This document shows, one piece after another, positions 1 to 64,000 of a DNA stretch of 64,000 nt. The stretch lies in the NCBI GenBank assembly GCA_002327255.1, contig DCUM01000165.1, positions 40,427 to 104,426 of the forward strand, read 5' to 3'. The DNA comes from a bacterium UBA2214. Lineage in GTDB: Bacteria; Zhuqueibacterota; Zhuqueibacteria; Residuimicrobiales; Residuimicrobiaceae. Numbering within the stretch: the first letter of the stretch is position 1; every line of letters begins with the position of its first letter. The position numbers and the translations under genes are program-made. The notes beneath the pieces were generated by a model. It had not been told where the DNA came from. It searched no databases and worked only from the letters and a program-made list of their open reading frames with translations.

Positions 1-1320
1 TTGGCGGTGAAGACGATCTGACCACAGGCGCCGCCGGGACCGGCGGGCAGGCCTTTGGCGACGGGTGTCGATTTCTTTTCCACGTTGGGATCGACGATCG
101 GGTGCAGCAGTTCGTCGAGTTGCGCCGGGGAGAGGCGCAGCACCGCGGTCTTTTCATCGATCAGCTTTTCCTTGAGCATATCCATCGCCATGTTGAGGGC
201 GGCGGTGCCGGTGCGTTTGCCGACGCGGCACTGCAGCATCCACAAGCGGCCTTCCTGGATGGTGAATTCAATATCCAGCATGTCGTGGAAGTGTTTTTCC
301 AGATCGAGGCGGATTTTATCGAGCTCTTTGTAGGTACTGGCCATGCCCTTCTGCAGGGAAACCAGGTGCTTGTTCTGTTCGTTCTTGGTGGCTTCATTTA
401 AGGGCGCCGGGGTGCGGATGCCTGCGACCACATCCTCGCCCTGGGCGTTGATGAGCCATTCGCCGTAGAACTTGTTCTGGCCGGTGGCCGGATTACGGCT
501 GAAGGCCACACCGGTGGCGGAAGATTCGCCCATATTGCCGAACACCATGGACTGCACGGTGACGGCGGTGCCCCATTCATCGGGAATGCCTTCGATGCGG
601 CGGTAGGAGACCGCGCGGCGGCCGTTCCAGCTCGAAAAGACGGCGCCGACGCCGCCCCACAATTGCTTTTTGGCGTCATCCGGGAATTCCTTGCCCAGAA
701 CTTCCTTGACCTTCTTCTTGAACTGTTCCACCAGAACCTTGAGGTCTGCGCTGGTCAGATCGGTATCCTGGGTATAACCCTTATCCTTTTTCATTTTGGC
801 CATGAGGTGTTCCAGCTGCACGCGGATGCCTTTGCCCTCGGCCGGTTCGATGCCCGCGGCCTTTTCCATAACCACATCCGAGTACATCATGATCAGACGG
901 CGGTAGGCGTCATAGACGAAGCGTTCGTTGTTGGTCTTTTTCGCCAGCCCTTTGATGGTTTTGCTGGTCAGGCCGACATTGAGGACGGTTTCCATCATGC
1001 CCGGCATGGAACTGCGGGCGCCTGAACGGACCGAAATGAGCAGTGGATTCTTGTCATCGCCGAATTTGGCGCCCATGATTTTTTCGACCTGCTGCAGCGC
1101 GGCGTTCACCTGCTGTTCGAGTTCGACGGGATATTTTTTGCCGTGCTTATAATAATGGGTGCAAACCTCGGTGGTGATGGTGAATCCGGCGGGTACGGGG
1201 ATCGCCAGATTCGCCATTTCAGCAAGATTGGCACCCTTGCCTCCCAAGAGTTCTTTCATGTCCGCTTTGCCTTCGGCTTTTCCACCGCCGAAGGAGTAGA
1301 CATATTTCGCTTTAGCCATT
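1..1320 (-). CDS. ppdK: Pyruvate, phosphate dikinase, N-terminal ~440 aa (partial; C-terminus lies outside the window)
   Basis: Reverse-complement translation from the ATG at 1318-1320 reads MAKAKYVYSFGGGKAEGKADMKELLGGKGANLAEM..., the PPDK N-terminal ATP-grasp signature. A GGAGG RBS sits 8 nt upstream. The frame stays open to position 1, which is why the ORF track does not list it. Confidence 0.85.
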
Positions 1321-1357
1321 GAATCCTCCTCATGTGACCATAAGAAATGATGGGTTA

Positions 1358-3130
1358 TTATTTTTTTGCTTCGTTGTTTAACAATTGACTGTAGGCAGTT
1401 GTATCCGTGAGTACTTCAATACTCCTGATCACGGCGGAGTCGCTGACAAAGTAACTGCGCCAGTATTCGTCGCGTCCGAAGAGCTTGCCGGCGATTTCCA
1501 TCTGCAGGGAAAGCTTGATATCGTCTCTGGCTGCGAGGCGATCGCGCGCCTTGAGCGATTCTAAGGTCTGTTTGATGGCAGCCACCTGGGACTCGATTAG
1601 TGGCAAAAATTTGTTTTCCCGGGCGGCTTTTTCCAGCTTTTCCACTTCCGCATAGCCGTCGGGTTTGTAATCGAATTTTTTCGTCTGGCAAAAAGCGTGG
1701 AACTCTTCGATCATGGCGTCATCGACTTTAAAATCGCGTGGCACATCTCCATGCCGGGAGATGTAATCAAGGCTGAAATTGAAAAACATCGAGCGGCGCA
1801 ACAACTCCAGTTCGTAGCGGCTGATCTTGTCCAATTTGACCTCGATGTCGGGCTTCAAGCCACCGCCGCCGAGGACCGGGCGCTGATTTCTCGTAGAGAA
1901 AATCTTGAGCGGCTTCTCTTCCTTCTTCTCTTCCTCTTTAAGGGTACCGGTTTCCTCATCAGCATCTACCTCATCCTCTCCGGCTACTTCACGGGCGGCC
2001 GCGGTGGTATCGGCGTTGACAAAGACGGAATTGGGGCCGCGATTAAAGACCTGGGGCTTTTGGATATTGCGCCCGCTGGGCGTGAAATACTGCATGGTGG
2101 TGATCTTGAGCTGCGCTTCACCGCGACGATCCAGCGGGACGACGGTCTGCACCAGACCCTTGCCAAAGGTCGGCATGCCGATCAGAACGCCACGATCGAG
2201 GTCCTGGATGGCGCCAGCGACGATCTCCGAGGAAGAGGCGCTGTAGCCGTCCACCAGAACGACCAGGGGCAAACTGCCGAGGACAGGCTCCTTGCGTGAG
2301 CGGAATTCCTGGCGTTTGTAATCGCCGCGGCCTTCGGTATAGACGATGAGATCGCCTTTGTTGACGAAATTTTCCGCCACCGCGGCAGCCGCATCGAGGA
2401 GGCCGCCGGGATTGCCGCGCAAATCGAGTACGAGTGACTGCAGGCCCTGATCCTTCAGTTTTTGGATCGCTTCGCCGATCTGGTCGCCGGCGCTGCGATT
2501 GAAACTGCTCAGTTTGACCAGACCGACACCCGGCGCGACAAAACCCGAAAACTGAATATCGGTGACCTTGATCTCATCGCGGATGAGGGTGAAAGTCAGC
2601 GCCTGTTCATCGCCAAAGCGTTTGATTTTGATGGTCACCTCGCTGCCCTTCTCCGTGCCGCGCAGACGGTGTGCGGTCTCGGAGAGGCGTTCCCCCTTGG
2701 TACTCTTGCCATCGATTTCAATGATCTGATCGCCTTCACGAATCCCGGCGCGAAAGGCGGGGCTGTCCGGAAAGGGCTGCTCACCCACCGTGGCCCAGCC
2801 ATTACGGATTTGGATGCGCATGCCGACGCCATAATATTTCCCCCGGGTGATGATCTCCAGTTCATCCTTGCCGTCCTCCTCGAGGAACACCGAGTAAGGA
2901 TCGAGACGATCCAGCATGCCGTTGATGCCGGCGCGAATGAATTTTTCCGCGTCGACCTCTTCGATATAACGGTCATTGATCTCCTGATAAATCTGGCCGA
3001 AGAGCTTGATATTTTTCATGGCCTGATAATAGGGATCCTGTTTTTCTTTTTGCGGGGAGGCCGCAAAGGCGCTCCCGGTACCCACCAAAACCAAAATGAG
3101 GGCGGCCAGATACACAGGTTTAATTTTCAT
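1358..3130 (-). CDS. ctpA: Carboxy-terminal processing peptidase (S41 family) with a PDZ domain, secreted
   Basis: 590-aa ORF with a signal peptide (MKIKPVYLAALILVLVGTGSAFA), a PDZ region (GDQIIEIDGKST) and S41 motifs (VLVDGYSASSSEIVAGAIQD...FGKGLVQ). Confidence 0.85.
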   Translation of the reverse strand: MKIKPVYLAALILVLVGTGSAFAASPQKEKQDPYYQAMKNIKLFGQIYQEINDRYIEEVDAEKFIRAGINGMLDRLDPYSVFLEEDGKDELEIITRGKYYGVGMRIQIRNGWATVGEQPFPDSPAFRAGIREGDQIIEIDGKSTKGERLSETAHRLRGTEKGSEVTIKIKRFGDEQALTFTLIRDEIKVTDIQFSGFVAPGVGLVKLSSFNRSAGDQIGEAIQKLKDQGLQSLVLDLRGNPGGLLDAAAAVAENFVNKGDLIVYTEGRGDYKRQEFRSRKEPVLGSLPLVVLVDGYSASSSEIVAGAIQDLDRGVLIGMPTFGKGLVQTVVPLDRRGEAQLKITTMQYFTPSGRNIQKPQVFNRGPNSVFVNADTTAAAREVAGEDEVDADEETGTLKEEEKKEEKPLKIFSTRNQRPVLGGGGLKPDIEVKLDKISRYELELLRRSMFFNFSLDYISRHGDVPRDFKVDDAMIEEFHAFCQTKKFDYKPDGYAEVEKLEKAARENKFLPLIESQVAAIKQTLESLKARDRLAARDDIKLSLQMEIAGKLFGRDEYWRSYFVSDSAVIRSIEVLTDTTAYSQLLNNEAKK

Positions 3131-3798
3131 ATTTCTCCTTCTCCAAGATCTCTACCGGTTAAGATCCTCTGGAATCGGCTCACGAAGAGCTGCCAGATAT
3201 GACGCTGAATTTCGGCGATGGAGCGATCGCCGGGAATGAGGGCAACGCGCAACGGTTCCGCCTCGGCAATGCGCAAATAGCCCTGCCGCACGCGTTCCTG
3301 AAAGGCAAGACCGGCGGACTCCATGCGATCCGCTCCCCCCAGACGCTTGACGATCCGCTTGCGAATGAGCCGGGGATCGGCATCGATGATGCAGGTCAAA
3401 TCGGGGAGCAGGCCGCCGGACCCCATCCGATTGGCGGCCTCAACCAGCTGCAAATCGAGCTGCCGGCCATATCCCTGATAAGCGGTTGTGGAATCGAAAA
3501 AACGATCGCAGACCACGATGCGATTTTCCTCAAGGGCCGGTTTGATCTGCTGCGCAACCATCTGGGCCCGGGCGGCTTCATAGAGCAGCAATTCGCTCCA
3601 GGGGCTCATCTCGGTGTGCTGCCTGTCGAGCAGGATGGCGCGAATGCGTTCCGAGATCGCATTGGCGCCGGGATCCCGAAGCGCGGTGACGGTGAAGCCG
3701 GATTGCTGCAGCTGCGCGATGAACAGGCTCGCCTGCGTCGATTTGCCGGAACCATCACACCCTTCAAAGGTGATGAAAAGTCCCCGCTTGTCCGTCAT
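3127..3798 (-). CDS. tmk: Thymidylate kinase
   Basis: P-loop FITFEGCDGSGKSTQ plus a DRF/lid region. Start trimmed to the MTDKRG Met so it abuts the upstream MATE stop. 4-bp overlap with ctp. Confidence 0.85.
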   Translation of the reverse strand: MTDKRGLFITFEGCDGSGKSTQASLFIAQLQQSGFTVTALRDPGANAISERIRAILLDRQHTEMSPWSELLLYEAARAQMVAQQIKPALEENRIVVCDRFFDSTTAYQGYGRQLDLQLVEAANRMGSGGLLPDLTCIIDADPRLIRKRIVKRLGGADRMESAGLAFQERVRQGYLRIAEAEPLRVALIPGDRSIAEIQRHIWQLFVSRFQRILTGRDLGEGEI

Positions 3799-5147
3799 TT
3801 CTGCAGGCATGGTTCTTCTTCCCGCCAGCTGCCGCCGGCAAATCGCAGCAAATTGAGTCCGAAACGAATCGTTTCATCCAGGCTCTGCACGCCCCAGATG
3901 CCGTAGATGCCCCAGCCGAGGATGAAGGCCGAAACCCAGTTAAAACCGACTTCCAGAATCAGCACAAAAACGATGGTCAGCCACATCAGCCATTTCAGGT
4001 CGCCGACGCCGCGCAGATTGCCCGAAACGACATTGTTCAGCGCCTTGGGAATCTGGGCGAATGCAAAGAAAAAGATGGCCATTTGCCCCAAAGCCACCAC
4101 CTGCGGATCGGCGGTAAAAATGGTGATCAAAGAACGTGAAAAAAGAATCAGGGTCGCGACGATACCGAGCACCAGCACCGCCATGACGCGGTGGGCGGTG
4201 CGCGCCATGCGATAGGCGAGCACGCTGTCGGCAGCGCCGAGGTTCTTGCCCATCTGACTCATGGCCGCCAGACTGAATCCCATATAAACCATGGAGAGCA
4301 GCGATTGAATGCGCACAAACAGGGTGTGCGTCGAGAGAACAATAACCCCGATTTTGGCGGCATAGCCGGTGACAACCAGCTGCCCCAACGCCCAGGTCAG
4401 TTGTTCAATGGTGGTCGGCAGTCCCGATTTGAACAGCATTTTAAAGCTCTCCCAGCGGGGTGAAGCCAGTTCCCGGAAGGAGAGAAAGACCGAAACCTTG
4501 CGTTTTCGCAGCAGATAGAAAGTCACAAAAAAACCGACGCTGTGGGCGATGCCCACTGCCAGCGCCGCGCCCTGAACGCCCAGCCTGGGAATACCGAACC
4601 AGCCGAATATTAAAACCGGACAGAGAAGAAGGTTAATCCCGTTGATGAGGACGTTGATGGTCATCGAATGGCGGGTATCGCCGATCGCGCGGATGATGCC
4701 TACGGCCACAAAATTGGTAATCAGCAAGGGGGCAAAGAGAGCGACCGTCCGCAAATAGGTCACCCCCGCCGTGCGCGCCATGACACTCTCCCCCTCTTCA
4801 ATCAATTTGAAAAGGTGAATGGCTCCGGAATACCACATCACGGCAAAGACAAAAGACATGACGATACCCATCATCATGGCCTGGCCAAAGATATGGTTGG
4901 CCTGAAAATGCTCCTGTGCGCCCAAATGGCGATTGATGATGATGCTGGCGCCGACGACGAAGGTCAGCAGTATGGAAAAGAACACCAGTATGATCTGAAT
5001 GGCCATGCCGACACCCGCAAAGGCGGCCGCACTCACTTTGCCGATGAAAATCGCTTCGATCGTCCACATGAAAGTCTGCGACGAAAGGTCGATCACCGCC
5101 GGCAAGGAGGTTTTCAGGATCGTTTTTATGGGTGTCGTTTTCTTCAA
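3795..5147 (-). CDS. MATE-family multidrug/oligosaccharide efflux transporter
   Basis: 450 aa, 12 predicted TM segments, MatE-like N-terminus (LKTSLPAVIDLSSQTFMWTIEAIFIG). Confidence 0.8.
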   Translation of the reverse strand: MKKTTPIKTILKTSLPAVIDLSSQTFMWTIEAIFIGKVSAAAFAGVGMAIQIILVFFSILLTFVVGASIIINRHLGAQEHFQANHIFGQAMMMGIVMSFVFAVMWYSGAIHLFKLIEEGESVMARTAGVTYLRTVALFAPLLITNFVAVGIIRAIGDTRHSMTINVLINGINLLLCPVLIFGWFGIPRLGVQGAALAVGIAHSVGFFVTFYLLRKRKVSVFLSFRELASPRWESFKMLFKSGLPTTIEQLTWALGQLVVTGYAAKIGVIVLSTHTLFVRIQSLLSMVYMGFSLAAMSQMGKNLGAADSVLAYRMARTAHRVMAVLVLGIVATLILFSRSLITIFTADPQVVALGQMAIFFFAFAQIPKALNNVVSGNLRGVGDLKWLMWLTIVFVLILEVGFNWVSAFILGWGIYGIWGVQSLDETIRFGLNLLRFAGGSWREEEPCLQK

Positions 5148-5198
5148 GAGTTACCAACTTTATAGAGCTTGCCCGGGAGGTCGCAGCCGTTGTGTCCC

Positions 5199-5247
5199 AA
5201 AAAGTTAAAATATCCCTGCCGGAGTGCCAAGGCACCCCGGCAGGGAT
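5199..5247 (-). terminator. Rho-independent terminator downstream of the inositol-phosphate synthase gene
   Basis: Perfect 11-bp inverted repeat ATCCCTGCCGG...CCGGCAGGGAT (5212-5247) with an inner GTGCC/GGCAC pair. On the minus strand it is followed by ATTTTAACTTTTT. Confidence 0.5.
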
Positions 5248-5272
5248 GATGATCAACATTGAGAGCGCCGGT

Positions 5273-6586
5273 TCAATCGTAATATTCAAGTCCCAGATGG
5301 GTGATGAGATCTTCACCGCGCAGGAAGCGGAGGGTGTTTTTGAGTTTCATCAGCTGGATGAATACATCGTGTTCCGGATAAAGGCCGGGAAGGGTCATCG
5401 GACTTTTGTAGAAGAACGAGAGCCACTCCTGGATGCCTTTCATGTTGGCACGCTGGGCGAGGTCCATGAACAGGGCCAGATCGAGGACAATGGGCGCCGC
5501 CAGAATGCTGTCGCGGCAAAGAAAATTGATCTTGATCTGCATGGGATAGCCCAACCACCCAAAGATATCGATATTGTCCCAGCTCTCCTTGTTATCACCG
5601 CGCGGTGGATAGTAATTGATGCGCACCTTGTGATAGACGTTGGCATAGAGATCGGGATTGAGTTCAGGCTGGAAGATGGTATCGAGCACGGAAAGTTTCG
5701 ACACTTCCTTGCTTTTGAAGGATTCGGGATCGTCGAGCACTTCGCCATCGCGGTTGCCGAGGATATTGGTGGAGAACCATCCCGAAACCCCCAATTGTTT
5801 GGCTTTCAGACCCGGCGCAATCAGGGTTTTCATGAAGGTCTGTCCCGACTTGAAATCCTTGCCACTGATGGGGACGTTGTGCTGTTTCGCCAGCTCGAGC
5901 ATGGCGGGGATGTCGATGGTCACGTTGGGAGCGCCGTTGGCAAAGGGCACGCCGGATTTGATGGCGGCATAGGCATAGATCATGCTCGGGGCGATGGCGA
6001 TGTGATTTTCGACCATGGCCTTTTCAAAAGCGTCGAGCGAATCGTACGCCGGATGGTGCTGCTCATAAATCTCGGTGCTCGCGCACCAGACTATCACGAT
6101 GCGCTCGAGTTTGTGTTCGGCCTTGAACTGTGCAATATCTTTCATGAGCAGCTCGGCCAGTTCCATCTTGTTCTTGCCCTGCTTGACATGGGAGCCTTCG
6201 AGGCGTTTCACATAATACTTGTCAAAGACCGCTTTCATCGGCTTGACCGATTCCAGTTCGGGACGTACTTTCTCGATATCGCTGGGTTGCAGCACGCCGG
6301 CCGTCATAGCCGCTTCATAAGCGTTATCGGCAAAGATGTCCCAGGCCGCAAACACGATGTCATTGAGGTCTGCAAGCGGAACAAATTCCCTGATTTTGGG
6401 GACGCGATTCTCGGTGCGTTTGCCGAGGCGAATGGTACCCAATTGCGTGAGAGATCCGATGGGCTTTGCCAGCCCTTTGCGCACCAGTTCAACGCCGGCG
6501 ACAACAGTTGTGGCCACCGCGCCGAGGCCAACCAGCATGACGCCTAATTTGCCTTTGGCTTCATCAATTTTTACGCCTTTCTCCAT
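5273..6586 (-). CDS. ino1: myo-Inositol-1-phosphate synthase (MIPS, archaeal/bacterial type)
   Basis: Rossmann N-terminus GVMLVGLGAVATTVVAG and family-typical blocks (NGAPNV, SGKDFKSGQT, GWLGYPMQIKINFLCRDSILAAPIVLD). Start set at the MEKGVKIDEAKG Met. Confidence 0.85.
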   Translation of the reverse strand: MEKGVKIDEAKGKLGVMLVGLGAVATTVVAGVELVRKGLAKPIGSLTQLGTIRLGKRTENRVPKIREFVPLADLNDIVFAAWDIFADNAYEAAMTAGVLQPSDIEKVRPELESVKPMKAVFDKYYVKRLEGSHVKQGKNKMELAELLMKDIAQFKAEHKLERIVIVWCASTEIYEQHHPAYDSLDAFEKAMVENHIAIAPSMIYAYAAIKSGVPFANGAPNVTIDIPAMLELAKQHNVPISGKDFKSGQTFMKTLIAPGLKAKQLGVSGWFSTNILGNRDGEVLDDPESFKSKEVSKLSVLDTIFQPELNPDLYANVYHKVRINYYPPRGDNKESWDNIDIFGWLGYPMQIKINFLCRDSILAAPIVLDLALFMDLAQRANMKGIQEWLSFFYKSPMTLPGLYPEHDVFIQLMKLKNTLRFLRGEDLITHLGLEYYD

Positions 6587-6673
6587 GAACGAACAGCTCC
6601 TTTCAAGCAAATGATTATGATATCAGAACCAGCCCCGCTCCTGTTCGGAGTTGGAAGCATCTTTGATTCCGGT

Positions 6674-7024
6674 TCAGGAAATGATACGATTCTGCGCATC
6701 GACATGAATGATGTGCGGTATAAAGGTTTTCAATTCGGTTTCATCGAGCTGCGCATAGGCGATGATGATGATGAGATCATTTTTTGACGCCCAGCGGGCC
6801 AGGGCGCCATTGATGCACACCATCCCGCTGTCCGCTTCGCCCGCGATGAGATAGGTCTCGGCGCGGGTGCCGTTGTTGATGTTGAGCACGTGCACCTGCT
6901 CATAAGGCAACAGACCCGCGGCCTCCATGAGGGTCTTGTCCAGCGTCAGGCTGCCTTCATAATCGAGCCGGGTGTCGGTGATGCGGGCGCGATGAATTTT
7001 GGCGTGGCACAGGGTCCTCAACAT
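6674..7024 (-). CDS. panD: Aspartate 1-decarboxylase
   Basis: 116 aa. MLRTLCHAKIHRARITDTRLDYEGSLTLD contains the G-S self-processing site of pyruvoyl-dependent PanD. Confidence 0.85.
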   Translation of the reverse strand: MLRTLCHAKIHRARITDTRLDYEGSLTLDKTLMEAAGLLPYEQVHVLNINNGTRAETYLIAGEADSGMVCINGALARWASKNDLIIIIAYAQLDETELKTFIPHIIHVDAQNRIIS

Positions 7025-7042
7025 GCTGCGACTCCGTATCCG

Positions 7043-7699
7043 TTAAACATCGTGATCCGTATCGGCCGGCAGTTTTTTCCACTTGTCGGCATTTTCCGCC
7101 AGCCAGATGTAAACGATGCGCTGAATGGCCGTGAAATTGGCAAAGACGGCAATGAGCAGCAGGGCGCCGACCAGCCAGGCGTCGGAGACCAGAGCGCCGA
7201 TGCTGATGGCGATGAGCCGTTCGGGGCGCTGCATCAAACCCACCCGGCATTCCAGTCCCAGGCCCTCGGCGCGGGCGCGAACATAGCTGACCATCAGGGA
7301 GCCGGCGATACCAACGAAGACGATCATGGAAACCAGCAATCCGTATTCCGCGCCATGACTGGTTTCGTTGACAAAATAGTAGGCAATGCCGAAAAACACC
7401 ATGATCTCGGCGTAGCGGTCCAGCGTGGAATCGTATAACGCGCCGAATTTGGTCACGCGGTTTGAGGCGCGCGCCACGGCACCGTCGAGCATGTCCAGAA
7501 ATCCGGTCAGCAGCAGCAGCACGGCGCCCCGGACCAGTTCGCCGCGGCCAAAGGCGATGGCGGCAAAGATGCTGACGAAAAACGAACAGGTGGTCAACCA
7601 GTTCGGATTCAATTTCAAACGCACCAGGACGCGTATCAACGGCGTGAGCAAATTTTTGAATTGGTTTTTTATTACAGGGGGTATCAGCTCAATTTTCAT
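7043..7699 (-). CDS. CDP-alcohol phosphatidyltransferase, phosphatidylinositol-phosphate synthase-like
   Basis: Multi-TM protein with a complete D(x)2DG(x)2AR(x)8G(x)3D(x)3D motif: DMLDGAVARASNRVTKFGALYDSTLD. MIPS lies one gene away. Confidence 0.75.
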   Translation of the reverse strand: MKIELIPPVIKNQFKNLLTPLIRVLVRLKLNPNWLTTCSFFVSIFAAIAFGRGELVRGAVLLLLTGFLDMLDGAVARASNRVTKFGALYDSTLDRYAEIMVFFGIAYYFVNETSHGAEYGLLVSMIVFVGIAGSLMVSYVRARAEGLGLECRVGLMQRPERLIAISIGALVSDAWLVGALLLIAVFANFTAIQRIVYIWLAENADKWKKLPADTDHDV

Positions 7700-8436
7700 T
7701 TCGTTGTTTCTTTCTCTTGCGGGTGTTTGCCGGCGCCACCGGCCAGGACCACAAACTCCCCTTTGCGCGGAATGCCGGCCATCTCGTTCAGCAATCCGGA
7801 CAAGTTGCCGCGGATGGTTTGTTCAAATTTTTTGCTGATTTCGCGTACCAGCACCATCGGCCGGTCTCCGAGGATTTCATACAGTTCATGAAGCAGTTTC
7901 TCGATGCGCTGTGGTGATTCATAAAACACCAGGGTCCGCGTCTCGTCACAAAGCTGCTCGAGTCTTTTGCGACGGCCCTTCTTGTGCGGCAAAAAACCCT
8001 CAAAGACGAACCGGTCACAGGGTAAACCGGAAATGATCAGAGCAGGTACGAAGGCGGTGGCGCCGGGTATGGCGATCACCGCCAAGCCGGCCGTCACAGC
8101 AGCGCGCACCAGATAGAAACCGGGATCAGAGATACCCGGGGTGCCGGCATCCGAGATGAGGGCAACCGACTGGCCTTGCTGCAAACGCGCGACGATCTGT
8201 GGTGCGACGCTGGATTCGTTATGGTCATGATAACTGATCAATGGCGTGCGAATGCCATACTGCGTCAGCAAGATCCGGCTGGTTCTGGTATCCTCGGCGG
8301 CGATCACATCCACAGCGCAAAGGATATCCAGCGCCCGCAGCGAGATATCGCGCAAGTTCCCGATCGGTGTGCTGACGAGGTACAGGGTACCCGGCATGAT
8401 TTCGTTTTTTTCCGGACGCTGCCAATCCATAGCCAT
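7696..8436 (-). CDS. rsmI: 16S rRNA (cytidine1402-2'-O)-methyltransferase
   Basis: Tetrapyrrole-methylase fold motifs: LYLVSTPIGNLRDISLRALDIL...VIAAEDTR...SDAGTPGISDPG. Confidence 0.85.
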   Translation of the reverse strand: MAMDWQRPEKNEIMPGTLYLVSTPIGNLRDISLRALDILCAVDVIAAEDTRTSRILLTQYGIRTPLISYHDHNESSVAPQIVARLQQGQSVALISDAGTPGISDPGFYLVRAAVTAGLAVIAIPGATAFVPALIISGLPCDRFVFEGFLPHKKGRRKRLEQLCDETRTLVFYESPQRIEKLLHELYEILGDRPMVLVREISKKFEQTIRGNLSGLLNEMAGIPRKGEFVVLAGGAGKHPQEKETTK

Positions 8437-8590
8437 GGTACACCCCGTCAGATCGATTCTTCATGATTAAAACCTATTATATTACAAAAAATTAGGCAAA
8501 AAGTCAATAAAAAGGATGCCCTTGATCCGGCCCGCCCCGGCAAACGCTTTCCATTTTCCGGTCTGCAGACAGGACGGTGTGCCATCGCCG

Positions 8591-9976
8591 TCAGCCGCTC
8601 AGGCACGCTGCGCAGCGGTTGTGGCCACACCAGCGCTGTTGCAGCTGCAACAGGCCTTGCGCGTGATGACCAGTGAGAACGGGGGCAGGGGTCCGGGTAT
8701 CGAGTTTGAGGCGGCGGTAAACGGCGCGTTGGGTCACACTCTCTTCACCCGCAGGACAGTGGGTATAGAGGGCGCAGGCCCTGGCGCGCAGGTGGCCATC
8801 TTCACATTCACCGGCATAGGCGGCGAGGATGGGCAGCAGGACATTGATGACGAGGTTTCGGCTGCGTGCCGGGCCGACCAGGCAGGCGCAACGACCTGGC
8901 GTGCGTGAAACCGCCCGGCGGCCAAAGTGATAATGGGTACACCAGTAACCCCGCGCCTCAACGCGTCCTATCTCTGTCAGAGCGCGCAGCGCATTGGCCG
9001 GATCAGATGAACGTTTGCTGATTCCCAGTAGCGGATGCAAAAAACCGCTTTCGCGATAGCGTACCGCCAGGGCTGCCGCGGCCGCCAGTCGCCGCGTCGG
9101 GAAATTATTGGGCCGCAGGCGGAAGAACTGCCAGCACTCCGGCTCCAGGACATCGATCTTGCCGCGGTCGCGCCACTGCGCGAACAGATGCGCCAGGCGT
9201 GCCGGATAGGAGGGTGTACCATGGACAGAGGTTTGCGTGCTCTCTTCCAGCAAGCCCGCCGCACCAAACAGGAGGGCCTCGCAAAGCTCCACAGCCGGAT
9301 CGTCCGCCATCGTTGCGACCGCCTGCCACAGCAGCGTCACAGGCAGGACGAAAGCGAGGCGGCGGAAAGGCAACCCGTTTTTGCCATAGCCCAAACCCGA
9401 CAAAAGACCATAATAGAGTATCTGCTCCCAGCTGTGATCCGGCCGCAGTTCGAGAAAACTGGCCTGGTGCTGCTCGAAGCGTTCCCCGCCGCGGCGCGCC
9501 AATTGCGCCATGATAAAAGGCGTCTCCCGTTCCGAGAGGGCGCATGAAAAAGACGACGACGCGCTCTCATCCGGGGACGTGGTATCAGGCCGCCAATCCG
9601 GCAGACTCAACGTCAAAGCCACCGAACCATCCTGGCGCTGCGTGACGTAATCGGGGGGACAAGATTTGAAGACCAGATGCAGAAGGACCTGATTATAGCG
9701 GCGGTCGAGATGGTGGTGGTGTGTATACCACTCCCGGGGCGTGTTGTGGATTTCTACGTCGCCGCGATGGAGCGCGCCATCGATGCGCACGAGCGCGTTG
9801 AGGAAATCGGGGCCGGCATCATGATTGCGCGTGCCGCATTCGATGATGTGCAAAATACGTCCATCGCTGCTTGTGAACGCCCGCCTGTGGTCCGCGAGGC
9901 GTTGCCACAAGGTATAAAGGTGCTCTTCGCGCGCCGCTTCGATGCGCTCCATATCATGCTCTCCCGCCGTGACCAT
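8591..9976 (-). CDS. Hypothetical protein, possibly DUF2851 family
   Basis: 461 aa, His-rich motifs (ECGTRNHDAGPDF, EIHNTPREWYTHHHH) and a C-terminal Cys cluster. Family assignment is from memory only. Confidence 0.4.
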   Translation of the reverse strand: MVTAGEHDMERIEAAREEHLYTLWQRLADHRRAFTSSDGRILHIIECGTRNHDAGPDFLNALVRIDGALHRGDVEIHNTPREWYTHHHHLDRRYNQVLLHLVFKSCPPDYVTQRQDGSVALTLSLPDWRPDTTSPDESASSSFSCALSERETPFIMAQLARRGGERFEQHQASFLELRPDHSWEQILYYGLLSGLGYGKNGLPFRRLAFVLPVTLLWQAVATMADDPAVELCEALLFGAAGLLEESTQTSVHGTPSYPARLAHLFAQWRDRGKIDVLEPECWQFFRLRPNNFPTRRLAAAAALAVRYRESGFLHPLLGISKRSSDPANALRALTEIGRVEARGYWCTHYHFGRRAVSRTPGRCACLVGPARSRNLVINVLLPILAAYAGECEDGHLRARACALYTHCPAGEESVTQRAVYRRLKLDTRTPAPVLTGHHAQGLLQLQQRWCGHNRCAACLSG

Positions 9977-9995
9977 GCGGCAGCGGTTTTACGCA

Positions 9996-10307
9996 TCACG
10001 AGATCGGCGGCGCCGGGGCTGGCGGAATTTTTTCAGCCTCCCTGGCCGCCAACTGCTCATCCAGAGCCTGTATTTTTTTGAACAACTCCTGCACTTCCGG
10101 ATCTTCGGCGATGGGGACATCGGGATGGTGCGACAGCAATTCAAAGGTGCGCCCGCCCAATTCGTAAAACAATCGTTCAATTTCCCGTTTGAGGCCGAGG
10201 ACATCGATATGGTGTCGAATGTTTTTGCCCATCATGCCGGTTTTCTCGACAACCAGCGTGACGCTTTCCCGCAAGCCTTTGTGTAATTCACCAAACAGCG
10301 AAGCCAT
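9996..10307 (-). CDS. Small hypothetical coiled-coil protein (phasin-like?)
   Basis: About 104 aa from MASLFGELHKGL, charged and helical. No recognisable catalytic motif. Confidence 0.35.
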   Translation of the reverse strand: MASLFGELHKGLRESVTLVVEKTGMMGKNIRHHIDVLGLKREIERLFYELGGRTFELLSHHPDVPIAEDPEVQELFKKIQALDEQLAAREAEKIPPAPAPPIS

Positions 10308-10329
10308 CACCCTGCTCCTCAATGCAAAC

Positions 10330-12561
10330 TCAATTTCCCGACAGAAGGCAAACCTTCTCTACGGTGTGTTTTGATCCATAAACAAATTCAATAAAATAGA
10401 GGCCACTCGCGACGGTATCATGCCGGGCGTCTCTGCCATTCCACAGGATGGGGTATCTGCCCGCCGTCGCCTCACCCTGATACAGCGTACGCAGCTTCTG
10501 TCCCATTGTGTTGTAAACCGTTATGGTCAGCCGCTGCGCGGATGTCGAGGTCACCGGAATCTCATAATCGATATTGGTTGAATAGCGGAAGGGATTGGGA
10601 TAGGGCCGCGAAACGCGAAAAGCGATGGGCGGCTGGTCATCGGGATCTTCCGGCAACTCTTCAAGCCGAAGGAGGGCAGCGGCGGCGCAATTGATCTTGC
10701 CATAGCCCCATTGATCCTTTTTGGCGCCGCCCTGAGCCCTCGCCGTGTAGATCAGTGCCTGTTTGATGCGCGAGGCGGGCGCCTCGGGATATTTTTCCAG
10801 CAGCAGGGCGACGGTGCCGCTGACGTGGGGCGCGGCCATGCTCGTCCCCAGAGACAAGGCATGCACGCCATCGGGCAGCACAAAGGCATTGGGATAGGAG
10901 ACATCCGGCGAGTTGAAGATGCTGTAATACCCCCCGGGCCTGGCCTCCTGCGACAGCGAGCTGCCGATGATGCGGCCCGGCGCGGTGATTTCGGGTTTGA
11001 TGCGGTCATCACGGCTCGGTCCGGCCCCGGAAAATTCGGCGACCTCGCCGATGATGATAGTACCCTGCGTATCGATGGTCAAATTGTTGCCGTCCAGATC
11101 CTTCCAGGTCTCGCGCGTGGTGTAGGCACCCACCGTGATCGCACTTTTACTCGTGCCCGGGATGGTTAATGACATGCGATCGCTGACGCCCGTCTTGAAA
11201 ACCGCCTCCATACTCACGCTCGCCAGCCAAAAGTGCACCTCGCCGGCGCGGCCGCTCAATTTGACGGTCCATTCTCCCGCGTACGGCAAAACCCCCAGGT
11301 CATCACAGACTTCGATGATGATTTCCTTATCCTGGTTGAAGGGACTGACGCCCGGCTGGATATCGCTGCCCTCTTCGTAATAACCATTCCAGATCAGTAC
11401 CTGGCCATCGCTGCTGTTGCGGCCGAGATATTTGCCGTCGTTGACGGGTCCAAAGGTCTCGCCGCGCGGCGAGATGACCGTCACACTGAGCGAATGCGTG
11501 CCATCATACCAGCCGTCGAGTACAAAATGATCGTTGCCGGAACCGGCGTTGGGCGTATACTCCGGCACGGAGACGGAGATCTGGGCGCTGGAGGAGGTCA
11601 GCGAGGCCTGGGCGTGCGTCTTTTTGCCGCCTTCATTGCCGGCGGCGACGACCACGACGCGACCCGGCCCGGAGAGATCATCGATGTAACGCTCCACCGC
11701 GGTGGTACCGTCATGGGCGCCGAAATTGGTGCCAAAGCTCAGGTTGACGACGCAGGGCATGCCGAGCAGGGTGGCGACGCTGTCGATGAAGCTGATGGCG
11801 AGCAGCTGGTCGGTGCTGCTGAATTCCGACTTTAAGGCATTGCGGGTGGCCTTGACGGCAATCAGATTCGCCTGCGGCGCCACACCCGCAAAGGCGCCAT
11901 ATTCCGCGCCGCCGCCGCCGTTCCCTGCGGCGATGCCGGCGACGTGGGAACCGTGGCCGCTGTTATCTTTTTGCAACACCATCGGGTTTCCCGACAGCGC
12001 CGTATTGATCTGCGCCTCGTTATAGACCGTGCCCCCGTAATAGGAGCCGGGCGTGCTGAAATCGAGGATGTATTTGATGCGCGTTGCGCCATCCGCCGTA
12101 CGAAAATCGGGATGGGTGTAATCGATGCCGGAATCGACGATGCCGATGAGGACGTTTTTGCCGCTGAGGCCGGTTTGATCGCGCGCCTGCAGGGCGCCGA
12201 TCTCTTTCATGCTGATGTCCGCGACCGGCGTGGCGATCTGGCTGGCTTCGAGATAGCGCAAGCCGGGCACGTTCAGCAGAGCGTCCAGTTTGTCCACCGC
12301 CATGGTGACAATGGCCAGCTCGCCGCGCTGCCAGCGGATTTTTCCGCCCTGCGCTTCCATGTCGCGGCGGTGAAAGACGCCGGAGGCGATGACATCCACA
12401 GAGTGGCTGGCAGACTGTCTGGCCAGTGCCTCCGCATTCTGTTGTTTAAACCGCATCATGCCAAGGGATGCATCCATGCGCGCTGTTTGCGCCCATGATA
12501 CCCCGCACAGGGCCAGCATCATCATCATGAGCACTCGCCCAAAACGTTTCCCGGTCATCAC
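10330..12561 (-). CDS. Secreted S8 (subtilisin-family) serine peptidase with a T9SS C-terminal sorting domain
   Basis: Signal peptide. Asp block IGIVDSGIDYTHPDF, His block SGHGSHVAGIAAG, Ser block GTSMAAPHVSG. C-terminal ~80 aa (ITVYNTMGQKLRTLYQGE...SGLYFIEF) resembles a type-A Por secretion CTD. Confidence 0.8.
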   Translation of the reverse strand: MMTGKRFGRVLMMMMLALCGVSWAQTARMDASLGMMRFKQQNAEALARQSASHSVDVIASGVFHRRDMEAQGGKIRWQRGELAIVTMAVDKLDALLNVPGLRYLEASQIATPVADISMKEIGALQARDQTGLSGKNVLIGIVDSGIDYTHPDFRTADGATRIKYILDFSTPGSYYGGTVYNEAQINTALSGNPMVLQKDNSGHGSHVAGIAAGNGGGGAEYGAFAGVAPQANLIAVKATRNALKSEFSSTDQLLAISFIDSVATLLGMPCVVNLSFGTNFGAHDGTTAVERYIDDLSGPGRVVVVAAGNEGGKKTHAQASLTSSSAQISVSVPEYTPNAGSGNDHFVLDGWYDGTHSLSVTVISPRGETFGPVNDGKYLGRNSSDGQVLIWNGYYEEGSDIQPGVSPFNQDKEIIIEVCDDLGVLPYAGEWTVKLSGRAGEVHFWLASVSMEAVFKTGVSDRMSLTIPGTSKSAITVGAYTTRETWKDLDGNNLTIDTQGTIIIGEVAEFSGAGPSRDDRIKPEITAPGRIIGSSLSQEARPGGYYSIFNSPDVSYPNAFVLPDGVHALSLGTSMAAPHVSGTVALLLEKYPEAPASRIKQALIYTARAQGGAKKDQWGYGKINCAAAALLRLEELPEDPDDQPPIAFRVSRPYPNPFRYSTNIDYEIPVTSTSAQRLTITVYNTMGQKLRTLYQGEATAGRYPILWNGRDARHDTVASGLYFIEFVYGSKHTVEKVCLLSGN

Positions 12562-12614
12562 CCTTCTCCGCCAGATAGGACTATTCCAGTGAATTCACAA
12601 GCCAGGCAGCTGAT

Positions 12615-14027
12615 TCATTCTACATTCGATATGCCGCGATGGATTTCCAGCAATTCCTGCCAGTTGGGATTATAGTTCTCGCCGCGCATGGTGCTGTGCA
12701 CCAGCGTATAGGTACCCTGATTTTTGAGATCGATGAAGACAAAGTTCACGCCTCCCTGAATCGCATCGTACGTCCAGATTTGATAGCCCCTGCCGGTGCT
12801 GCTGGAAGGATAACGATCGATATCGGAAGGGATGCCATAGAGCATGGCGGCGCGGCCGCGGTCTGTCTTCCAGCCGGCGGAACCCTCCCTGAAATTGCTG
12901 TTGGCATATTCCGCGCGCTGCAGATACTCCTGACGGAATTCATTGAGCGGCGTGCCGGGGTCGGGGTCGCGCAGCCGCCAGAACATGCTCAAAAAGGAAC
13001 GCATCGCCCTGGTGGTGTTGAGCTGGGCCAGCAGTTTTTGCGTCTCCCGGTCCGCCAGGTAATGGATGTACCGGATTTCGCGGGCGACCTGGACCGAATC
13101 GAGAGCCTCATAGAATGCCACGCCGCGCGCCGTCTCCGGATCGCTTTCGCTCTCCGTCGGGGTATAGGATGGATGGGAGAAATAAAAACGTTTCCGGGTA
13201 TAGGTGACGCGCGTCTCCCCGGAATCGGCGACCGCAAAATAGAGCCAGTACCAGCCGCTCGGCAGCGGGGTGAGAGGCACCCATCCCACTTCGATCATGG
13301 TGTCGCCCGACCTGGGGCGCAAGCGCTTTTTTTCGGGAATCTTTTCAATTTTATACCCATTGTCGTCGCCGAGCCAATAGAGTATCTGGTAATGGTGGTG
13401 TGCGATGTTTTCCGCGAGATTGTACAACTCGACGTAAAACCACAGCATGCTGGACGCTTCCGAGTAGTAGCGCGCGATATTGGGCGTCACTTCGATATTG
13501 TTTTTGATGAGCACCGGACTCGATGAGGCGTCGGCATTTTGTATTTTGGTGCAGAGCACCAGATCGCTGAGTGCGAGCGCGTCTCCCGCGATGGCTTCAT
13601 TCCTGATCGGCATCACGACGCTGTCCGCATGGGTGCCGGACGGGTCGGTGACTCTGATCCTGGCCTGGTAATCCCCGGGCACCAGCGTATAGCGCAGCAG
13701 ATCGATGCGGTTCTGTTGCTGCCACGAGGTATCCTTTTTCGAGAAGAGCATGCGCCAGCGTTTTTGATCGATGGGCGCATCCTCCTTTTCCAGAGTGAAA
13801 TCGATCACCAGCGAGCAGACGCTATCCGCCGCGGCCGTGGAAAAGAGTTCCCACTTGAGCGGATTGATGTTGTAAAAAATCTCGACATTGGTTTCCGTGG
13901 CAGTGCCGCGGAAACGGGCATAATCAGTCTGAACAATGGCTGTCTCCTCCGCATGGAGGACAAAGCAGAGACTGATTAGTGAGATAATGAGAAGGGCCCG
14001 GAACTGGTACATGATCGATCCTTTCAA
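12615..14027 (-). CDS. GWxTD domain-containing secreted protein
   Basis: 470 aa with a signal peptide and the eponymous motif NFREGSAGWKTDRGRAAMLYG near the C-terminus. Confidence 0.7.
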   Translation of the reverse strand: MKGSIMYQFRALLIISLISLCFVLHAEETAIVQTDYARFRGTATETNVEIFYNINPLKWELFSTAAADSVCSLVIDFTLEKEDAPIDQKRWRMLFSKKDTSWQQQNRIDLLRYTLVPGDYQARIRVTDPSGTHADSVVMPIRNEAIAGDALALSDLVLCTKIQNADASSSPVLIKNNIEVTPNIARYYSEASSMLWFYVELYNLAENIAHHHYQILYWLGDDNGYKIEKIPEKKRLRPRSGDTMIEVGWVPLTPLPSGWYWLYFAVADSGETRVTYTRKRFYFSHPSYTPTESESDPETARGVAFYEALDSVQVAREIRYIHYLADRETQKLLAQLNTTRAMRSFLSMFWRLRDPDPGTPLNEFRQEYLQRAEYANSNFREGSAGWKTDRGRAAMLYGIPSDIDRYPSSSTGRGYQIWTYDAIQGGVNFVFIDLKNQGTYTLVHSTMRGENYNPNWQELLEIHRGISNVE

Positions 14028-14190
14028 TGGTGCACGGTCGTGCCGAAATGACTTGCCTATAATGTAATAAATAAATAATCATGAAGCAAAAGAAAAAGCC
14101 GGAGCGGCCAGGCGTGTGCGGATGAAGCGGTGAGGCGCGCGGAGAAAAGAGGTTCGGCGGTGTTAATGGCAGAGCTCTCTTTCAGTAAAC

Positions 14191-14223
14191 AAAAAGCGGG
14201 TGGCCGAGGAGCAGCCACCCGCT
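14191..14223 (-). terminator. Rho-independent terminator after the PorV-like barrel gene
   Basis: Plus strand AAAAAGCGGGTGGCcgaggagcaGCCACCCGC. On the minus strand this is a 9-bp GC stem followed by TTTTT. Confidence 0.55.
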
Positions 14224-14245
14224 GTGATCAGAAAGTCCGTGCAGA

Positions 14246-15286
14246 TCAGAAGCCGATCTTCACCGTGAACATCTGATTGCTGTCAAAGACTTCGACGAAG
14301 CGGTAGGCGTAATCGAGGGTCAGATCGATGCCGCCCATATCCTTGTGGAAACCGGCGCCGAAGCTCGGTCCGTAGATATAGTCCCAGCCATCCGGTACAT
14401 CCATGCCCATGGTGTAGCCACCGCGCAGGAAGACCATATTTCTGAAACTGTACTCCAGACCCATCTTGTTGTCGTCGAATGAAAAGTTATTGTTCTGGAA
14501 CATGTAAGAACCCGTGATGGTGCCCATTTCGCCAAAGTCGTGCGTATAGGCAAGGCCGATCTCGAGCGCCGAAGGAAGTTCAAAGCTCGCCGGATCGACT
14601 TTCAGGCTGGTGCTGGGACGCGCACCATCATCCATTTTGCCCTGGCCGGTCAAACCGGAACCATCATAGGTCATGTTGCCGCCGAGGTTGCGCAAGGCCA
14701 TACCGAAACTGAGTCCATTGATGCCGGCGAAATTGACGTATTGCACACCGACATCCACGGCCAGCGTGCTGGCGCCGACGCGTTTGATTTCTTCATGGAC
14801 CAGATTCACATTGACGCCGAAAGAGACGTTATCGGTGAGGCCTTTGGCATAGGTCACGCCGAGGGTGAAGAAACTCGGCGAGAACATCATGCCCGTGCCA
14901 TCGGGATTGTCGGCCGTGGTGACTTCGATGTCACCGATGGACATGGCTTTCAATCCGAAACCGAGATGGCCGAAACCACCCAGATTGGCGTCTACTGCCA
15001 CGGTGTTCACACTCATATCGGCAATGTAGCCCATATGGGTGAACATGGCGGTGGCTGCAGCGTCCGAACGGGCCAGACCCGCCGGGTTCCAGTAGATGGC
15101 CTCTACGCCGGTGGCCGTAGCGGTCATTGCGCCGCCCATGGCTAAGCCCCGGGCGCCGACCGGAATGAGCAGTTGCGGCGCCGAGGACGTTCCCACGCGA
15201 TCATTTCCGCCGGCGAATCCCGCTGAACTGGCCAGCAGAGTGAAAGCCATGAGGAGAGCGAAAACTCGGAATACTGTTCGCATCAT
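14246..15286 (-). CDS. PorV/PorQ-family (FadL-like) outer-membrane beta-barrel protein
   Basis: 346 aa, signal peptide, N-terminal LLIPVGARGLAMGGAMTATATGVEAIYWNPAGLA typical of PorV/PorQ/FadL-like barrels. Alternating-residue strands and an aromatic C-terminal residue (F). Confidence 0.6.
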   Translation of the reverse strand: MMRTVFRVFALLMAFTLLASSAGFAGGNDRVGTSSAPQLLIPVGARGLAMGGAMTATATGVEAIYWNPAGLARSDAAATAMFTHMGYIADMSVNTVAVDANLGGFGHLGFGLKAMSIGDIEVTTADNPDGTGMMFSPSFFTLGVTYAKGLTDNVSFGVNVNLVHEEIKRVGASTLAVDVGVQYVNFAGINGLSFGMALRNLGGNMTYDGSGLTGQGKMDDGARPSTSLKVDPASFELPSALEIGLAYTHDFGEMGTITGSYMFQNNNFSFDDNKMGLEYSFRNMVFLRGGYTMGMDVPDGWDYIYGPSFGAGFHKDMGGIDLTLDYAYRFVEVFDSNQMFTVKIGF

Positions 15287-15328
15287 ATTATTAAAGCTCC
15301 TATTTTTTTGTCGTTCATCGCCGGGTTA

Positions 15329-18300
15329 TCAATAGACTTCGATGAATTCTTGCTCGCGCACCAGGGCGACTTTGATGATTTTGGCCTTGGCGATCTTGGG
15401 CATGTCGATGTGAGCGATATAGATGCCGCTCGCCACCGGCAGATTGTTGTGGTTGGTCAGGTCCCAGCGCAGGAATTGGGTAGGATCTTCCTTTTCCAGG
15501 ACTTTGACCAGGCTGCCGGCCAGATCAAATATCTTCACGGTCGCATATTGGGGCATGTGGTTGAACGTCACGAAGCGGTTGACCGGATTGGTTTCGCGCG
15601 GATTAAAGCCGTAGTAGGGATTCGGGAAGACCTTAATCGCTTCGATATCCGTACCCGCGACGCTGGCAGTATAGGTGCTCGCCTTGGTGCTGAATTTGAA
15701 GACATCAGCCGCCGTGTTCGGGAGTTTCGCCAAAAAGCGGAACTGGTCACCCGCTTTGGGGGCCGCACTGGGGCCGCGGCGCGCCGCCAGGCTCCAGTAC
15801 ATCACCGGATAGTCACCGTCGAGCAGTGAAGTCATCAGGGCCGGTTTGCTATCCGCCGTGTATACGGTCTCAAAGATCCACAGCCATTCGCGCGGGCCGG
15901 CCGAAGCGGTGTTGCTGCCTGCCGGTGCCGCGAGCGTATAATCGGGCGGCCAGTACTTGCCGTCCACCAGACCGGCGGCGACGTTGTTCTCCATGAAACC
16001 GATATCGAGCTGCTTGCCGGTGACTTCATCGATGGCGACGAACGGAACGACGCGGCGATCCTGAAACACCCACCCGGGTGAGGGGTTGACGATGAACGGG
16101 GCGAATTCGGGTTTGGCCGGAGCCGATGTGGCCGCACGCAGATAGCGGTAAGCCATGGACGAATTGGGATCGTTGGGATTCTTGAGATTGCCCTGGGCAT
16201 CCGTCTCGGCGAACTTTAGCAGGACGGGATGAATCTCACTGGCGACACTGCCCAGGCCCCAGAAATCGGTGTATTCAAAGCCGTCGCACATGGCGCCATT
16301 GAATTGGCTCAAGCCGTAATCACCGGCACCTCCGGCCCAGGTCCACCAGCGGTTGGCAGCCGGTATGGCTTCCCATCCCGCCATGCCGGGCAATGAGCCG
16401 TATTCCTGCACGACCACACCGTTGAAGACGGGGCTGTTGGCGCCAAAGGTGGCCGGATCTTCATAGACTTCCTGAAAGATCGCCTTGTTCGCCGTGGCGT
16501 TGTAGAGCGACCAGAAGGTACTGTCGTTGCGCACCTTGAAATAGACTTCGTAATTGGCGTCAATGGTTTTGGTGGGATCCACCACCGTGGCGATGATTTC
16601 ACCATTGGAAGGTCCGACATGTTCCACTTCGAGAACCTCGCCATCGACGTGCATGTAGCGCACGCCGGGGTTGGGCGATTGCGGCACGGCTTTGAGGACC
16701 ACCGGGGTGCTTTCCAGCGCATGCACCGGCACTTCGGGATCGCCGTTATTGTTGTAGGCGGTGACCACGAAAAAGTACTCGGTGCCGTTCACCAGCGGTT
16801 TGCCGGTGAAGACGTCCTGGGTGATCACGAACGAACGGGAAAGACCCGTGTTGGTGCCGAACTTGACCGGTTTGTTGACGATGTAGCCGCTCGATGGATC
16901 AAACTGCAGGTCAAAGATGGTCGAGACCAGGTTATCGACATCGATGGTGGCCAGACGCCTTCCTTCGCTCAGCTGGGCGCTGGCGCTGGGCAGCTGATAG
17001 ACCACATACCCTTCGAAATGGTACCCCAAAAAGTTCTGGGTCTCGATCTCGTTGAGCAGCTCGTGATCTTCGCCCCAGTTGAGGACGATCTTTTGGTTGA
17101 GTTCGGCGACATGCACCTTGGGGGAGGGCGGCGCCACGGGGAGCACGAAAAAGTTATCGTACGCTGATTGTGCCGAGATGTCGTTGAACTTCATCACCGC
17201 CACGCTCGACTGACGGTCGCCGCCGAGGCCGAATACCGCGGCCACAACGACTTCCTGGGTATCACCATAGGCCAGCTTGAAGGGTCCGGTGATCATCTGC
17301 ATGCGGCGGTCGCCGGGGGTGAGGATGACGCCGTCGAGATCGCCGGTGCCCTGTACCGGATCGCCGGCCAGCGGGAAGCGGGTCGGATTGCCCTTGCCGT
17401 CAGTAAAAGCACTGGTGCCGGCCGGGATCAGTCCGTTCATCATGTTGTACCACTGCCGCGTGCCGTCATAGACGCCCTGGGGCGGATCGGTGATGGACGA
17501 ACCGGCGGCGAAATAGTTGAAGGCGCTCATCTTCAGGTTTTTGTAGCCATGGCGCAGCGTGCCGTTGAAAATGGCGACATCGTCCGGATTGCCGGTGGGG
17601 ACAATGGGGCCCTGGAGAAAGTCGTAGCCGCCGGCAGGCGGTGGCAACTCGAACTTGTCATAGTTGAGATCGCGCGCGTTGGCGTTGTAGACAAAGGAGA
17701 GGGCCAGCGTCGTATCGCAGCCGACGAAATCGTCGCCCGCTTCTCCGAGATCAGGGTCAGACCACGCCGCGAAGAAGCAGCTGTCGACATAGGCGTTGGT
17801 GGGGGTGTTTGACATGCCTTTGTACATCACCTTGTACTTTTTGAAGGCGACGTTGCCCAGCGCATCGGTGCGCTTGTAACCCCACAGGGTCACCTGCATC
17901 TCGATGCCGATGGGTTCGGAACCATAGAAATAACGGGTCTGGGCGGCACTGAGATCATTGACCACATACCAGATCATCTGATCGGCGCCCAACTCACCGG
18001 GTTCCTCGATTTCACCGGGGAAATCGATCTTGCCGTTGCCATTCAAATCCTGGGAGTACCCCAGATCGAGTCTGCCGTTGCCGTTGACATCATAGAACGG
18101 CGCGCCCTTCTGCCAGGGCCATTCGAACCAGTCTTTCTCGTACTGTGCCCGGATGGCGTCCACCTGGCCCGCGGTGACGGAAGAGAGGTTGGTTTCGTTA
18201 TATTCGGCGGCGTCCTGCACCAGGTCCGCTGTTTTGTAATCGCGGCGGATACGCCAGATGCGAACATCGGCCGCGTTTGGATTTTCCGCAACGCCCGGGC

Positions 18301-18652
18301 TGAGGATAGCGCCTGGCGTCAAACCGGTACGGTAAGCAGAACCACCCACGCGCAATTCCGGGGTCATGCCGTCTTTCACCATACCGCCCCACAGCAAGCC
18401 GGATTCATAGATCACCGCTGCGGTGAGACGGGGGAAGAAGGCGCCGGATTGACCGGACGGAGCCAGGGCGCCGTTGCCGGTATTGCGCATCCAGTAGGTC
18501 ACGTTATTGATGTTGAGCAACGTAATAACCGGACTGCCCGACGTTTTTTGCAGGGCAGCTTGCCTGTCCTGATCGTTTTTGGCCCAGGTCGCGGAGGAAA
18601 ACAACACCAGGGCCAACCCGGTAATTAATAGAACATATGCAAATTTTCTCAT
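15329..18652 (-). CDS. Large (1107 aa) secreted protein of unknown function with a T9SS type-A C-terminal sorting domain
   Basis: Signal peptide MRKFAYVLLITGLALVLFSSATWA. Repeated beta-rich segments. C-terminus YATVKIFDLAGSLVKVLEKED...WDLTNHNNLPVASGIYIAHIDMP matches the T9SS CTD pattern. No catalytic motif recognised. Confidence 0.7.
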   Translation of the reverse strand: MRKFAYVLLITGLALVLFSSATWAKNDQDRQAALQKTSGSPVITLLNINNVTYWMRNTGNGALAPSGQSGAFFPRLTAAVIYESGLLWGGMVKDGMTPELRVGGSAYRTGLTPGAILSPGVAENPNAADVRIWRIRRDYKTADLVQDAAEYNETNLSSVTAGQVDAIRAQYEKDWFEWPWQKGAPFYDVNGNGRLDLGYSQDLNGNGKIDFPGEIEEPGELGADQMIWYVVNDLSAAQTRYFYGSEPIGIEMQVTLWGYKRTDALGNVAFKKYKVMYKGMSNTPTNAYVDSCFFAAWSDPDLGEAGDDFVGCDTTLALSFVYNANARDLNYDKFELPPPAGGYDFLQGPIVPTGNPDDVAIFNGTLRHGYKNLKMSAFNYFAAGSSITDPPQGVYDGTRQWYNMMNGLIPAGTSAFTDGKGNPTRFPLAGDPVQGTGDLDGVILTPGDRRMQMITGPFKLAYGDTQEVVVAAVFGLGGDRQSSVAVMKFNDISAQSAYDNFFVLPVAPPSPKVHVAELNQKIVLNWGEDHELLNEIETQNFLGYHFEGYVVYQLPSASAQLSEGRRLATIDVDNLVSTIFDLQFDPSSGYIVNKPVKFGTNTGLSRSFVITQDVFTGKPLVNGTEYFFVVTAYNNNGDPEVPVHALESTPVVLKAVPQSPNPGVRYMHVDGEVLEVEHVGPSNGEIIATVVDPTKTIDANYEVYFKVRNDSTFWSLYNATANKAIFQEVYEDPATFGANSPVFNGVVVQEYGSLPGMAGWEAIPAANRWWTWAGGAGDYGLSQFNGAMCDGFEYTDFWGLGSVASEIHPVLLKFAETDAQGNLKNPNDPNSSMAYRYLRAATSAPAKPEFAPFIVNPSPGWVFQDRRVVPFVAIDEVTGKQLDIGFMENNVAAGLVDGKYWPPDYTLAAPAGSNTASAGPREWLWIFETVYTADSKPALMTSLLDGDYPVMYWSLAARRGPSAAPKAGDQFRFLAKLPNTAADVFKFSTKASTYTASVAGTDIEAIKVFPNPYYGFNPRETNPVNRFVTFNHMPQYATVKIFDLAGSLVKVLEKEDPTQFLRWDLTNHNNLPVASGIYIAHIDMPKIAKAKIIKVALVREQEFIEVY

Positions 18653-18712
18653 AGATGATCAAACCTCCAGTTTTAGAACGTGTAGTCAAAGCCCGTTGCT
18701 GACCACGGTTCC

Positions 18713-21700
18713 TTAGTAGTTGATGTACAGACCGACTCGGATCTCGCGCGGCTGTCCCCAAAGATCACCGGGATAACCCGCGATGGTCCAGTTTTGACCA
18801 TTCAGATCGTTAAATTTCTGCAACATCATCTTGTAGCCCGAACCGGTTTCAGAGGCGAGTTTCAGGCCGCTGAGGGATGGATCCGCCAAAAAGCCGTCGA
18901 TGTCCGAACCGGTGCGCGGCCAGACGTTGAGGATATTTTTGGTGTTGAGCAGGTTCTGGGCATAGATGTAGACATTGACGTCAAATTTGCCGATGGAGAT
19001 GGTCTTGTCCAGGCGGCCGTCGAGATAGAAGGTCCACGGCGTCATCGAAGAGCCGATGGGCTCGAGCGGACGGCGGGAGCGGGCATCGGAACCGTTGCCG
19101 GCTGCGCCGGACTGGGCATCGACCTGTCCAAGAGCGCCACCGCTGAGCGTGTAGGGGTGTCCGCTGCTGAACTTGAAGAGCAGATTGAGGCCGAGTCTCT
19201 CGAGGATCGGGCCGCCATCATCCTTGTCAAAGCGGTAATCGAGGTTGATGTTGCCGCTGTGGGGATGGTTGAAATAGGTCGGCGTGATGATCGTGATCTG
19301 ACGGGTTCCCTGATCCAGGGCCGCACTGCTTTGGTTGACATACGAACCGGTGCCGCGGGCGGTCTGGTAGGTATAGTTCACCCAGCCCATGACGCGGTTG
19401 ACGCGGCGCATGGTGTAGCGGAACTCGACGCCCTTGGAGGTCGAGAATCCACCATTGGTGGTGATGTCATAGGGCTGTACGCCCGACTCGGGAGACGTGA
19501 AGACACGCTGCGTCTGGAGTTGATCCTTGATGTCCTTGTAGAAGAGGGTGACATCGAAGGAGGCGTTGTCGGCGAATTGCTGATTGAATCCCACTTCGTA
19601 GGAGGTGGTGCGTTCCGGATCGATGCGGAAGGCGAACGGGTTGGTGAAAAAGTTACCCGAGGCGCCGATATTCATGGCGCGGTTCCACATCGAGCGGTAG
19701 ACCTGCGTCATCTGCGGCATCATGATGTACTTGCCCCACTGGAAGTGGAACTTGGTGCGATCGGTGACCGGGAAGGAGAAGCCCAGTCGCGGACTGACCG
19801 TGACAGACGCTTTCACTTTGTCATAAGCAGATTCCATCAACACGTTGTTCTGGCGATCGTAGCCGGGGTTGGTGTAATCCTTCGGTTCCCAGGTCTGCAT
19901 GTCATAATAGTCCAGACGCAGGCCCGAGTTGATCACCAGGTCCTTGTATTCATAGATATCATGCAAATAAGCGGCGCCGATGAGCGGATGGGGGGTCTTG
20001 TTGAAGAAGGGACCGCCGTCGGTCTCCTTGCCGAAGACGTCATAGCCGTAGATATTGGGCGCCAAAGAGATGAAGTACTGCTCCAGGGCGGCCGGATTCA
20101 GCAGGATGCCCGGATTGTTGCGCAGATAGAGATGAGAGCTGGCCGTTGTCGGCGCTGCGTAACTGCGCATGGTCCAGTACTGCATTTCACCGCCGAAGGT
20201 GAGGTTGTGGCGGTTGGTTTTCACCGTAAAGTCGAGGTTACCGCCGACATAGGAACGCTTGAAATAATTCAGCGAAGTGATCCAGGGACGTTCGGGGGCG
20301 GCAAAGGCGAAATCATAGATGCTGAGGGCGTAAGCCGGCTGAGCGTAACGGGCAAATGCGTTCGGGAAGCCCGCTTTGGCCTGCGCCAGGCTGTCGACAT
20401 AGGACCAGGCATCATCCTTGAAAAGGGGATCGTAGCTCTTGCCGCGGAAACCGCTGTGCGCCAGGCTCAGGGTATAGAAGGCGTTGGGCGAGAGGAAATG
20501 GGTCATCTTGGTGGTCAGCGTCATCTGGCTCTGCTCGTTGATGGAGCTGCGTTCGCGGCGCAGGAGGTTCGACAGCGGATCGCCGTTGCCGGACCAGCGG
20601 ATGTAGGAGCCGATGGCCGAGCCGCGCAGGGTGATGGATTTGCTCAGGTCATAGGTGAGGACGCCATTGTAATTGTAGCGGTTGCGCTGGTTGTTCCACG
20701 GGATGATACCGCCTTTCCAGTCCAGCACCTGCACGGTATCGCCATTGCCACCGAGCAGACCGGAATCCACCAGCTGCATGATCTGGCCGTCTTGGAGCAC
20801 GGTCTTGTTGTGTTCCAGCGTGAAGGGTTCCCAGAAGTTGCGGCTCTGGTCGCGGTCAAAGCGGTTTTCGCCCGCCACAAAGAATTTTACCTTCTTGTTG
20901 GTGTAGGGCACGGGGCCGCTGGCGGTGAGCACATAATCGGAATAACCATAGGAATAGGTGTCGAGGAATTTCTCACCCGGAGTGGCGAGCTGGTCGGTCT
21001 CGAGGCGGAGGCTGAAGCGGTAATCCGGCGTGCCGCTCTTGAGCACCGAAGCGATGATACCGCCGCTGGCGCCGCCGTACTGGGCGGTATAACCACCGGC
21101 CTGCATCTGCACTTCTTCCAGGGCTTCCGGAATCACCGTGGCCATGTTGCTGGCGCTGGAAATGCCAAAAGCGCCCGAAGAACCGACGACGTCGCGGGTA
21201 TTGACGCCTTCGACGTAATAGCCGACCGCGTCGCCGCGGCTGCCGCGGATGTAGTAGACGCCATCCTGCGTGACCACGCCGGGATTGAGCGCTGCGGCGG
21301 CGGTGACGCCACGGATGGGCAGGTTTTCAATCTGTTCCGTATTGAGAATACGGGTGGTATTGGTCGAGGTCTTTTCGATCAGGGGGCGTTCACCGATGAT
21401 GGTGATCTCCTGCCCCTGCAGCACCGAGGGCGTCATGTTGACGGTGACGCGTTCGGTCAGACCGATGCGAACACGAATGTTCTCGATTCTCATGGTGGCA
21501 TACCCGACAAAAGTCGCCTGCAGGGTATAGACGCCGACCGGGATGTTCTGGATATAGAACTCTCCGTTCACATCGCTGGCAGCGCCATAGGTGGTGCCCA
21601 CGAGCAACACATTGGTGCCAGGCAACGGCTCACCCGTTTCTTTGTCCTTGACAACACCCGAGATTCGTCCCGATGTGGTCTGGGCGAACCCGGGAATGGT

Positions 21701-21763
21701 GAGCATATAGAGCATGACAATTGCCAAGACGGCCGATAATAGAAAATGACGATGTCGAAACAT
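18713..21763 (-). CDS. TonB-dependent outer-membrane receptor (SusC/RagA-like) with an N-terminal carboxypeptidase-regulatory-like domain
   Basis: 1016 aa. Signal peptide, then SGRISGVVKDKETGEPLPGTNVLLVGTTYGAASDVNGEFYIQNIP (CarboxypepD_reg), a plug region, a long barrel, and a terminal ...RVGLYINY aromatic C-terminus. Confidence 0.85.
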   Translation of the reverse strand: MFRHRHFLLSAVLAIVMLYMLTIPGFAQTTSGRISGVVKDKETGEPLPGTNVLLVGTTYGAASDVNGEFYIQNIPVGVYTLQATFVGYATMRIENIRVRIGLTERVTVNMTPSVLQGQEITIIGERPLIEKTSTNTTRILNTEQIENLPIRGVTAAAALNPGVVTQDGVYYIRGSRGDAVGYYVEGVNTRDVVGSSGAFGISSASNMATVIPEALEEVQMQAGGYTAQYGGASGGIIASVLKSGTPDYRFSLRLETDQLATPGEKFLDTYSYGYSDYVLTASGPVPYTNKKVKFFVAGENRFDRDQSRNFWEPFTLEHNKTVLQDGQIMQLVDSGLLGGNGDTVQVLDWKGGIIPWNNQRNRYNYNGVLTYDLSKSITLRGSAIGSYIRWSGNGDPLSNLLRRERSSINEQSQMTLTTKMTHFLSPNAFYTLSLAHSGFRGKSYDPLFKDDAWSYVDSLAQAKAGFPNAFARYAQPAYALSIYDFAFAAPERPWITSLNYFKRSYVGGNLDFTVKTNRHNLTFGGEMQYWTMRSYAAPTTASSHLYLRNNPGILLNPAALEQYFISLAPNIYGYDVFGKETDGGPFFNKTPHPLIGAAYLHDIYEYKDLVINSGLRLDYYDMQTWEPKDYTNPGYDRQNNVLMESAYDKVKASVTVSPRLGFSFPVTDRTKFHFQWGKYIMMPQMTQVYRSMWNRAMNIGASGNFFTNPFAFRIDPERTTSYEVGFNQQFADNASFDVTLFYKDIKDQLQTQRVFTSPESGVQPYDITTNGGFSTSKGVEFRYTMRRVNRVMGWVNYTYQTARGTGSYVNQSSAALDQGTRQITIITPTYFNHPHSGNINLDYRFDKDDGGPILERLGLNLLFKFSSGHPYTLSGGALGQVDAQSGAAGNGSDARSRRPLEPIGSSMTPWTFYLDGRLDKTISIGKFDVNVYIYAQNLLNTKNILNVWPRTGSDIDGFLADPSLSGLKLASETGSGYKMMLQKFNDLNGQNWTIAGYPGDLWGQPREIRVGLYINY

Positions 21764-21787
21764 TTATTCCTCCATCTCCACGAATAA

Positions 21788-22480
21788 TTAGTCAATGTAG
21801 AATTTTTGGGCTGATAGCGAAGCCTTGGGATTGTAGAGAACCACCAGATTGCCCGCTCCAGCTACGGGAGAAATCTCCATTTTGTACCATTCGTTGTTGG
21901 CGCTATCCAGGAAGCGAACCGTATAGTTGTAACCGGTTCCGGGGAAATGCTTGCCCACGGTCCTGGCAAAGGCCAAAGAGGCGCTGAGGGTTTCCGTGGT
22001 GGTGGAACCGTCAGCCGTTTTGGTTTTGACTAGGTCGACTTTGAAGGATGCGTCTGGACACATCTGGGCGACAAAGATGGCCATCTGGTCCGATGGCACC
22101 GGTTTGTACAACAGATGTTCCTGGAGTCTGAGGAACCGGCTGCTGTTGGCCGCATTCTTGGTGGCGACGAAATAGGTGCCCTGGAAATCGGTGGTGACCG
22201 CCAGGGTATCAGCGGCTTCGGAACCGGCCTGAAAAGCATATCTACCAGCGTTGACGGTCTGGTAATTCGTGCCTTTTCCCGGCGCCAAAGTGCCCACACT
22301 CTTTCCATCGAATTTCACGTCCAAGCTGCCCAGGTCAGCTGCCGTATTGATGATACGAACCTTTGCCTTGAGGACCGGCATGTTAATCCCGTCGGTCGGA
22401 ATTTGCACGCAGCTTACGACAAAGATCATAAGCAGGCAAGCCGAACCGATCAGGAGTAACCTTTTCAAGCTTGATTTCAT
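21788..22480 (-). CDS. DUF4397-like lipoprotein, putative surface partner of the TonB-dependent receptor
   Basis: 230 aa, lipoprotein signal (LLMIFVVSC), repeated RxxN beta segments (VRIINTAADLGSLDV...). Immediately upstream of, and co-oriented with, the receptor gene. Confidence 0.5.
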   Translation of the reverse strand: MKSSLKRLLLIGSACLLMIFVVSCVQIPTDGINMPVLKAKVRIINTAADLGSLDVKFDGKSVGTLAPGKGTNYQTVNAGRYAFQAGSEAADTLAVTTDFQGTYFVATKNAANSSRFLRLQEHLLYKPVPSDQMAIFVAQMCPDASFKVDLVKTKTADGSTTTETLSASLAFARTVGKHFPGTGYNYTVRFLDSANNEWYKMEISPVAGAGNLVVLYNPKASLSAQKFYID

Positions 22481-23203
22481 AATCTCTTACTCTCCTCAAA
22501 TTCGTTCACTTTCTGTTCTTGAAAGGAAAACTGGCCGATGAACTCATGCGGCGTGATTTGTGAAACCTTTCACCTTCTGGTGCGTAAAACAGTCATAAAA
22601 GGTTCGATGTGTGTGACCTCCTCTTTTTTATACCTCTGGCTTGATTAAGGTTGCGTTGGTTGAACTGTCCCAATAAAAAGCATTCCTGCATATCCATGCG
22701 GGGCTTCCCATACCCATCAGCTGCACAATGATGGCAAAAACCGCATTTTCATGCAGTCGAATGTTGAATTCAATTTGATTATTTTATGATGTAAACAACT
22801 TGAGACGGGAAATTGAGCACGATCATCAGCAACACATTGACGCATGCGTTAATCCTCTTTTCCATTCAACGACCATGAATGAGAATAAGGCTTCTAGCCT
22901 GACACCTTATGGGGCCAAAATTTTCTTTTAAAAAAGTGCTGAAACGCAAATAACCGGTCAATTGGTGACAACTTTCTACTCTTTTGGGGCCATGGGAAAT
23001 CAAGATGGTTTAATTACTGCAATTACAATTAATTATAGACAGGCTGCAAATTGAAGTGCCAAAGCAATAATTATTAGTATGTTGAGGTATATATTTTAGC
23101 CAAATAAAATAATAACCTGCTCGATACCGCCCAATATAAACAAATTTGAACTCGCCGTCAAGTTTTTTTTCTCGTTTTCGTCATTAATCTTCATAACTTT
23201 ACT
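22481..23203 (-). promoter_or_regulatory. About 720 bp AT-rich non-coding leader with a candidate sigma70-type promoter
   Basis: GC drops to roughly 38 %. No ORF of 60 aa or more. On the minus strand, TTGACG-17 nt-TATATT (about 23120-23150) reads toward the DUF4397 gene. An 8-bp direct repeat TGGGGCCA occurs at about 22906 and 22985. A GGAGAG RBS precedes the ATG at 22480. Confidence 0.4.
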
Positions 23204-23788
23204 TCACCGCAAATACCCCGTTATATTCCTCCACAGCGCCTCCTTACCCGCTTTGGTATGGGCTGAAAACGCCAGCAGAGTCTCCAGATCAAAGCCCGGC
23301 TGCGCATGCCGCAATTCTTCCAGGCGTTTGCGCAACTGCTGATTCGACAATTTATCGGCTTTGGTAGCCACCACCACATACGCCATCCCCTGCGTCCGCA
23401 GCCACGCCAGCAGCTGTAAATCCAGTTCCGAGAGCGCGTGGCGGATGTCGACCAGCACCACCACCAGGCGTAGTGATTCCGAGACGCCGAGATAGGTCTC
23501 GATCAGGCCCTGCCACGCCTGACGCAGGGTCCGGGAGGATTTGGCATAGCCATATCCCGGCAGATCGACAAAGTAAAATTGCTGATTGATGAGATAAAAA
23601 TTGAGGGTTTGCGTTTTGCCGGGCGTGGCGCTGACATAGGCCAGGCGCAGGCGATTGACGAGGGCGTTGAGCAGACTCGATTTGCCGACATTGGAGCGCC
23701 CGGCAAAGGCGATCTGGGGCAAGCGGTCGCGCGGCAAGTCTTCAACCCGGGCCACGCACCGGGCAAATTCAACCGAGGTGATCTTCAT
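23204..23788 (-). CDS. engB: Ribosome-biogenesis GTPase YsxC/EngB
   Basis: G1 GRSNVGKSSLLNAL, G3 DLPGYG, G4 TKADK. Start set to the ATG at 23786-23788 (MKITSVEF), preceded by a GGGAG RBS. Confidence 0.85.
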   Translation of the reverse strand: MKITSVEFARCVARVEDLPRDRLPQIAFAGRSNVGKSSLLNALVNRLRLAYVSATPGKTQTLNFYLINQQFYFVDLPGYGYAKSSRTLRQAWQGLIETYLGVSESLRLVVVLVDIRHALSELDLQLLAWLRTQGMAYVVVATKADKLSNQQLRKRLEELRHAQPGFDLETLLAFSAHTKAGKEALWRNITGYLR

Positions 23789-23849
23789 GGTCGCTCCCGA
23801 GTACAGCACAGAAAGTGTGCTGTATCATTTTCTCTGCACTTGCGGCCTG

Positions 23850-25124
23850 TTACGCCGCGGATTCCACAGAGTCCTTATCCGCGGCAGCGGTTTTGCGCCG
23901 CTTGAAGACCGGCTCCCCCTGCTTCTTCACCACAGCGGCGGTGATGCGGCAAGCGCTGATCTCCTTGCGCGACGGCAGCTGATACATGATCGACAGCATG
24001 GTCTCTTCCATGACCGAACGCAGGCCGCGCGCTCCGGCGCGCCGTTTCCGGGCGATGCGCACGATCTCGCGCAACGCCTCCTCCTCGAACTCCAACTCCA
24101 CCTCATCCAGCGCCAATAACTTGACATACTGCCGCGTCAGGGCGTTTTTGGGCTCGGTGAGGATTTTCAGCAAAGCCTCGTCATCGAGTTCATCCAGCGT
24201 GCACAGCACCGGCAAGCGGCCGGCGAGTTCCGGGATCAAGCCGAATTGCAGCAAGTCCTCCGGCTCCACCTGGTGCAGGATGGTGCTGATTTGCGTCTTT
24301 TCGTTCCTGTTCTCGGCGCCGAAGCCAAACGATTTTTTATCGAGACGGCTGCCGATCAGCTTCTCCAGCGACTCGAAGGCGCCCCCGCAGATGAAGAGGA
24401 TATTCTGGGTGTTGATGTTGATGAATTCCATCTCCGGATGCTTGCGGCCGCCTTTGGGGGGGACCGATGCCACGGTGCCTTCGAGAATTTTCAGCAGCGC
24501 CTGCTGCACGCCCTCTCCGGAGACGTCCCGGGTGATGGAGGGGTTGCCGCTCTTGCGAGCGATCTTGTCCAGTTCATCGATGTAGACGATGCCGCGTTCG
24601 GCGCGTTCGAGATTGTAGTCGGCCGCCTGCAGCAATCGCACCAGGATATTTTCCACATCCTCGCCGACATAGCCCGCTTCGGTCAGCGTGGTGGCGTCGG
24701 CAATGGTGAAGGGCACCTGGAGAAAACGCGCCAGCGTCTGCGCGATGAGCGTCTTGCCGGTCCCGGTCGGACCGATCAGCAGCACATTGCTTTTTTCCAG
24801 GAGGACGTCATCGCTGATGGCCGCATGGTCGATGCGTTTATAGTGGTTGTAGACCGCCACCGCCACGGTTTCCTTGGCACGCTCCTGTCCGATGACAAAG
24901 CGATCCAGCTCCGTCTTGATCTGTTCCGGGGTTGGAATGGGCCCCAGCGCCGTGGTGCTGCGCCGCGATTTTTCGCGCGCAACGATCTTGTCCGCGATGG
25001 CCACGCATTCGTTGCAGATGGTCACATCGGGACCGGTCACGATGGTTTCGACCTGCTGGCTGTTTTTGCCGCAGAACGAACAGATCACCAGACGGCGGTT
25101 GCCTTTATTGCGCTGATCTATCAT
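23850..25124 (-). CDS. clpX: ATP-dependent Clp protease ATP-binding subunit ClpX
   Basis: N-terminal zinc-binding CSFCGK...ICNECV, Walker [19 protein letters not shown], Walker [11 protein letters not shown]. Confidence 0.9.
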
Positions 25125-25139
25125 AGCGATGCCACCCTC

Positions 25140-25748
25140 TTATTTGGCCTTTTTGGTTTTGTGGCCGTCTTTGCGAATCATCAGTTCATCGATGATGCCA
25201 TAGGTTTTGGCTTCCTCGGCGCTCATAAAAAAATTGCGATCCGTATCCTTGACGATCCGCTCCAGCGGTTGTCCGCTATGGCTGGCGAGAATTTCGTTGA
25301 GTTTCTGGCGGATGACGAGAATTTCCCTGGTCTGTATTTCGATATCGGTCGCCTGGCCTTGCGCGCCGCCCATGGGCTGGTGGATCATGATGCGGGAATG
25401 GGGCAGGGCAAAGCGCTTGCCTTTGGCGCCGGCGGCCAGCAGCAGGGCGCCCATGCTCGAGGCCTGGCCGATGCAGATGGTGGAGACATCCGGTTTGATG
25501 TGCTGCATGGTATCGTAGATGGCCAGGCCCGAACTGACCAGGCCGCCCGGACTGTTGATATAGAGATAGACATCCTTTTCAGGATCTTCGGCGTCGAGAA
25601 AGAGCAACTGCGCGATGGCCAGGCTGGCCACCGTGTCATCGATGGCGCTGCCCAGAAAGATGATGCGCTCCTTGAGCAGGCGCGAAAAAATATCATAGGC
25701 GCGTTCGCCGCGGCCGGTCTGTTCTATGACGATTGGTACGAGTCCCAT
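25140..25748 (-). CDS. clpP: ATP-dependent Clp protease proteolytic subunit ClpP
   Basis: Catalytic Ser block [17 protein letters not shown] and His block [13 protein letters not shown], immediately upstream of clpX. Confidence 0.9.
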
Positions 25749-25996
25749 GATTTCTCCTGATTTTCATGATGTATAACCCATTGCGGGAGGCCTGTGCAGG
25801 GGTCTTTGATGCCGCCCTGGAATACCCGAGCACATCCATATGGCTCGGCGACCTGCATCCGCCCTCCGCACAGGGTGTCGGCAAATGTTCTGTGGTCCTT
25901 GCCCACGCAGCGGGTTGCCCCCGGGTTGGGTTGGCGCCCCACTGAAAAACCGCCTGGGGCTTGTCTGGCGACAAGGCCCGGCGCAAACCCCTCCTT

Positions 25997-27289
25997 CTAT
26001 TCAGACTGGGCGTTCTCTTCCTTCTCCGGATAGAGCGGCTTGTGGAGCTCGGTGATTTTGGCCTGTGCGATCAGGAACGCCTGAACCTTCTCGTCCTCCA
26101 TCTCATCGCGCAGGCGTTCGCGCTGCTCTTTGCTGTTGCGAATCTCTTCGGCGCGTTTGACAGCTTCCCCATCCCCGGCAGCCACTTCCCGGAGTCGCGC
26201 TTCCAGTTCTTCGTCGCTGATGGTCAATTGCAATTGTTGCACCAGTTGCTCGCGAATGAGATACCACTTGACATTGCGGACCGCGGAGACGCGGTAATAG
26301 GCGCGCAGATCGTCATCGGCCACCGCCTCTTTGCTTTTCTTCTTGAACTCGCTCACCAGCAATTCGACATAGTTATCCACCATGGAGGCCGGCGCCTCGA
26401 GGTCGACGCGTTTGACCAATTCATCGATCAGCGCGTGCTCGAAGCGCGAGCGCGTCTCCATCCCGGCCTGCGCCTGCAGCCGGGTGAGAATGTCCTGGCG
26501 CAGTTCCGCCATCGTGGTGAAAGCGCCCAAATCCCTGGCAAATTCATCATCCAGTTCCGGCAGCCTTCTCTCCTTGATCTCCTTGACGGTGACCTGGAAA
26601 TACTTCTCCTCAGCCTGGGTACCCTTTTCGGCATCTGCCGGCAGCGGGAACCTGACGCGGCGCTCTTCACCCGCACGAACGCCAACCAGCTGGGATGTAA
26701 TCTCCGGACGCTCTTCCTGAAGCCACAAGACCTCATTCTCATAGCGCTTGCCCACCACGGGGATGCCGCTGCCATCGACTTCCTGCATGTCGGCGACCAC
26801 AAAGTGTCCCGCCCGGGCTTCGCCCTCGACCGTAAAGATCATGGCATGGCGCGTTTGCAGGGTTTTCAGGGTGCGGTCGACATCCGTTTCGGATACCGTC
26901 AGGATCTCCTTTTCCACTTCCATCCCTTTGTACCCGGCGACTTCAAAAACCGGGCGCACATCGAAATGGATGGCGAAAGTCAATCCATTGCTCTCATCAA
27001 ATTGCAGGTCCCGCACTTCGGGGGTATTGATGGTGTCGAACTCGTTTTCCTTGAAGAGGCGATCGTAGGCTTCGCGGATGTAGGGATGAAAGATTTCGGA
27101 CTCGATGGTCTTGCCGAACATTTTTTTGACCAGATGGGCGGGAACGCGGCCTTTGCGGAATCCCTCCAATTTCACCGATTTGCCATAGTGTTCGTATTTC
27201 CGGTCGAGCTGGGGTTTGACGAGCTCCGCGGGCACCTTGAATTCCGCACAGCGGTGCCAATTGGGTTGTGCGCTAATTTGATATTCCAA
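25997..27289 (-). CDS. tig: Trigger factor (ribosome-associated PPIase chaperone)
   Basis: 430 aa. Ribosome-binding motif GFRKGRVPAHLVKKMFG, and the canonical tig-clpP-clpX gene order. Confidence 0.85.
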   Translation of the reverse strand: MEYQISAQPNWHRCAEFKVPAELVKPQLDRKYEHYGKSVKLEGFRKGRVPAHLVKKMFGKTIESEIFHPYIREAYDRLFKENEFDTINTPEVRDLQFDESNGLTFAIHFDVRPVFEVAGYKGMEVEKEILTVSETDVDRTLKTLQTRHAMIFTVEGEARAGHFVVADMQEVDGSGIPVVGKRYENEVLWLQEERPEITSQLVGVRAGEERRVRFPLPADAEKGTQAEEKYFQVTVKEIKERRLPELDDEFARDLGAFTTMAELRQDILTRLQAQAGMETRSRFEHALIDELVKRVDLEAPASMVDNYVELLVSEFKKKSKEAVADDDLRAYYRVSAVRNVKWYLIREQLVQQLQLTISDEELEARLREVAAGDGEAVKRAEEIRNSKEQRERLRDEMEDEKVQAFLIAQAKITELHKPLYPEKEENAQSE

Positions 27290-27438
27290 GCGTTGATCCT
27301 TTATATGGTTGAGTGCATCCGTTTCAAGACCATCCCGAACACATCCCGTCGAAAAAAAATCGCCGGATGCCAGTTGGACGCATACGACGACAGGATTGAA
27401 CCGTCAACGGCATCGGCCGGCGCCACGACGGGATGGGG

Positions 27439-27521
27439 TGCGAGAGGGGGGACTCGAACCCCCAAGTCCTTGGGACACCAGATCCTAAGTCTGGCGCGTC
27501 TGCCAATTCCGCCACTCTCGC
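27439..27521 (-). tRNA. tRNA-Leu (anticodon TAG), long variable arm
   Basis: Reverse complement folds as a cloverleaf: acceptor GCGAGAG/CTCTCGC, D-arm GCG-GAATTGGCAGA-CGC, anticodon stem CCAGA/TCTGG with loop CTTAGGA (anticodon TAG), a 14-nt variable arm, T-arm GGGGG-TTCGAGT-CCCCC, discriminator A. Confidence 0.8.
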
Positions 27522-27585
27522 CGCAAACATGGAGTTTAATATAAAAATTTTACCCTTCAAAGTCAATCGCTTTTTCCGCACTCCT

Positions 27586-29646
27586 TCAGCGATTGATCAC
27601 CCGGACGTTGCGCGGCGGCGCCGGCGGGGTGACATCGATATCCGGACTCTGCCCGAGGAAACGGAATCGCATGGCATCGGCGATCACAGCGCCATCGGCG
27701 CCGCTGTTGCTGATCCTGACCGCGGCGCCACGGCCCGCCGGCAAAAAAACCACCCCGAGACGGTTCCAGCGGCCGAGATCGATACGCTGGTTGATGGTTC
27801 CGGAAGATTTCACCTGTCCGCTGACCACAATCTCCCAGGGCACATTGCCGGCTTCCTGGACGCTCCCCGCGCTGCCGCCCACCCAGCCATGCCACTCGCT
27901 GATTTCATAATACCCGGCGACACCGATGAACGGCGTGAAGGTGGCCGTGGCGGGTGATGCCGGGTTGTAGGCAGCGGCATAGCCGATGCCATCCTCGCTG
28001 TCATCGCTCCATTGCGAATAGCAGGGATTCCGCGTCGCATCGTAGGTTTCCGAGGAGGGATCCTTGATCTGTGTCCAGGCCCCCTGCAACACCACCGCAT
28101 CACTGGCCGGCGAAGTGTCGTTGTTGTAGCAATTACCCACGATGATATCGGAGACCACTGTATCCGGTGAAGAGACCAGGATGATCCCGTCGCCTTTGAT
28201 GTATTTGGGGGGCTCGGCCGCCGTGCCCTGCAGGGTGACATTGGTGAAGCGTTCGCCGTTATTGAACACCGGGTCCTGGCCGCCGAGCAGGCGGTGATAG
28301 GGACCGGCGTAGCCGCTGAGACTGCGCAGATGGGCGTCTTCGACGGTGATTGTGTTGCCGGTGGGATTACAGACCGCCACGCCGCGTTGAAAAAATCGCG
28401 CCCAGCCACCATTGCTCATCTTCTGCGGCGCGGAAACAGGCGTGCCGAGATCACAATCGAATTCATCATAATAGAGCGAGATATAATAATAATCGCCAAA
28501 GGTGCGGCCGTAGTACCCGCCCCCCATCAGCGCGGTCGTGAGCCCGTAGCGCATGTAGGCAAATTTGTTCTTGGCATAGGCGCGACGGTGCTCCGGATCG
28601 TAATCCTCGATCATGGTGTAAACCGGCGCGTGGGCCTCTTCCCAGAGCCGGTTGACCCGTACCATCTCCTCCCAGGTGGAGGCGAAACGCATGAAACCTT
28701 CCCACATCATGCCGTCACAGAGCGCAATGCCGTAATTTTCCTCCGCGGCGCCGGTGTTGGTGGCGATGACCGCGGGTTTGCCGGGATTGACCTGTAACAG
28801 CTTCTCCCGCTCATACTTGAGCATTTTGTCGACACCATCCGCCCACTGCGCATTGACCCATTTGAGTCCGTGCTCGGCGAAATCATCGACGCGGTTGTAA
28901 TCCAGATCGATGCCGCCCGATATATCCTCACGCCAGAAGGCGAAACGGAAGGCATCGTAAAAAACGCCGTCGAACCGGCTGAAATCCTGTTTGCTGATCT
29001 CGAAGCGTTTGTCGATGAAATGTTTCCACACCGGGATGCCCCCGACCAGCGGTGCGAAGGGCGTGATATTGTGCAGCATGCCGAAACCGACAAAACGCAC
29101 CGGCGTTTTGAGCGAGTCGTTCAGCGGATGGATGCGGTGCAGGGAAAGATCGCCGGAGGTGATGACACCCACAAAACTCGTGTCGGTGACATCGTTATAA
29201 ATGAACCATTCATCGCCGCCGATCATGGCAAAGCGATATTTATCCGCGCGCGTCGGGAAGCCAGCGGTCGAGGTCACGAATATCTCCGTATCGCCCGGTT
29301 TTGCCTCCCGCGTCAGGCGCGGCATCTGCGGCCGGTAGACAAAACATGCGGGGGGGAAACTGCCGGGCCAAACGCCCTGGCGGCTGGTACCGAGAATGAC
29401 GATATGGGGGTTGAGGGCGCGGATGGCGTCATTGAGGGCATACGCATGCGGGCCGGCGCCCCCATGGATGGCCAGATCGTAACGCGCCATAAAGTGTTCA
29501 ATCGCACCCCCGGAGATGCCGGCTGGCCGCTGAAACATGATTTTCGGATAGCTGTCGAAGGCCGCGCCACTCCACGCTGCCCAGGTCCATACCAGGAGCA
29601 GCAGTGCAATGCCCCTCCAGTTGTGCTTGTTGTTGCCGTGTTTCAC
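27586..29646 (-). CDS. Secreted protein with a putative glycoside-hydrolase-like TIM-barrel domain and a C-terminal beta-sandwich region
   Basis: 686 aa with a signal peptide (LLLLVWTWAAWSGAA). Central region rich in conserved D/E/W/Y residues as in GH-like families. C-terminal segment ISNSGADGAVIADAMRF resembles carbohydrate-binding or autoinhibitory modules. No firm family call. Confidence 0.45.
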   Translation of the reverse strand: MKHGNNKHNWRGIALLLLVWTWAAWSGAAFDSYPKIMFQRPAGISGGAIEHFMARYDLAIHGGAGPHAYALNDAIRALNPHIVILGTSRQGVWPGSFPPACFVYRPQMPRLTREAKPGDTEIFVTSTAGFPTRADKYRFAMIGGDEWFIYNDVTDTSFVGVITSGDLSLHRIHPLNDSLKTPVRFVGFGMLHNITPFAPLVGGIPVWKHFIDKRFEISKQDFSRFDGVFYDAFRFAFWREDISGGIDLDYNRVDDFAEHGLKWVNAQWADGVDKMLKYEREKLLQVNPGKPAVIATNTGAAEENYGIALCDGMMWEGFMRFASTWEEMVRVNRLWEEAHAPVYTMIEDYDPEHRRAYAKNKFAYMRYGLTTALMGGGYYGRTFGDYYYISLYYDEFDCDLGTPVSAPQKMSNGGWARFFQRGVAVCNPTGNTITVEDAHLRSLSGYAGPYHRLLGGQDPVFNNGERFTNVTLQGTAAEPPKYIKGDGIILVSSPDTVVSDIIVGNCYNNDTSPASDAVVLQGAWTQIKDPSSETYDATRNPCYSQWSDDSEDGIGYAAAYNPASPATATFTPFIGVAGYYEISEWHGWVGGSAGSVQEAGNVPWEIVVSGQVKSSGTINQRIDLGRWNRLGVVFLPAGRGAAVRISNSGADGAVIADAMRFRFLGQSPDIDVTPPAPPRNVRVINR

Positions 29647-29822
29647 CGTATACCTCCCATCCCTTCCGTATTGATTGATTCACAAACACAAGGCCACAGA
29701 GTATATGAAACGAATCGTTTAGCCCGGATGATTCATAAACCTGATAATATAAGGCCCAATATAGTATAACCGTATGATAAAGATCAATATTTCATAACGT
29801 TATACTGTTTCGAACGCATTAA

Positions 29823-29919
29823 GGCACAAAGCACACCAGGGGCACAAAGAAGCAAATTACCCGACTTTTACAATGCTTCCAAAACCTCGCTCCACGCCAT
29901 TCTTCGTGCCTTTGTGGCC
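29823..29919. promoter_or_regulatory. Repeated 9-mer (GGCACAAAG x2 direct, GCCACAAAGG inverted) plus an AGTATAAC/GTTATACT inverted repeat, upstream of the GH-like gene
   Basis: GGCACAAAG at 29823 and 29841. Reverse complement of 29908-29919 is GGCCACAAAGGC. The 8-bp inverted repeat is at 29763-29805. The 480-bp gap 29647-30126 is AT-rich. Confidence 0.3.
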
Positions 29920-30126
29920 TCGCGGGTGTGTTACTGACTTTTTGCGACAGCCCTCTATCATTGATTTATTGTCTGTTAACTTGCTTTGCTGTGCTGCCTT
30001 GCGGCACGGTGACTGCTAAATCTGGCGCAATCTGTCGCAAAGCAACATGGCCAGATTCAACCGTAAAATCCCTGTTTTGCAATGGGCTGGCGCCAAGAAA
30101 GCAGATGGCCCCGGCCCGCGTTTGCC

Positions 30127-31545
30127 CTACAAATAATAGCGTTCGATCAGTATGTACGACGCCCAGGCCAGACTCACGACAACGCCCAAAACGCCGGCGA
30201 GTATCCAGGCCCGTCCGGGCCTGACGCGGCGATGCACGAAGTGGTTCTGAAAGAGCAGCCAGAAAAAAGGCGCCGCGGGAATAAAGTATCTTCCCGAGAT
30301 ACCGTGCACATAGGCATCCCCCACCGGAGAATTGACCAGATAGAGTGCCAGGGCGGTGACGCCGGCGACACCGGACACCACCAGGGCGAGCACGATGCGC
30401 TGCCGCACAGAAAGGCTGCCTTCGTGATTGAGAACGGCGGCAACGGCAATGAGCAGTAAAAAAACCGCAATAATCGGCAGCGGCAACAGGGTATCGAGCC
30501 ATCCCAACTGTCCGACATGGGAGCGGATATAGAACAGCTTAAACACCCAAAAAGAACGCAGCGCAGCGCCGATAAAGAGCATGGGGCTGGCCACAACCGC
30601 CTGCGACTGTTTGTCATAGCTGGCCCAGGGTTCCAGCCAGTTGAGATCCTGTTGCGCCAGGGACTTCCATCCCCAGGTGATGGCGAGCGCCGCCAGCACC
30701 ATGAGGATCCATAACATCCATTGCCTGCGCCGGCTGGCGAATTTCTGCGCCGGCAGCAGCAGGAATACCACGGCAAAGAGGGCAAAACCCGGTTTAGAGA
30801 AAGCGATCACCAGTGTCAACAAAAACAACCCTCCGTACTGGGGCCGGCTCAATACGCCCGGATCGTGCGCGAATTTGAGGGTGCAGGCCAATAGCAGAAA
30901 ACAAAAGGCATTGATAAATCCATCCTGATGCACGGCCCCGGCGAGAAAAATGCTCATCGGCATCAGCGCAATCAGGGCCATGACCCATTTCCCGGTGGGC
31001 GTCAGGCGCAGGGCGCTGACCATCACCACCAGCCACAGCGCGAGATGGGCGAAACGTCCCAGATACATCATCACCAGGGGCGATACGTTCCCTGTTTTTC
31101 CGATCCAGATGGCCACAATGGCCGGCAGATAGGCCGGCGGTGGATAGATGGCGGAGGCTGAAAATTCATAAAAGGCCTTCTCCTCCGCCTGCAACGGCAG
31201 CCGCAAATAGTGCCATACTTTATCCAGGTCCTGACGCTGATCGCGTGAATGGAAGGCCATGCCGGGATTGATGCGATCCATGGTTTCGATCACGCTGACG
31301 GGCAGGGAATCCCCCATGGTGTTCTCATGCTTGATCGCAAAGAGCCGGCCATCGGAGAGCTGATAGGCGCGGCAGAAGTGGCGGTTTTCGTCCGGCGCCT
31401 GAAAGGGGGGCGTGATCAGCGCCCACAGGATCGAAAAGAGCGCGCCGATGATCAAAAAGAGCTGCGCCGGCGCGCGCCCCGTGCCCAACCAGGTCATGAG
31501 GGCCTGCCTGGCAGTATGACTTCTTGACAATACCTGGTTTTTCAT
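30127..31545 (-). CDS. DUF2142-like polytopic membrane protein (GT-C-like, putative glycan-transferase accessory protein)
   Basis: Start taken at MKNQVLSR. Roughly 12 predicted TM segments. First periplasmic loop carries PFQAPDENRHFCRAYQLSDG. 4-bp overlap with the upstream GT-C gene. Confidence 0.5.
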   Translation of the reverse strand: MKNQVLSRSHTARQALMTWLGTGRAPAQLFLIIGALFSILWALITPPFQAPDENRHFCRAYQLSDGRLFAIKHENTMGDSLPVSVIETMDRINPGMAFHSRDQRQDLDKVWHYLRLPLQAEEKAFYEFSASAIYPPPAYLPAIVAIWIGKTGNVSPLVMMYLGRFAHLALWLVVMVSALRLTPTGKWVMALIALMPMSIFLAGAVHQDGFINAFCFLLLACTLKFAHDPGVLSRPQYGGLFLLTLVIAFSKPGFALFAVVFLLLPAQKFASRRRQWMLWILMVLAALAITWGWKSLAQQDLNWLEPWASYDKQSQAVVASPMLFIGAALRSFWVFKLFYIRSHVGQLGWLDTLLPLPIIAVFLLLIAVAAVLNHEGSLSVRQRIVLALVVSGVAGVTALALYLVNSPVGDAYVHGISGRYFIPAAPFFWLLFQNHFVHRRVRPGRAWILAGVLGVVVSLAWASYILIERYYL

Positions 31546-33341
31546 GGTTCGCGCACCTTGAATATCTTGATTTCGGGGCCGGGATGCTGCGGGGTCGGTT
31601 TGAGGTGATAGATCAGATCGGCATAGGTGTCGATCTCCGCATAGGCTTTGCGCTCGGCGAGGATGCCATCCTCCTGAATCGGCCTTTTCCACAGCTTGTC
31701 GCTGACTATGAGATACTCGGCGTCGTGGCGGCGCACATACGCCTCGTTCACAGAGTCGGCAAAGGTGAAATTGACGTTATGCACCGCATAGCCGGCCAGC
31801 TCGAGCTCGGGCGTATACTGTTCGCGGAGAATGCGCGCCTCCTGCGGCAGGTTGGCGACCGCCCAGTTATAGGCCAGTTTTCGCGTCTGGGTTTTGAGCA
31901 GGTAGGCATCAAACGCATAACTCTTCTGCAGCATGGAAATCGCCGGTATGAGCAGAAAAACGGCCACCATTCCCGCCAGGACGCCGGCCCGGGCGACGGC
32001 GGGACGGATTTTCAGCGCCAGCCAATCCATCGCGCGCACGATCGCCAGTCCGGCCCAGAGGGCGAGGATAGGCAGCATCGGCACCATGTAGCGGTCGAAC
32101 ATGAGTCGCCACGATCCGAGATAGAAATAATAGGTCAGGGCGTAAACGGCGACAACGATCCAGCTGATTTTCGCGCGCCACAGACTGAGCAGCAGCCCCG
32201 CCACGGCGGCGGCCATCAGAATCGTGCCGAAATTATCGTGCAGATAGAAAAAGTTGGTGATGTAACCGGGCGCCGACGCGGCGAACATGCCGCTCCAGCT
32301 CGACTGACTGATGACCATCTGGAAGAGAAAGTCATGCAGGAAGGCTTTATGGTCGAGAATGGCATAGGGCGTGGTCACGAAAAAGGCGAACACGGCAACA
32401 CCCACCAGGAGCAGAATGCGCCGGATTTCCGGCAGCCAGAGTCGCAGGGTATAGCCGAGCACCATCACACCGGCAAAGACCACAGCCGCCAGTTTGGGCG
32501 CCATGGCGTGGACGCGCGGGACGATCTCGTCGAAATATTTGATCCACAACTCGACGCGAATGGTATTGAGCAGCATACCGGCCCAGTGCTCAAAATGATG
32601 CAGCAGCAAAAAGAGCGCGGTCGCCAGAAAGGCAGCGATGGCCGCCGTTATCAGCAAGCGGCGCCCGGCACGCCACTCCCGGCTGAGAATGGACAACCAT
32701 TGCAGCTGATGGGTTTTGGCGACTGCATGGAGATGCGCGGTCAGAATGGCCAAAAAGACGACCGCTCCCGGGATTTTGATCGAAACGGTCAATCCGAAAA
32801 AGAGACCGGTGAGTACATACGCTGCGGTCGTACGTTCATCGACGAGCCGCAGCGTAGCCCAAAGCGTCAGGATGAGAAAAAACGTCAGCGGCACATCCGT
32901 GGTGGCAAAATGGCTGTGGATGACGTGCAGGGGGCTGACCGTGAGCAGAAAAGCCGCCACCAACCCGACGCGACGATCGTACAGCTTCCGGCCCAGGCGC
33001 GCCGTCGCCCACAGGCTGGCGAGGCCGAAGAGCACCACGGTCACACGGCAAATCGTATAGAGGGTTGAGAGGTCGTCGCGGCCGCTGAAAAAGAGGAAAT
33101 AGATGCGCTCGATGAGGTACATGATGTACATGAGCAAGGAGGGATAGAGAAAATTATGCGGATTGAAATCTCCGCCAAAGAACTGGCGCGTGGCCAGCAC
33201 CAGCACCCATTCATCATTGTGATAGGCCATGGGCAGACCGAAGCGGATGCCGAGCAACCGCAACAGGGCGCCGAGCACGAGCAACAGGCCGAGCACCCAT
33301 CCCGCCAGGTTGCCATCCTTTTTCCCGCTGCGATCGATCAT
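31542..33341 (-). CDS. GT-C-fold membrane glycosyltransferase, PMT/ArnT-like (GT39/GT83)
   Basis: 599 aa, polytopic. First extracytoplasmic loop carries HNDE...FLYPSLLMY (the DE/loop-1 motif of ArnT/PMT enzymes). Soluble C-terminal domain. Confidence 0.6.
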   Translation of the reverse strand: MIDRSGKKDGNLAGWVLGLLLVLGALLRLLGIRFGLPMAYHNDEWVLVLATRQFFGGDFNPHNFLYPSLLMYIMYLIERIYFLFFSGRDDLSTLYTICRVTVVLFGLASLWATARLGRKLYDRRVGLVAAFLLTVSPLHVIHSHFATTDVPLTFFLILTLWATLRLVDERTTAAYVLTGLFFGLTVSIKIPGAVVFLAILTAHLHAVAKTHQLQWLSILSREWRAGRRLLITAAIAAFLATALFLLLHHFEHWAGMLLNTIRVELWIKYFDEIVPRVHAMAPKLAAVVFAGVMVLGYTLRLWLPEIRRILLLVGVAVFAFFVTTPYAILDHKAFLHDFLFQMVISQSSWSGMFAASAPGYITNFFYLHDNFGTILMAAAVAGLLLSLWRAKISWIVVAVYALTYYFYLGSWRLMFDRYMVPMLPILALWAGLAIVRAMDWLALKIRPAVARAGVLAGMVAVFLLIPAISMLQKSYAFDAYLLKTQTRKLAYNWAVANLPQEARILREQYTPELELAGYAVHNVNFTFADSVNEAYVRRHDAEYLIVSDKLWKRPIQEDGILAERKAYAEIDTYADLIYHLKPTPQHPGPEIKIFKVREP

Positions 33342-34297
33342 GACGGCACTTCCCGCAGCCAGCCGTTTTCTTCCAGTACCCGCCGCAACTCCCGGACAAA
33401 AAGAGCCGTGTACTGGCGGGCGCCCGTTTCATTCATGTGAATGACATCGGAGAACAGAGCGCGCTCCTGAAACTCGGGATACGATTCGCTCGTCATCTCG
33501 ATGAACGGCACCTGCAGCTCATCCGCCAATGCCCGATAAAAATCGAGGATCTGGCGTATCTTCGCAGAAGTGGGCGTCACCGCCGGAGAATAACAGAACA
33601 CCACCGCAACCCCGGCATCCCGGGCGGAGCGCACAAATTCCCTGAGAATCCCGATACGATAGGGATCGTACGGCACCCGGGGATTGGCATCGAGATCATC
33701 GGGGAAATGGTTGGTATCGCGGAATCTGGTTTGGCCGATGAAGACGAAACCGTTGTCCATGCCTGCGGCATCCTTGAAATAATTATCGGCGATGCTCAGC
33801 AGGCGGGAATTATAGCGGTAGAGCCGGGAGCAGAGTTTGAGTTCTTCACCGGGTTTGCCCCGGGTCAGCAGCTTGCGCACCTGCGGATAATCGGCATAGG
33901 GCGCCAGCGCGCTCATGCGTCCGAGTTCCTGGTCAAGCGGTTCGGATTGGGTCACATAATTGGGCAGCAAATCGAGGAGAATGAGCCGGGGTTTACAGGT
34001 TTCCAGCACCATCTGCTCGAGGGCATAGGCATAGAGGAGGTATTGGCCGTTGGCGCCGGCATTGAAAACGCTCAGCTGCAGAGTGTCCTGCATGATCGAG
34101 GGTATGTAGGAGCGGAAGGCGCGTGAGGAGCCCAGGATGACCACGTCATGGGGCCGGCTCAGCAACCAGTTCTCCTTGGACCAGTTTTCGCCGTACAGGG
34201 TGCGCTTGAAAAAATAGCCGATCGCCGATCCCAGGCCGAAATCGACCGCCGCCAGAATCAGAAGGAAAGCCAGCAATTTGAGCAGAAACCGGCGCAT
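33338..34297 (-). CDS. DltD/AlgJ-like SGNH-type protein, probable partner of the MBOAT acyltransferase
   Basis: N-terminal TM anchor, then DVVILGSSRAFRSYIPS... This gene is translationally coupled to the upstream MBOAT gene, the usual AlgI/AlgJ or DltB/DltD arrangement. Confidence 0.45.
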   Translation of the reverse strand: MRRFLLKLLAFLLILAAVDFGLGSAIGYFFKRTLYGENWSKENWLLSRPHDVVILGSSRAFRSYIPSIMQDTLQLSVFNAGANGQYLLYAYALEQMVLETCKPRLILLDLLPNYVTQSEPLDQELGRMSALAPYADYPQVRKLLTRGKPGEELKLCSRLYRYNSRLLSIADNYFKDAAGMDNGFVFIGQTRFRDTNHFPDDLDANPRVPYDPYRIGILREFVRSARDAGVAVVFCYSPAVTPTSAKIRQILDFYRALADELQVPFIEMTSESYPEFQERALFSDVIHMNETGARQYTALFVRELRRVLEENGWLREVPS

Positions 34298-34301
34298 GGC
34301 T

Positions 34302-35741
34302 CTAGAATTGAAAATAGATGAATTGACTGCCATTGAAGATACCCATGAGTAAAATCACCACCACGGTGGTCACATAAGCGGCCCAGCGCAGCGGCCGGGA
34401 GCGTTCGTCAAGAAAACGTCCCAGGGGGATGTTTTCGTGAAAAATATCCACTGCCAGCAGCATGGCCACCGCCATCAGCCCATAGACGAATTGATCCGTC
34501 GCGGGTACATAGAGTGAAGTGTAATCGCTTGAAAATATTTTCGCAACAATGTGCCGGGCATCACCGAGGCTGTTGGCACGAAAGAAAATCCAGGCAAAAT
34601 TGGCCAATTGATAGGTGATAAAGAGGGCCAACGCCTGGCGCGCCTTGGCGGGGATATGCCAGGCTGCTGCCCGTTCATCGCACCACGCTTTGCTAAAACG
34701 CGAGCTGACGGCATAGAGTCCATGGAGTGCGCCCCAGATCATGAAGGTCCAGTTGGCGCCGTGCCAGATGCCGCTGACGAAAAAGACGATGAACAGATTC
34801 AGATACATCCGCGGCACCGCAACGCGGTTACCGCCGAGCGGAATGTAGACGTAATCGCGAAACCAGGTCGAGAGCGAGATATGCCAGCGGTGCCAGAATT
34901 CCGGAATGGAGCGGGAGAAATAGGGCCGTTCGAAATTACGCATCAGTTGAAATCCCATCACGCGCGCGGCGCCGATGGCGATATCGGTATAGCCGGAAAA
35001 ATCACAGTAAATCTGAAAGCCGAAGAGATAGGTGGCGACCAAAAGCGTCAGGCCGCTGTGGGGATCGGGATTGTTATACACCGCATTGACATAGATCGCA
35101 AGGCGGTCGGCGACGACGAGCTTTTTGAAAAATCCCCACAGCATCAGCCGCAATCCGGAAGCGACGCGCGCGCCATCCCACTCCACCTTGCGCAGGAATT
35201 GCGGCATGAGGTTGCTGGCGCGTTCGATGGGACCGGCGACGAGCTGGGTGAAAAACGTCACAAACAAGGCGTAACGGCCAAAATGGCGCTGTACTTCCAT
35301 TTTATCACGATAGACATCGATGGAATAACTCAACGCCTGAAAGGTATAAAAAGAGATGCCGACGGGCAGCAACACCTCGAGCAGTGGCATTTGCAGCGGC
35401 CAATTGATAAAATCAGCCGCATCCTGCAAGGAACGCGAGAAGAAATTGAAATATTTGAACGTGAAGAGGATGCCGAGATTGATGACCAGACTCAACAGCA
35501 AATATTTGCGCCGCGGCTTGCGCTCTTTATGCCGGCCCATCCGCAACGCGCTCCAGTAGGATACCACCAGCGTGATCATCAACAACACGACATATTCCGC
35601 TTTCCAGCACATGTAAAAATAGAGGCTGGCACCCAACAGCAGCACCCAGCGATGGCGGTGCGGCAGCGCAAAATAGGCCACAACCACCAAGATGAAAAAC
35701 CAGACAAATTGCATGGAATTGAAGAGCATGCTCGATCTCAA
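34302..35741 (-). CDS. Membrane-bound O-acyltransferase (MBOAT; AlgI/DltB family)
   Basis: 479 aa polytopic protein with the MBOAT catalytic His block FWHRWHISLSTWFRDYVYIPLGGNR and an N-terminal MQFVWFFILVVVAYF typical of AlgI/DltB. Confidence 0.8.
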   Translation of the reverse strand: MRSSMLFNSMQFVWFFILVVVAYFALPHRHRWVLLLGASLYFYMCWKAEYVVLLMITLVVSYWSALRMGRHKERKPRRKYLLLSLVINLGILFTFKYFNFFSRSLQDAADFINWPLQMPLLEVLLPVGISFYTFQALSYSIDVYRDKMEVQRHFGRYALFVTFFTQLVAGPIERASNLMPQFLRKVEWDGARVASGLRLMLWGFFKKLVVADRLAIYVNAVYNNPDPHSGLTLLVATYLFGFQIYCDFSGYTDIAIGAARVMGFQLMRNFERPYFSRSIPEFWHRWHISLSTWFRDYVYIPLGGNRVAVPRMYLNLFIVFFVSGIWHGANWTFMIWGALHGLYAVSSRFSKAWCDERAAAWHIPAKARQALALFITYQLANFAWIFFRANSLGDARHIVAKIFSSDYTSLYVPATDQFVYGLMAVAMLLAVDIFHENIPLGRFLDERSRPLRWAAYVTTVVVILLMGIFNGSQFIYFQF

Positions 35742-36151
35742 GATTTAGAGTGGGAGGATTCGTTCTCTCGCGATTTGGCCTGTGAGAGCTGCCAGATCTG
35801 CTGGCGCAGCAAGGCGACCTCCTGAGCCAGTTTGGTCAGCTGCTGCTCCGATTTGCACGCCTTGATCGAAAAGTAGAGACTGACCAGGGTGAATAGGCCG
35901 AAGATGATCGGAATCATCAAGGCGGGCGCATAGGCAATCCCTGCCAGCACCGCCAGTCTTTCCAGCAGTTCCCGATTGGACGAAAAGAGGATGAGCAGCA
36001 CGGGAATGATCATCCACGCCAGGGCAAATCGTTCGCTGAGCTTGCGCTGCCGCACCAGTTGTATGATGAAAAGCAAAAAAAGCAGGCCGGCGCCGATGGC
36101 CAGATATAAAATACGGTTGCCGTACATATAGGTGTGCGCTGTATCCGGCAT
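35738..36151 (-). CDS. Small DUF2304-like membrane protein
   Basis: About 137 aa from MPDTAHTYMYGN. Three or four TM helices plus a C-terminal coiled coil. Sits directly downstream of a GT2 gene, the typical DUF2304 context. Confidence 0.4.
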   Translation of the reverse strand: MPDTAHTYMYGNRILYLAIGAGLLFLLFIIQLVRQRKLSERFALAWMIIPVLLILFSSNRELLERLAVLAGIAYAPALMIPIIFGLFTLVSLYFSIKACKSEQQLTKLAQEVALLRQQIWQLSQAKSRENESSHSKS

Positions 36152-36152
36152 A

Positions 36153-36878
36153 CTATCTCCTCCGTCTGATTCTGACGATGATGATGGCAAAAATGACCTT
36201 GATCATGTACAGGAGCGTATTCAAGCCCTGGATCGAGGACTGGCCATGCTGACGTTCCTGCATGACGATGGGAACCTCGCCGAGCTTGTAGCCGTTCATG
36301 AGGAGTTCGATGGCGCATATCGGTTCCGGGTACTCCTGCGGATAATTACGGCGCAGATATTCGAGCGCGCGGCGGTTGTAGGCGCGAAAGCCCGAGGTGG
36401 GGTCGCTCACCCACTGCCCGGTGCCGAGGCGGATAATGGCGCCGAGCACACCACCGCCGATGCGGCGTGCCAGCGAAGAGACAATCTGGTTGCCCCTGGC
36501 GTAGCGCGAACCGATGACAGCATCCCAGCCATTTCTGCTCATGGCGTCGAGCAGGAGACCGATCTGTTGCGGCGGGTGCTGGCCATCGCCATCCACCTGA
36601 ACCGCGACGTCGTGGCCGTTTTCCCAGGCGTAGAGAAAACCGGTCTGCACGGCGCCGCCGATGCCGAGATTCACGGGCAGCGATACGTGGTTGATGCCCT
36701 CTTCGCGCAGAATGGCGGCGGTGGTATCCGTGGAACAATCGTTGACCACCAGCACCTCGATGCCGGGGTGGGCGGCAGCGGCCGCGTGCGCCACGGACGC
36801 GATACTCTTTTCCTCATTGAAGGCGGGAATGATCACCAGAATGCGAGGCGTGGCCATGGTCTTTTTGTTACCATCCAT
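36153..36878 (-). CDS. GT2 glycosyltransferase (polyprenyl-phosphate sugar synthase-like)
   Basis: ILVIIPAFNEEKSI...VVNDCSTD...VQVDGDGQHPP (DxD-type motifs). Confidence 0.75.
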   Translation of the reverse strand: MDGNKKTMATPRILVIIPAFNEEKSIASVAHAAAAAHPGIEVLVVNDCSTDTTAAILREEGINHVSLPVNLGIGGAVQTGFLYAWENGHDVAVQVDGDGQHPPQQIGLLLDAMSRNGWDAVIGSRYARGNQIVSSLARRIGGGVLGAIIRLGTGQWVSDPTSGFRAYNRRALEYLRRNYPQEYPEPICAIELLMNGYKLGEVPIVMQERQHGQSSIQGLNTLLYMIKVIFAIIIVRIRRRR

Positions 36879-36888
36879 AACAGGACTC

Positions 36889-37629
36889 TCAGGGTTGATA
36901 AATACGAAATTGTCCCAACTTCATTTTCTGAAGCCGGAAGGTCAAGGCCGTGCGCAAGACACCGAATCCATATTGGACGCTGCGACGGAAATTGATGGAC
37001 GAGGCCTCGGGAAAGTATTTGGTCGGACAGGAGACCTCACCGACGTTGAAATTGAAATAGATCGCCTGGGCGATCATTTCGTTGTCAAAAACAAAATCGT
37101 TGGAGCAGTGCTGCAAGGGCAAAGCAGAGAGCAGCTCCCGGGAAAATGCCCGGTAACCCGTATGGTATTCCGAGATTTTTTGTCCCAGGAGAATATTTTC
37201 AAAAAGGGTCAAAAAGCGGTTGCTGATGTATTTATACACCGGCATGCCGCCTTTGAGCGCACCGCCGGAGATGATGCGCGAGGCCAACACCATATCGTAT
37301 TGGCCGATGGCGACCATCGACGCCATGGCGGTGACGAGTTTGGGGGTGTACTGGTAATCCGGATGCAACATGACCACCACATCCGCGCCGCGGTTGGTCG
37401 CCTCACGATAGCAGGTTTTTTGATTGCCGCCATACCCCAGATTCTTTTCGTGGACAATCGTGGGAATGTTCAGTCTTTTCGCCACCGCCACCGTTGCGTC
37501 GGTGCTGGCATCATCGACCATGATCACTTCATCGACGATGTCATGGGGTATTTCGGCATAAGTTTGTTCCAGCGTTGCCGCCGCATTATAGGCCGGCAAA
37601 ACGACAATTACTTTCTTTCCGTGAATCAT
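36889..37629 (-). CDS. GT2 glycosyltransferase
   Basis: [14 protein letters not shown]...IMVDDASTD...HPDYQY, a GT-A fold. Confidence 0.75.
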
Positions 37630-37650
37630 ACGTTCTTCATTCCTGTTTGG

Positions 37651-38748
37651 TTAATGACATTCGTCCAGCAGACGATCGAATAGTGCTTCAAACTCCGCGA
37701 CTTGATGTTGCACGGTAAAGTGCGACTCCACCCGTTGCCGGCCGGCGCGCCCCATGCGCGCACGCAGTTCCGCATCCGCCGCGAGACGGTTCATGGCGCG
37801 CGCCAGGGCCTCGGGCTCCTCCTTCGCAACCAGCAGGCCGGTTTCGCCCTCCACCACCAGTTCGACCGTGCCTTCCACGGCGGTGGCGATGACGGGTTTG
37901 CCGGCGGCCATGGCTTCGAGTACGACATTGGGAAAACCCTCCCAGAGTGAGGGCAGGATAAAGACGTCAAAGGCCTCAAGCAGCCGCTGCACATCATCGC
38001 GCCGCCCCAGGAATTCGACCGCCGCTGCGATGCCCAACGCCCCAGCCTGCGCTTGCAGCGCCGGGCGCAGATCGCCGTCGCCGGCAAAGTGCCAGCGCGC
38101 CCCGGGATGTTGCGCCAGCACCGCGGGAATCGCCTTGAGCAGATGGGTGTGTCCCTTTTGATGCACCAGCCGTGCCACGGTTCCAAAACAGACGCCGGTC
38201 GACGGCGTCGTGCGCGGCGCCGGACGGAACTTGTCGAGATCGACGCCATAATAAATCGTCGAAAGGGCCTGCGGGTTCTGCCCCCGGTCTCGTATGATAA
38301 AGGGATGAATGGAATTGGAGACCGCAACCACATGGGTAAAACGGCGCGCCAGACGCCGGTAGGCCCATTTCTGATACCCTGACAAACGCCCGGTGATCAC
38401 TTCCCAGGAGACGAGTACCCCGGGCCGATAGAGGCAGGTGGCCAGCGCGGCCATGATGTCCGCATAAAAAAGCGTGCTCATCACCAGGTCGGTACGGTAT
38501 TTTCGCATGCACCCGGCGAGGCGCACAGGCAGGCTCAGATCAAAGCCGCAGCACTTTTTCAATACTTCGACCGGCAAACCGAGCGCCCGAAAGTGCTCCT
38601 CCAGCGCCCCACCCTGGCCCACACTCACGATGCTGATGTCGTATTTATCGCGGTTGAGGCGCTGCGCCAGCTCGAGCAACTTCAGCTCGCCGCCGCCGAC
38701 GCCAAAGCCATTGACGACCAGCAGAATTGATTTTTTCCCGGCCTGCAT
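37651..38748 (-). CDS. GT4 glycosyltransferase
   Basis: GT-B. N-terminal LLVVNGFGVGGGE and a C-terminal EX7E-like block (EGFPNVVLEAMAAGKPVIAT). Confidence 0.75.
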   Translation of the reverse strand: MQAGKKSILLVVNGFGVGGGELKLLELAQRLNRDKYDISIVSVGQGGALEEHFRALGLPVEVLKKCCGFDLSLPVRLAGCMRKYRTDLVMSTLFYADIMAALATCLYRPGVLVSWEVITGRLSGYQKWAYRRLARRFTHVVAVSNSIHPFIIRDRGQNPQALSTIYYGVDLDKFRPAPRTTPSTGVCFGTVARLVHQKGHTHLLKAIPAVLAQHPGARWHFAGDGDLRPALQAQAGALGIAAAVEFLGRRDDVQRLLEAFDVFILPSLWEGFPNVVLEAMAAGKPVIATAVEGTVELVVEGETGLLVAKEEPEALARAMNRLAADAELRARMGRAGRQRVESHFTVQHQVAEFEALFDRLLDECH

Positions 38749-39977
38749 TACATAAACTTTCTGTAGATGGATTCGATGCGTTGCAGATGCGCTTCGGGGC
38801 CAAAGAGCGTGACCGCCTTGTCGCGTCCGTGACGGCCCATTTCGGGCCAGCGTGGCGCTGCGGCCATCATGCGCCTCATGGCAGCCACCAGACTCTCTTC
38901 ATCACCCGCCGTGAACAACAGGCCGTCACGCTCCTCGTCGATCAATTCCGGGATGCCGCCGATGTTGGCGCCGAGCACCGCTTTGCCATGGGCCAGCGCT
39001 TCGTATATGCTCAACGGTGAATTGTCATACACCACCGAAGGCACCACCACGAACATCGCCCGCTTGACGATCTCGCGCAGCGACGCGCCGCTCTGGTAAC
39101 CGGAAAATTCGACATTTTCCATTCCGTTCTCGTGGACAAATGTTTTCAGCGCTTCCTCCAGCCGGCCCGTGCCGATCACCTTGAGGCGAATATCGGGCAG
39201 GTGTTTCATGGCACGGACCAGTTCGGCGATTCCTTTCTCATGGGAGAGCCTCCCCACGTAAACACAATAGCCATCATTCTCATAACAGGGCTCATAATGA
39301 TCGATGGGGATGGTATAGGGCAGCCACGCCACCTGTTCCTGCGGATAACCGTATTGGATCATTTTATCGCGCAGGAAGCGGCTCGGCGACAGGTACAGGT
39401 CCACCTGGCGGCGATAGGTGCGTAAAAAGCGATGCACATAGGACTCGGCGCTCACCAGCGCCGACGCGGGCAGTGACTGCCGGAAGCACCTTCCGGCGGT
39501 GGCATGCCAGAAATGTGCACCCGCGCAGCGTTCACAGACGCGGCCATGACGATCGAGAAAAAGATAGTCCGGACAGAGAATTTTGTATTCATGCAGGGTA
39601 AAGATCACCGGCAATTTTTTGCGTTTCAAAGAGAACAAGACCGAAGGCGAAAGATGGTGATAGACGCCATGGACATGGGCAATGTCCGGCCGTACCGCAT
39701 CGATCAGTAATTCGATGCGTTGCTGCGCCTGGCGGTTATAGATCACCCGCGCCGCCGCCCGCAGCCCGTTGATCACGCCGAGTCTGGCCAGTTCCCGGTC
39801 CGGTTCGAAATAATCGACAAAAAAGTCGCTGTACGGCGTGGCTTCATTGCGCGGATGGTGCATGGCGAAGGGGATGACCTCATGGCCGTGGCGCTGCAGC
39901 AATTCGCAGAGATTGAAGTAGTAGCGCTCTGCACCGCCCTCGATATAATAGAACTTGTGTACCATGAGAATTTTCAT
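38748..39977 (-). CDS. GT4 glycosyltransferase
   Basis: MKILMVHKFYYIEGGAERYY N-terminus. C-terminal VVPSVVYDNSPLSIYEALAHGKAVLGANIGGIPE. Confidence 0.75.
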   Translation of the reverse strand: MKILMVHKFYYIEGGAERYYFNLCELLQRHGHEVIPFAMHHPRNEATPYSDFFVDYFEPDRELARLGVINGLRAAARVIYNRQAQQRIELLIDAVRPDIAHVHGVYHHLSPSVLFSLKRKKLPVIFTLHEYKILCPDYLFLDRHGRVCERCAGAHFWHATAGRCFRQSLPASALVSAESYVHRFLRTYRRQVDLYLSPSRFLRDKMIQYGYPQEQVAWLPYTIPIDHYEPCYENDGYCVYVGRLSHEKGIAELVRAMKHLPDIRLKVIGTGRLEEALKTFVHENGMENVEFSGYQSGASLREIVKRAMFVVVPSVVYDNSPLSIYEALAHGKAVLGANIGGIPELIDEERDGLLFTAGDEESLVAAMRRMMAAAPRWPEMGRHGRDKAVTLFGPEAHLQRIESIYRKFM

Positions 39978-41188
39978 GCCGTCTTTTCTCCGCAGCGCTC
40001 CCTGCAGACCTGCAAACAGATTTTTTCATAGGCCTGCGCCTTGTGACCCCAGGTGTGCTGCTGCGCGATGGTCTGGCGCGCATTTTCCCCCATGGTGGCG
40101 GCAATTTCCGCATCTTCCAGCAGTCCGGAAATCGCCGAGATCAAGGCGTCAAAATCGCCCGCGGGGCAGAGTACCCCGTCCCAGCCGTCGCGTATGATGC
40201 GCGCCAGCTGACCGATGCGCGTGGTGACGACCGCCTTGCCCGCGGCCATGTATTCAAAGACCTTGACCGGCGAATAATAGAAGAACGGCAGATTGGGATA
40301 GGGCGCCAGCACCACATCCATCAGCTGCACAAAAGCGGGTATCTTTTCGTGGGGCACATACCCGGTGAGGACGACCCGATCACCGAGTCCCCGTTGCTCC
40401 AGATAATGCCGAATGTGAGGCTCCTGACCACCGCCGGAACCCACCAGAAGAAAATGGCAGTTGGGATATTTCTGAACGACGGTGGCGATGATCCGCAAGA
40501 GGTTATCGATGCCGTGCCAGACGCTCATGGAGCCGACAAAGCCGAGGACGGGGCCGTCTCCCAGACCATAGCGGGCGGCAAGAAATTCATCGCGAATTTG
40601 CGGCTGAAATTTTTCGATATCCGCGCCATTGCTGATTACGGCGGTACGCTCCGGATCGAGGCCATGCAAATTCGTGAAATAGCGCTGCAGTTCCCGGCTT
40701 TGCATGACGACAAAATCCGCATGATGCAGCACCCAGCGTTCAATCCAGCGTGGAATCACAGGGATGCGCCAATACTGTTTCTGAAAATGCAGCGCTTCGT
40801 AAAGCGGCGGACTGTCGGCCTCGATGATCACCGGCAAGTTGTATTTGCGCGCCGTTTTGATCGCGGAAAAAAGATAGAGATCGAGACGGGCGATGATCAG
40901 ATCGGGTTTGAACGATTCGACGTGTCCCGCTTCGATTTTTCTGAATTTCCAGTTCTCCACAAAGAGTTTGAGATCGTGTACCAGAAAAGCCAGGTGGCGC
41001 TTGAGAAAATCGCGCGCCGATGCCTTGAGGGTCCCGGGTGGCAAATGGCCGGGCTGGTCCTTGAACCATACCATCTTCACCTCATGGCCGGCTGCACGCA
41101 TGGCCTTGAAAAGCTCCATGGGTTTGATGGCCGATCCGAGGGAAGCGCCATAGATGTCATAGAGATAATTAAAGTAGACGATTCTCAT
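39974..41188 (-). CDS. GT4 glycosyltransferase
   Basis: GT-B with C-terminal LAPYPNLPFFYYSPVKVFEYMAAGKAVVTT. Confidence 0.7.
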   Translation of the reverse strand: MRIVYFNYLYDIYGASLGSAIKPMELFKAMRAAGHEVKMVWFKDQPGHLPPGTLKASARDFLKRHLAFLVHDLKLFVENWKFRKIEAGHVESFKPDLIIARLDLYLFSAIKTARKYNLPVIIEADSPPLYEALHFQKQYWRIPVIPRWIERWVLHHADFVVMQSRELQRYFTNLHGLDPERTAVISNGADIEKFQPQIRDEFLAARYGLGDGPVLGFVGSMSVWHGIDNLLRIIATVVQKYPNCHFLLVGSGGGQEPHIRHYLEQRGLGDRVVLTGYVPHEKIPAFVQLMDVVLAPYPNLPFFYYSPVKVFEYMAAGKAVVTTRIGQLARIIRDGWDGVLCPAGDFDALISAISGLLEDAEIAATMGENARQTIAQQHTWGHKAQAYEKICLQVCRERCGEKTA

Positions 41189-42605
41189 TTCGATTCCGCA
41201 AACGGTTTTTCATTTGCGCGATCTCCTGGCAGGAGATCGCGCCCAGGATGAAGAGCATGCCAAAATAGACCGCGACCGCAACGCCCGCCACCGCCCAGAC
41301 CTGTCCGTCGCGCAGCAGATAGACGACCAGACTCATCAGCGCGGCTGCTATGACGGCATCCCGCAAAAAACGAATCTCGGTGAGGCGGACGACGCGGTGG
41401 AAGGCGACGAACAGCGTCACGGTCAATACCACGGATTCAGTGATCAGGGAAGCCATGCTCGAGCCCACATGCGCCCAGCGCGGGATCAACAGGTAATTGA
41501 GGGTCGCGCTGAGAACGAGTCCACCGATCTGAATAAAAACCAGTTTTCCCTGGTTATTGGTCGCGCCAAAAACACCCGCCGTATAGATGTTCAAAAAAAG
41601 CACGGCAGCGGTACATCCCAGTATCTGCAGAGCCGGCACCGCCGGTGCGAACGCCTGACCGTAAAAGAGGACGATGATGGGCCGGCTCAACAGCAACACG
41701 CCCGGGATCATCGGCACGGCCAGAAACAGCAACCATTTGAAACCGCGGGTGAAAATGCGGTTCAATTCATCGGCAAAAACGCCGGCGCTGCGCGACAAGG
41801 CCGGAAAGGTGGCGATCATCAACACCGTCGGCACCATATTGGTGAAATCGATGAGACGATGCGCCGCTGAATACCAGCCCCAGTATTCAGCGCCCTTGAA
41901 CATCGACAACATCAGCATGTCGATGCGCGAATAGATCGTCGTCAAAAAGATCGATATGCCAAAAACGATCGCACCCCGCAGCATGGGGATAAATTCATGC
42001 AGACTGAAAGCCACCTGCGGTTTGACATATTTTTTAAAGAGCGGCCAGAGTGAAACCAGCAGACTGACCGCCGCCGCGGCGACAAACGCCCAGGAGAGCC
42101 CGCGCAAGCCGCCGCCCATCACCAGGGCAAGGATGCCGAGAAGCGTCGTCACTATCTTTTCGACGCTGAGCACAATCGATTCCCATTCCATCTCCTCAAA
42201 AGCGCGAAACAGGGCGATGGCGAGATCGCGAAAAGAACAGAGTACCGCATAGATGGTAAAAATCCAGATCGCCTCCACGGTCGCCGCATCATACGCCGCC
42301 AGATGCATATAAACCGCGACGAAAACGACGCTCACCGGGATCAGCGCCAGTTTCAGGCCCGCACTATAGGCGAAATAACGCTGGGCACGCTCCTTGTGCC
42401 TGGCGATTTCCCGGGTAACCCACATGTTCAGGCCAAGGTCGTCCACCAGCATGACAAAAAACATCACCGTGGTGGCGAGGCCGTAACTGCCGAAAGAGGC
42501 GGCGCCGAGGACGCGGGAAGCCACCGGCAGCAGCAGCATGGCCATGAGAATGCGCAGCCCCTGTCCGATGGAGACAAAAAAAGTATTCCAGCCAATGCTG
42601 CGCAC
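41169..42605 (-). CDS. wzx: Wzx-type oligosaccharide flippase (MOP superfamily)
   Basis: 478 aa, about 12-14 TM segments, N-terminal block NTFFVSIGQGLRILMAMLLLPVASRVLGAASFGSYGL typical of polysaccharide-biosynthesis (PST) proteins. Confidence 0.75.
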   Translation of the reverse strand: MRSIGWNTFFVSIGQGLRILMAMLLLPVASRVLGAASFGSYGLATTVMFFVMLVDDLGLNMWVTREIARHKERAQRYFAYSAGLKLALIPVSVVFVAVYMHLAAYDAATVEAIWIFTIYAVLCSFRDLAIALFRAFEEMEWESIVLSVEKIVTTLLGILALVMGGGLRGLSWAFVAAAAVSLLVSLWPLFKKYVKPQVAFSLHEFIPMLRGAIVFGISIFLTTIYSRIDMLMLSMFKGAEYWGWYSAAHRLIDFTNMVPTVLMIATFPALSRSAGVFADELNRIFTRGFKWLLFLAVPMIPGVLLLSRPIIVLFYGQAFAPAVPALQILGCTAAVLFLNIYTAGVFGATNNQGKLVFIQIGGLVLSATLNYLLIPRWAHVGSSMASLITESVVLTVTLFVAFHRVVRLTEIRFLRDAVIAAALMSLVVYLLRDGQVWAVAGVAVAVYFGMLFILGAISCQEIAQMKNRLRNRNENRLL

Positions 42606-42611
42606 GGCGCC

Positions 42612-44381
42612 TTACTCTCGCAACGCCGCTTTTTCAGGAGTCGGCGATGGCACGAGAAAGTTGGAGATCGCCAGATACTCCAGATGACCCTGGGTGAATG
42701 CGCGTATCGCATCACCCGGCGAACATACAATCGGTTCTTCGTGCATGTTGAAACTGGTGTTGATGACCGAACTCAAACCCGTCAATTTTTTGAACTCTTT
42801 GAGGATTTGGTAGTAAACCGGATTGTTCTTCTCCTCGATCAGCTGCGGCCGGGCGGTATTGTCGACATGAACCACCGCCGGACAACTCTTTTGCATCGAC
42901 TCGGTGCAATTGAAGGTGATGGTCATGAAGCGGGCGGGGTACTCGTTCTTCGCCACGCCGTGATAGTTCTCTTCCATGTCCTCATGCAACGTCACCGGTG
43001 CGAACGGCATGAACTCGGTGCGTTTGAGCTTGTGGTTGAGCCAATCATTGACCGATTTGTCGCCGGGCTGGTAGAGAATGGTGCGATTGCCGAGCGCACG
43101 GGGACCGTACTCCATGCGGCCGTCGAAGCGCGCGACCACGTGTCCTTTGTGCAGCAGATCGGCGATCACCGGGGCGATGTGATCGTGATGGCTGTACGCC
43201 AGACCGGCCTTTTTCAATTCCGTTTCGATTTCGGCATCGGAATAGGACGGCCCGAGATAGACATCATCGAGCCGCGGCATGGGTTCGACTTCCGGCCACC
43301 CCTGATGGTGGTAGTAGGCGTACAGCGCCGCGCCGGCCGGAATGCCATTATCACCCATGGCCGGAAAGATGAAAACGGATTGGGCATTCTTCAATTCGGC
43401 CACAGCCTGGTTGACGCGGACATTGGCGAAGACACCGCCGGCCATGACCACATCGATGGGGCCGGTTTTCTCCAGGAACTGCTCCACGTGCTGCGCCACG
43501 ACCCGCTCGGTCAGCACCTGGACACCGGCCGCCACATCGGCCGGCGAAAAATGTTCGAATACGCGCGGCAGGGCAGCGCGAAACTTGTCATAATTGGTGC
43601 GATGCGGATAAGCGTGCTGCGCCTGCTTCTCCGCCAGATAATATCGGAACTCACCATTTTCGAAACCGAACATCGCTGAAAACTCTTTGGCCACGTTTTC
43701 ATAGCTGCCGTGCGCCGCCAGGCCGGTTATTTTGCCCTCGTGACGCATGGGTTTGTAACCAAGATACCAGGTGATGAAATTATAAAAGAGGCCGGGGCTG
43801 TGATAACTGGAGATGGTTTTGATGTGGGAAAGCCGGCCCTGCTCACCGAGCCAGACTTGTCCGCACTGTCCATCGCCCTGACCGTCGAGCGTGACGATCA
43901 AAGCGCGCGTCCGGCCGGAGGTGAAGTAAGCGGCCGCCGCGTGGGAACGGTGATGATCCACCAGTTCCATGGGTTTGTGCTCCAGGCCCACTTCAGCCAG
44001 TAACTTTTTCACCCGCTGAAGGCGAAATTTGTTGTAAAAATAGGGATAATAGAACCAGTATTTATCCCAGGTGATGCTTTTGCTGAAGAGACTGGCCAGA
44101 ATCCATTTCCTGTTTTTCTGAACTTTCAAGAGATCGCGATGGACATAGCGCTGCAACTGCGCCGGCGGCATGATGCCGACGGCCACCTGGTCGATATTTT
44201 CCGGTGTGGAGCCGGTCATCTCCATGACAAGCTTTAAACTCAGAATCGGCGCGCCGTCCTCATTGCCATTGTGAAGTTTGATGCGTGAGAGCCGTTCCTC
44301 CTCGACAGCGGCGAGAATCACGCCATCCTCGATGATGGCACAGCCCGCGTTATGATCATCATAAATACCCAGAATACGCAT
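42612..44381 (-). CDS. Carbamoyltransferase (NodU/CmcH family)
   Basis: Start at MRILGIYDDHNAGCAII (ASKHA/YgjD-like N-domain). HHRSHAAAAYF and a C-terminal carbamoyl-adenylate-transfer domain. Confidence 0.8.
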   Translation of the reverse strand: MRILGIYDDHNAGCAIIEDGVILAAVEEERLSRIKLHNGNEDGAPILSLKLVMEMTGSTPENIDQVAVGIMPPAQLQRYVHRDLLKVQKNRKWILASLFSKSITWDKYWFYYPYFYNKFRLQRVKKLLAEVGLEHKPMELVDHHRSHAAAAYFTSGRTRALIVTLDGQGDGQCGQVWLGEQGRLSHIKTISSYHSPGLFYNFITWYLGYKPMRHEGKITGLAAHGSYENVAKEFSAMFGFENGEFRYYLAEKQAQHAYPHRTNYDKFRAALPRVFEHFSPADVAAGVQVLTERVVAQHVEQFLEKTGPIDVVMAGGVFANVRVNQAVAELKNAQSVFIFPAMGDNGIPAGAALYAYYHHQGWPEVEPMPRLDDVYLGPSYSDAEIETELKKAGLAYSHHDHIAPVIADLLHKGHVVARFDGRMEYGPRALGNRTILYQPGDKSVNDWLNHKLKRTEFMPFAPVTLHEDMEENYHGVAKNEYPARFMTITFNCTESMQKSCPAVVHVDNTARPQLIEEKNNPVYYQILKEFKKLTGLSSVINTSFNMHEEPIVCSPGDAIRAFTQGHLEYLAISNFLVPSPTPEKAALRE

Positions 44382-44465
44382 TCCCTGTCTCCTTATCCTG
44401 CTACCATTGATTGTTTTCAAACACGATTCAAAACGATGAACGGGTTTGCCCGTCCGCCCTTCGTC

Positions 44466-45791
44466 TCATCCGCCTCGCGCGCCAAAAGCCGGCGCGCGCC
44501 GGCTTTGCAGCAACGCTTTTTTGCGTTCCAGCAATTTGGCGCGCACGCGCGGATCCGCCAGCAGTTTGCGCTGATGCGCTTCGATTTTTGCCGCCACCAG
44601 GGTGATGCCAAAAACCATCCAGATATGGTTCTTGACATAGAGGTTGCGATAATCCGGTGACGGCAGCATGGCGATGGCAAAAGCGATAATGGCCGTGACG
44701 GCCGCCGACGATATATGATAGATGAACGGATCCTTGCTCTTGCGCTGTTTAAATCCCACATAGAGAAAAGAGGCAATGATCGCAATAAACAGGATCATTC
44801 CCGGATAGCCCGTTTCCGCGCCGATGAGCAGGTAGCTGCAATGAACGATTTGCAGACCCGCGGTTTGCTTGCTGACGAATTCCTTGTAGTTGTTGAGCCC
44901 GACGCCGGTGACGGGATGATCGTTCATGATGCGGATGGCATCCGCAGCAAGATTCTTGCGGCTCGAAGAGCGGTCGGACATCATCGAATCCTCCGCATCG
45001 CTGAAACGATCGATGATGATCGTTCCATAACGCAGCGCACCCAATAACGCCACCACAGCCATCAGCGCCAGCAGCCCGCGCGCCTTTTTTGTCAACGCCT
45101 TGCCGCGAAAAAAATCGATGGCGAACATGAGAACCATCGCACCCGCAAACCCAAGCCAGTTGGCGCGGTTGAGGGTTGCATACAGTGCCACCACGCCGAT
45201 GAAAAAGGCGGCGACATAAAAGGGATGGTATTTGGGACGCAGATAAACCGCCATGCGAAACGTCAACACCGACATCAGCGACATATAGAAGCCGGCCACA
45301 CTGGGATGCACGAAGGTCCCCATGGCCTGCCAACCCCAGAATTGTTCGCCGAGAATGCTCAACCCCACCGGACCGCGCAACCACTGGTGGATGGCGATGA
45401 GCCCTTCATAGAGCAGGCCAAATGCGAAACCCAAAAAAAAGTATTGCAAATCCTCCCTGGTGTTGACAAACAGGATAATGGCGAAAAAAATCAACAGCGC
45501 GCGCAGATTATAGACCAGTTCCTGATTGACAAAGGGCTTGTTCATGGCGAAAAAGACACCGGTGGCGGACCAGAGAAAAAAAAGTACGGTCAAGGCGATC
45601 GGCACCAGGGCCTGACGCGACTGTTTGATACGCTTGCGTCCGAGGATGAACAGCAGCAGCAACGGAACATCCACGATGTGTACAGGGTCCGCACCGGCGA
45701 TGTGCGCTGTCAAACTGGCAAAGGTCACGCCCTGCGCGATCGTCGCGAAAAAGGTCAATAAAAGCAAAATATATTTGGTATAACGGGCCAT
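44466..45791 (-). CDS. O-antigen ligase / Wzy-like polymerase-family membrane protein
   Basis: 441 aa polytopic protein with a large periplasmic loop containing ATLNRANWLGFAGAMVL (Wzy_C / O-antigen ligase signature Arg). Confidence 0.65.
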   Translation of the reverse strand: MARYTKYILLLLTFFATIAQGVTFASLTAHIAGADPVHIVDVPLLLLFILGRKRIKQSRQALVPIALTVLFFLWSATGVFFAMNKPFVNQELVYNLRALLIFFAIILFVNTREDLQYFFLGFAFGLLYEGLIAIHQWLRGPVGLSILGEQFWGWQAMGTFVHPSVAGFYMSLMSVLTFRMAVYLRPKYHPFYVAAFFIGVVALYATLNRANWLGFAGAMVLMFAIDFFRGKALTKKARGLLALMAVVALLGALRYGTIIIDRFSDAEDSMMSDRSSSRKNLAADAIRIMNDHPVTGVGLNNYKEFVSKQTAGLQIVHCSYLLIGAETGYPGMILFIAIIASFLYVGFKQRKSKDPFIYHISSAAVTAIIAFAIAMLPSPDYRNLYVKNHIWMVFGITLVAAKIEAHQRKLLADPRVRAKLLERKKALLQSRRAPAFGARGG

Positions 45792-45800
45792 ACCATCCCC

Positions 45801-47045
45801 TCATGCCGCAAGCCGGCTCTGCCAGCGCCGCCACAGCTCCCAAAGCGCCACGCCGGCAAAAAGAAACAACAGGGGCAACATTGGAATGCGATAACGCGGC
45901 ACCACCAGCATCAGCACATGCAAGGCCGTATAATAGCCGATCATCAAATAGATCAGCAACAACTCCCGCCATTTCCGCCTGCTGAGCCAGAGGCCGAAGA
46001 CCGAGAGGAGCAATAGCGGATAATAGGATAGCGCCAGAACCAGCTGCACCGCGGTGCCGCCCTGGCGCTTGCCCCCGGTCGGCGCCGACTCGTAGATCCA
46101 GAACCAGAAGCGTATCATTTTACGCCCCATCAATCCCAGCGTCGCCCAGGGTTGTTCCACGATGTTGTCAATGGCCTCCTGCCTGAGCCGCCGCTCCCGC
46201 TGCACCTGGTTCATGCCGGCGGTCATGCTGTCCATCAGCGCCATGGTCTCCCCGTAGCTGTATTTGCCATCCAGCGGCAGATAGTTGCCCGTCCACATGA
46301 CATCACCCGTCCCCACCGCGATGGGCACAAAGGCCTCAAAGACCACGTAATTTCGTATCGCCCAGGGGATGATGGGCATGACAAAAAAGAGGCCATAGAG
46401 GGTGACCTGACGCAGTACGGCGCGCGGCCGGTAACGCAGCAGCAGCGCGATGCCGAGCAAAACGGGCAGAAACAGCGTCACCCCCCGGGTCATGGTAACC
46501 AGGCCGGCGACCAGGCCCGCGATGGCCAGCCGTTTCCAGGAAGGCGCGGCCAGAGCGCGCACGGCCAGCCACAGCGTCGCCACGAAAAGAAAAATGAAAA
46601 CCGTCTCGGTATAGAGAAAGGTGTTGAGTACCACCAGCTCGGGCATGAAGAGCGCGAGCACAAAAGCGATCAAAGCCGGGCCGTGGTCAAAGTAGCTGCG
46701 CACCAGCAGATAAAGCAGCCACGCCGTCACACTCCCGAGCACAGCCTGCACCAGCTCGACCAGCAACGGCTGCACGCCGGCCAGGAAATAAACCGCCGCA
46801 AGAAAAAACGGATAAAGGGGTGCGACAAAACAACTGGGATTTATGCCATCCTGGCTGAATCCACGGCCTTCGATGAGATTGACCGCGATCCCGTGGTAGG
46901 TGGCGGCATCGAGGGCCGCCGCACCGCCGATATGCTGCGTCGCCAGGACGAATAACACCCGCGCCACCAGGCCGGCAAGGCCGATGCCCCACAGCGCGCG
47001 CCGGGTGTGCCGTTGCTGCATTCCCTGTCGTATGCGCTGGCTCAC
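45801..47045 (-). CDS. GT-C-fold membrane glycosyltransferase, ArnT/PMT-like
   Basis: 414 aa polytopic protein. First loop DAATYHGIAVNLIEGRGFSQDG matches the ArnT/PMT loop-1 pattern. Confidence 0.6.
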   Translation of the reverse strand: MSQRIRQGMQQRHTRRALWGIGLAGLVARVLFVLATQHIGGAAALDAATYHGIAVNLIEGRGFSQDGINPSCFVAPLYPFFLAAVYFLAGVQPLLVELVQAVLGSVTAWLLYLLVRSYFDHGPALIAFVLALFMPELVVLNTFLYTETVFIFLFVATLWLAVRALAAPSWKRLAIAGLVAGLVTMTRGVTLFLPVLLGIALLLRYRPRAVLRQVTLYGLFFVMPIIPWAIRNYVVFEAFVPIAVGTGDVMWTGNYLPLDGKYSYGETMALMDSMTAGMNQVQRERRLRQEAIDNIVEQPWATLGLMGRKMIRFWFWIYESAPTGGKRQGGTAVQLVLALSYYPLLLLSVFGLWLSRRKWRELLLIYLMIGYYTALHVLMLVVPRYRIPMLPLLFLFAGVALWELWRRWQSRLAA

Positions 47046-48691
47046 TGTGAATCCAATTCCTTTCTGACACGATACAATTCCAGTTCAGGGCTGATATGCA
47101 GATCGTTGGCCGGCGCCACCCGAACCATCAAATCGCAATGCCGCACCACCCAGTCGTAGAAACGCTCTCTCTGCGCGACGCGATCGGGATAGCGCTGCCG
47201 CGATTGCGGCCATTCATAGCGCCCGCGCGTAAAGCTGTCCAGAAGCAAATATTCAATCCGGTTTTCCACCACATAGTCTGAAGCATCCTGCGCCAGCGTG
47301 CGTTGCATGCCATGTGCGAACATTTTCGGCGCAATGCCGTAGACATCGTAGGCGCGACGGTAATCCGGCGAGCGGCGGATGATCCCGTAATTCAAATCGT
47401 GGATACTCAGCAGCGGCGGCGCAAATTCCTCGGTGCCGATCCGCGCCCCCTCGGCCAGGTTCTCCTCAATCCAGGTTTTTAATCGGGTTCTTGTATCAAT
47501 TTGATACAAAGCGAGATCGAAACGCAGCGATTGGGCCGCTTGCGGCAAGAGCGCAACGGCGACCATAACTACATTAAATATCAGTAAATTGCGTTTATCT
47601 GAAATACGATTGCACAGCATCACGACAAACTCAGCGGCAATAAGCAGCAAAAATGGCACCAAAGGCAGCAGATGGCGCATGGCCTTGTAGTTCATCTGGC
47701 CGATCACAGCATAAAGACAGAGTGGAAAAATCAGGACGAGCAGGTCGCGTTTTTCATGGCGCAGCAGAAAGAGAATAATCCCCGCGATGAACAGCAGGGT
47801 AATCCCCCAACCCAGACTGCCGGCGAAAGTGTTGTCATGGAAAAAACCATAACCCGGCGAATGATCGCCGGTGAAATAGGAAAAAAAGGATCCCCCCGAC
47901 CCCAACTTGCCGGTCTGTTCGAATTCGGCGGTGCCGACCACGCTCTGCCAGAAACGCCTGAAATCGATGAGCGGCAACGGGCAACCCAGCAGAAATGCGG
48001 TCGCCGTGGCGGCGGCGGCCAGCCAGAGGCGGCGCTCCCTGAGCCGCTGCATCATGCCTCTGACGAGGCCCTTGCGGGACAAACCGTCGGCCAGCAAATG
48101 GGCGGCGAGAATGGGCAAGACGATCAGTCCGGCATTGTATTTCGTGGCGACGGCCAGGCCCGCAAAAAGGCCCGCCAGAATGTAAGCCTTGCCTCCCTCC
48201 CGCCTGAAAATACCCGCACAGTAATAGAAAGAGAGGGCCACCAGCAGGGTCAACAGGGTATCCACAGTGCCAAAATGGGCGTTTTTGACCGGAAGAAAAG
48301 CGACCGCCCAGAAAGCCGCGGCCCACAATCCTGTCTGGCGTGAATAGAGTTTTTTCCCGGTGCGATACATGACCCAGATGGTGAGCAAACCGGCGCAGAG
48401 CGAAAGCCAGCGGCCGACGAGATGAAAATGGAACGGATGCAGATAATAATATTCCTTGACCGCGGCAAGGCTCGCGGTTGTTCCCGTGATGATCAGGCCA
48501 ATGATATAAAACCCGAAAGCGATTGCCAGCACAAACGCATACAAGGGAGGATATCCCTTGAGCAAAAACACGGTCTCCGACGACCAGTTGTGGTAATCCA
48601 GCAGATTGCCCGCATGATAGACCAGTTTCATCTCATCCGGATGATAACGAAAGGGATCGCCGAATCCGAGGCCGAGGAGACGCAGCAGCAA
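47042..48691 (-). CDS. GT-C-fold membrane glycosyltransferase, PMT/ArnT-like (second paralog)
   Basis: 549 aa. N-terminal loop FGDPFRYHPDEMKLVYHAGNL (HPDE acidic motif), many TM segments, globular C-terminal domain. Confidence 0.6.
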   Translation of the reverse strand: MLLRLLGLGFGDPFRYHPDEMKLVYHAGNLLDYHNWSSETVFLLKGYPPLYAFVLAIAFGFYIIGLIITGTTASLAAVKEYYYLHPFHFHLVGRWLSLCAGLLTIWVMYRTGKKLYSRQTGLWAAAFWAVAFLPVKNAHFGTVDTLLTLLVALSFYYCAGIFRREGGKAYILAGLFAGLAVATKYNAGLIVLPILAAHLLADGLSRKGLVRGMMQRLRERRLWLAAAATATAFLLGCPLPLIDFRRFWQSVVGTAEFEQTGKLGSGGSFFSYFTGDHSPGYGFFHDNTFAGSLGWGITLLFIAGIILFLLRHEKRDLLVLIFPLCLYAVIGQMNYKAMRHLLPLVPFLLLIAAEFVVMLCNRISDKRNLLIFNVVMVAVALLPQAAQSLRFDLALYQIDTRTRLKTWIEENLAEGARIGTEEFAPPLLSIHDLNYGIIRRSPDYRRAYDVYGIAPKMFAHGMQRTLAQDASDYVVENRIEYLLLDSFTRGRYEWPQSRQRYPDRVAQRERFYDWVVRHCDLMVRVAPANDLHISPELELYRVRKELDSQ

Positions 48692-48759
48692 CCCGGCGGC
48701 CAGGATGGCAAACAGCCATTTTCTCCCGGCGCCGATCCCGTCTGACTTAACAACCCTGT

Positions 48760-49863
48760 CTACGATTTTCCACCTCTGACTTTATGGAAGAGCGCCTCGT
48801 AATCTTCTGTCACCTTGTCCCAGGAGTAGTGCTGATGCACCCGTTGTTTGACGACTCTGCGGAAGTGCGCCACTTCCTGCGGATGGTCGAGGATAAACTG
48901 CAGCTGCCGGCGCAGGGAATCGGGTTCCCGGGTGGTGAAATAGACGCCCGCGTCCGCCAGCACTTCGCGATGTTCGGGCACATCATTGGCGAGTACACAG
49001 TTGCCATAGCCCATGCCCTCGAGCAAAGCCGGGTGGGTGCCGCCGACCTCGGTCGCCTGCACATAACAATAGGCATGCTGCTGCAGTTCCCGGTAACCCT
49101 GTCCAAACACATAGCCGGTGAAAAGGATGCGGGGGTCACGGGTGGCGCGCAGCCGGGTGATATAATCGCTGCTGTAGGGGGCATCGCCGACCATGACCAG
49201 TTTCATGCCGGTTTTCACCTGTTCAAAAGCTTCGACGACCCGATGGGCGTTGTTCTCCGGTTCCATGCGGCTCACATAGAGGACGTACTCGCGGCTCTGC
49301 AACTGCAGCCGATCCAGGATTTCCCGGGTTTCGATCGGCGTCTCGGGCGCTCCATAGGGGATGTAGGTCGATTCCTTTTGAAATTTTTCCAGATAATAGT
49401 TTTGCACCTCGCGGGCATCCGAGACGATGGCCGTGGGTAAAAAAGTGGCGAGATACTCGGATATCCGGTAGAACATTTTTCCAGCCCAGTTCCACTTCTG
49501 CCGTTTCCACTCCAGACCATCGACATTGAGAATGACGGGTTTGCCCATCACTCTCGGCAAAAAGGTAAAAATCGCGTTGGCGCTGTTGCAGATGAACACC
49601 ATATCATAACGCCGGAAAAAACTGTGCAAGGCGCAGAAACAGGTATGCGCCACGGTGTCGAGATACTTATGACTGATGGTGGGCAGGATGACGATGCGGA
49701 CGCCCTTGTACCAGGGCGAGCGATACGCAATGATGTTGCTGCGGCCATAGACCGTGACCTGATGTCCCTTTGCCACCAGCCGCGGCGCCATCTGTTCAAT
49801 AAAAGTCTCAAATCCCCCGTAATTGGCGGGGATGCCACGGATACCCATAATGGCGATTCTCAT
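48760..49863 (-). CDS. GT4 glycosyltransferase with a DUF1972-type N-terminal half
   Basis: MRIAIMGIRGIPANYGGFETFIEQ...MKLVMVGDAPYSSDY...EVGGTHPALLEGMGYGNCVLANDV. Confidence 0.7.
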   Translation of the reverse strand: MRIAIMGIRGIPANYGGFETFIEQMAPRLVAKGHQVTVYGRSNIIAYRSPWYKGVRIVILPTISHKYLDTVAHTCFCALHSFFRRYDMVFICNSANAIFTFLPRVMGKPVILNVDGLEWKRQKWNWAGKMFYRISEYLATFLPTAIVSDAREVQNYYLEKFQKESTYIPYGAPETPIETREILDRLQLQSREYVLYVSRMEPENNAHRVVEAFEQVKTGMKLVMVGDAPYSSDYITRLRATRDPRILFTGYVFGQGYRELQQHAYCYVQATEVGGTHPALLEGMGYGNCVLANDVPEHREVLADAGVYFTTREPDSLRRQLQFILDHPQEVAHFRRVVKQRVHQHYSWDKVTEDYEALFHKVRGGKS

Positions 49864-51347
49864 AGCGTGCCCCCCTCCAACTCCAGCGCAGGCGCCGTTT
49901 TTTTGCCGGCACGCCGCAGCAGGTCGCCCACTTCACGAAACAGGGAACGCTTGATCAGCCACAAGGCGCCCACATAGGCGGCGCCGCAGAGCACGCCGCC
50001 GGCGATGAGATTGAGCAGCATGGCGCCGGGCCACTGTGCATAGATCACAGTCCGCACCGCCAGGGCTACCAGAATCATGACAACACTGGCCACTGCAGCG
50101 GGCCACAACGCCTGAAAAAACTCTCGCATGGTCAGATCCGCCTGACGATTGGTGATGTATTGTATGACCGGGAATGTCAACAGGTATAATCCGGTATAGG
50201 CCGCGGAGGCGCCGACCAGACCGTACCGGCAACCCCAGTAGATGGCGCCGGCAAATGGCACCAGATAGAGCGAATTCCACCAAAACTCGATCTGCGGTTT
50301 GCCGCGCGCTTTCAAAACCGACCCACGAATCGTGCCCACCGATTTGAGCATGGCCATGGGAACCAGTATGATAAGCGGCAGCACCAGCTCTTTCCATTCA
50401 CTGCCCAATACCACCAGGACAAATTCCCGGGCATAGAGCGCCAGTCCCGTCAGAATCGGGAATGTGATCAGGGAGATGTAGCGCATCGAATGCACATATC
50501 CCCATTTGAACGACTTGAGGTCGGACTGCACCGCCGAAAATGCGGGGAAGGTCACGCGCGAGACGATACCGGAGAGGCGCGTCACCGGCAGTTTCACCAG
50601 CTGCATCGCCATGCCATAGACGCCGAGGGCGGAATCGCCGAGAAGCCGGCCGACGATGGTGATATCGGCGTTGGAATTGAGATAAAAAGCGACGTCGTTG
50701 CCGATGACTTTGCTGCTGAAACCGGCCAATTCCCTGAATTCCGGCCAGGCGAAATGGCGTTTGGGTTTGAAACCGCTGTAATGCCAGAACAGGAGCACGG
50801 CGGTCACATCGCGCACCAGCATGGCGATGACGAGGCTCCAAACCCCCTGGCCGCCCAGCGCCAGAGCGATCGCGATGAGGCCATAGACCACGGCGGAGAC
50901 CGTCTCGATGATGCCCAGCTTTTTGAAGGCCATCTCACGCACCAGCAGCGCCTTTTGCACCACGCAAAACGCATCGATGATGAAACCGAGAGCCAGCACG
51001 ATGACGACCGGCTGAATCGCCGGCGTGCGAAAAAAAGAACGCATCGGATAGGATGCCAATACCGAGATAATAAACAGCGTCACGCCGAATGCCAGACTGC
51101 CCCAGAAAAGGGAACTCAGGTGTCCGGCGTGGATGGCTGGTTTTTGCACGATGGCGGTGCCGAGACCGTTATCCGTCACGATTTGAATGGCGATGGTGAT
51201 CAGCGCCGCCATACTGACAAGGCCAAAATCGCTGGTACCGAGCAGGTTGGCGAGGATGATCATCACCACGGAAAGCACCGCCTGCATGGTCATCTTGGCC
51301 ATGCCGGTCCACAGCACCCCCTGCACCGTCTTCTGCTTCAGGCTCAT
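49860..51347 (-). CDS. Second Wzx-type flippase / polysaccharide-biosynthesis (PST) membrane protein
   Basis: 495 aa, 12-14 TM segments, N-terminus QGVLWTGMAKMTMQAVLSVVMIILANLLGTSDFGLVSMAALITIA. Confidence 0.7.
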   Translation of the reverse strand: MSLKQKTVQGVLWTGMAKMTMQAVLSVVMIILANLLGTSDFGLVSMAALITIAIQIVTDNGLGTAIVQKPAIHAGHLSSLFWGSLAFGVTLFIISVLASYPMRSFFRTPAIQPVVIVLALGFIIDAFCVVQKALLVREMAFKKLGIIETVSAVVYGLIAIALALGGQGVWSLVIAMLVRDVTAVLLFWHYSGFKPKRHFAWPEFRELAGFSSKVIGNDVAFYLNSNADITIVGRLLGDSALGVYGMAMQLVKLPVTRLSGIVSRVTFPAFSAVQSDLKSFKWGYVHSMRYISLITFPILTGLALYAREFVLVVLGSEWKELVLPLIILVPMAMLKSVGTIRGSVLKARGKPQIEFWWNSLYLVPFAGAIYWGCRYGLVGASAAYTGLYLLTFPVIQYITNRQADLTMREFFQALWPAAVASVVMILVALAVRTVIYAQWPGAMLLNLIAGGVLCGAAYVGALWLIKRSLFREVGDLLRRAGKKTAPALELEGGTL

Positions 51348-53110
51348 GGCCAGAGCTCCCGCGGCGGGTCGAGGCGTGCGGCGAGGGCGGCTTCAGGCAG
51401 CGCCGGCGCGCCGGCGAGGCGGTAGACGTCCACCCGCCATTTCGATCCCGGAACGGAAGCCAGCCTCTCGTAGCGTTCCGCCACCATGCGGTCGAGAAAA
51501 GCGCGATAGCGGGAAAACTTTTTCTCGGTGTACCCATCCATGATGATGAAAAGCGGCGGCGCCTCCTCAAAATCGCTTTCAAAGTGCGGATCATATTTCA
51601 TAAAGAAAAGCGTCGGATGCGACACCCCGCCCCAGGGCTGCAGTCCGGAGGTATGGGTCCAGATCATGGCGCCGCTGAGGACGGTGTCGCTGCGTTGGCC
51701 CTGCTGCTGCAAAAGTGCCACCACCCGATCGAGTGTCCGCGGCGACCAGCCGCATTCGTATTTGGGCCCGATGACGCTGCCGGAAACCGAAGCCGTCATC
51801 ATCAGCACCGCCAAACCGGCCGCCGTGAGCGGCGCGGTCTCACGCGCAAAGGCGTAGCGGCGGATGAGCAGCACCGCTGCGCTGATCACGACAGCCGCAA
51901 CCACGTGTCCCCACAGCGGCCAGCGCCACTGCCACATCAGGCGCTGCGCCAGGAAGAGCAGGACGAAGAGTCCGCTCACCGTCACAAAACGCTGCAGCAG
52001 ATGCCGGCCCTGCAGCGATCCTCTGATCACCGGAACGGCCAAAATCAGCCAGGCGGGCAGACTCTCCAGGAAATACTGGCTGTAAAAGCCGCGACTCGCC
52101 GACTGAAAAGCATAGGCGAGGAGCAAAATAAAGATCCACAGGGCCAGGAAGAGATAAGCCGGATCTTTCCCGGGTTTGTTTCTCTTGGACAGATAACGTC
52201 CCAGACTCCAGAGAGCGGCTGTCACAATGAAGAAAGAAAAGAGGATGGATTCCCTCCACGCGCGCAGGGTATAACCGACCTCCTGATCCAGAATCCGGAA
52301 TCCTTCACGATCGACAATGCGCATGGCCGCGGGTAGAATCCCGAGGCTGTGGGCCACCCGGTTCCAAACCAGATTCAGCGGATTGAGTTGTGAAAAAAGC
52401 ATCTGCTCGAACGTCAGTGCACCCCCATAAAACCACAGGACCACAGCGCCTACCAGCGCAAACCCCGCGCTGAACACGGCAATTTTTTGCCAGACAAGGC
52501 GTTTGCAAAAGCCCTCCCCAATCCAGAGGCAGAGGACGACGGCGACGGGCAGATAGAGTGTCGATTGACGCACGTAAAAAGCGAGGGCGGCGCTCATCCC
52601 CGCGAGGAGGAGCAAGTCCCATCGCCGCGGCTGCTGCAGCGTCCGTATGAAAAGCCAGGCGCCGACGCAGACGAACAACACCGCCGGCATCTCGGTTTTT
52701 ACCACCGTAGACCAGATGAGGGTGTAGGGCAAAAAAAGATAGATGGCCGCAGCGAGCCAGCCGCTGGCCGCATCGAAGAGCTGCCGGACGATGAGATAGA
52801 TCATCCAGGCGATGGCCAGCGACGCGAAGAGCGGCAGCAGCCTACCGGCTGCGAGACTGGTGCCAAAGGCTTTGACGAAAAGCGCCAGCAGATAGGTATA
52901 GAGCGGCTGCCGTGAGGCATAATCGATGATGGGAACCATCCCCTGCCAGACCAGACGGGCGTCGAGCAGATGCGCGCCTTCGTCCGCGTTGATCCATCGC
53001 ACGGAGAGCAGCGCCAGGCGCAGGAGCAGGGCCAGAGCCAGGGTCACCAGCATCCACAGACCTGACTTTTCGCTCCAGTCGGAGCGTATTTGTTCAAGCC
53101 TGAACTTCAC
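51344..53110 (-). CDS. GT-C-fold membrane glycosyltransferase, PMT/ArnT-like, with a soluble C-terminal domain
   Basis: 588 aa. Loop-1 INADEGAHLLDARLVWQG acidic motif. Roughly 11 TM segments, then a ~200-aa globular tail. Confidence 0.55.
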   Translation of the reverse strand: MKFRLEQIRSDWSEKSGLWMLVTLALALLLRLALLSVRWINADEGAHLLDARLVWQGMVPIIDYASRQPLYTYLLALFVKAFGTSLAAGRLLPLFASLAIAWMIYLIVRQLFDAASGWLAAAIYLFLPYTLIWSTVVKTEMPAVLFVCVGAWLFIRTLQQPRRWDLLLLAGMSAALAFYVRQSTLYLPVAVVLCLWIGEGFCKRLVWQKIAVFSAGFALVGAVVLWFYGGALTFEQMLFSQLNPLNLVWNRVAHSLGILPAAMRIVDREGFRILDQEVGYTLRAWRESILFSFFIVTAALWSLGRYLSKRNKPGKDPAYLFLALWIFILLLAYAFQSASRGFYSQYFLESLPAWLILAVPVIRGSLQGRHLLQRFVTVSGLFVLLFLAQRLMWQWRWPLWGHVVAAVVISAAVLLIRRYAFARETAPLTAAGLAVLMMTASVSGSVIGPKYECGWSPRTLDRVVALLQQQGQRSDTVLSGAMIWTHTSGLQPWGGVSHPTLFFMKYDPHFESDFEEAPPLFIIMDGYTEKKFSRYRAFLDRMVAERYERLASVPGSKWRVDVYRLAGAPALPEAALAARLDPPRELWP

Positions 53111-53853
53111 GATTTTCGCGCCATGCAGAGCAGTGAGAGGCCAAATGGCAAATCGATGAAGCGCATGAGCCCATTCTCGAAATAGAGAATGCCCGTCAAC
53201 AGGGCGTTGAGCGGCGCAGCGATCTCATTGAGATCGGAGGTCCCCTCCTCATGGGGTTTGACACTTCTTTTGCGCAGCAAGCGCACAGCCGCCAGAGCCG
53301 GAAAGAGGACGGTGTTGCGATAGCTGAGCCTGATATCCGTGAAACCGGCACTGTGGAGTTTGCTGCGCATCTCGCGCCGGTTGAAGCGGTGCGCGGTATG
53401 AACCGCGGCATCATGGGAACTCTTGAGCGCATCATAGGCGGGCAAATTGAGAAGAACCAGACCGCCCGGACGCAGGGCGCGATGGATATCCTTGAGGACG
53501 GCCACATCATCGCGGATGCTGCGATGGCAGAGCACATCGAGAGAGAGGATGACATCAAAAGCATTCGCCGCAAAGGGGATTTCATTGATCGAGGCGCGTA
53601 CGAGCCGGTTGAGGCCGCGCTGGCGGCAGCAGACCAATCCATCCGCGGCAAAATCGAATCCGATTCCCGTGATACCCCTTTTTTTCGCAACGTGTTCGAG
53701 AATGCCCCCGGTACCGCATCCGGCATCGAGCAGAGAGGCAGCGGATGAAACGCCGGCCCGGGTCAACATGGTTGTCACCATATGACGAAGACCGTTATAC
53801 CACCAGTAGTGGTCTTCGAGATGATACATGACAGAATATTCTTGTTTTTCCAT
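53107..53853 (-). CDS. Class I SAM-dependent methyltransferase
   Basis: Motif I LLDAGCGTGGI. Post-I acidic residue and motif II VILSLDVLCH. Start set at MEKQEYSVMYH. Confidence 0.75.
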   Translation of the reverse strand: MEKQEYSVMYHLEDHYWWYNGLRHMVTTMLTRAGVSSAASLLDAGCGTGGILEHVAKKRGITGIGFDFAADGLVCCRQRGLNRLVRASINEIPFAANAFDVILSLDVLCHRSIRDDVAVLKDIHRALRPGGLVLLNLPAYDALKSSHDAAVHTAHRFNRREMRSKLHSAGFTDIRLSYRNTVLFPALAAVRLLRKRSVKPHEEGTSDLNEIAAPLNALLTGILYFENGLMRFIDLPFGLSLLCMARKS

Positions 53854-53984
53854 TACTCCTGCCGCTGTTCGCACACTTCCCAACCCGGATAAACCGGAAC
53901 CGTTGCAGGGTGGGTTGGCCGACTTGCGCTCGGCGTTCCCAGGCCAGCTACTTGTTCTCTGGTGCCATCGCTACACGGCACCCT

Positions 53985-54019
53985 GCAACTGCCTGCCGCC
54001 AACTGCCTGCTGCCAACTG
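53985..54019. repeat. Short tandem repeat, about 2.5 copies of a ~13-bp unit (GCCAACTGCCTGC), in an intra-operon gap
   Basis: Direct reading: gcaactgcctgcc gccaactgcctgct gccaactg. A GGTGCC...GGCACC hairpin lies 20 nt away. Confidence 0.4.
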
Positions 54020-54039
54020 AAACACAGGCGGGTCTCCCT

Positions 54040-54094
54040 GCATCTATTGCCATTTTGCAAAAAAAAACCAGAAACTAACCCTCAAACCGGTTTA
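54040..54094 (-). terminator. Candidate weak intrinsic terminator/attenuator at the 3' end of the aminotransferase gene
   Basis: On the minus strand AAACCGG...(15-nt loop containing the TAG stop)...CTGGTTT, followed by T9. The stem is AT-rich, so this is weak. Confidence 0.3.
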
Positions 54095-55175
54095 TCACTT
54101 CAGCCACAAAGCCTACTTCGTCATCACTCAACTCGGGATAAATCGGCAGCGACAGAATCTCCGCAGCGTACTGCTCAGCAAGGGGGAAGGAACCCCTCGG
54201 CAAGCCGAGTTCCTTATAGGCATTTTGAAGATGACAGGGAACCGGATAGTGAATCTGCGTTCCGATGCCGTATTCGGTGAGATGTTTTCGGAGTTTGTCA
54301 CGCTGCGCACAGCGGATCACGTAGAGATGAAAAACGTGATAGACATCGGCCTGCTGCCCGGGCGTGATGATTTTGTCATTCCTGATTTCGCGGTCATAAA
54401 TGGCCGCCATCTGGCGGCGGCGCACATTCCAGGTTTCCAGATAGGGCAGCTGGGCCGAGAGGATGGCGGCTTGCATTTCATCCAGGCGGCTGTTAAATCC
54501 CTTGATCTCATGATAATAACGTTCGAGCTGGCCATAATTCCGCAGCAGCCTGATCTGCTCGGCAAAGCGGTTGTCGCGCGTCACCACCATGCCGGCATCA
54601 CCGAATGCGCCGAGATTTTTGCTGGGATAAAAACTGAAGCATCCGTAGGCGCCGAAGGTTCCGGCTTTGCGGCCTTTGAAGGCGGCACCATGGGCTTGAC
54701 AGGCGTCTTCGATGAGCGCCAATCCATGGCGGTCAGCGATCTCGGTCAACGCCTCGATGGCGCAGAGATTGCCATAGAGATGCACGGGAATGATGGCACG
54801 TGTACGCGGGGTGATGCAGCGCTCCACCAGTTTGACATCCATACAAAATGAAGCGGGATCGATATCCACAAACACCGGCACGCCGCCGGCAAACGAGATG
54901 GCCGAGAGCGTCGGCACCGCGGTGTTGGGCACGGTGATGACTTCGTCGCCCGGCTTGACGCCGGCGGCGACCAGCGCCAGATGCAGGGCTTCGGTACCGG
55001 AGCCAACGCCGATCGCATGCCCAACGCCCAGATATTGCGCAAATTCCGCTTCAAAGCGTTCAAGCTCCTTGCCCAAAATAAACCAGCCGCTGGCGAGTAC
55101 GCGAGCCGCCGCTTTGTCTATATCCGTCTGAATGCTGCGATAATGTCTTCTCAAATCTCCAAATGGAACCCGCAT
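54075..55175 (-). CDS. DegT/DnrJ/EryC1/StrS-family PLP-dependent sugar aminotransferase (ArnB/perosamine-synthase-like)
   Basis: 366 aa. Motifs GWFILGKELERFEAEFAQYLG, AIGVGSGTEAL and the PLP-lysine block FSFYPSKNLGAFGDAG. Confidence 0.85.
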   Translation of the reverse strand: MRVPFGDLRRHYRSIQTDIDKAAARVLASGWFILGKELERFEAEFAQYLGVGHAIGVGSGTEALHLALVAAGVKPGDEVITVPNTAVPTLSAISFAGGVPVFVDIDPASFCMDVKLVERCITPRTRAIIPVHLYGNLCAIEALTEIADRHGLALIEDACQAHGAAFKGRKAGTFGAYGCFSFYPSKNLGAFGDAGMVVTRDNRFAEQIRLLRNYGQLERYYHEIKGFNSRLDEMQAAILSAQLPYLETWNVRRRQMAAIYDREIRNDKIITPGQQADVYHVFHLYVIRCAQRDKLRKHLTEYGIGTQIHYPVPCHLQNAYKELGLPRGSFPLAEQYAAEILSLPIYPELSDDEVGFVAEVINRFEG

Positions 55176-55185
55176 AAAAAAAACC

Positions 55186-56859
55186 TCATTCCGTTCGATT
55201 CAGTTTATCAACCCGATAAATATACGCATAACGTGGCCCGGCCGAGATGGACTCCAGCAGCGTAAATCCCGGCAGCGTTTCGCCCACACCGAGAAAAGCG
55301 ATTGTTTCCAGCCGCCGGTTCTTGTTGACCCATTCCGACCAGGCTGTATGCTGGCTCGCCATGAGATTATAGCTCAACCAGGCCACGTGACTGATGTTCT
55401 GCTGTTTCAGCCAGGGGTGCAATTCCTGCGGCGGCAACTGCGGTGCATCGGTGAGCCGGAAAAAGGCGTCCTGCGGATCCAGCCCGGTATAGTAAGCCAC
55501 TATATTCGGCTGCGACACCAGCAGACGATTTCCTGCGGTGTAATTTTTCTCAAACCACTCTCCCACCAGCCGGAATTCGGCTTTGGCATAGTAGAGTTCA
55601 AAGAGCTCGTTGCGGGTGCGGGAGTTGATATGAAAAGCCAGAAAGATCATCACGCTGACCGCCATAAAAAAAGTCGCCAGACTCTTGACTCTGAATCGTG
55701 GCCAATGAAAAAAGAAAAGCGGTGCCACATAGGCCAGCATCCATACCCAGGAAGGCTGATATTGCGGGTACGGAGAACGGGTGACGATCAGGACATAGAC
55801 GGTAGCGCTCAAAACGCCAATGGCGAGAGCCAGACAGGTTTTCCTGGCCTGGCGACATTTCTGTGACAACCGTGAATGGCGCAGCTGCTCGCGGCCCCAC
55901 CAGCACAATTGAGCGACGCCGTGAACCAGAAATATCAACGCCACCCAGGCGGCCATGACCATATAATCGCTCCCGGAGAAGGGCCATACGACATGCAGGG
56001 CGACAAAGGAGACGAGATAGATGATCAATGCCAGCGTGCTGCGCGCATCGCGGCGCCACAGCGCGAGAAAACCCGCCACGAACAGGAGCGCGCCGAGCAG
56101 GACCCAAACTTTAAACCAGGAGACCGGTAAAAAACCGAACAGTTCGGTTAAAAACATGTAGACAAAATGGAAGTTGAGCGAATAACCGGAAAAATAATCG
56201 CCATAGTTGCTGCCCGGCTCACCGGAACCCTGGAAAAACGTCCACATCACGATGAACAAGGATGAAACGATGGCCAACAGCAAGGAGCGTTTTTTATCGC
56301 GCCCAAAGAAGAAATCAGCGACAAAAAAAGCGGCGATGGCCAGGATGCCCTCATAGCGCACCAGCGTGGCCAGGAAAGCGATGAGATAGGCGCGGCGGTC
56401 GCCACGCAGGTAGCGTTCAAAAGCCCACAGGATCAAAACGGTCAACACGATTTCCGGCTTCGGCTTCAGGGCCATGCGCAGTGTGGAGACATGAAACGCC
56501 CAGATCCACACCACCCAGGGGGCGCTGGAGCGCGCGTAGCGGCGCGTAATGCGCCACAGCAGCCACAGTGCCAGCAAAGCGGACAGGACGCCCAGCGTCT
56601 CCGCTGCATACAGCTCCGCATGGTCGCCGGGCATCATGGTCGAAATGAATGCGATCAGCATGGGATAGAGCGGCGGCCGTTTGAAGTGATCCGGCCACTC
56701 CATGTTGCGCAGGCTGTTTGCCTTTTCGGCATAATCAAAAAAGTCGCTGTCCGGCACCAGGAAATGATTCACCTGCAACACGATTTGCACTGCAAAAACC
56801 GCAAACAGAATCAGCAGAAACCAGGTGGCGGGAACGTTTTTATCAATTTTTCCGAGCAT
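55186..56859 (-). CDS. GT-C-like polytopic membrane protein (fifth PMT/ArnT-like paralog)
   Basis: 557 aa. First loop NHFLVPDSDFFDYAEKANSL (acidic DxD-like motif), more than 10 TM segments, soluble C-terminal domain. Confidence 0.45.
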   Translation of the reverse strand: MLGKIDKNVPATWFLLILFAVFAVQIVLQVNHFLVPDSDFFDYAEKANSLRNMEWPDHFKRPPLYPMLIAFISTMMPGDHAELYAAETLGVLSALLALWLLWRITRRYARSSAPWVVWIWAFHVSTLRMALKPKPEIVLTVLILWAFERYLRGDRRAYLIAFLATLVRYEGILAIAAFFVADFFFGRDKKRSLLLAIVSSLFIVMWTFFQGSGEPGSNYGDYFSGYSLNFHFVYMFLTELFGFLPVSWFKVWVLLGALLFVAGFLALWRRDARSTLALIIYLVSFVALHVVWPFSGSDYMVMAAWVALIFLVHGVAQLCWWGREQLRHSRLSQKCRQARKTCLALAIGVLSATVYVLIVTRSPYPQYQPSWVWMLAYVAPLFFFHWPRFRVKSLATFFMAVSVMIFLAFHINSRTRNELFELYYAKAEFRLVGEWFEKNYTAGNRLLVSQPNIVAYYTGLDPQDAFFRLTDAPQLPPQELHPWLKQQNISHVAWLSYNLMASQHTAWSEWVNKNRRLETIAFLGVGETLPGFTLLESISAGPRYAYIYRVDKLNRTE

Positions 56860-56948
56860 CTCAAATAACTCTTGAGCTAGAGAACTAGCGCCGTGTCAAT
56901 CAACGAACCCTCCCCCCTGCGTCGTCATCAGAACACACGCTGCAACCA

Positions 56949-57956
56949 TCACGACCAATAGTGTGCTTTGTGCTGTTTGTAAAAGGCAACCGTCTTTTCG
57001 AGACCGGTTTTCATGTCGGTGCGATAGCGCCACCCCAATACCGCGCGAATCTTGCGGTAATCGGCGTAAAAATCGCCGATATCGATGCGCTTCTTCTCGG
57101 CCGGAAAGGGCACCATCTCGAAATTGCCGCCCCCGGCCGTTTGCAGCAGCAGTTTGACGAAATCAGCCAGCATCATGGGCTCATCACCGCCGAGGTTGTA
57201 GATGCTGCCGTTGCAATCATCGAAGGCGGCAGCCAGACAGAAAGCATCGACCACGTCATCCACATAATTAAAATCGCGAATCTGCTTGCCATCGCCGAAG
57301 AGGCGGATGGTTTCGCCCTCGATGGCCTGACGGATGAAGACGCTGATAAAACCCTGGCGATTGTGTTTCATCAGTTGCCGCGGCCCATAGGTATTGGTCA
57401 GCCGCAGCGAAGTGGCACGGATGCCGTAGACGTTGTTGTAGAGGATGTGATACCACTCGCCGGCCATCTTGTTGATGCCATTGACGTCGGTCGGGTGCTG
57501 CGGATGTTTTTCATCCACCGGCAGATAGTCCGGTTTGCCGTACTGCTGCCGGGTGCCGGCAAAGACGATCTTCACATCCGGATTGTTGTGGCGGCAGGCT
57601 TCCAGCATGGAGAGCTGCGAGCGGCAGTTGATCTCGAGATCGGTGTAGGGATCCTCCATGCTGTCGATGTGACTCACCTGTCCGGCCAGATTGAAGATGA
57701 AATCCTGATCTTTGACCAGATAATTCATGCTGTATTGATCACGGATATCCGCGATGTTGATCTGTACCTGCTTTTCGACCCCCGCAACGTTGAAGAGATT
57801 GCCCCCATACTGCGGAAGCAACGAATCCACGATCAATACCCGGGCATCATACGATACCAGCCGGTGCGCCAGATTGCTGCCGATGAAACCCAGGCCGCCG
57901 GTGATCAGGCACTTCTTGCCCCTGAACGTTTTCGGCAGTTGCTCACGCTTTGGCAT
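56949..57956 (-). CDS. NAD-dependent sugar-nucleotide epimerase/dehydratase (SDR; UDP-glucuronate decarboxylase / 4-epimerase-like)
   Basis: Rossmann motif CLITGGLGFIGSNLAHRLV. Catalytic region VNGINKMAGE (YxxxK). Confidence 0.8.
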   Translation of the reverse strand: MPKREQLPKTFRGKKCLITGGLGFIGSNLAHRLVSYDARVLIVDSLLPQYGGNLFNVAGVEKQVQINIADIRDQYSMNYLVKDQDFIFNLAGQVSHIDSMEDPYTDLEINCRSQLSMLEACRHNNPDVKIVFAGTRQQYGKPDYLPVDEKHPQHPTDVNGINKMAGEWYHILYNNVYGIRATSLRLTNTYGPRQLMKHNRQGFISVFIRQAIEGETIRLFGDGKQIRDFNYVDDVVDAFCLAAAFDDCNGSIYNLGGDEPMMLADFVKLLLQTAGGGNFEMVPFPAEKKRIDIGDFYADYRKIRAVLGWRYRTDMKTGLEKTVAFYKQHKAHYWS

Positions 57957-58668
57957 TACGGCCCTCCCCGCGTACGACCAGCCGCAACCAGAGTTTTGAA
58001 AAATCCCGGGCGACGTGATAGAGACGGCTAAAGTTGAAGAACTGCGACTTGCCGGAAGAGCGGAAAAAATGGTTGACCCCGACCTCGGCGAATTTGCTTC
58101 CCTGACGGCTGATCTTGTGAATCATCTCCACGCAGATGGTGCCACTGTTGGAGGTCAATTCGATGGTGTCGAAAATCTTGCGGCGCATGAGCCGGAAGTC
58201 GCAATCCACATCGGTGATCGGCAGGGCAAAGAGCAGTTTGGCGGTGTACTGATAGATCTTGCCGAGCACGACGCGATAAAACGGGTCGTGGCGTTTGATC
58301 TTGAAGCCGTTGACAACATCGACGCCATCGTTCATGGCAGCGGCGAGGAGTAACAACTGGCGCACATCGTACTGCGCATCGCCATCGGTGTAAAAAATAA
58401 AATCCTTGCGCGCTTCCTTGAAACCGGTGCGGAGTGCGCCGCCGTAGCCGCGATTTTGTTCATGGTGAATGACGCGAATCTGCGGAAATCGTGACTCCAA
58501 AAAAGTGAGGATTTCCTGGGTCTTTTCTTCGCTGCCGTCATCCACCAGGATCACTTCATAGTCGTCGGTAATTTTCTCCGCAGCGGTGATGGCCTGGGCC
58601 GCCATCGAGGTGATGGTGCCCCAATCATTGTAGACCGGGAAAAATATCGACAGAGAAGACAATTTCAT
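57943..58668 (-). CDS. GT2 glycosyltransferase (polyprenyl-phosphate HexNAc synthase-like)
   Basis: Start at MKLSSLSIFFPVYNDW. DxD block ILVDDGSEEKT...YTDGDAQYD. The start overlaps the stop of the downstream deacetylase gene (ATGA-type coupling). Confidence 0.75.
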   Translation of the reverse strand: MKLSSLSIFFPVYNDWGTITSMAAQAITAAEKITDDYEVILVDDGSEEKTQEILTFLESRFPQIRVIHHEQNRGYGGALRTGFKEARKDFIFYTDGDAQYDVRQLLLLAAAMNDGVDVVNGFKIKRHDPFYRVVLGKIYQYTAKLLFALPITDVDCDFRLMRRKIFDTIELTSNSGTICVEMIHKISRQGSKFAEVGVNHFFRSSGKSQFFNFSRLYHVARDFSKLWLRLVVRGEGRNAKA

Positions 58669-58672
58669 GGCG

Positions 58673-59578
58673 CTATCGGGAAGAGTGTTCATCGATTTCT
58701 CGCTTGGTGTTAAGGTGCGCACGGATGGCGATCCGTTTGATGCCGGCTTGTTGCACGGCGCCTTTTAGCGTTTCATCACAGAGCAGGCGCTGCTCCTCAA
58801 ATCTATGCCATTCTATACTGCCTTTGGCGCCAGTTTGCGGATGGAATGCCGGATGCACCATCCATTCGTTGACGCCGCTGCCCAGGGAGTGCAGCAAGTC
58901 CATGAAGGTTCGCTGTTTGTCCCGGCTGGCATACCAGACCATGCCGCGAAAATGGCCGGCGTGCGCAAAAGAACGATAATAGCGCCGGCTGGCCCAGAGG
59001 GCCATCAGGCCCTGCTGCAGGGCAGCGCCAAACCCGCGGCCCCCCCGGCAGCGGCCTTCACTGCGGAGCGAAAGCTGTCGCACCCACCTCAGACCATATT
59101 CGCGGGCCAGCGGCGCCACAACGGCGGCGACGCGCGGCAAGAGATGAATGTGATGGTGGCTGTCGAGATGAGCGACCTGGAGTCCCGACGTCAGCAACCG
59201 CTCCATCTGCGCCCGGAATTCTCTTTCCATCGCACCCTGAGTCACCCGCCCGGCGAGAAGGCGCTGCGTCATGATCCACTTGCCCGGAAATAGCCCATTC
59301 CCGTTGGTCATCCTGGAGGTATCCGCAGCGTGTGCAAGCGCTCCGCCCGATGTGAAGTTGAGATGCAAGCCGACGTCCCATCCTTCACAGCATGCCCATG
59401 CACAAGCCTGTTCAAAAGCCGGGCCATTGGCCATCATGGACGTGCTGGTCACCATGCCGGTCTGATAACAGCGTTTGATGCCTTCGTTGACGGCCTGAGA
59501 CGCGCCGAGATCATCGGCGTGCACCACCAGGAGCGCTTCGCCGCCGCGCCGGAAGGCCTCCGCCACGGGCGCCTCCAT
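58673..59578 (-). CDS. YdjC/ChbG/HpnK/NaxD-family carbohydrate deacetylase
   Basis: N-terminal LLVVHADDLGASQAVNEGIKRCYQTGMVTSTSMMANG is the YdjC-superfamily metal-binding signature (D-D...H). LDSHHHIH provides the second His cluster. Confidence 0.75.
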   Translation of the reverse strand: MEAPVAEAFRRGGEALLVVHADDLGASQAVNEGIKRCYQTGMVTSTSMMANGPAFEQACAWACCEGWDVGLHLNFTSGGALAHAADTSRMTNGNGLFPGKWIMTQRLLAGRVTQGAMEREFRAQMERLLTSGLQVAHLDSHHHIHLLPRVAAVVAPLAREYGLRWVRQLSLRSEGRCRGGRGFGAALQQGLMALWASRRYYRSFAHAGHFRGMVWYASRDKQRTFMDLLHSLGSGVNEWMVHPAFHPQTGAKGSIEWHRFEEQRLLCDETLKGAVQQAGIKRIAIRAHLNTKREIDEHSSR

Positions 59579-60909
59579 CAGATGTCTTTTTCCCTGGGCG
59601 TCTTTTTTGCGCCCATCTGGGCGGTAAAAAAATCGTGCAAATCATCCAGGCATTTCGCGGCATCGAACACAGCAGCGACGCGCTTGCGCGCCGCTTTGCC
59701 GATTCTGGCGGCTTTGTGCGGCGTTTCCGCCAGCTCGCGGATCACCCGGGCCAAGGCTTCGGGGCTGGTCTCCTCGAGGAGGATTCCGCTTTTGCCATCC
59801 TCGATCAGTTCGGGGATGCCCGAAACCGGCGTTGATATCACCGGGACTTCCATGGCCATGGCTTCGGCGATGACATTGGGAATGCCGTCGCGATTGCCGG
59901 TTTCGTCGATGATGCAGGGCAGCACAAAAAGTGCGGCCTCGCGGTAGCGCTCGATCACTTCACTGGGCGGCATGTAGCCGCTGATCTCGACGACATCCAT
60001 GAGATGGTTGAGGCGGATGAAGAGTTCCAGCCGCGGCCGTTCCGGGCCGTCACCGATGATCAGACATTTGAAATCAAACTGTTGATCCCGCAAAATTTTG
60101 CAGGCGTGCAGCAGGACCGCCATGCCCTTTTTGGGCACCAGCCTGCCGACGGAGAGAATGGCGGGCACGGATGTTCCCTGCCTGCGTCCGGGCGTCATGG
60201 CGCGCCAGTCGGCGCCATGGTAATTGACGAAAATTTTCTCCGCATCCAGTTCCGGAAAATGCTCGAGGAGATAACGTTTGTTGTACCGGGTACAGGTGAC
60301 AATGAATTGGGCGCGCGCCAGTTTCTTGTCGAAAATGACTTGGGGGGTGAAGATATCATAGGCGTGGGCCGTAAAACTGAAAGGGACATCGATCAGCATG
60401 GCCGCCAGCATGGCCAGGCTCGCCGCGGAATCGGCAAACTGGGCGTGAATTATGCGGTAGCCTTTGCCGAGCAACCGGAAGGCGGTCGGCACGATGAGCA
60501 CAAAATGGAGCAGCACATTCTGGCGCTGCTCCTTATCCAACTCGCGTTTATGGACAGCGACTTGCCAGAGTGAGCCGATCAACGCGGCGCCGCGCGTACG
60601 GTTGCGCCAGGCGAACCAAAAGGTGCGCCACCAGGTCCGCGGATGACGAAACAGGAAATAAAAATGCTTTTTAACCAGATCATGGGCGCGAACCGATGGA
60701 AGAATGTAGTGCGTACCCTCGATCAGCTCCGGCACTTCTTTATTCTCCAGTCCCTGCGGCGGACGGTTCAACGCATAGGTGTCCAGGGTCAGTCCGCGCG
60801 CCCGCAAACCGATCACTTCATTGATGATGAAGCGTTCGGAGAGGCCCGGGAAAAAATTGAGAAAGAGTGCGACGCGCTGTCCGGTGCGTTTTTTCCTTGC
60901 AGCACACAT
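59578..60909 (-). CDS. GT4 glycosyltransferase
   Basis: 443 aa GT-B with LPCIIDETGNRDGIPNVIAEAMAMEVPVISTPVSGIPE. Confidence 0.75.
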   Translation of the reverse strand: MCAARKKRTGQRVALFLNFFPGLSERFIINEVIGLRARGLTLDTYALNRPPQGLENKEVPELIEGTHYILPSVRAHDLVKKHFYFLFRHPRTWWRTFWFAWRNRTRGAALIGSLWQVAVHKRELDKEQRQNVLLHFVLIVPTAFRLLGKGYRIIHAQFADSAASLAMLAAMLIDVPFSFTAHAYDIFTPQVIFDKKLARAQFIVTCTRYNKRYLLEHFPELDAEKIFVNYHGADWRAMTPGRRQGTSVPAILSVGRLVPKKGMAVLLHACKILRDQQFDFKCLIIGDGPERPRLELFIRLNHLMDVVEISGYMPPSEVIERYREAALFVLPCIIDETGNRDGIPNVIAEAMAMEVPVISTPVSGIPELIEDGKSGILLEETSPEALARVIRELAETPHKAARIGKAARKRVAAVFDAAKCLDDLHDFFTAQMGAKKTPREKDI

Positions 60910-60926
60910 ATGAAAACGATCTCCCC

Positions 60927-61928
60927 CTACTCGGTGATATATTCAGAATAGCGTTTTTGATAAAAAGCGACGGTGCGGGCGATGCCGCTCTTCAAGTCAA
61001 CCTGCGGTTGCCAGCCCGTATACCGCGCCATTTTTTCGAAAGATACCACAAACTTGCGAATGTCGATGCTCTCCCGCTCCGGCGGAAACGGAACATGCAC
61101 CCAGGTGCCTTTTCCCACCCCCGCGATGACGCCGCGCACCATATCGAGAAAGATCGTCTCGATCCCCGAACCGATCATGAATACTTGCTGATTGGTCTCA
61201 GCGCACAACGCCGCGCGGACAAAGGCGTCGACCACATCATCGACGTGGATATAGTCGCGGGTCTGCAATCCGTCGCCATAGACAGTGATCGCCTTTTCGT
61301 GCATGGCATTGCGGATGAACCAGTTGAGGATGCCGTAAAATCCGTGATGCATCTGGCAACGCGGCCCGTAGACGTTGTTGAGGCGCAATGAAGTCACCGG
61401 AAATCCGTATATTTTTCCGAACAGGAAAAGATACTTCTCGGCGGCCATTTTGTTGATGCCGTAGACATCGGTGGGGTGTTGCGGATGCGCCTCGTCGACG
61501 GGCGTATAGAGCGGCTCGCCGATCTGACCGCGGCTCCCCGCGAACACGACGCGGGCGCAGCGATTGTGCGCCGCCAGGGCGCGGCAGAGATTCAGGGTGC
61601 CGTCGCAGTTGATGGCCACATCGAGCGCGGGATCGGACATCGATATCTCGCGGCCGACCTGGGCCGCGAGATGAAAAATATAATCCACTTCGAGAACATG
61701 GGTGCTGAGCAACCCATAATCGCGGACATCGCCGCGCACGAACTGCACCTGCTCCCTGATCTCCTTGATATTCGCCGGATTCCAGCCATAAGGATCCAGA
61801 CAGGCATCAAAAATGGTTACCTGGGCGCCTTCCTGAACCAGGCGCTGCGCCAGATTACTGCCGATGAAACCCAGCCCTCCGGTGATGAGTACCTTTTTGC
61901 CATTCATTTGGGAGAAATCCACCTGCAT
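60927..61928 (-). CDS. NAD-dependent sugar-nucleotide epimerase/dehydratase (SDR), paralog of the 56949-57956 gene
   Basis: Start at MQVDFSQMNGKKVLITGGLGFIGSNLAQRLV. Shares long identical blocks with the other SDR (HPQHPTDV.GINKMA.E, SLRL.N.YGPR, DGLQ/GKQ.RD..HVDDVVDAF). Confidence 0.8.
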   Translation of the reverse strand: MQVDFSQMNGKKVLITGGLGFIGSNLAQRLVQEGAQVTIFDACLDPYGWNPANIKEIREQVQFVRGDVRDYGLLSTHVLEVDYIFHLAAQVGREISMSDPALDVAINCDGTLNLCRALAAHNRCARVVFAGSRGQIGEPLYTPVDEAHPQHPTDVYGINKMAAEKYLFLFGKIYGFPVTSLRLNNVYGPRCQMHHGFYGILNWFIRNAMHEKAITVYGDGLQTRDYIHVDDVVDAFVRAALCAETNQQVFMIGSGIETIFLDMVRGVIAGVGKGTWVHVPFPPERESIDIRKFVVSFEKMARYTGWQPQVDLKSGIARTVAFYQKRYSEYITE

Positions 61929-61929
61929 G

Positions 61930-62988
61930 TCAACGCATTTCCTCGATAATATGTGCCAATGATTCGCCAATCCGCTGCAGGGTGCAGTGTTCCCTGAAGA
62001 CGCGATATCCTCCAGCCGCGATACGCTCGCGCAGTGCCGCATCCTCTCTGAGTTTGAGGATGGCTTCCGCCAACGCCGCCGGATTGGCGCGATCGATCAA
62101 ATAGACGCTTTCCCCGTGTTGCAGCAGTTCCTGCACCGGCTCATTGCGCGCTGTAATTAAAGGTTTTGCCATGGCGATGGACTCCACCACCTTGTTGGTC
62201 GTCACGCGCAAAACCCGGTCGTTATCGCCAAAAATGCCGAGGCACAAATCCGCCTGCGCGATGCGGTTCGCCAATTCGGCGTATGAGACCGGATCATAAA
62301 ACCTCACATTGGTCACATCCAATGATTTTGCCAGTCTTTGATCCTCGGCCCAGGTGATGCCGCGGCCGATGACGCGAAACTCGAGATCCTTTTCAGCGCG
62401 CAACAGGTGCGCCGCCTCGAGGATATACTTGATGCCATGGAACGGAGCATATTCACCATGGAAATGAACCAGAAATTTATCCGTATCCTTGCTGACGACG
62501 CGGGGATAAATGATGGTATCATCCACCGCCAGAAAAATGCGGCGCATCCGCGCCGGTTCCACGGCAAAGGTACGGCAGAAAAAATCGATGTGCGCCTGCG
62601 TCTCGAGGACGACGACATCCGACATGCGGTAGGAGAGCCGGTCGCTCCAGCCATAAAGACGCGCTTTGAGGCTTCCGGGTCTGGCTATGCCGCGATCATA
62701 AACCATGGTATCCAGCGTGGTGATGTACATATCGAACAGCAGCGGCTTGCGGGTCACCAGACGCACAAACGGCAACAGTATCTGACCATAAAAGCCGACG
62801 ATGACCAGGTCGCAGTGCCGGGCCTGACGCAGGACCCGCCACACCAGTCCCGGATAATGCCGGAAGGATCGATCCGGAGGAAAACAACCGATGACTTCAT
62901 ATCCCTGGCGTTCCAGGGCAGCACAGAGAATATGAGTGCGTGAATAGGAGCGTTCGCGGCCAGCCACGAAGAGAATGCGCTTTTTCAA
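61930..62988 (-). CDS. GT4-like (GT-B) glycosyltransferase
   Basis: 352 aa. [18 protein letters not shown]-terminus. C-terminal [23 protein letters not shown]. Confidence 0.65.
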
Positions 62989-63959
62989 ACCCTGGCACCC
63001 GGCTCTTTCTCACCCTTCTCCAGTTTTAGATCGAGCTTGCGAATGCGATAAAGGGTGCTTTCGATCAAACGACGGTTAAATCCAATCAGATCGGCGAGGA
63101 GGCCGATGATGAAAACCTGAAAACCAACGATGAGCAGGACGGCGGCAAGAATCAGGGACTGGATGTGCCCCATGCCGCCCGTGGTGATGTAAAAAAAGAG
63201 AAAGCGCAAACCGATGAGAAAGCCGGCGCCAAAGACGATCGCGCCGATGTAGGAAAACATCTTCAGGGGCTCATACATGGAATAGATGCGCGTGATGGTG
63301 GTCATGGAACGTTTGATATAATTCCAGTTGCCGCTGAAGAGACGCGATTCGCGCAGTTTGGCGTTGGTACGCACCGGCACATGGGCGATGGCGAGATTCT
63401 TTTTGCCCGCCTGGATGATGGTTTCGAGCGTATAGGTAAAACGGGACACCACATTCATCTGCAGGGCGGCTTCGCGGCTCAGTGCCCTGAATCCACTGGT
63501 TGCATCCGGAATCGCGGTGTCGGAAACCTGGCGCACCACCCAGCTGCCGAGACGCTGCAGCCGTTTTTTCGTCCAGGAAAAATGGTCAATGCCGACAGTA
63601 TTGCGGTCACCGACCACCAGCTCGGCTTCACCGCACAGGATCGGCCGCACCAGCTGGCGGATGTCTTCGCCGCAGTACTGATTGTCCGCATCGGTATTGA
63701 CGATGATATCGGCGCCGAGGCGCAGGGAAGCGTCCAGTCCCACCATGAAGCCGTTGGCCAGTCCCTTGTTCTTGGTGACACGGACGATGTGGTTCACGCC
63801 GTGGCGGCGGGCCACTTCCGCCGTGCCGTCACTGCTGCCGTCATCGATGATGAGGAATTCGATGGTATCGATGCCATCGATCTGCCGGGGCAGATCGGCC
63901 AGGGTCAGCGGCAGGGTCTCCGCTTCGTTGTAACAGGGTATTTGGATGATCAGTTTCAC
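62985..63959 (-). CDS. GT2 polyprenyl-phosphate glycosyltransferase (DPM1/GtrB/ArnC-like) with C-terminal TM helices
   Basis: [12 protein letters not shown]...[10 protein letters not shown]...NTDADNQY (DxD), plus two C-terminal TM helices ([15 protein letters not shown]...[20 protein letters not shown]) typical of lipid-phosphate sugar synthases. Confidence 0.8.
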
Positions 63960-64000
63960 AGCCTAGTTAAGAATCTCCTCTATATTGTAATCCTTGATTT

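Follow-up and report, generated by a model that had tools for sequence, protein, structure and literature searches.

A predicted phosphatidylinositol-phosphate route to inositol lipids in a candidate-division KSB1 bacterium

Does a bacterium of the candidate division KSB1 make inositol lipids? The question is raised by a 64,000-nucleotide stretch of its DNA (the whole of which is referred to here as the window) in which a gene for myo-inositol-1-phosphate synthase (MIPS) lies one gene, panD, away from a gene for a CDP-alcohol phosphatidyltransferase. A sequence-only reading of this DNA had proposed an inositol-phospholipid route by way of phosphatidylinositol phosphate (PIP), and homology supports that proposal at several levels: HMM scores, a search of PDB sequences, the predicted fold, the residues of the substrate pocket, the MIPS protein itself and the pairing of the two genes. 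We consider it likely, with a probability of roughly 0.8, that the two genes cover the opening two reactions of the PIP route to phosphatidylinositol. Actinobacteria, Bacteroides and archaea are already known to perform the chemistry of this route, and the present result amounts to a sound annotation, not a discovery; what would be new is the presence of a known phosphatidylinositol route in a little-studied bacterial group.

All the genes concerned lie on the minus strand, in the order rsmI, CDP-alcohol phosphatidyltransferase, panD and MIPS (Table 1), the last three of them where the sequence-only reading had placed them. The TGA stop codon of rsmI can be read from the sequence to overlap the ATG of the transferase gene (ATGA), and for that reason rsmI is probably the first gene of a transcript that it shares with the transferase. 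At the other end, a terminator-like hairpin lies 26 nt past the MIPS stop codon. The ATGA overlap, the short gaps between genes and the hairpin are signs of an operon and support a single transcript, from which the four genes would probably be expressed constitutively; a constitutive transcript would fit an inositol lipid that is a regular membrane component of this KSB1 bacterium. The panD translation contains the YEGS self-processing site, and panD, lodged between the two inositol genes, is probably a housekeeping gene that is carried along as a passenger. The housekeeping neighbours of the pair in the window are rsmI, panD, tmk and Ctp. With such neighbours (rsmI, panD, tmk), synteny at this locus may in part represent inherited gene order rather than functional coupling.

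Table 1. Features of the MIPS-phosphatidyltransferase locus, in window coordinates
Feature	Position	Strand	Details
rsmI, 16S rRNA C1402 2'-O-methyltransferase	7696..8436	-	TIGR00096 239.8 vs cut-off 167.9
CDP-alcohol phosphatidyltransferase, PIP-synthase type (by homology)	7043..7699	-	218 aa; PF01066, 62 bits
panD, aspartate 1-decarboxylase	6674..7024	-	116 aa; PF02261; TIGR00223 126.2 vs cut-off 106
MIPS, myo-inositol-1-phosphate (inositol-3-phosphate) synthase	5273..6586	-	437 aa from ATG; PF07994 355 bits, PF01658 110 bits
Terminator-like hairpin	5212..5247	-	16-bp stem, 11 G-C pairs, then T-rich tail

The assignment of the last gene as MIPS (EC 5.5.1.4) is supported by the presence of both domains and by a full-length sequence match to an enzyme of measured activity, BT_1526 of Bacteroides thetaiotaomicron (PDB 7NWR; E 1e-172, 578 bits). 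Similarity to mycobacterial Ino1 is barely detectable (E 1e-4). In an alignment to the yeast enzyme (1jkf), whose active site we take to comprise D320, S323, N350, L352, N354, D356, K369, K373, K412, D438 and K489, the corresponding residues of the window protein are identical throughout (D244, S247, N274, L276, N278, D280, K293, K297, K333, D359 and K394). The open reading frame of MIPS (5273-6610) reaches upstream to a TTG at 6610. The start codon, however, is probably the ATG at 6586, because that ATG is preceded at a distance of 10 nt by AAGGAG and an independent gene call gives a product of 437 amino acids.

The transferase carries the sequence DMLDGAVARASNRVTKFGALYDSTLD at 7418..7495 on the minus strand, an exact match to the motif D(x)2DG(x)2AR(x)8G(x)3D(x)3D, which had rightly been called perfect. 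In a six-frame translation of the window this motif occurs once, in the transferase only, and its four aspartates (D69, D72, D90 and D94) are invariant in 82 relatives of the protein. Scored against NCBIfam models, the transferase reaches 165 bits on the model for BT_1523, 160.6 bits on that for archaetidylinositol-phosphate (AIP) synthase and 140.6 bits on that for actinobacterial PIP synthase, compared with 59 bits for DIPPS, 31 for pssA, 26.8 for pgsA and 25.7 for ClsA. The first three scores are nonetheless below the trusted cut-offs of their models (350 for NF052561, 180 for NF040950 and 170 for NF045883). Because it stays under all three, the protein belongs to none of the three curated PIP/AIP-synthase clades; it groups instead, in a clade of its own, with relatives that bear the labels of KSB1, Calditrichota and other FCB-group phyla. 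For comparison, the Bacteroides orthologue of BT_1523 found at locus L086 scores 385 bits on its own model but 144 on the archaeal and 125 on the actinobacterial model, and is outscored on both of the latter by the window transferase. The family is a large one: 950 protein clusters at 50% identity match the transferase profile at E 1e-30 or better, with other PIP/AIP synthase clades probably counted among them, and more than 594 species genomes carry a relative.

Solved structures point in the same direction. The top matches to the transferase among PDB sequences are mycobacterial and Renibacterium PIP synthases, the best being M. tuberculosis PgsA1 (E 5e-26). The protein is predicted to have six transmembrane helices and an N-terminal juxtamembrane helix, and its AF2 model (pLDDT 86.8) was compared with known structures using Foldseek: PIP synthases take all of the first 14 places (E about 1e-8 to 5e-7, TM 0.7-0.8), compared with E about 1e-2 for PS synthase and E 2e-2, TM 0.5 for the PGP synthase 7drj. 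In a neighbour-joining tree without bootstrap values, the window clade falls inside the group whose bounds are the characterised M. tuberculosis enzyme and orthologues of the characterised one from Bacteroides; E. coli PgsA lies far outside it.

The inositol-phosphate pocket of PgsA1 is made up of R94, S132, Y133, K135, R137, R152, R155 and R195 (PMC6506517). These align to R95, S138, Y139, R141, R143, R158, R161 and R194 of the window transferase, with K135 to R141 as a substitution, and all of the transferase pocket residues are invariant in the 82 relatives. Pocket evidence is incompletely specific for PIP synthase, since other CDP-alcohol phosphotransferases are said to share the sulfate-1 site of PgsA1 (PMC6506517). 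Taking the HMM scores, the PDB search, the predicted fold and the pocket residues together, sequence and model place the transferase with the PIP synthases and not with PgsA, PssA or the cardiolipin synthases; the clustering with PgsA or cardiolipin synthases against which the sequence-only reading had asked to check its proposal was not seen.

These comparisons weigh against a different view of the gene, in which the transferase is a housekeeping PGP synthase, PIP-synthase-like, that replaces PgsA, with MIPS adjoining it by inherited order and feeding something else. The protein falls far short of the PgsA cut-offs (26.8 against 109.1 for TIGR00560 and 22.6 against 304 for PRK10832), PGP synthase structures match the AF2 model only at the level of E 1e-2, and five pocket residues common to the transferase and PgsA1 differ in E. 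coli PgsA, which has A, W, T, Q and Y at these columns. A tblastn search of the window with E. coli PgsA gave nothing at E 0.01 or better. On the other side, neither the window nor any of the loci fetched shows a canonical PgsA, which would suit a replacement; it means little, however, because the window covers 64 kb and the contig is at least 274 kb long. Around 50 selected long open reading frames of the window include no second CDP-alcohol enzyme.

Gene order among relatives bears on the same issue from both sides. In the 80 best-matching species genomes, MIPS lies less than 1 kb downstream of the transferase on the same strand in 42, labelled KSB1, Calditrichota, Marinimicrobia or Kryptonia, and within about 5 kb in three more. 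MAGs labelled Caldithrix sp. (L024 and L037) carry the pair. Since MIPS adjoins the transferase in 42 of the best 80 genomes, the linkage is not a chance neighbourhood, and its occurrence under several phylum labels argues against a PGP synthase beside an unconnected MIPS gene. In favour of the PGP synthase, 33 related loci lack MIPS within 10 kb of the transferase. The same enzyme, with the same pocket, is found in sister clades in Latescibacterota and Gemmatimonadota that have no MIPS within 10 kb, and there, as in the window, the gene is embedded among housekeeping genes (yidC, mnmE, rsmG, tmk and RNase G). Cultured marine Gemmatimonadota are, moreover, reported to contain PE, PG, DPG and an aminolipid but not PI (PMC11651109). 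All in all, we regard the replacement of PgsA as quite unlikely.

Upstream of the transferase, rsmI is present in nearly all MIPS-linked loci. By contrast, only 14 of the 42 adjacent pairs have panD between the transferase and MIPS; the remaining 28 lack it, and its candidacy as a partner in the inositol pathway was rejected as unsupported. A MatE transporter gene is found downstream of MIPS in KSB1 and Calditrichota loci. It too was rejected as a partner: a strong hairpin divides it from MIPS, and the Marinimicrobia and Kryptonia loci are without it.

In the pathway proposed here, the first step, deduced from homology, would be the conversion by MIPS of glucose-6-phosphate to 1L-myo-inositol-1-phosphate, with NAD+ as catalytic cofactor. 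In the second, for which homology, fold and residue conservation are the guides, the transferase would move the phosphatidyl group of CDP-diacylglycerol onto the inositol phosphate, with D69, D72, D90 and D94 providing the metal site and R95, S138, Y139, R141, R143, R158, R161 and R194 holding the inositol phosphate; the products would be CMP and PIP. Catalysis of this reaction (CDP-diacylglycerol plus inositol-1-phosphate to PIP plus CMP) is the most likely role of the transferase on sequence grounds. A phosphatase not encoded in the window would then take the phosphate off PIP to give phosphatidylinositol.

The absence of a PIP phosphatase from the window, noted in the sequence-only reading, was borne out. 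The genes of Bacteroides locus L086 were used as tblastn queries against the window and 86 loci: the PgpA-like query gave no match in the window, and the PgpA-like phosphatase, GtrA, the PAP2_3 synthase and an LPG-synthase-like protein were found only in the Bacteroidales loci L082 and L086. Likewise, Pfam detected no PgpA, PAP2, inositol monophosphatase or HAD domains in the selected long open reading frames (around 50) of the window. The PIP phosphatase of actinobacteria and archaea is not known to have been identified. A gene for a HAD-IB phosphatase lies about 7 kb from the pair, just outside the window. The HAD-IB protein encoded after PPDK (L001 19462-20094) was considered as PIP phosphatase and kept as a lead only, being present in about half of the loci that extend far enough to show it and lying outside the window.

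The same HAD-IB gene could be enlisted for another interpretation, namely that the pair serves to make an inositol-phosphate compound that is soluble or not a glycerolipid, either a solute of the di-myo-inositol-phosphate type or a head group derived from CDP-inositol, as in the alternative Bacteroides/Prevotella cluster. For the latter, Heaver et al. propose a CDP-inositol route using an NTP transferase, a phosphatidyltransferase and a HAD hydrolase (PMC9246714), and the window transferase does resemble IPCT-DIPPS (59 bits; PDB 4mnd at E 8e-9; Foldseek E 5e-6). That score is far below both the cut-off of the IPCT/DIPPS model (580) and the scores of the protein on PIP synthase models, Foldseek favours PIP synthase structures over DIPPS, and Pfam finds no NTP-transferase or cytidylyltransferase domain in the transferase or in the approximately 50 long window frames selected. 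The solute alternative, which had been raised in the sequence-only reading, is thus weakened, and we consider either form of it very unlikely.

It could also be that the PIP synthase is real and phosphatidylinositol an intermediate only, the end products being glycosylated PI (compare the mycobacterial PIMs) or inositol sphingolipids. Bacteroides makes inositol phosphoceramide from PI (PMC9246714), representatives of the family include a fusion of a GT4 glycosyltransferase to the transferase (P0299) and one of GtrA to the transferase (P0322), and many glycosyltransferases are encoded at 30-64 kb of the window. Those fusions, however, belong to distant family members, the glycosyltransferase locus lies at a distance of more than 20 kb and resembles an ordinary polysaccharide locus, and neither a PAP2-type inositol-phosphoceramide synthase nor GtrA is present near the pair, here or in non-Bacteroidales loci. 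We rate this outcome as unlikely.

From the PIP route it is predicted that the membranes of KSB1 bacteria and their relatives, uncultured organisms that are common in sediments, contain phosphatidylinositol or one of its derivatives, and inositol lipids in KSB1 would widen the known bacterial range of such lipids. In the literature we searched, there was nothing relevant on inositol lipids in KSB1, Calditrichota or Gemmatimonadota, and no biochemical or lipid data on KSB1 or Calditrichota organisms were found. More tentatively, and at rather less than even odds, the PIP route may be an old, constitutive trait shared by a large part of the FCB-group radiation (KSB1, Calditrichota, Marinimicrobia and Kryptonia, perhaps also Latescibacterota and Gemmatimonadota), carried in a conserved string of housekeeping genes and completed by a phosphatase unrelated to the PgpA-like enzyme of Bacteroides, possibly the HAD-IB protein after PPDK, which is found in about half of the informative loci. 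If so, bacterial inositol lipids would be far less rare than the literature states, and there would be a candidate for the PIP phosphatase.

How does the locus compare with known systems? In the B. thetaiotaomicron cluster, BT_1522 is the inositol-phosphoceramide synthase, BT_1525 the PIP phosphatase and BT_1526 the MIPS (Heaver et al. 2022, PMC9246714); the choice of BT_1522 for comparison in the sequence-only reading was a minor slip. In both loci a long bacterial-type MIPS and a PIP-synthase-type transferase lie close together on one strand, identity between the window transferase and the BT_1523 orthologue of Bacteroides vicugnae is 43%, and a two-step route through PIP is predicted for both. 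Unlike Bacteroides, the window and the non-Bacteroidales loci are without the PgpA-like phosphatase, GtrA and PAP2_3 inositol-phosphoceramide synthase, the pair is part of a string of housekeeping genes (rsmI, panD, tmk) and not of a dedicated lipid cluster, and the transferase has less than half of the 350 bits set as cut-off for the BT_1523 model (165).

The actinobacterial PIP synthases (PgsA1 and the Renibacterium and M. kansasii structures) are the best solved-structure relatives of the window transferase, which is 33-34% identical to the mycobacterial enzymes. Both sides carry the identical signature motif, and the inositol-phosphate pocket is conserved apart from the change of K135 to R; on the other hand, the score of 140.6 bits is below the 170-bit NF045883 cut-off, the MIPS is of the long Bacteroides/eukaryote-like type, and neither pimA nor an acyltransferase is present as operon partner. 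With the archaeal archaetidylinositol-phosphate synthases (NF040950) the transferase shares a predicted reaction type, with inositol-1-phosphate as acceptor, and a score (160.6 bits) that approaches but stays under the cut-off of 180. The donor here is presumably CDP-diacylglycerol rather than CDP-archaeol, because the host is a bacterium.

The CDP-alcohol phosphatidyltransferase signature D(x)2DG(x)2AR(x)8G(x)3D(x)3D, described as perfect in the sequence-only reading, is matched exactly by DMLDGAVARASNRVTKFGALYDSTLD (7495-7418), its sole instance in a six-frame translation of the window. Four independent comparisons (NCBIfam models, PDB sequences, predicted fold and pocket residues) place the transferase with the PIP synthases. 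On NCBIfam models it scores 165 bits with BT_1523 (the B. thetaiotaomicron PIP synthase type), 160.6 with archaetidylinositol-phosphate synthase and 140.6 with actinobacterial PIP synthase, followed by IPCT-DIPPS (59 bits), pssA (31), pgsA (26.8) and ClsA (25.7). Among PDB sequences, M. tuberculosis PgsA1 matches best (E 5e-26), ahead of PIP synthases from M. kansasii and Renibacterium. The AlphaFold model (pLDDT 86.8) predicts six membrane helices preceded by a juxtamembrane helix at the N terminus, and all 14 of its best Foldseek PDB matches are PIP synthases (E ~1e-8 to 5e-7, TM 0.7-0.8); AF2299 and IPCT-DIPPS come next (E ~1e-6), with PS synthase and PGP synthase at E ~1e-2 and TM 0.5. In PgsA1, the pocket for the phosphate of inositol phosphate comprises R94, S132, Y133, K135, R137, R152, R155 and R195 (PMC6506517). 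Pairwise alignment maps these to R95, S138, Y139, R141, R143, R158, R161 and R194 of the transferase, all invariant across 82 relatives, whilst E. coli PgsA differs at five of the columns (A, W, T, Q, Y). The earlier assignment to the PIP synthase type is supported: the transferase clusters with neither PgsA nor the cardiolipin synthases.

The scores on the three PIP/AIP equivalog models all lie below the curated cut-offs of 350 (BT_1523), 180 (archaeal) and 170 (actinobacterial) bits. The BT_1523 orthologue of Bacteroides vicugnae (locus L086) reaches 385 bits on its own model, above the cut-off. Since it scores 144 and 125 bits on the other two models, lower than the window transferase, the three characterised clades are about as distant from one another as the transferase is from each. 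In a neighbour-joining tree rooted on E. coli PgsA and without bootstrap support, M. tuberculosis PgsA1 branches first, then L085 (labelled Dehalococcoidia) and a small group of L048 (labelled Delongbacteria) and the two Bacteroidales loci, then clades labelled Latescibacterota and Gemmatimonadota and, last, the large clade of the window transferase, whose labels are KSB1, Calditrichota, Marinimicrobia and Kryptonia. This protein is best described as belonging to a distinct clade within the PIP synthase group, outside the curated equivalogs.

Across the window's first 22 kb every gene lies on the minus strand, and transcription runs from rsmI through the transferase, panD, MIPS, MatE, thymidylate kinase and the S41 protease to pyruvate phosphate dikinase (PPDK). 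The transferase start codon overlaps the rsmI stop (ATGA); the gap from the transferase to panD is 18 bases, and panD in turn ends 87 bases short of the MIPS ATG. A hairpin with a 16-bp G+C-rich stem and a T-rich tail lies 26 bases 3' of the MIPS stop codon, and the simplest reading would be a single rsmI-transferase-panD-MIPS transcript terminated there. The MatE transporter is unsupported as an inositol-lipid partner; the strong hairpin separates it from MIPS. The gene placement of the sequence-only reading is borne out by Pfam, NCBIfam and the motif, except that MIPS probably starts at 6586 and not at the TTG at 6610, because the ATG at 6586 has AAGGAG 10 nt 5' of it and the protein of an independent gene call is 437 aa long.

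Table. Features of the window and of relatives' loci (L numbers, from the species-genome scan; L001 is the window's own contig)
Feature	Position	Strand	Basis
rsmI	7696-8436	-	Pfam/NCBIfam
CDP-alcohol phosphatidyltransferase, 218 aa	7043-7699	-	Pfam/NCBIfam
panD	6674-7024	-	Pfam/NCBIfam
MIPS, ORF	5273-6610	-	Pfam/NCBIfam
MatE transporter	3795-5147	-	Pfam/NCBIfam
Thymidylate kinase	3127-3810	-	Pfam/NCBIfam
S41 C-terminal processing protease	1358-3130	-	Pfam/NCBIfam
Pyruvate phosphate dikinase, start only	1-1319	-	Pfam/NCBIfam
Long ORF, 1107 aa	15329-18652	-	no Pfam match
tRNA-Leu	27437-27521	-	ARAGORN, Rfam
Surface-polysaccharide locus	30127-63959	-	
Four PMT_2-type GT-C membrane glycosyltransferases	31542-33341, 45801-47045, 47042-48691, 51344-53110	-	
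Long ORF, 557 aa	55186-56859	-	no Pfam match
MtnX-like HAD-IB phosphatase	L001 19462-20094 (just beyond window position 1)		TIGR01489 above cut-off
MtnX-like HAD-IB phosphatase, other loci	L003 19114-19761; L005 19057-19713		TIGR01489
Transferase-panD-MatE, MIPS gone from usual place	L036 10001-12400		
MIPS-less loci (labelled Latescibacterota/Gemmatimonadota, several just 'bacterium')	L044-L046, L050-L057, L060-L067, L070-L073, L076, L078, L080, L083, L084		
MIPS-less loci, examples	L071, L063, around 10001-10620		

The best solved relative of the window MIPS is 7NWR (E 1e-172, 578 bits, nearly full length), which is BT_1526, a protein with measured MIPS activity (PMC9246714). Close homologues (72-86% identity) are found in KSB1, Calditrichota and Acidobacteriota, and mycobacterial Ino1 is a remote relative (E 1e-4). 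The residues that we take to form the yeast MIPS active site (D320, S323, N350, L352, N354, D356, K369, K373, K412, D438 and K489) are all identical in the aligned window protein. Homology supports the earlier proposal, in which inositol-1-P and CDP-DAG would be converted to PIP on the way to PI.

Transferase and MIPS proteins identical to those of the window are encoded on a 274-kb metagenomic contig, and the named relatives are candidate division KSB1/Zhuqueibacterota and Calditrichota. When each species is represented by a single genome, relatives of the transferase occur in at least 594 genomes. Among the best 80 loci of these, MIPS lies on the same strand no more than 1 kb downstream of the transferase in 42 and within ~5 kb in three more; it is absent within 10 kb in 33, and the flanks of the other two are too short. 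The order rsmI-transferase-(panD)-MIPS-(MatE)-tmk-Ctp-PPDK holds down to ~40-50% transferase identity, with MatE after MIPS in the loci of KSB1 and Calditrichota and in neither the Marinimicrobia nor the Kryptonia loci. In 14 of the 42 adjacent pairs, from several subclades, panD occupies exactly the same slot, a recurrence without apparent functional reason; it is most simply read as a passenger. What is seen in L036 looks like lineage-specific loss or relocation of MIPS.

The Latescibacterota/Gemmatimonadota loci carry the transferase in a yidC-mnmE-rsmG-transferase-tmk-Ctp-RNase G string, with MIPS absent within 10 kb, and from marine Gemmatimonadota in culture PE, PG, DPG and an aminolipid have been reported, not PI (PMC11651109). 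This allows the main alternative, in which the clade would be a housekeeping PGP synthase. These transferases keep all the PIP-synthase pocket residues. For the window protein we consider a PGP synthase role very improbable, because every sequence, fold and residue comparison points away from PgsA, MIPS adjoins the transferase in its own clade and the absence of PgsA within 64 kb carries no weight. Production of the solute DIP is less probable still, because no cytidylyltransferase is present in the window ORFs scanned. Within the PIP synthase reading, PI itself may be a mere intermediate to glycosylated or sphingolipid products. Distant family members in which the transferase is fused to GT4 or GtrA hint at this, and the GT4 fusion could point to PI glycosylation; such products would leave the roles of the transferase and MIPS unaltered.

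The PIP phosphatase of Bacteroides is the PgpA-like BT_1525 (PMC9246714). With tblastn, the BT_1525 orthologue and the GtrA and PAP2_3 genes of that cluster have matches in the two Bacteroidales loci alone, not in the window, and Pfam scans of selected long window ORFs revealed no PgpA, PAP2, inositol monophosphatase, HAD or NTP-transferase domain, in agreement with the earlier failure to see a PIP phosphatase there. The only phosphatase conserved near the transferase-MIPS pair is an MtnX-like HAD-IB protein (passing TIGR01489), encoded directly after PPDK in 13 such loci, the window's own contig included. As read from positions, only about half of the loci reaching far enough have it, and its role as a PIP phosphatase is no more than a lead. 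Representative family proteins outside the window fuse a PIP-synthase-like domain with GT4 glycosyltransferase, PF01663 (a type I phosphodiesterase/alkaline-phosphatase-family domain), GtrA, thymidylate kinase and DUF4833 (P0299, P0360, P0322, P0310, P0292); the PF01663 fusion could indicate a phosphatase partner.

Elsewhere in the window, the large surface-polysaccharide locus also encodes DUF2142, MBOAT together with a GDSL-like protein, a carbamoyltransferase, a DegT aminotransferase, YdjC, two Wzx-like flippases, one Wzy-like protein and several GT4 enzymes. The 1107-aa ORF adjoins PorV, among type IX secretion genes, and genes for a GWxTD protein and for an S8 protease lie beside it. The tRNA-Leu is the only RNA gene that ARAGORN and Rfam detect in the window.

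Our search of the open-access literature yielded nothing about inositol lipids for either KSB1 or Calditrichota. The pathway would carry broader weight if it proved a general trait of the FCB group, or if the phosphatase were found. In Bacteroides the genes form a dedicated lipid cluster, whereas in the window they sit in a housekeeping string with no PgpA-type phosphatase nearby. The two-step PIP route is already established in mycobacteria, Bacteroides and archaea; what the window adds is a new, uncurated PIP synthase clade in a poorly known phylum.

Follow-up and report, generated by a model that had tools for sequence, protein, structure and literature searches.

How a bacterium might hold a large secreted protein at its surface next to an outer-membrane transporter is the question raised by a gene cluster of bacterium UBA2214, in which a TonB-dependent transporter (TBDT), a 1107-aa secreted protein of an unmodelled family and a barrel of the PorV/PorQ family are encoded one after the other. 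We analysed this cluster within a window of 64,000 nt (DCUM01000165.1, positions 40,427-104,426), to whose positions all coordinates below refer, and compared it with related loci.

Gene content and transcription unit

Six genes lie in one orientation, all on the minus strand. In the direction of transcription they encode a DUF4397 lipoprotein, the TBDT, the large protein, the barrel and then, beyond a terminator, a GWxTD-domain protein and an S8 protease:

21788..22480, minus strand: DUF4397 lipoprotein, 230 aa, first gene of the operon (PF14344 33.7 bits, cutoff 30.6)
18713..21763, minus strand: TBDT, 1016 aa (CarboxypepD_reg, Plug and barrel matches)
15329..18652, minus strand: large secreted surface protein, 1107 aa, central to the cassette, family without a model (its C-terminal domain, CTD, is the sole family match)
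14246..15286, minus strand: PorV/PorQ-family outer-membrane barrel, 346 aa (NF033709 174 bits, cutoff 90)
14186..14223, minus strand: intrinsic terminator, end of the operon (12-bp stem with 9 G-C, 5-nt loop, TTTTTGTTT tail)
12615..14027, minus strand: GWxTD-domain protein, 470 aa, likely start ATG at 14012 (TIGR04514 94 bits)
10330..12561, minus strand: S8 subtilase with a type A T9SS CTD, 743 aa (Peptidase_S8 144.6 bits; TIGR04183 27.2 bits, above cutoff)

An earlier note on this DNA had also described six co-oriented genes; the common strand is confirmed, but the span it gave them holds only five, the S8 gene lying outside. The DUF4397 protein begins with a signal peptide ending in FVVSC, which is lipobox-like.

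The genes from DUF4397 to TBDT, large protein and barrel are separated by 24, 60 and 42 bp, and a gap of 218 bp follows the barrel gene. There, 23 nt past the barrel gene's stop codon, the terminator stem occupies 14223-14195 on the minus strand and is followed by TTTTTGTTT. No other strong hairpin lies on the minus strand of the region; the remaining terminator-like matches have stems of 5-7 bp and lie mostly within coding sequence. A terminator-like hairpin was found 3' of the barrel gene at 37 of 59 related loci, compared with 14 of 295 control windows. Given the short gaps, the strong terminator and the recurrence of the hairpin in relatives, the single transcript from lipoprotein to barrel that had been suggested earlier is likely, and the GWxTD gene is probably transcribed separately from the cassette. 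No riboswitch or other known RNA element was found in the 720-bp leader.

The type A CTD of the neighbouring S8 protease is bona fide, which indicates that T9SS-type sorting signals are in use in UBA2214. No core T9SS genes were seen within the 64-kb window, so it is the CTD of the large protein and the barrel that argue for T9SS dependence of the cassette.

Conservation of the cassette

The unit that recurs elsewhere is TBDT, large protein and barrel, which is smaller and more general than the four-gene system proposed earlier. A TBDT lies directly upstream of the large-protein gene at 51 of 55 evaluable related loci, and a PorV-like barrel gene directly downstream at 57 of 61, with median gaps of 31 and 35 bp, respectively. 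The earlier note had allowed that its gene order might not be kept in relatives; the order of receptor, large protein and barrel is. Its fourth member fared differently: the DUF4397 lipoprotein, which it saw as paired with the receptor in place of a SusD, is present in the window but lies directly upstream of the TBDT at only 7 of 46 loci in one count and 9 of 47 in another, and is an accessory outside the conserved core. The GWxTD gene is a frequent, non-obligatory downstream neighbour (adjoining the cassette at 8 of 48 loci, within 8 kb downstream at 17 of 48), and an S8 gene follows the cassette in close relatives only, with a strong match at a single locus (L015) and weak ones at two others (L058 and L068). 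All three are lineage-specific neighbours.

Cassettes were found in MAGs of Ignavibacteriota, KSB1, Latescibacteria and Marinimicrobia and in others labelled Calditrichota, and the flanking genes are unrelated between the Melioribacter, KSB1, Latescibacteria and Marinimicrobia cassettes. This recurrence in dozens of independent contigs takes the arrangement far beyond chance. Some contigs carry two divergent cassettes (L024; L013 with L051; L055 with L070). Flanks consist mostly of housekeeping or envelope genes, unlike those of polysaccharide utilisation loci: a PIG-L-domain protein is encoded downstream at 11 of 53 loci, and LPS or envelope genes flank others (Lip_A_acyltrans and Glyco_transf_9 at L003; Epimerase_2 and GT4 at L004). 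Nothing in the neighbourhoods surveyed tied the cassette consistently to a substrate, a regulator, a degradative enzyme such as a glycoside hydrolase or lyase, or an inner-membrane transporter.

The three cassette proteins

The large protein has a signal peptide, and Pfam and NCBIfam searches found no domain or family in it except the T9SS CTD. More than 1800 homologues align over the full length at about 45% identity, and the family comprises 3433 clusters at 50% identity (E<=1e-30). An AlphaFold model (pLDDT 87.5) and profile searches divide it as follows:

17153..18532, minus strand: beta-supersandwich, residues ~41-500 (match to the galactose-mutarotase-like fold)
16673..17125, minus strand: two Ig/FN3-like beta-sandwiches, residues ~510-660 (secondary structure of the model; Foldseek matches to FNIII arrays)
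15638..16672, minus strand: subfamily-variable C-terminal module, residues ~661-1005 (AlphaFold model)
15332..15637, minus strand: T9SS CTD of ~100 aa, residues ~1006-1107, type-A-like (nearest to the CTDs that PorZ and PorU retain)

Conservation within the protein is highest in the supersandwich, which in the model resembles the N-domains of glycoside hydrolases and galactose mutarotase and contains an acidic, calcium-site-like loop, DxDxG..D..GxD (D299-D313). This fold occurs in carbohydrate-active enzymes and mutarotases, and also in proteins that do not bind sugars, such as the periplasmic domain of YidC. Within the variable module a beta domain of ~95 aa is like the outer domains of FlgK, FlgL and flagellin, and the other ~250 aa have no solved relative. 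Between subfamilies the module in the middle is swapped while residues 1 to about 710-770 and the CTD are kept, and their genes still occupy cassettes between a TBDT and a barrel. Together with the two-cassette contigs, these swapped modules form the pattern expected of substrate-specialised paralogues. The earlier note had seen no recognisable catalytic domain and had pointed to CBM-, FN3- or peptidase-like folds as candidates; Ig/FN3-like domains are indeed present, and neither domain search nor structure comparison revealed a catalytic domain.

The type A CTD model TIGR04183 (cutoff 23 bits) scored 21.0 bits, below cutoff, when the full-length protein was scanned and 24.7 bits with its last 130 aa alone. 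For 78 homologues, PorZ, PorU and CTD-type models were compared with isolated 130-aa C-termini, so that a PorU match refers to the CTD region only: all 78 matched PorZ, 75 matched type A (E<=0.01) and 47 matched the PorU CTD. The type B model TIGR04131 matched neither the window protein nor any of the 78 homologue CTDs at E<=0.01. Judged by these profiles, the type A assignment proposed earlier is marginal for the window protein and clear for the family. The PorZ C-terminus matched the window CTD at 37.8 bits, and the top PDB match of the large protein in Foldseek was PorZ (5m11), with 6za2 also among the top matches. The protein is not itself PorZ (NF052228), as only model positions 664-757, within the CTD, align (31.8-37.8 bits against a cutoff of 260) and no propeller is seen in the AlphaFold model; nor is it the PorU sortase (NF033707), as Peptidase_C25 has no match. 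CTDs processed by PorU measure 67-88 aa, and the retained ones of PorZ and PorU 96 and 108 aa (PMC11285876). PorZ, which keeps its CTD, is anchored on the surface by PorQ, independently of PorV (PMC10947112). Its likeness to these retained domains suggests that the CTD of the large protein is probably left uncleaved as well.

At 346 aa the barrel has the length of PorQ. It scored 173.9 bits against the PorV/PorQ family model NF033709 (residues 33-346 on model positions 1-326) and 44 bits against PF19572 (PorV, cutoff 27), and it matched the PorV structure 6h3i with an E of 5e-9. Scores for the PorV (NF033710, 73.5 bits), PorQ (NF033711, 77 bits) and PorV2 (NF052325, 77.9 bits) equivalogs fall below the cutoffs of 250, 220 and 325 bits, and we therefore regard it as a separate subfamily. 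The PorV/PorQ-like identity given in the earlier note thus stands, and the generic FadL transporter that it held open as an alternative does not: PF03349 (FadL/Toluene_X) had no match in the window protein and a faint precomputed one in a single homologue. Two of its readings need revision. It took a dedicated barrel beside a type A CTD cargo to fall outside the usual pairing of PorP/SprF with type B cargo, but PorZ held by PorQ is a precedent (PMC10947112); and it called the barrel a shuttle, whereas the PorZ/PorU-like, retained type of CTD and the anchoring of PorZ by PorQ make an anchor more likely.

Behind a signal peptide, the window TBDT carries an N-terminal CarboxypepD_reg extension (residues 34-121; PF13620 and PF13715, 64-65 bits), a Plug (PF07715, residues 132-235, 33.9 bits against a cutoff of 23.9) and a barrel that NCBIfam TBDT models match at residues 595-813 (E 2e-6). 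Between extension and plug lies the conserved stretch QEITIIGERP (consensus V.IVAERP), which is TonB-box-like by motif resemblance only. All 31 cassette TBDTs compared have the CarbD extension, 29 the Plug, 12 a PF00593 match and 8 a match to the Oar-like barrel PF25183, for which the window protein has none at E<=0.01. The family profile matched the structures of PhuR (barrel, E 1e-10), the RagA N-terminal extension and the Cir plug. SusC/RagA membership was rejected, as TIGR04056 scored 71 bits against a cutoff of 368 and aligned with no more than the extension and the first part of the plug. By its predicted domains, extension, plug and barrel, the architecture is Oar-type.

Proposed function and alternatives

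We lean, tentatively and at not quite an even call, towards a three-gene outer-membrane module (of four genes here, with DUF4397) in which a T9SS-exported, barrel-held surface protein captures a ligand for import by the TBDT. The 1107-aa protein would be exported by Sec and then taken out by the T9SS. Its CTD would probably stay in place, as in PorZ and PorU, and be bound by the co-encoded barrel, which would keep the protein at the surface as PorQ does PorZ. Placed beside the co-encoded TBDT, it would capture a ligand outside the cell and pass this on to its partner for TonB-energised import. The galactose-mutarotase-like supersandwich and the subfamily-variable module suggest that this ligand is probably a glycan or glycoconjugate. 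The large protein may thus be a functional analogue of SusD, or of the surface glycan-binding lipoproteins that accompany SusC, tethered by T9SS parts and not by a lipid anchor. The CarbD extension, the conserved TonB-box-like V.IVAERP motif, the plug and the barrel would give the TBDT what TonB-dependent gating requires. Against the proposal, ~45% identity over 1100 aa across phyla is unusually high for a nutrient-binding protein, and TBDTs of Oar-type architecture can also act in export, Oar being an example (PMC6434023). Counting against it too are the mostly housekeeping or envelope flanks with no consistently linked degradative or regulatory gene, a leader devoid of known RNA elements, the lack of core T9SS genes in the window and the occurrence of the supersandwich in proteins that do not bind sugars.

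Several known systems share parts of this arrangement. Closest to the passenger and barrel are PorQ-PorZ and PorV-PorU of the Porphyromonas gingivalis T9SS attachment complex, where a T9SS-exported surface protein likewise keeps a long CTD (PMC10947112, PMC11285876); the cassette CTD best matches PorZ and PorU, and the barrel shares their partners' family. The cassette passenger, however, has neither two beta-propellers nor a C25 peptidase but a supersandwich, Ig domains and a novel module, its gene and the barrel's are adjacent, likely co-transcribed and near-always coupled to a TBDT, the barrel is below the PorQ and PorV equivalog cutoffs, and the hosts lie outside cultured Bacteroidota. With SusC/SusD (RagA/RagB) of Bacteroidota the cassette has in common a TBDT with a CarboxypepD_reg extension, a likely co-transcribed large extracellular partner in which no catalytic domain is recognisable, and paralogous copies with variable binding modules. 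It differs in that its TBDT is not a SusC/RagA, its partner is a T9SS-type CTD protein and not a TPR lipoprotein, its tether would be a third protein, the barrel, and no linked CAZymes or regulators were found around it. Type B cargo of Flavobacterium johnsoniae and P. gingivalis is also linked to a dedicated outer-membrane partner, a PorP/SprF-like protein that sets its final location (PMC12618676, PMC9143113), but the cassette has a type-A-like CTD, a PorV/PorQ-family barrel and a TBDT in the unit. Oar of Myxococcus xanthus shares the order of CarboxypepD_reg extension, plug and barrel, has a TonB box where the cassette TBDTs have a TonB-box-like stretch, and is functionally tied to a secreted protein; its sequence similarity to the cassette TBDTs is low, and a CTD-carrying partner or PorV-like barrel for it was not found in the available text (PMC6434023). 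In the Bacteroidota BAM complex, BamG, a FadL-family barrel of 14 strands, keeps the surface-exposed BamH beside a larger barrel (PMC12578637), but BamG is a FadL/Toluene_X homologue and BamH a lipoprotein, both unrelated to the cassette proteins, and the larger barrel is BamA, not a TBDT.

The kinship of the CTD with PorZ and PorU, both in the 78 homologues and in the Foldseek matches, and a barrel that is PorQ-like in length and family would also suit a T9SS accessory module, with large protein and barrel as the counterpart of PorZ-PorQ or PorU-PorV in FCB phyla outside Bacteroidota. In that case the supersandwich would help to attach cargo or to maintain the envelope by binding LPS or a glycan of the surface, and the TBDT-like barrel would contribute structure or energy. 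Conservation as high as this across phyla would befit a core machine, and LPS, envelope or PIG-L genes lie beside some cassettes. We consider this improbable, as homology to PorZ and PorU is confined to the CTD, module-swapped paralogues in the same lineages and contigs are unexpected for a single core machine, and the published accounts that we found describe the attachment complex (PorU, PorV, PorQ, PorZ) without a TBDT. We also give little credence to export, in which the TBDT would move cargo outward, like Oar with the protease PopC in Myxococcus, or might even translocate or assemble the adjacent large protein while the barrel receives its CTD, as a self-contained secretion and anchoring unit. 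Such a role would be in keeping with the Oar-subclass architecture (PMC6434023), the PF25183 matches, the strictness with which the TBDT accompanies a secreted protein and neighbourhoods devoid of nutrient-processing genes. However, a folded protein of 120 kDa does not fit through a 22-strand barrel with a plug, the large protein already bears the signal of an established exporter, UBA2214 encodes other CTD proteins, and Oar is the only instance of TBDT-mediated protein export that we found in the literature.

An extracellular protein that is all-beta, multi-domain and rich in Ig/FN3 folds, with a module like the outer domain of flagellin and a calcium-site-like loop, highly conserved and encoded in housekeeping contexts, might instead be an abundant coat, adhesin or S-layer-like component on a barrel tether, the TBDT being co-expressed or a second membrane foot. 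This seems quite improbable, leaving unexplained both the near-obligatory TBDT, with its TonB-box-like stretch and plug, and the swapping of middle modules between subfamilies. That the genes form no functional unit, and share only chance adjacency or outer-membrane regulation, is effectively refuted by an order and orientation kept in >90% of evaluable loci from several phyla, by gaps of 31-35 bp, by the conserved terminator after the third gene and by the unrelated flanks. Beyond the capture-and-import module that we favour lies a broader and more doubtful proposal, that FCB phyla outside cultured Bacteroidota possess an unrecognised class of machine, in which a retained CTD and a PorQ-like barrel were co-opted to mount a modular ligand-capture protein on a TBDT as an evolutionarily independent, non-lipoprotein answer to the SusCD problem. 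The same doubt takes in a radical version, in which Oar-type TBDT, CTD protein and barrel would make up a self-contained secretion and anchoring unit without a canonical T9SS translocon.

The phyla Ignavibacteriota, KSB1, Calditrichota, Latescibacteria and Marinimicrobia occur in abundance in sediments, aquifers and oceans, and the cultured Melioribacter, Ignavibacterium and Caldithrix are members of cassette-carrying phyla. To our knowledge, very little is known about how these five phyla acquire substrates at their surface. We found no published description of a cassette of TBDT, large protein and barrel in the literature, and it looks like an undescribed way to pair a surface partner with a membrane transporter. 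As a family of ~1100-aa proteins with no domain model, thousands of clusters and a near-obligatory place between TBDT and barrel, the large protein is a strong candidate for an important surface module that has gone unstudied in these phyla. If the proposed function is correct, barrels would anchor retained CTDs in proteins other than the components of the T9SS itself, TBDTs would have a way of recruiting protein partners that needs no lipoprotein, and researchers of the T9SS and of TBDTs would have a tractable three-gene system.

Operon layout in the window

The minus strand of the window carries six genes between 22480 and 10330:

21788-22480, minus: DUF4397 protein, 230 aa, with a lipobox-like N-terminus (...FVVSC); PF14344 at 33.7 bits (cutoff 30.6)
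18713-21763, minus: TonB-dependent transporter (TBDT), 1016 aa; CarboxypepD_reg at 34-121, Plug at 132-235, TBDT barrel models matching 595-813
15329-18652, minus: large protein, 1107 aa; signal peptide, the sole recognisable feature being a C-terminal T9SS sorting domain (CTD)
14246-15286, minus: PorV/PorQ-family barrel, 346 aa; NF033709 at 173.9 bits (cutoff 90), PDB PorV 6h3i at E 5e-9
12615-14027, minus: GWxTD protein, 470 aa; TIGR04514 at 94 bits
10330-12561, minus: S8 subtilase with a type A CTD, 743 aa; TIGR04183 at 27.2 bits

The shared orientation of all six genes and their domain calls agree with the earlier note; the range it gave for them, 12615-22480, leaves the S8 gene outside. 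Gaps of 24, 60 and 42 bp separate the first four genes. The 218-bp gap 3' of the barrel gene contains a hairpin (14223-14186; 12-bp stem with 9 G-C pairs, then TTTTTGTTT), the region's sole strong minus-strand terminator, which bears out the note's placement of a terminator after the barrel. In the window's lineage the operon comprises four genes, encoding the DUF4397 protein, the TBDT, the large protein and the barrel.

The 720-bp intergenic region 5' of the DUF4397 gene (22481-23203) is relatively A+T-rich (G+C about 0.50 vs 0.57 for the window) and includes a sigma-70-like site at 23161-23133. We searched it for a riboswitch or leader RNA as a clue to the substrate, and Rfam returned no match at gathering thresholds or at E<=1; 720 bp is long for a leader. 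Downstream of the S8 gene, the same strand holds a small ORF of about 103-108 aa without a domain, directly adjoining (9996-10322), and a DUF2851 protein gene (8591-9976; 220.8 bits).

Elsewhere in the window, a long surface-polysaccharide biosynthesis cluster (30127-63959, mostly minus strand) encodes several GT4 glycosyltransferases, two Polysacc_synt flippases, a Wzy_C O-antigen ligase/polymerase-like protein, four PMT_2 (ArnT-like) glycosyltransferases, a carbamoyltransferase, an MBOAT acyltransferase and DUF2142. Between it and the cassette stand the housekeeping genes tig, clpP, clpX and ysxC. A 686-aa protein with GHL15 (hypothetical glycosyl hydrolase) and Golvesin_C domains is encoded at 27586-29646, next to a tRNA-Leu (27437-27521).

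Conservation of the three-gene cassette

We inspected neighbourhoods in eight assemblies and 79 metagenome loci. A same-strand CarboxypepD_reg-Plug TBDT lies immediately upstream of the large protein in 51 of 55 evaluable loci and a PorV-like barrel immediately downstream in 57 of 61, with median spacings of 31 and 35 bp, respectively, so the gene order, whose conservation the earlier note had set as a check, is kept in relatives. Terminator-like hairpins were found no more than 125 nt 3' of the barrel gene in 37/59 loci, vs 14/295 control windows placed inside coding sequence. These conservation statistics exclude chance adjacency of the cassette genes. On each of three contigs, two divergent cassettes occur near each other.

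The flanks of the trio vary by lineage. DUF4397 lies upstream in 7/46 loci (9/47 by Pfam), a GWxTD gene is adjacent downstream in 8/48 and within 8 kb downstream in 17/48, and S8 proteases are found near the cassette in close relatives only. Because the flanks vary while the trio is kept, the note's 'composite locus' resolves into a conserved unit, the three-gene cassette, and lineage-specific neighbours, among them the DUF4397, GWxTD and S8 genes that it had counted as members. Neighbour scans of the cassette loci revealed no CAZymes (recurrent glycoside hydrolases included), SusD-like genes or dedicated regulators, leaving a polysaccharide utilisation locus unsupported.

A large protein with a PIG-L domain (GlcNAc deacetylase family) follows the barrel in 11/53 loci, the commonest Pfam match among first downstream neighbours. 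In one clade of related loci, an ORF of about 750-800 aa stands between the PorV-like barrel and GWxTD genes (in locus coordinates, L031:12542-14806, L033:11202-13478, L042:12889-15276, L051:12613-14931 and L073:10329-12731). The PIG-L matches, counted without listing members individually, probably correspond to these ORFs, which suggests that barrel, deacetylase and GWxTD genes are recurrently linked.

The large-protein family and its partners

More than 1800 full-length homologues of the large protein, at about 45% identity, carry the labels Calditrichaeota, KSB1, Ignavibacteriae/Melioribacter, Latescibacteria, Marinimicrobia and, for a few MAGs, 'Bacteroidota'; the closest named homologues come from Calditrichaeota and KSB1 MAGs. 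When 1.84 billion cluster representatives were searched with the profile, 3433 clusters fell in the family at E<=1e-30. No model in Pfam-A (2025) or NCBIfam 20 (2026) covers the protein outside its CTD, and the family profile found nothing significant among PDB sequences beyond a marginal match to the PorZ CTD.

An AlphaFold2 model built from 69 homologues (mean pLDDT 87.5) has a galactose-mutarotase-like beta-supersandwich at residues about 41-500, followed by two Ig/FN3-like sandwiches at about 510-660. FN3-like folds, which the earlier note had proposed to look for in 15329-18652, were thus present; of the peptidase folds it also named, a C25 domain was absent. Most of the invariant residues sit in the N-terminal part, including an acidic DxDxG..D..GxD loop. 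Many members align only at profile positions 1 to about 710-770 and at the CTD; their middle region differs, with a CHRD domain in some cases, and these variants remain inside cassettes with a TBDT and a barrel.

Scanned alone, the final 100 or so residues (INVFPNPYYG...) match TIGR04183 at 24.7 bits, in line with the type A assignment of the earlier note. Among 78 homologue CTDs, the PorZ C-terminus matched 78, type A 75, the PorU C-terminus 47 and type B none. Foldseek with the whole model against the PDB gave PorZ (5m11) as top match, with PorU (6za2) also among the matches. CTDs cleaved by PorU span 67-88 residues; those of PorZ and PorU, which stay uncleaved, have 96 and 108 (PMC11285876). 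Beyond the last CTD strand, the family consensus continues into a short tail (..IIQEQQxLxxY/F; 15332-15360 in the window), whose aromatic end is reminiscent of the outer-membrane-protein C-terminal signal.

Scanning a genome collection with the large protein returned solely a distant CTD protein of the gammaproteobacterium Glaciecola amylolytica (CP034120.1, L001:8264-11131; 955 aa, Por_Secre_tail at 41 bits), which shares 28% identity with residues 262-474. Its adjacent genes include neither a TBDT nor a PorV-like gene, and it is odd for such a T9SS-type tail to occur outside the FCB group. The cassette of one KSB1 MAG is followed by a second CarboxypepD_reg TBDT and, next to it, a large protein cut short by the locus end at 547 aa or more (both within L006:16697-21351). 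This protein faintly matches the end of the supersandwich profile (hhalign probability 67%), a hint that proteins partnering TBDTs form a wider superfamily.

The CarboxypepD_reg N-terminal extension is common to all 31 cassette TBDTs that we examined; a plug could be recognised in 29, while 12 match PF00593 and 8 the Oar-like barrel PF25183. The conserved stretch V.IVAERP, which reads QEITIIGERP in the window, resembles a TonB box in motif and lies at the expected position. The window TBDT scores 71 bits against a TIGR04056 cutoff of 368, ruling out SusC/RagA membership, and its domain layout matches the 'Oar subclass' (PMC6434023). The barrel clearly belongs to the PorV/PorQ family and is about as long as PorQ; since it falls far under the equivalog cutoffs for PorV, PorQ and PorV2, we place it in a separate subfamily. 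Pfam domain calls rule out a generic FadL/Toluene_X identity, the alternative weighed in the earlier note, and its NF033709 score agrees.

Known systems and proposed function

Among known systems, PorZ-PorQ, and not the type B-PorP/SprF pairs named in the earlier note (PMC12618676, PMC9143113), comes closest to the protein-barrel pair. The PorQ barrel anchors PorZ, which retains its CTD, and this sub-complex assembles without PorV or PorU (PMC10947112). With this precedent, the pairing of a type A cargo with a dedicated barrel is less anomalous than the earlier note had held. Similar sizes and gene order also led us to consider a PorU-PorV operon, rejected for lack of a C25 peptidase domain. 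For the whole cassette, SusC/SusD is the closest functional analogy, yet neither membership test places it there.

Starting from the observed conserved operon, folds, CTD type and family memberships, we propose that the large protein would be exported by Sec and directed through the T9SS by its CTD, which would be retained and captured by the co-encoded barrel; so tethered, it might co-operate with the neighbouring TBDT. We tentatively favour, at somewhat under an even chance, ligand capture by the large protein for TonB-driven import, because no element of a gated importer is missing from the TBDT, the large protein's most conserved domain has a carbohydrate-enzyme-associated fold, paralogous cassettes swap the middle module, and the arrangement parallels, by analogy, SusC with its surface partners. 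The uptake interpretation of the earlier note is to this extent partly supported.

Against such import, degradative or regulatory genes are not linked to the cassette, its genomic context is housekeeping and its cross-phylum conservation is unusually high, which leaves room for three other explanations. A role like that of PorZ-PorQ, as a T9SS accessory or in the envelope, to which the CTD matches would be relevant, is unlikely, the passenger being unrelated to PorZ; equally unlikely is Oar-like export, with which the TBDT architecture is compatible. A structural coat or adhesin appears a shade less probable again. Ligand capture for import remains our preferred reading.

Literature searches, including PorV-like plus TonB in Ignavibacteria or T9SS operons, yielded no description of the cassette, nor of GWxTD proteins. 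Altogether, known parts (TBDT, T9SS CTD, PorV/PorQ barrel) are combined around an unmodelled 1100-aa family in an arrangement that is strongly conserved and undescribed; the cassette is real and widespread, seems to be unstudied and can be tested directly.

Follow-up and report, generated by a model that had tools for sequence, protein, structure and literature searches.

A conserved AT-rich gap upstream of a T9SS-linked outer-membrane operon: a predicted promoter and candidate mRNA leader with a Shine–Dalgarno-like box

A 5′ mRNA stabiliser named STAB-SD was reportedly described by Agaisse and Lereclus in 1996 in the cry3A transcript of Bacillus thuringiensis. Two 5′ ends are known for this transcript, a minor one at −558 and a major one at −129 beside STAB-SD, and the 30S subunit bound to this site blocks RNase J1 (PMC4113751). 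To date, descriptions of this stabiliser design have come from Bacillus and a small number of other Gram-positive bacteria. In Escherichia coli, the mRNA of the outer-membrane protein gene ompA carries a 133-nt untranslated leader with 5′-terminal stem-loops that act against RNase E, and the tisB mRNA contains a stand-by site, which lies a long way 5′ of the start codon and is proposed to bind the 30S subunit. Such sites are used where the ribosome-binding site itself is structured and inaccessible. Another type of long leader is found upstream of the capsule operons of Bacteroides, where it is read by UpxY in an example of processive antitermination (PMC11685472).

Here, we describe a gap between engB and a DUF4397 lipoprotein gene that is located in a 64-kb window (the whole stretch of DNA analysed) from an uncultured, Gram-negative-type relative of candidate division KSB1. 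The explanation that we favour, with a rough probability of 45%, is that this gap consists of a promoter and a long, AU-rich and mostly unstructured 5′ leader of a T9SS-linked outer-membrane operon, in which a Shine–Dalgarno (SD)-like box docks the 30S subunit. The likeness to STAB-SD extends to a distal promoter predicted hundreds of nucleotides upstream of the gene (−558 in cry3A and approximately −350 to −650 here), to a 16S-complementary SD-like sequence approximately 100–130 nt before the start codon with no usable start codon after it, and to a separate, real ribosome-binding site. A 16S complement separated from the start codon by over 50 nt and an SD-like sequence lacking a start codon at functional spacing are features expected of a STAB-SD, and both are present at this locus. 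However, the documented cases of STAB-SD are from Firmicutes and require the 5′–3′ exonuclease RNase J/J1, whereas the host here is of the Gram-negative type; the box at this locus has additional conserved flanks (ACG and GTTTC) and is mismatched in the window copy; and cry3A has a processed 5′ end beside the element, whereas the present leader is predicted from sequence. The ompA leader is similar in being a long untranslated sequence before an outer-membrane protein gene, and a hairpin of variable sequence, comparable to ompA-type stabilisers, is predicted approximately 15–45 nt after the predicted transcription start in several lineages. However, the leader described here is three to five times longer, its hairpin is not predicted at the very 5′ end, and the two leaders have no sequence relationship.

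The interval between the engB stop codon (23204) and the DUF4397 start codon (22480) exactly corresponds to positions 22481–23203, an intergenic region of 723 nt (Table 1). Its GC content is 38.3%, in line with the approximately 38% of the original prediction, whereas the approximately 62% given there for the background was too high, because the remaining window has a GC content of 57.0%. This region is the GC minimum among all 723-nt stretches of the window, lying approximately 5.7 sd below the mean (mean, 0.567; sd, 0.032; next lowest stretch, 0.492). The longest ORF in the region encodes only 45 aa, none of its ORFs is kept in the relatives described below, and the leader ORFs placed by gene callers differ between lineages without any being conserved. 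Similarity detected by tblastx between lineages is equal in all frames of both strands and limited to two blocks, designated Blocks A and B. A small protein or leader peptide was therefore rejected, and the description of the region as an AT-rich, non-coding stretch of about 720 bp was borne out.

Table 1. Coordinates of the features identified in and around the gap in the window
Feature	Position	Strand	Remarks
engB/yihA (GTPase)	23204–23809	−	Upstream gene; last in the tig-clpP-clpX-engB row
Block A promoter (predicted)	23133–23170	−	A8, 23170–23163; −35 TTGACG, 23161–23156; 17-nt spacer; −10 TATATT, 23138–23133
Predicted 5′ untranslated leader	22481–23126	−	~646 nt; AU-rich (A 31%, U 30%)
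Island C1 (AAACCATCTTGATTTCCCATGGCCCC)	22986–23011	−	Weakly conserved; C-rich, G-poor; ~115–140 nt after predicted start
Mid-leader homologous segment	22685–22833	−	Includes island C3 (CGTGCTCAATTTCCCGTCTC, 22802–22821) and ATAAAATAA...TTCAAC...ACTGCATGA (22741–22791)
GC-richer hairpin followed by UUUUUAUU	22669–22741	−	T-run, 22679–22672; possible internal terminator/attenuator, weak
Second SD-like box GAGGAGGT	22616–22623	−	~136–143 nt upstream of start codon; window lineage only
Block B TTTTACGCACCAGAAGGTGAAAGGTTTCAC	22560–22589	−	ACG, 22585–22583; SD-like core GAAGGTGA, 22577–22570; GTTTC, 22566–22562
Small hairpin (TTCCTTTC-AAGAACA-GAAAGTGAA)	22505–22528	−	Just upstream of real ribosome-binding site
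Real ribosome-binding site and start codon	22478–22497	−	GAGGAGAG, 22497–22490; 9-nt spacer; ATG of DUF4397 gene, 22480–22478
Operon predicted to be served by the leader	10330–22480	−	Pfam and NCBIfam scans; gene order same after leader in relatives
DUF4397 lipoprotein gene	21788–22480	−	First gene 3′ of leader
TonB-dependent-receptor-like protein	18713–21763	−	
1107-aa protein with T9SS C-terminal sorting signal	15329–18652	−	T9SS cargo
PorV/PorQ family	14246–15286	−	
GWxTD protein	12615–14027	−	
S8 subtilase with T9SS tail	10330–12561	−	

A long AT-rich gap is present at the same position, after engB and before the DUF4397/TonB-dependent receptor genes, in every relative compared. These relatives represent seven deep lineages, among which engB identity is 58–74%, and their gaps are 419–749 nt in length with a GC content of 33–47% (51–60% for the locus). 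Blocks A and B are conserved far above the neutral level, and weaker, collinear islands lie between them. Conservation in relatives, the absence of which would have counted against the original prediction, was found at the levels of both position and sequence. The GTDB species set contained no close relatives (engB matched at 51% at best, in a locus lacking synteny), and a word-indexed search with the DUF4397 protein returned only itself; the closest named proteins to ClpX are from candidate division KSB1 and Zhuqueibacterota (70–73% identity). The possibility that the gap is a degraded remnant had been raised together with the prediction. Such a functionless remnant could be a decayed gene, a mobile-element scar or a horizontal-island junction, and low GC content without ORFs would be expected of a decaying insert. 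However, the conserved position between the same flanking genes in seven deep lineages, the blocks conserved far above the neutral level, and the frame-independent tblastx similarity confined to these blocks speak against decay. Moreover, no second copy of the gap sequence was found elsewhere in the 64-kb window, and the gap contains no significant inverted repeats and no terminal inverted repeats of note. We therefore reject a degraded remnant, which we consider extremely unlikely.

Block A coincides with the −35/−10 pair (TTGACG-17-TATATT) that had been predicted on the minus strand approximately 650 nt before the first ORF. The pair is present and matches the consensus at 10 of 12 positions, a match that alone is not significant (3 promoter-like sites in the region versus 2.0 ± 1.2 in shuffles). 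What substantiates the prediction is the rarity of the extended A-tract/−35/−10 pattern, which occurs once in the window versus 0.01 expected, and its conservation: the A-tract, the hexamers and the 17-nt spacing are invariant across the seven deep lineages (TTGACA-17-TACATT in leader L055). A metagenome scan with the Block A pattern yielded 19 matches, 10 of which are syntenic and lie directly after engB. Several of the syntenic contigs appear to be derived from anaerobic digesters, judging from sample names. With its near-consensus hexamers, a spacer within 16–18 nt and a conserved position, Block A is a predicted promoter of the sigma-70/sigma-A type; the −10 sequence of the relatives (TAtaTTTG) is also compatible with the Bacteroidota-type −7 motif TAnnTTTG. 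Transcription is predicted to start at approximately 23126 on the minus strand, as estimated from the position of Block A, and no terminator-like hairpin was found between the engB stop codon and this promoter. A second promoter in the leader was rejected, because no other conserved sigma-70-like or TAnnTTTG motif was found elsewhere in the leaders. The position of Block A and the absence of another conserved promoter are the reasons why positions 22481–23126 are read as a single putative leader.

Conservation in the body of this leader is confined to short islands. Island C1 aligns with ACCAACCCGTCTGTCCATG in L018/L057 and with ACCAGCCTTTCTATCCGT in the L022 group, and in profile searches between relatives, the C1 regions of L018/L057 and the L022 group match each other above all shuffles. 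When 78-nt stretches are ranked by C>G richness, the C1 region also comes first in 7 of the 10 leaders, where this stretch is found at the same place (+47 to +67), with a small C-over-G excess of 0.10–0.24. An nhmmer profile built from the mid-leader of L018/L057 matched positions 22685–22833 with a score of 17.3, which was reached by none of 300 shuffled targets, and the sequence GTGCTC-N3-4-TT(T/C)CCG is common to the window, L018 and L057, with a looser form in the L022 group. The idea that island C1 pairs over a long range with the SD-like box was considered and rejected, because Block B forms no better duplex with the upstream leader than with shuffled ones, and the site of the best duplex varies. 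The two TGGGGCCA direct repeats reported approximately 70 nt apart are both present (22910–22917 and 22985–22992). However, exact 8-mer repeat pairs are not enriched in the region (3 versus 5.9 ± 3.2 in shuffles), and none of the relatives has the motif in its leader; therefore, these repeats are regarded as a chance feature.

The original prediction also suggested a riboswitch or an sRNA, which could not be upheld. In an Rfam scan of positions 21500–24500 at E ≤ 10, only chance-level matches were obtained (12–19 bits versus gathering scores of 35–60), the whole window yielded only a tRNA-Leu at the gathering threshold, and at E ≤ 5, nothing was found within the leaders at the loci of five relatives. 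The leaders of the window and nine relatives show no excess folding energy over dinucleotide shuffles (z = +0.9 to −2.3; mean, approximately −0.3), and the antisense strand does not fold better than shuffles either (z = +0.93); a large structured RNA was therefore rejected. The segment from Block B to the start codon was likewise rejected as a riboswitch-like fold, its consensus structure amounting to only −1.4 kcal/mol, and only the small hairpin preceding the real SD sequence was kept. This hairpin is found at its position in the consensus of eight aligned DUF4397-group leaders, in which the sequences differ and three pairs change on both sides.

Local hairpins followed by U-tracts are present in some lineages. 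The hairpin of the window has a dG of −15.4 kcal/mol over 60 nt, and its U-run lies approximately 199 nt upstream of the ATG, although a simple terminator scan of the window yielded nothing convincing. At the corresponding position, approximately 250 nt before the ATG, lineage d has a 14-bp hairpin with U7–8. All six variants of this hairpin are fully paired, and among the pairs are one that is compensatory and several of the G-U type. The G-U pairs of the conserved hairpins are compatible with the sense RNA only. Weaker candidates occur in the window, L032, L051 and L055 (approximately 75–110 nt upstream of Block B in the window, L032 and L055), whereas no counterpart was found in L018, L020 or L036. 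These hairpins, together with the collinear mid-leader islands and the C>G-rich stretch recurring at the same place, would fit an attenuation or antitermination leader, in which an internal terminator and/or Rho loading at the C-rich, G-poor islands decides polymerase read-through, with a protein, a ligand or a small RNA exerting control through the conserved islands. A long leader before a multi-gene surface-structure operon and an internal hairpin with a U-tract in some lineages are reminiscent of the UpxY-type leaders, which occur in the same superphylum, Fibrobacterota-Chlorobiota-Bacteroidota. However, no NusG paralogue is present at the head of the operon, neither an Rfam match nor an aptamer-like conserved structure was found, and no conserved alternative (antiterminator) pairing was found among the limited lineages compared. 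The missing terminator candidates in three leaders, the absence of excess folding energy and the small C-over-G excess also argue against attenuation as the principal explanation, and we regard it as unlikely. The suggested attenuator is possible, the hairpin with its U-tract being well supported in lineage d and weak in the window. It is compatible with the favoured explanation, and attenuation may act alongside ribosome docking.

The same hairpins could instead mark the end of a separate ncRNA gene, with the promoter driving a lineage-specific RNA of 300–450 nt that ends at the hairpin/U-tract and the operon using its own promoter near Block B. The combination of a strong conserved promoter with a terminator-like hairpin and U-tract downstream, present in some lineages, would be consistent with such a gene, as would a nearly invariant 50-nt segment 3′ of the lineage-d hairpin. 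Promoters of this bacterial group need not resemble the sigma-70 consensus, and a proximal promoter of this kind could escape detection. However, no conserved −35/−10 or TAnnTTTG sequence lies between the hairpin and Block B, and the terminator is missing in several lineages. The body of the supposed RNA is poorly conserved (identity approximately as at four-fold degenerate sites) and not unusually structured, and its length varies from approximately 200 to 450 nt between lineages, with L020 lacking a large part. A separate ncRNA gene is thus distinctly unlikely.

Block B contains the feature on which the favoured explanation, docking of the 30S subunit on the leader, mainly depends. Its pattern, ACG-N4-6-(A)GGAGGTGA-N3-6-GTTTC, is found in one copy per leader in all seven lineages. 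The box of the relatives, GGAGGTGA(T), is an 8–11-nt perfect complement of the 3′ end of 16S rRNA and is located 75–145 nt upstream of the start codon. With the near-universal 16S tail GAUCACCUCCUUA assumed for the host, the duplex of this box with the anti-SD sequence has 9–11 contiguous pairs and is calculated at −16 to −18 kcal/mol in the relatives versus −9.8 to −11.5 kcal/mol for true SDs. The window box GAAGGTGA is degenerate, with one mismatch, and reaches −9.3 kcal/mol; the second box, GAGGAGGT, which lies 46 nt upstream of it, forms a duplex of −13.2 kcal/mol with the 16S tail. No ATG, GTG or TTG is present 5–10 nt downstream of GAGGAGGT, or 5–10 nt after the Block B box in any lineage. 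A TTG at 4-nt spacing follows the box in L018, L036 and L055 only, where it opens non-homologous ORFs of 5–16 codons that share no frame. The conservation of the box reaches into GGUGA(U), which is more than initiation requires. Local folding speaks against docking, because it predicts a largely paired box (P unpaired <0.01) in each of the seven leaders for which Block B was scored, although the partner varies by lineage. The flanking ACG and GTTTC and their fixed spacing are not explained by pairing with 16S rRNA, which suggests an additional protein or RNA partner.

The fixed flanks may also point to a sequence-specific DNA-binding protein, and short, collinear islands could likewise be DNA-level sites, at which transcription factors or nucleoid proteins bind. 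Alternatively, Block B could be an antisense promoter (TTGAAAC-N18-20-TATAAT on the plus strand of the window) that produces an antisense RNA across the leader, and in both L018 and the L022 group, the sequence TTGAAA-N19-TATAAT is indeed found in its reverse complement. However, its spacer of 19–20 nt exceeds the 16–18 nt tolerated by sigma-70, and the best-conserved bases (GGAGGTGA) would be located in the spacer, a part of promoters that is not conserved; the antisense promoter was rejected on these two grounds. Its −10 sequence is also degenerate in the window, L036 and L024, neither a conserved antisense ORF nor further antisense conservation was found, and, as described above, the antisense strand folds like shuffles. 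We consider a function of the region at the DNA level to be very unlikely.

As judged from its gene starts, translation in this organism is initiated at SD sequences: a duplex of ≤ −6 kcal/mol is found for 86% of crude gene calls versus 19% of random positions, a contrast that is inflated by taking the best of up to six starts for the former and a single scoring for the latter. The real SD sequence of the DUF4397 gene is predicted to be accessible (P unpaired 0.66–0.98) in 4 of the 10 leaders (L018, L020, L032 and L051), and a stand-by site would therefore not be needed there. [quoted passage not shown] According to the ribosome-docking explanation, transcription would begin at the deeply conserved, strong promoter right after engB (A-tract and TTGACG-17-TATATT) and produce a leader of approximately 646 nt in the window and 350–650 nt in the relatives. 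RNA polymerase would pass a fast-evolving stretch with few conserved islands, and the hairpin and U-tract of some lineages could end part of the transcripts. The 30S subunit would then dock on the box without initiating and shield the downstream mRNA from 5′-end-dependent decay, as STAB-SD does in cry3A, and the docked box might also supply ribosomes to the nearby real ribosome-binding site.

A more elaborate reading, which is possible but doubtful, is that the region represents a previously undescribed, lineage-specific cis-regulatory leader RNA, in which ordered islands link conditional termination to ribosome docking and thereby determine how strongly the T9SS/outer-membrane operon is expressed. 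The islands would follow the order of 5′ hairpin, C1, C3 (GTGCTC...TTCCG), GC hairpin with or without U-tract, CA-rich tract and ACG-GGAGGUGA-GUUUC, and the flanks of the SD-like box would bind a dedicated regulator and not the ribosome alone.

If the ribosome-docking explanation is correct, it would extend the design of a ribosome-docking mRNA stabiliser to an uncultured Gram-negative-type lineage near candidate division KSB1, and it would mark the operon, with its TonB-dependent-receptor-like protein, T9SS cargo and PorV, as one whose strong expression is worth an investment to the cell. Being compact and portable, the conserved promoter and the SD-like box would be candidate parts for expression tools in organisms of this kind, and metatranscriptomes of anaerobic-digester communities could be mapped onto them as a concrete target. 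If it is wrong, the region is still not a known riboswitch, a folded RNA or junk, and the flagged repeats are noise.

The genes downstream of the leader only partly agree with the original view of a long leader-type region before a TonB-receptor operon. A TonB-receptor-like gene is present; however, by the domain content of its products, the operon is a T9SS-linked outer-membrane cluster and not a classical nutrient TonB-receptor operon. The N-terminus of the DUF4397 product is a lipoprotein-type signal peptide (MKSSLKRLLLIGSACLLMIFVVSC).

The AT-rich stretch at 22481-23203 (723 nt) corresponds precisely to the space separating the engB/yihA stop codon from the start codon of a DUF4397 gene. 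Its GC content is 38.3%, in agreement with the original prediction (roughly 38%), versus 57.0% for the remaining window; the predicted background of 62% was too high. No other 723-nt stretch in the 64 kb has a lower GC content (mean of such stretches, 0.567 with an sd of 0.032; second-lowest value, 0.492), and no second copy of the region was found within the window. The flanking genes are all encoded on the minus strand, with tRNA-Leu, tig, clpP, clpX, and engB upstream. The downstream genes do include a TonB-dependent-receptor-like gene, as predicted. Judged from its gene content (T9SS signals, PorV/PorQ, and the receptor-like protein), however, the cluster is a T9SS-linked outer-membrane cluster and not a classical nutrient-uptake TonB operon.

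Coordinates of features in the window and in metagenome contigs of relatives (L-numbers)
Feature	Position	Strand	Remarks
engB/yihA GTPase gene	23204-23809	minus	upstream of gap
DUF4397 lipoprotein gene	21788-22480	minus	230 aa; directly downstream of gap
Downstream cluster	10330-22480	minus	DUF4397 first
Second cluster gene		minus	TonB-dependent-receptor-like, 1016 aa; CarboxypepD_reg + Plug
Third cluster gene		minus	1107 aa; type IX secretion (T9SS) C-terminal sorting signal
Further cluster genes		minus	PorV/PorQ-family protein, GWxTD protein, S8 subtilase with T9SS tail
Promoter-like TTGACG-17-TATATT	23161-23133	minus	preceded by eight A's
AT-rich island	23060-23100	minus	CTAAAATATATACC...ACTAATAAT; in relatives ∼+45 to +75 after -10
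SD-like core, window copy	22577-22570		GAAGGTGA; one mismatch, -9.3 kcal/mol
Second SD-like box	22623-22616		GAGGAGGT; -13.2 kcal/mol
Called ORF, L001	4287-4385		32 aa
Called ORF, L024	7755-8009	antisense	84 aa
Called ORF, L052	4645-4848		67 aa
Called ORF, L055	4566-4784		72 aa
tRNA-Leu, window	27437-27521
tRNA-Leu, L020	3564-3646
tRNA-Leu, L022	3737-3819
tRNA-Leu, L024	3573-3655
tRNA-Leu, L036	4611-4693

The closest named ClpX proteins are from candidate division KSB1 and Zhuqueibacterota (70-73% identity), and those of closer relatives, all MAGs, are 77-90% identical; no close genome was found in the GTDB species set. Metagenome engB homologues show 58-74% identity, and every contig fetched for them has the order tig-clpP-clpX-engB, a long gap, and DUF4397-TBDR-large protein. 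The comparison set comprised seven deep lineages with ∼14 distinct leader sequences, in which the gaps are 419-749 nt long with a GC content of 33-47% (51-60% for their loci). In one lineage (L024, L030, L045-L050), DUF4397 has been lost and the gap directly precedes the receptor gene; the promoter, the long leader (L024 7595-8174), and an SD-like box ∼143 nt upstream of the receptor start codon are retained, and this lineage contains the best internal hairpin plus U-tract. DUF4397 itself, the first gene after the conserved leader, evolves very fast: its syntenic counterparts in relatives share only 27-38% identity with it (tblastn), and a word-indexed search of 5.8 billion clustered proteins returned only the self-match.

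Pairwise blastn alignments between deep lineages are restricted to two blocks. Block A, located 20-60 nt after the engB stop codon (∼230 nt in L055), reads AAAAAAAACTTGACG-N17-TATATTTG and coincides in the window with the promoter-like sequence that had been predicted. No variation occurs in its A-tract, in either hexamer, or in the 17-nt spacing; L055 has TTGACA-17-TACATT. Scanning the metagenome contigs with the Block A pattern yielded 19 loci, 10 of which are syntenic, and the extended pattern is unique in the window (0.01 expected). In several lineages, an AT-rich island resembling (G)ATATGTATA-N-TAT.TGAT is found a short distance past the predicted transcription start. A promoter followed by a transcribed leader is probable. 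The alternative that the gap is a degraded remnant is highly improbable, because its position, the promoter, and the proximal block are conserved in the seven lineages.

The leader does not belong to any Rfam family: neither the window nor the five relatives scanned gave a match, and the suggested riboswitch or sRNA of a known family was thus not recovered. A globally structured RNA was also rejected, because folding is no better than that of dinucleotide shuffles (z of +0.2 to +0.9 for the window, -2.3 to +0.9 with a mean of ∼-0.3 for ten leaders, and +0.9 for the antisense strand). The absence of an ORF was confirmed: the longest is 45 aa, and there is no hidden gene, as tblastx similarity between lineages is equal in all frames and, on either strand, does not extend beyond Blocks A and B. 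The ORFs that different annotation pipelines called in or beside the leaders differ each time, and none is conserved; they look spurious. The two TGGGGCCA direct repeats flagged previously (at 22910 and 22985) are attributable to chance, because exact 8-mer repeats are fewer than in shuffled versions (3 versus 5.9 ± 3.2) and the motif is absent from all relatives.

Every leader, whatever its lineage, contains a single copy of Block B, an SD-like box with the sequence ACG-N4-6-(A)GGAGGTGA-N3-6-GTTTC(A)A that precedes the start codon by 75-145 nt. Over 9-11 nt, the core of the box is perfectly complementary to the 16S rRNA 3' tail (the near-universal tail was taken as the target), with duplex energies of -16 to -18 kcal/mol; the genuine ribosome-binding sites of these genes reach -9.8 to -11.5. 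No lineage has a start codon 5-10 nt after the SD-like core; a TTG 4 nt after it in three lineages opens ORFs of 5-16 codons without a common frame. An A-rich linker, a small hairpin, the real SD, and ATG follow. The hairpin is conserved in position with a lineage-specific sequence, three pairs changing on both sides, and the consensus structure from Block B to the start codon amounts to only -1.4 kcal/mol.

As the simplest account consistent with all of these observations, we propose that a strong promoter directly 3' of engB would start a 350-650-nt AU-rich leader consisting mostly of spacer plus a few binding or processing sites, and that near its 3' end the full anti-SD complement, lacking a start codon, would dock a 30S subunit. 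We assign a probability of roughly 0.45 to this combined reading; taken by itself, the specific role of the box as a stabiliser is somewhat doubtful. Docking is favoured over initiation or stand-by binding because the box pairs more strongly and over a greater length than real start sites do, because conservation extends into GGUGA(U), and because the real SD is predicted to be open in 4 of 10 leaders. Against docking, Block B is predicted to be locally paired (with non-conserved partners), 16S pairing does not account for its invariant ACG and GTTTC flanks, and the window's own box is weakened. Another explanation, that Block B or other parts act as DNA-level regulatory sites or that Block B is an antisense promoter, is improbable; such a promoter would have a spacer of 19-20 nt, into which the most conserved bases would fall.

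The closest working likeness of the predicted leader may be STAB-SD, the SD-like mRNA stabiliser of Bacillus thuringiensis cry3A, with which it shares, from sequence, an anti-SD complement lying far upstream and the lack of a usable start codon. In cry3A, a minor transcript starts at -558, the major 5' end at -129 adjoins the SD-like sequence, and the bound 30S subunit blocks the 5'-3' exonuclease RNase J1 (PMC4113751); related, polypurine stabilisers are described in PMC2358910. A long leader with a putative ribosome-decoy box appears not to have been described before in this phylum-level lineage. As a cis-element in front of a T9SS/outer-membrane operon, it is clean, conserved, and testable, but it does not at present point to a new principle.

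Overall, constraint on the leader is limited to islands and most of its sequence can drift, because its identity in closer pairs (0.65-0.82) is about that of four-fold degenerate sites of flanking genes (0.51-0.84). Profile searches with Blocks A and B removed still detected collinear homology: the L018/L057 profile matches window 22685-22833 with a score of 17.3 (reached by 0 of 300 shuffled targets), and C1, a C-rich, G-poor, weakly conserved island (window 22986-23011), links L018/L057 with the L022 group at scores higher than in any shuffle. Lineage d carries, ∼250 nt before ATG, an interrupted 14-bp hairpin with A-U7-8 after it. All six variants form the hairpin, one pair being compensatory, and its several G-U pairs are workable in the sense RNA only. 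The window candidate (22669-22741) is weaker, with a dG of -15.4 over 60 nt followed by UUUUUAUU. Candidates are weak in L032, L051, and L055, and none was found in L018, L020, or L036. By eye, a GC-richer hairpin of unrelated sequence recurs ∼75-110 nt upstream of Block B in most lineages. Therefore, an attenuation or antitermination leader, which would be compatible with the promoter and docking leader, is conceivable although rather unlikely. A separate non-coding RNA, to which the same hairpin could belong, is quite unlikely; it would imply a hidden proximal promoter for the operon, and no conserved promoter-like motif other than Block A was found in any leader.

Further observations concern the upstream genes. 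The clpX-engB junction is variable: the two genes overlap by 4 nt in L020, L022, and L024 and are separated by 40 nt in the window (23810-23849), ∼308 nt in L018 (3625-3932), and ∼434 nt in L055 (3567-4000). The position of tRNA-Leu upstream of tig is kept in all relatives examined. Adjoining it in L022, the Rfam scan gave a match to STnc310 that stays below threshold (3637-3693, minus strand; 33.4 bits versus a gathering threshold of 40, E = 0.024). Overlapping weak matches in this intergenic region upstream of tig are to anti-hemB in L022 and to suhB in L024, where the match occupies roughly the corresponding place before the tRNA; the L022 region possibly represents a terminator or some small structured element.
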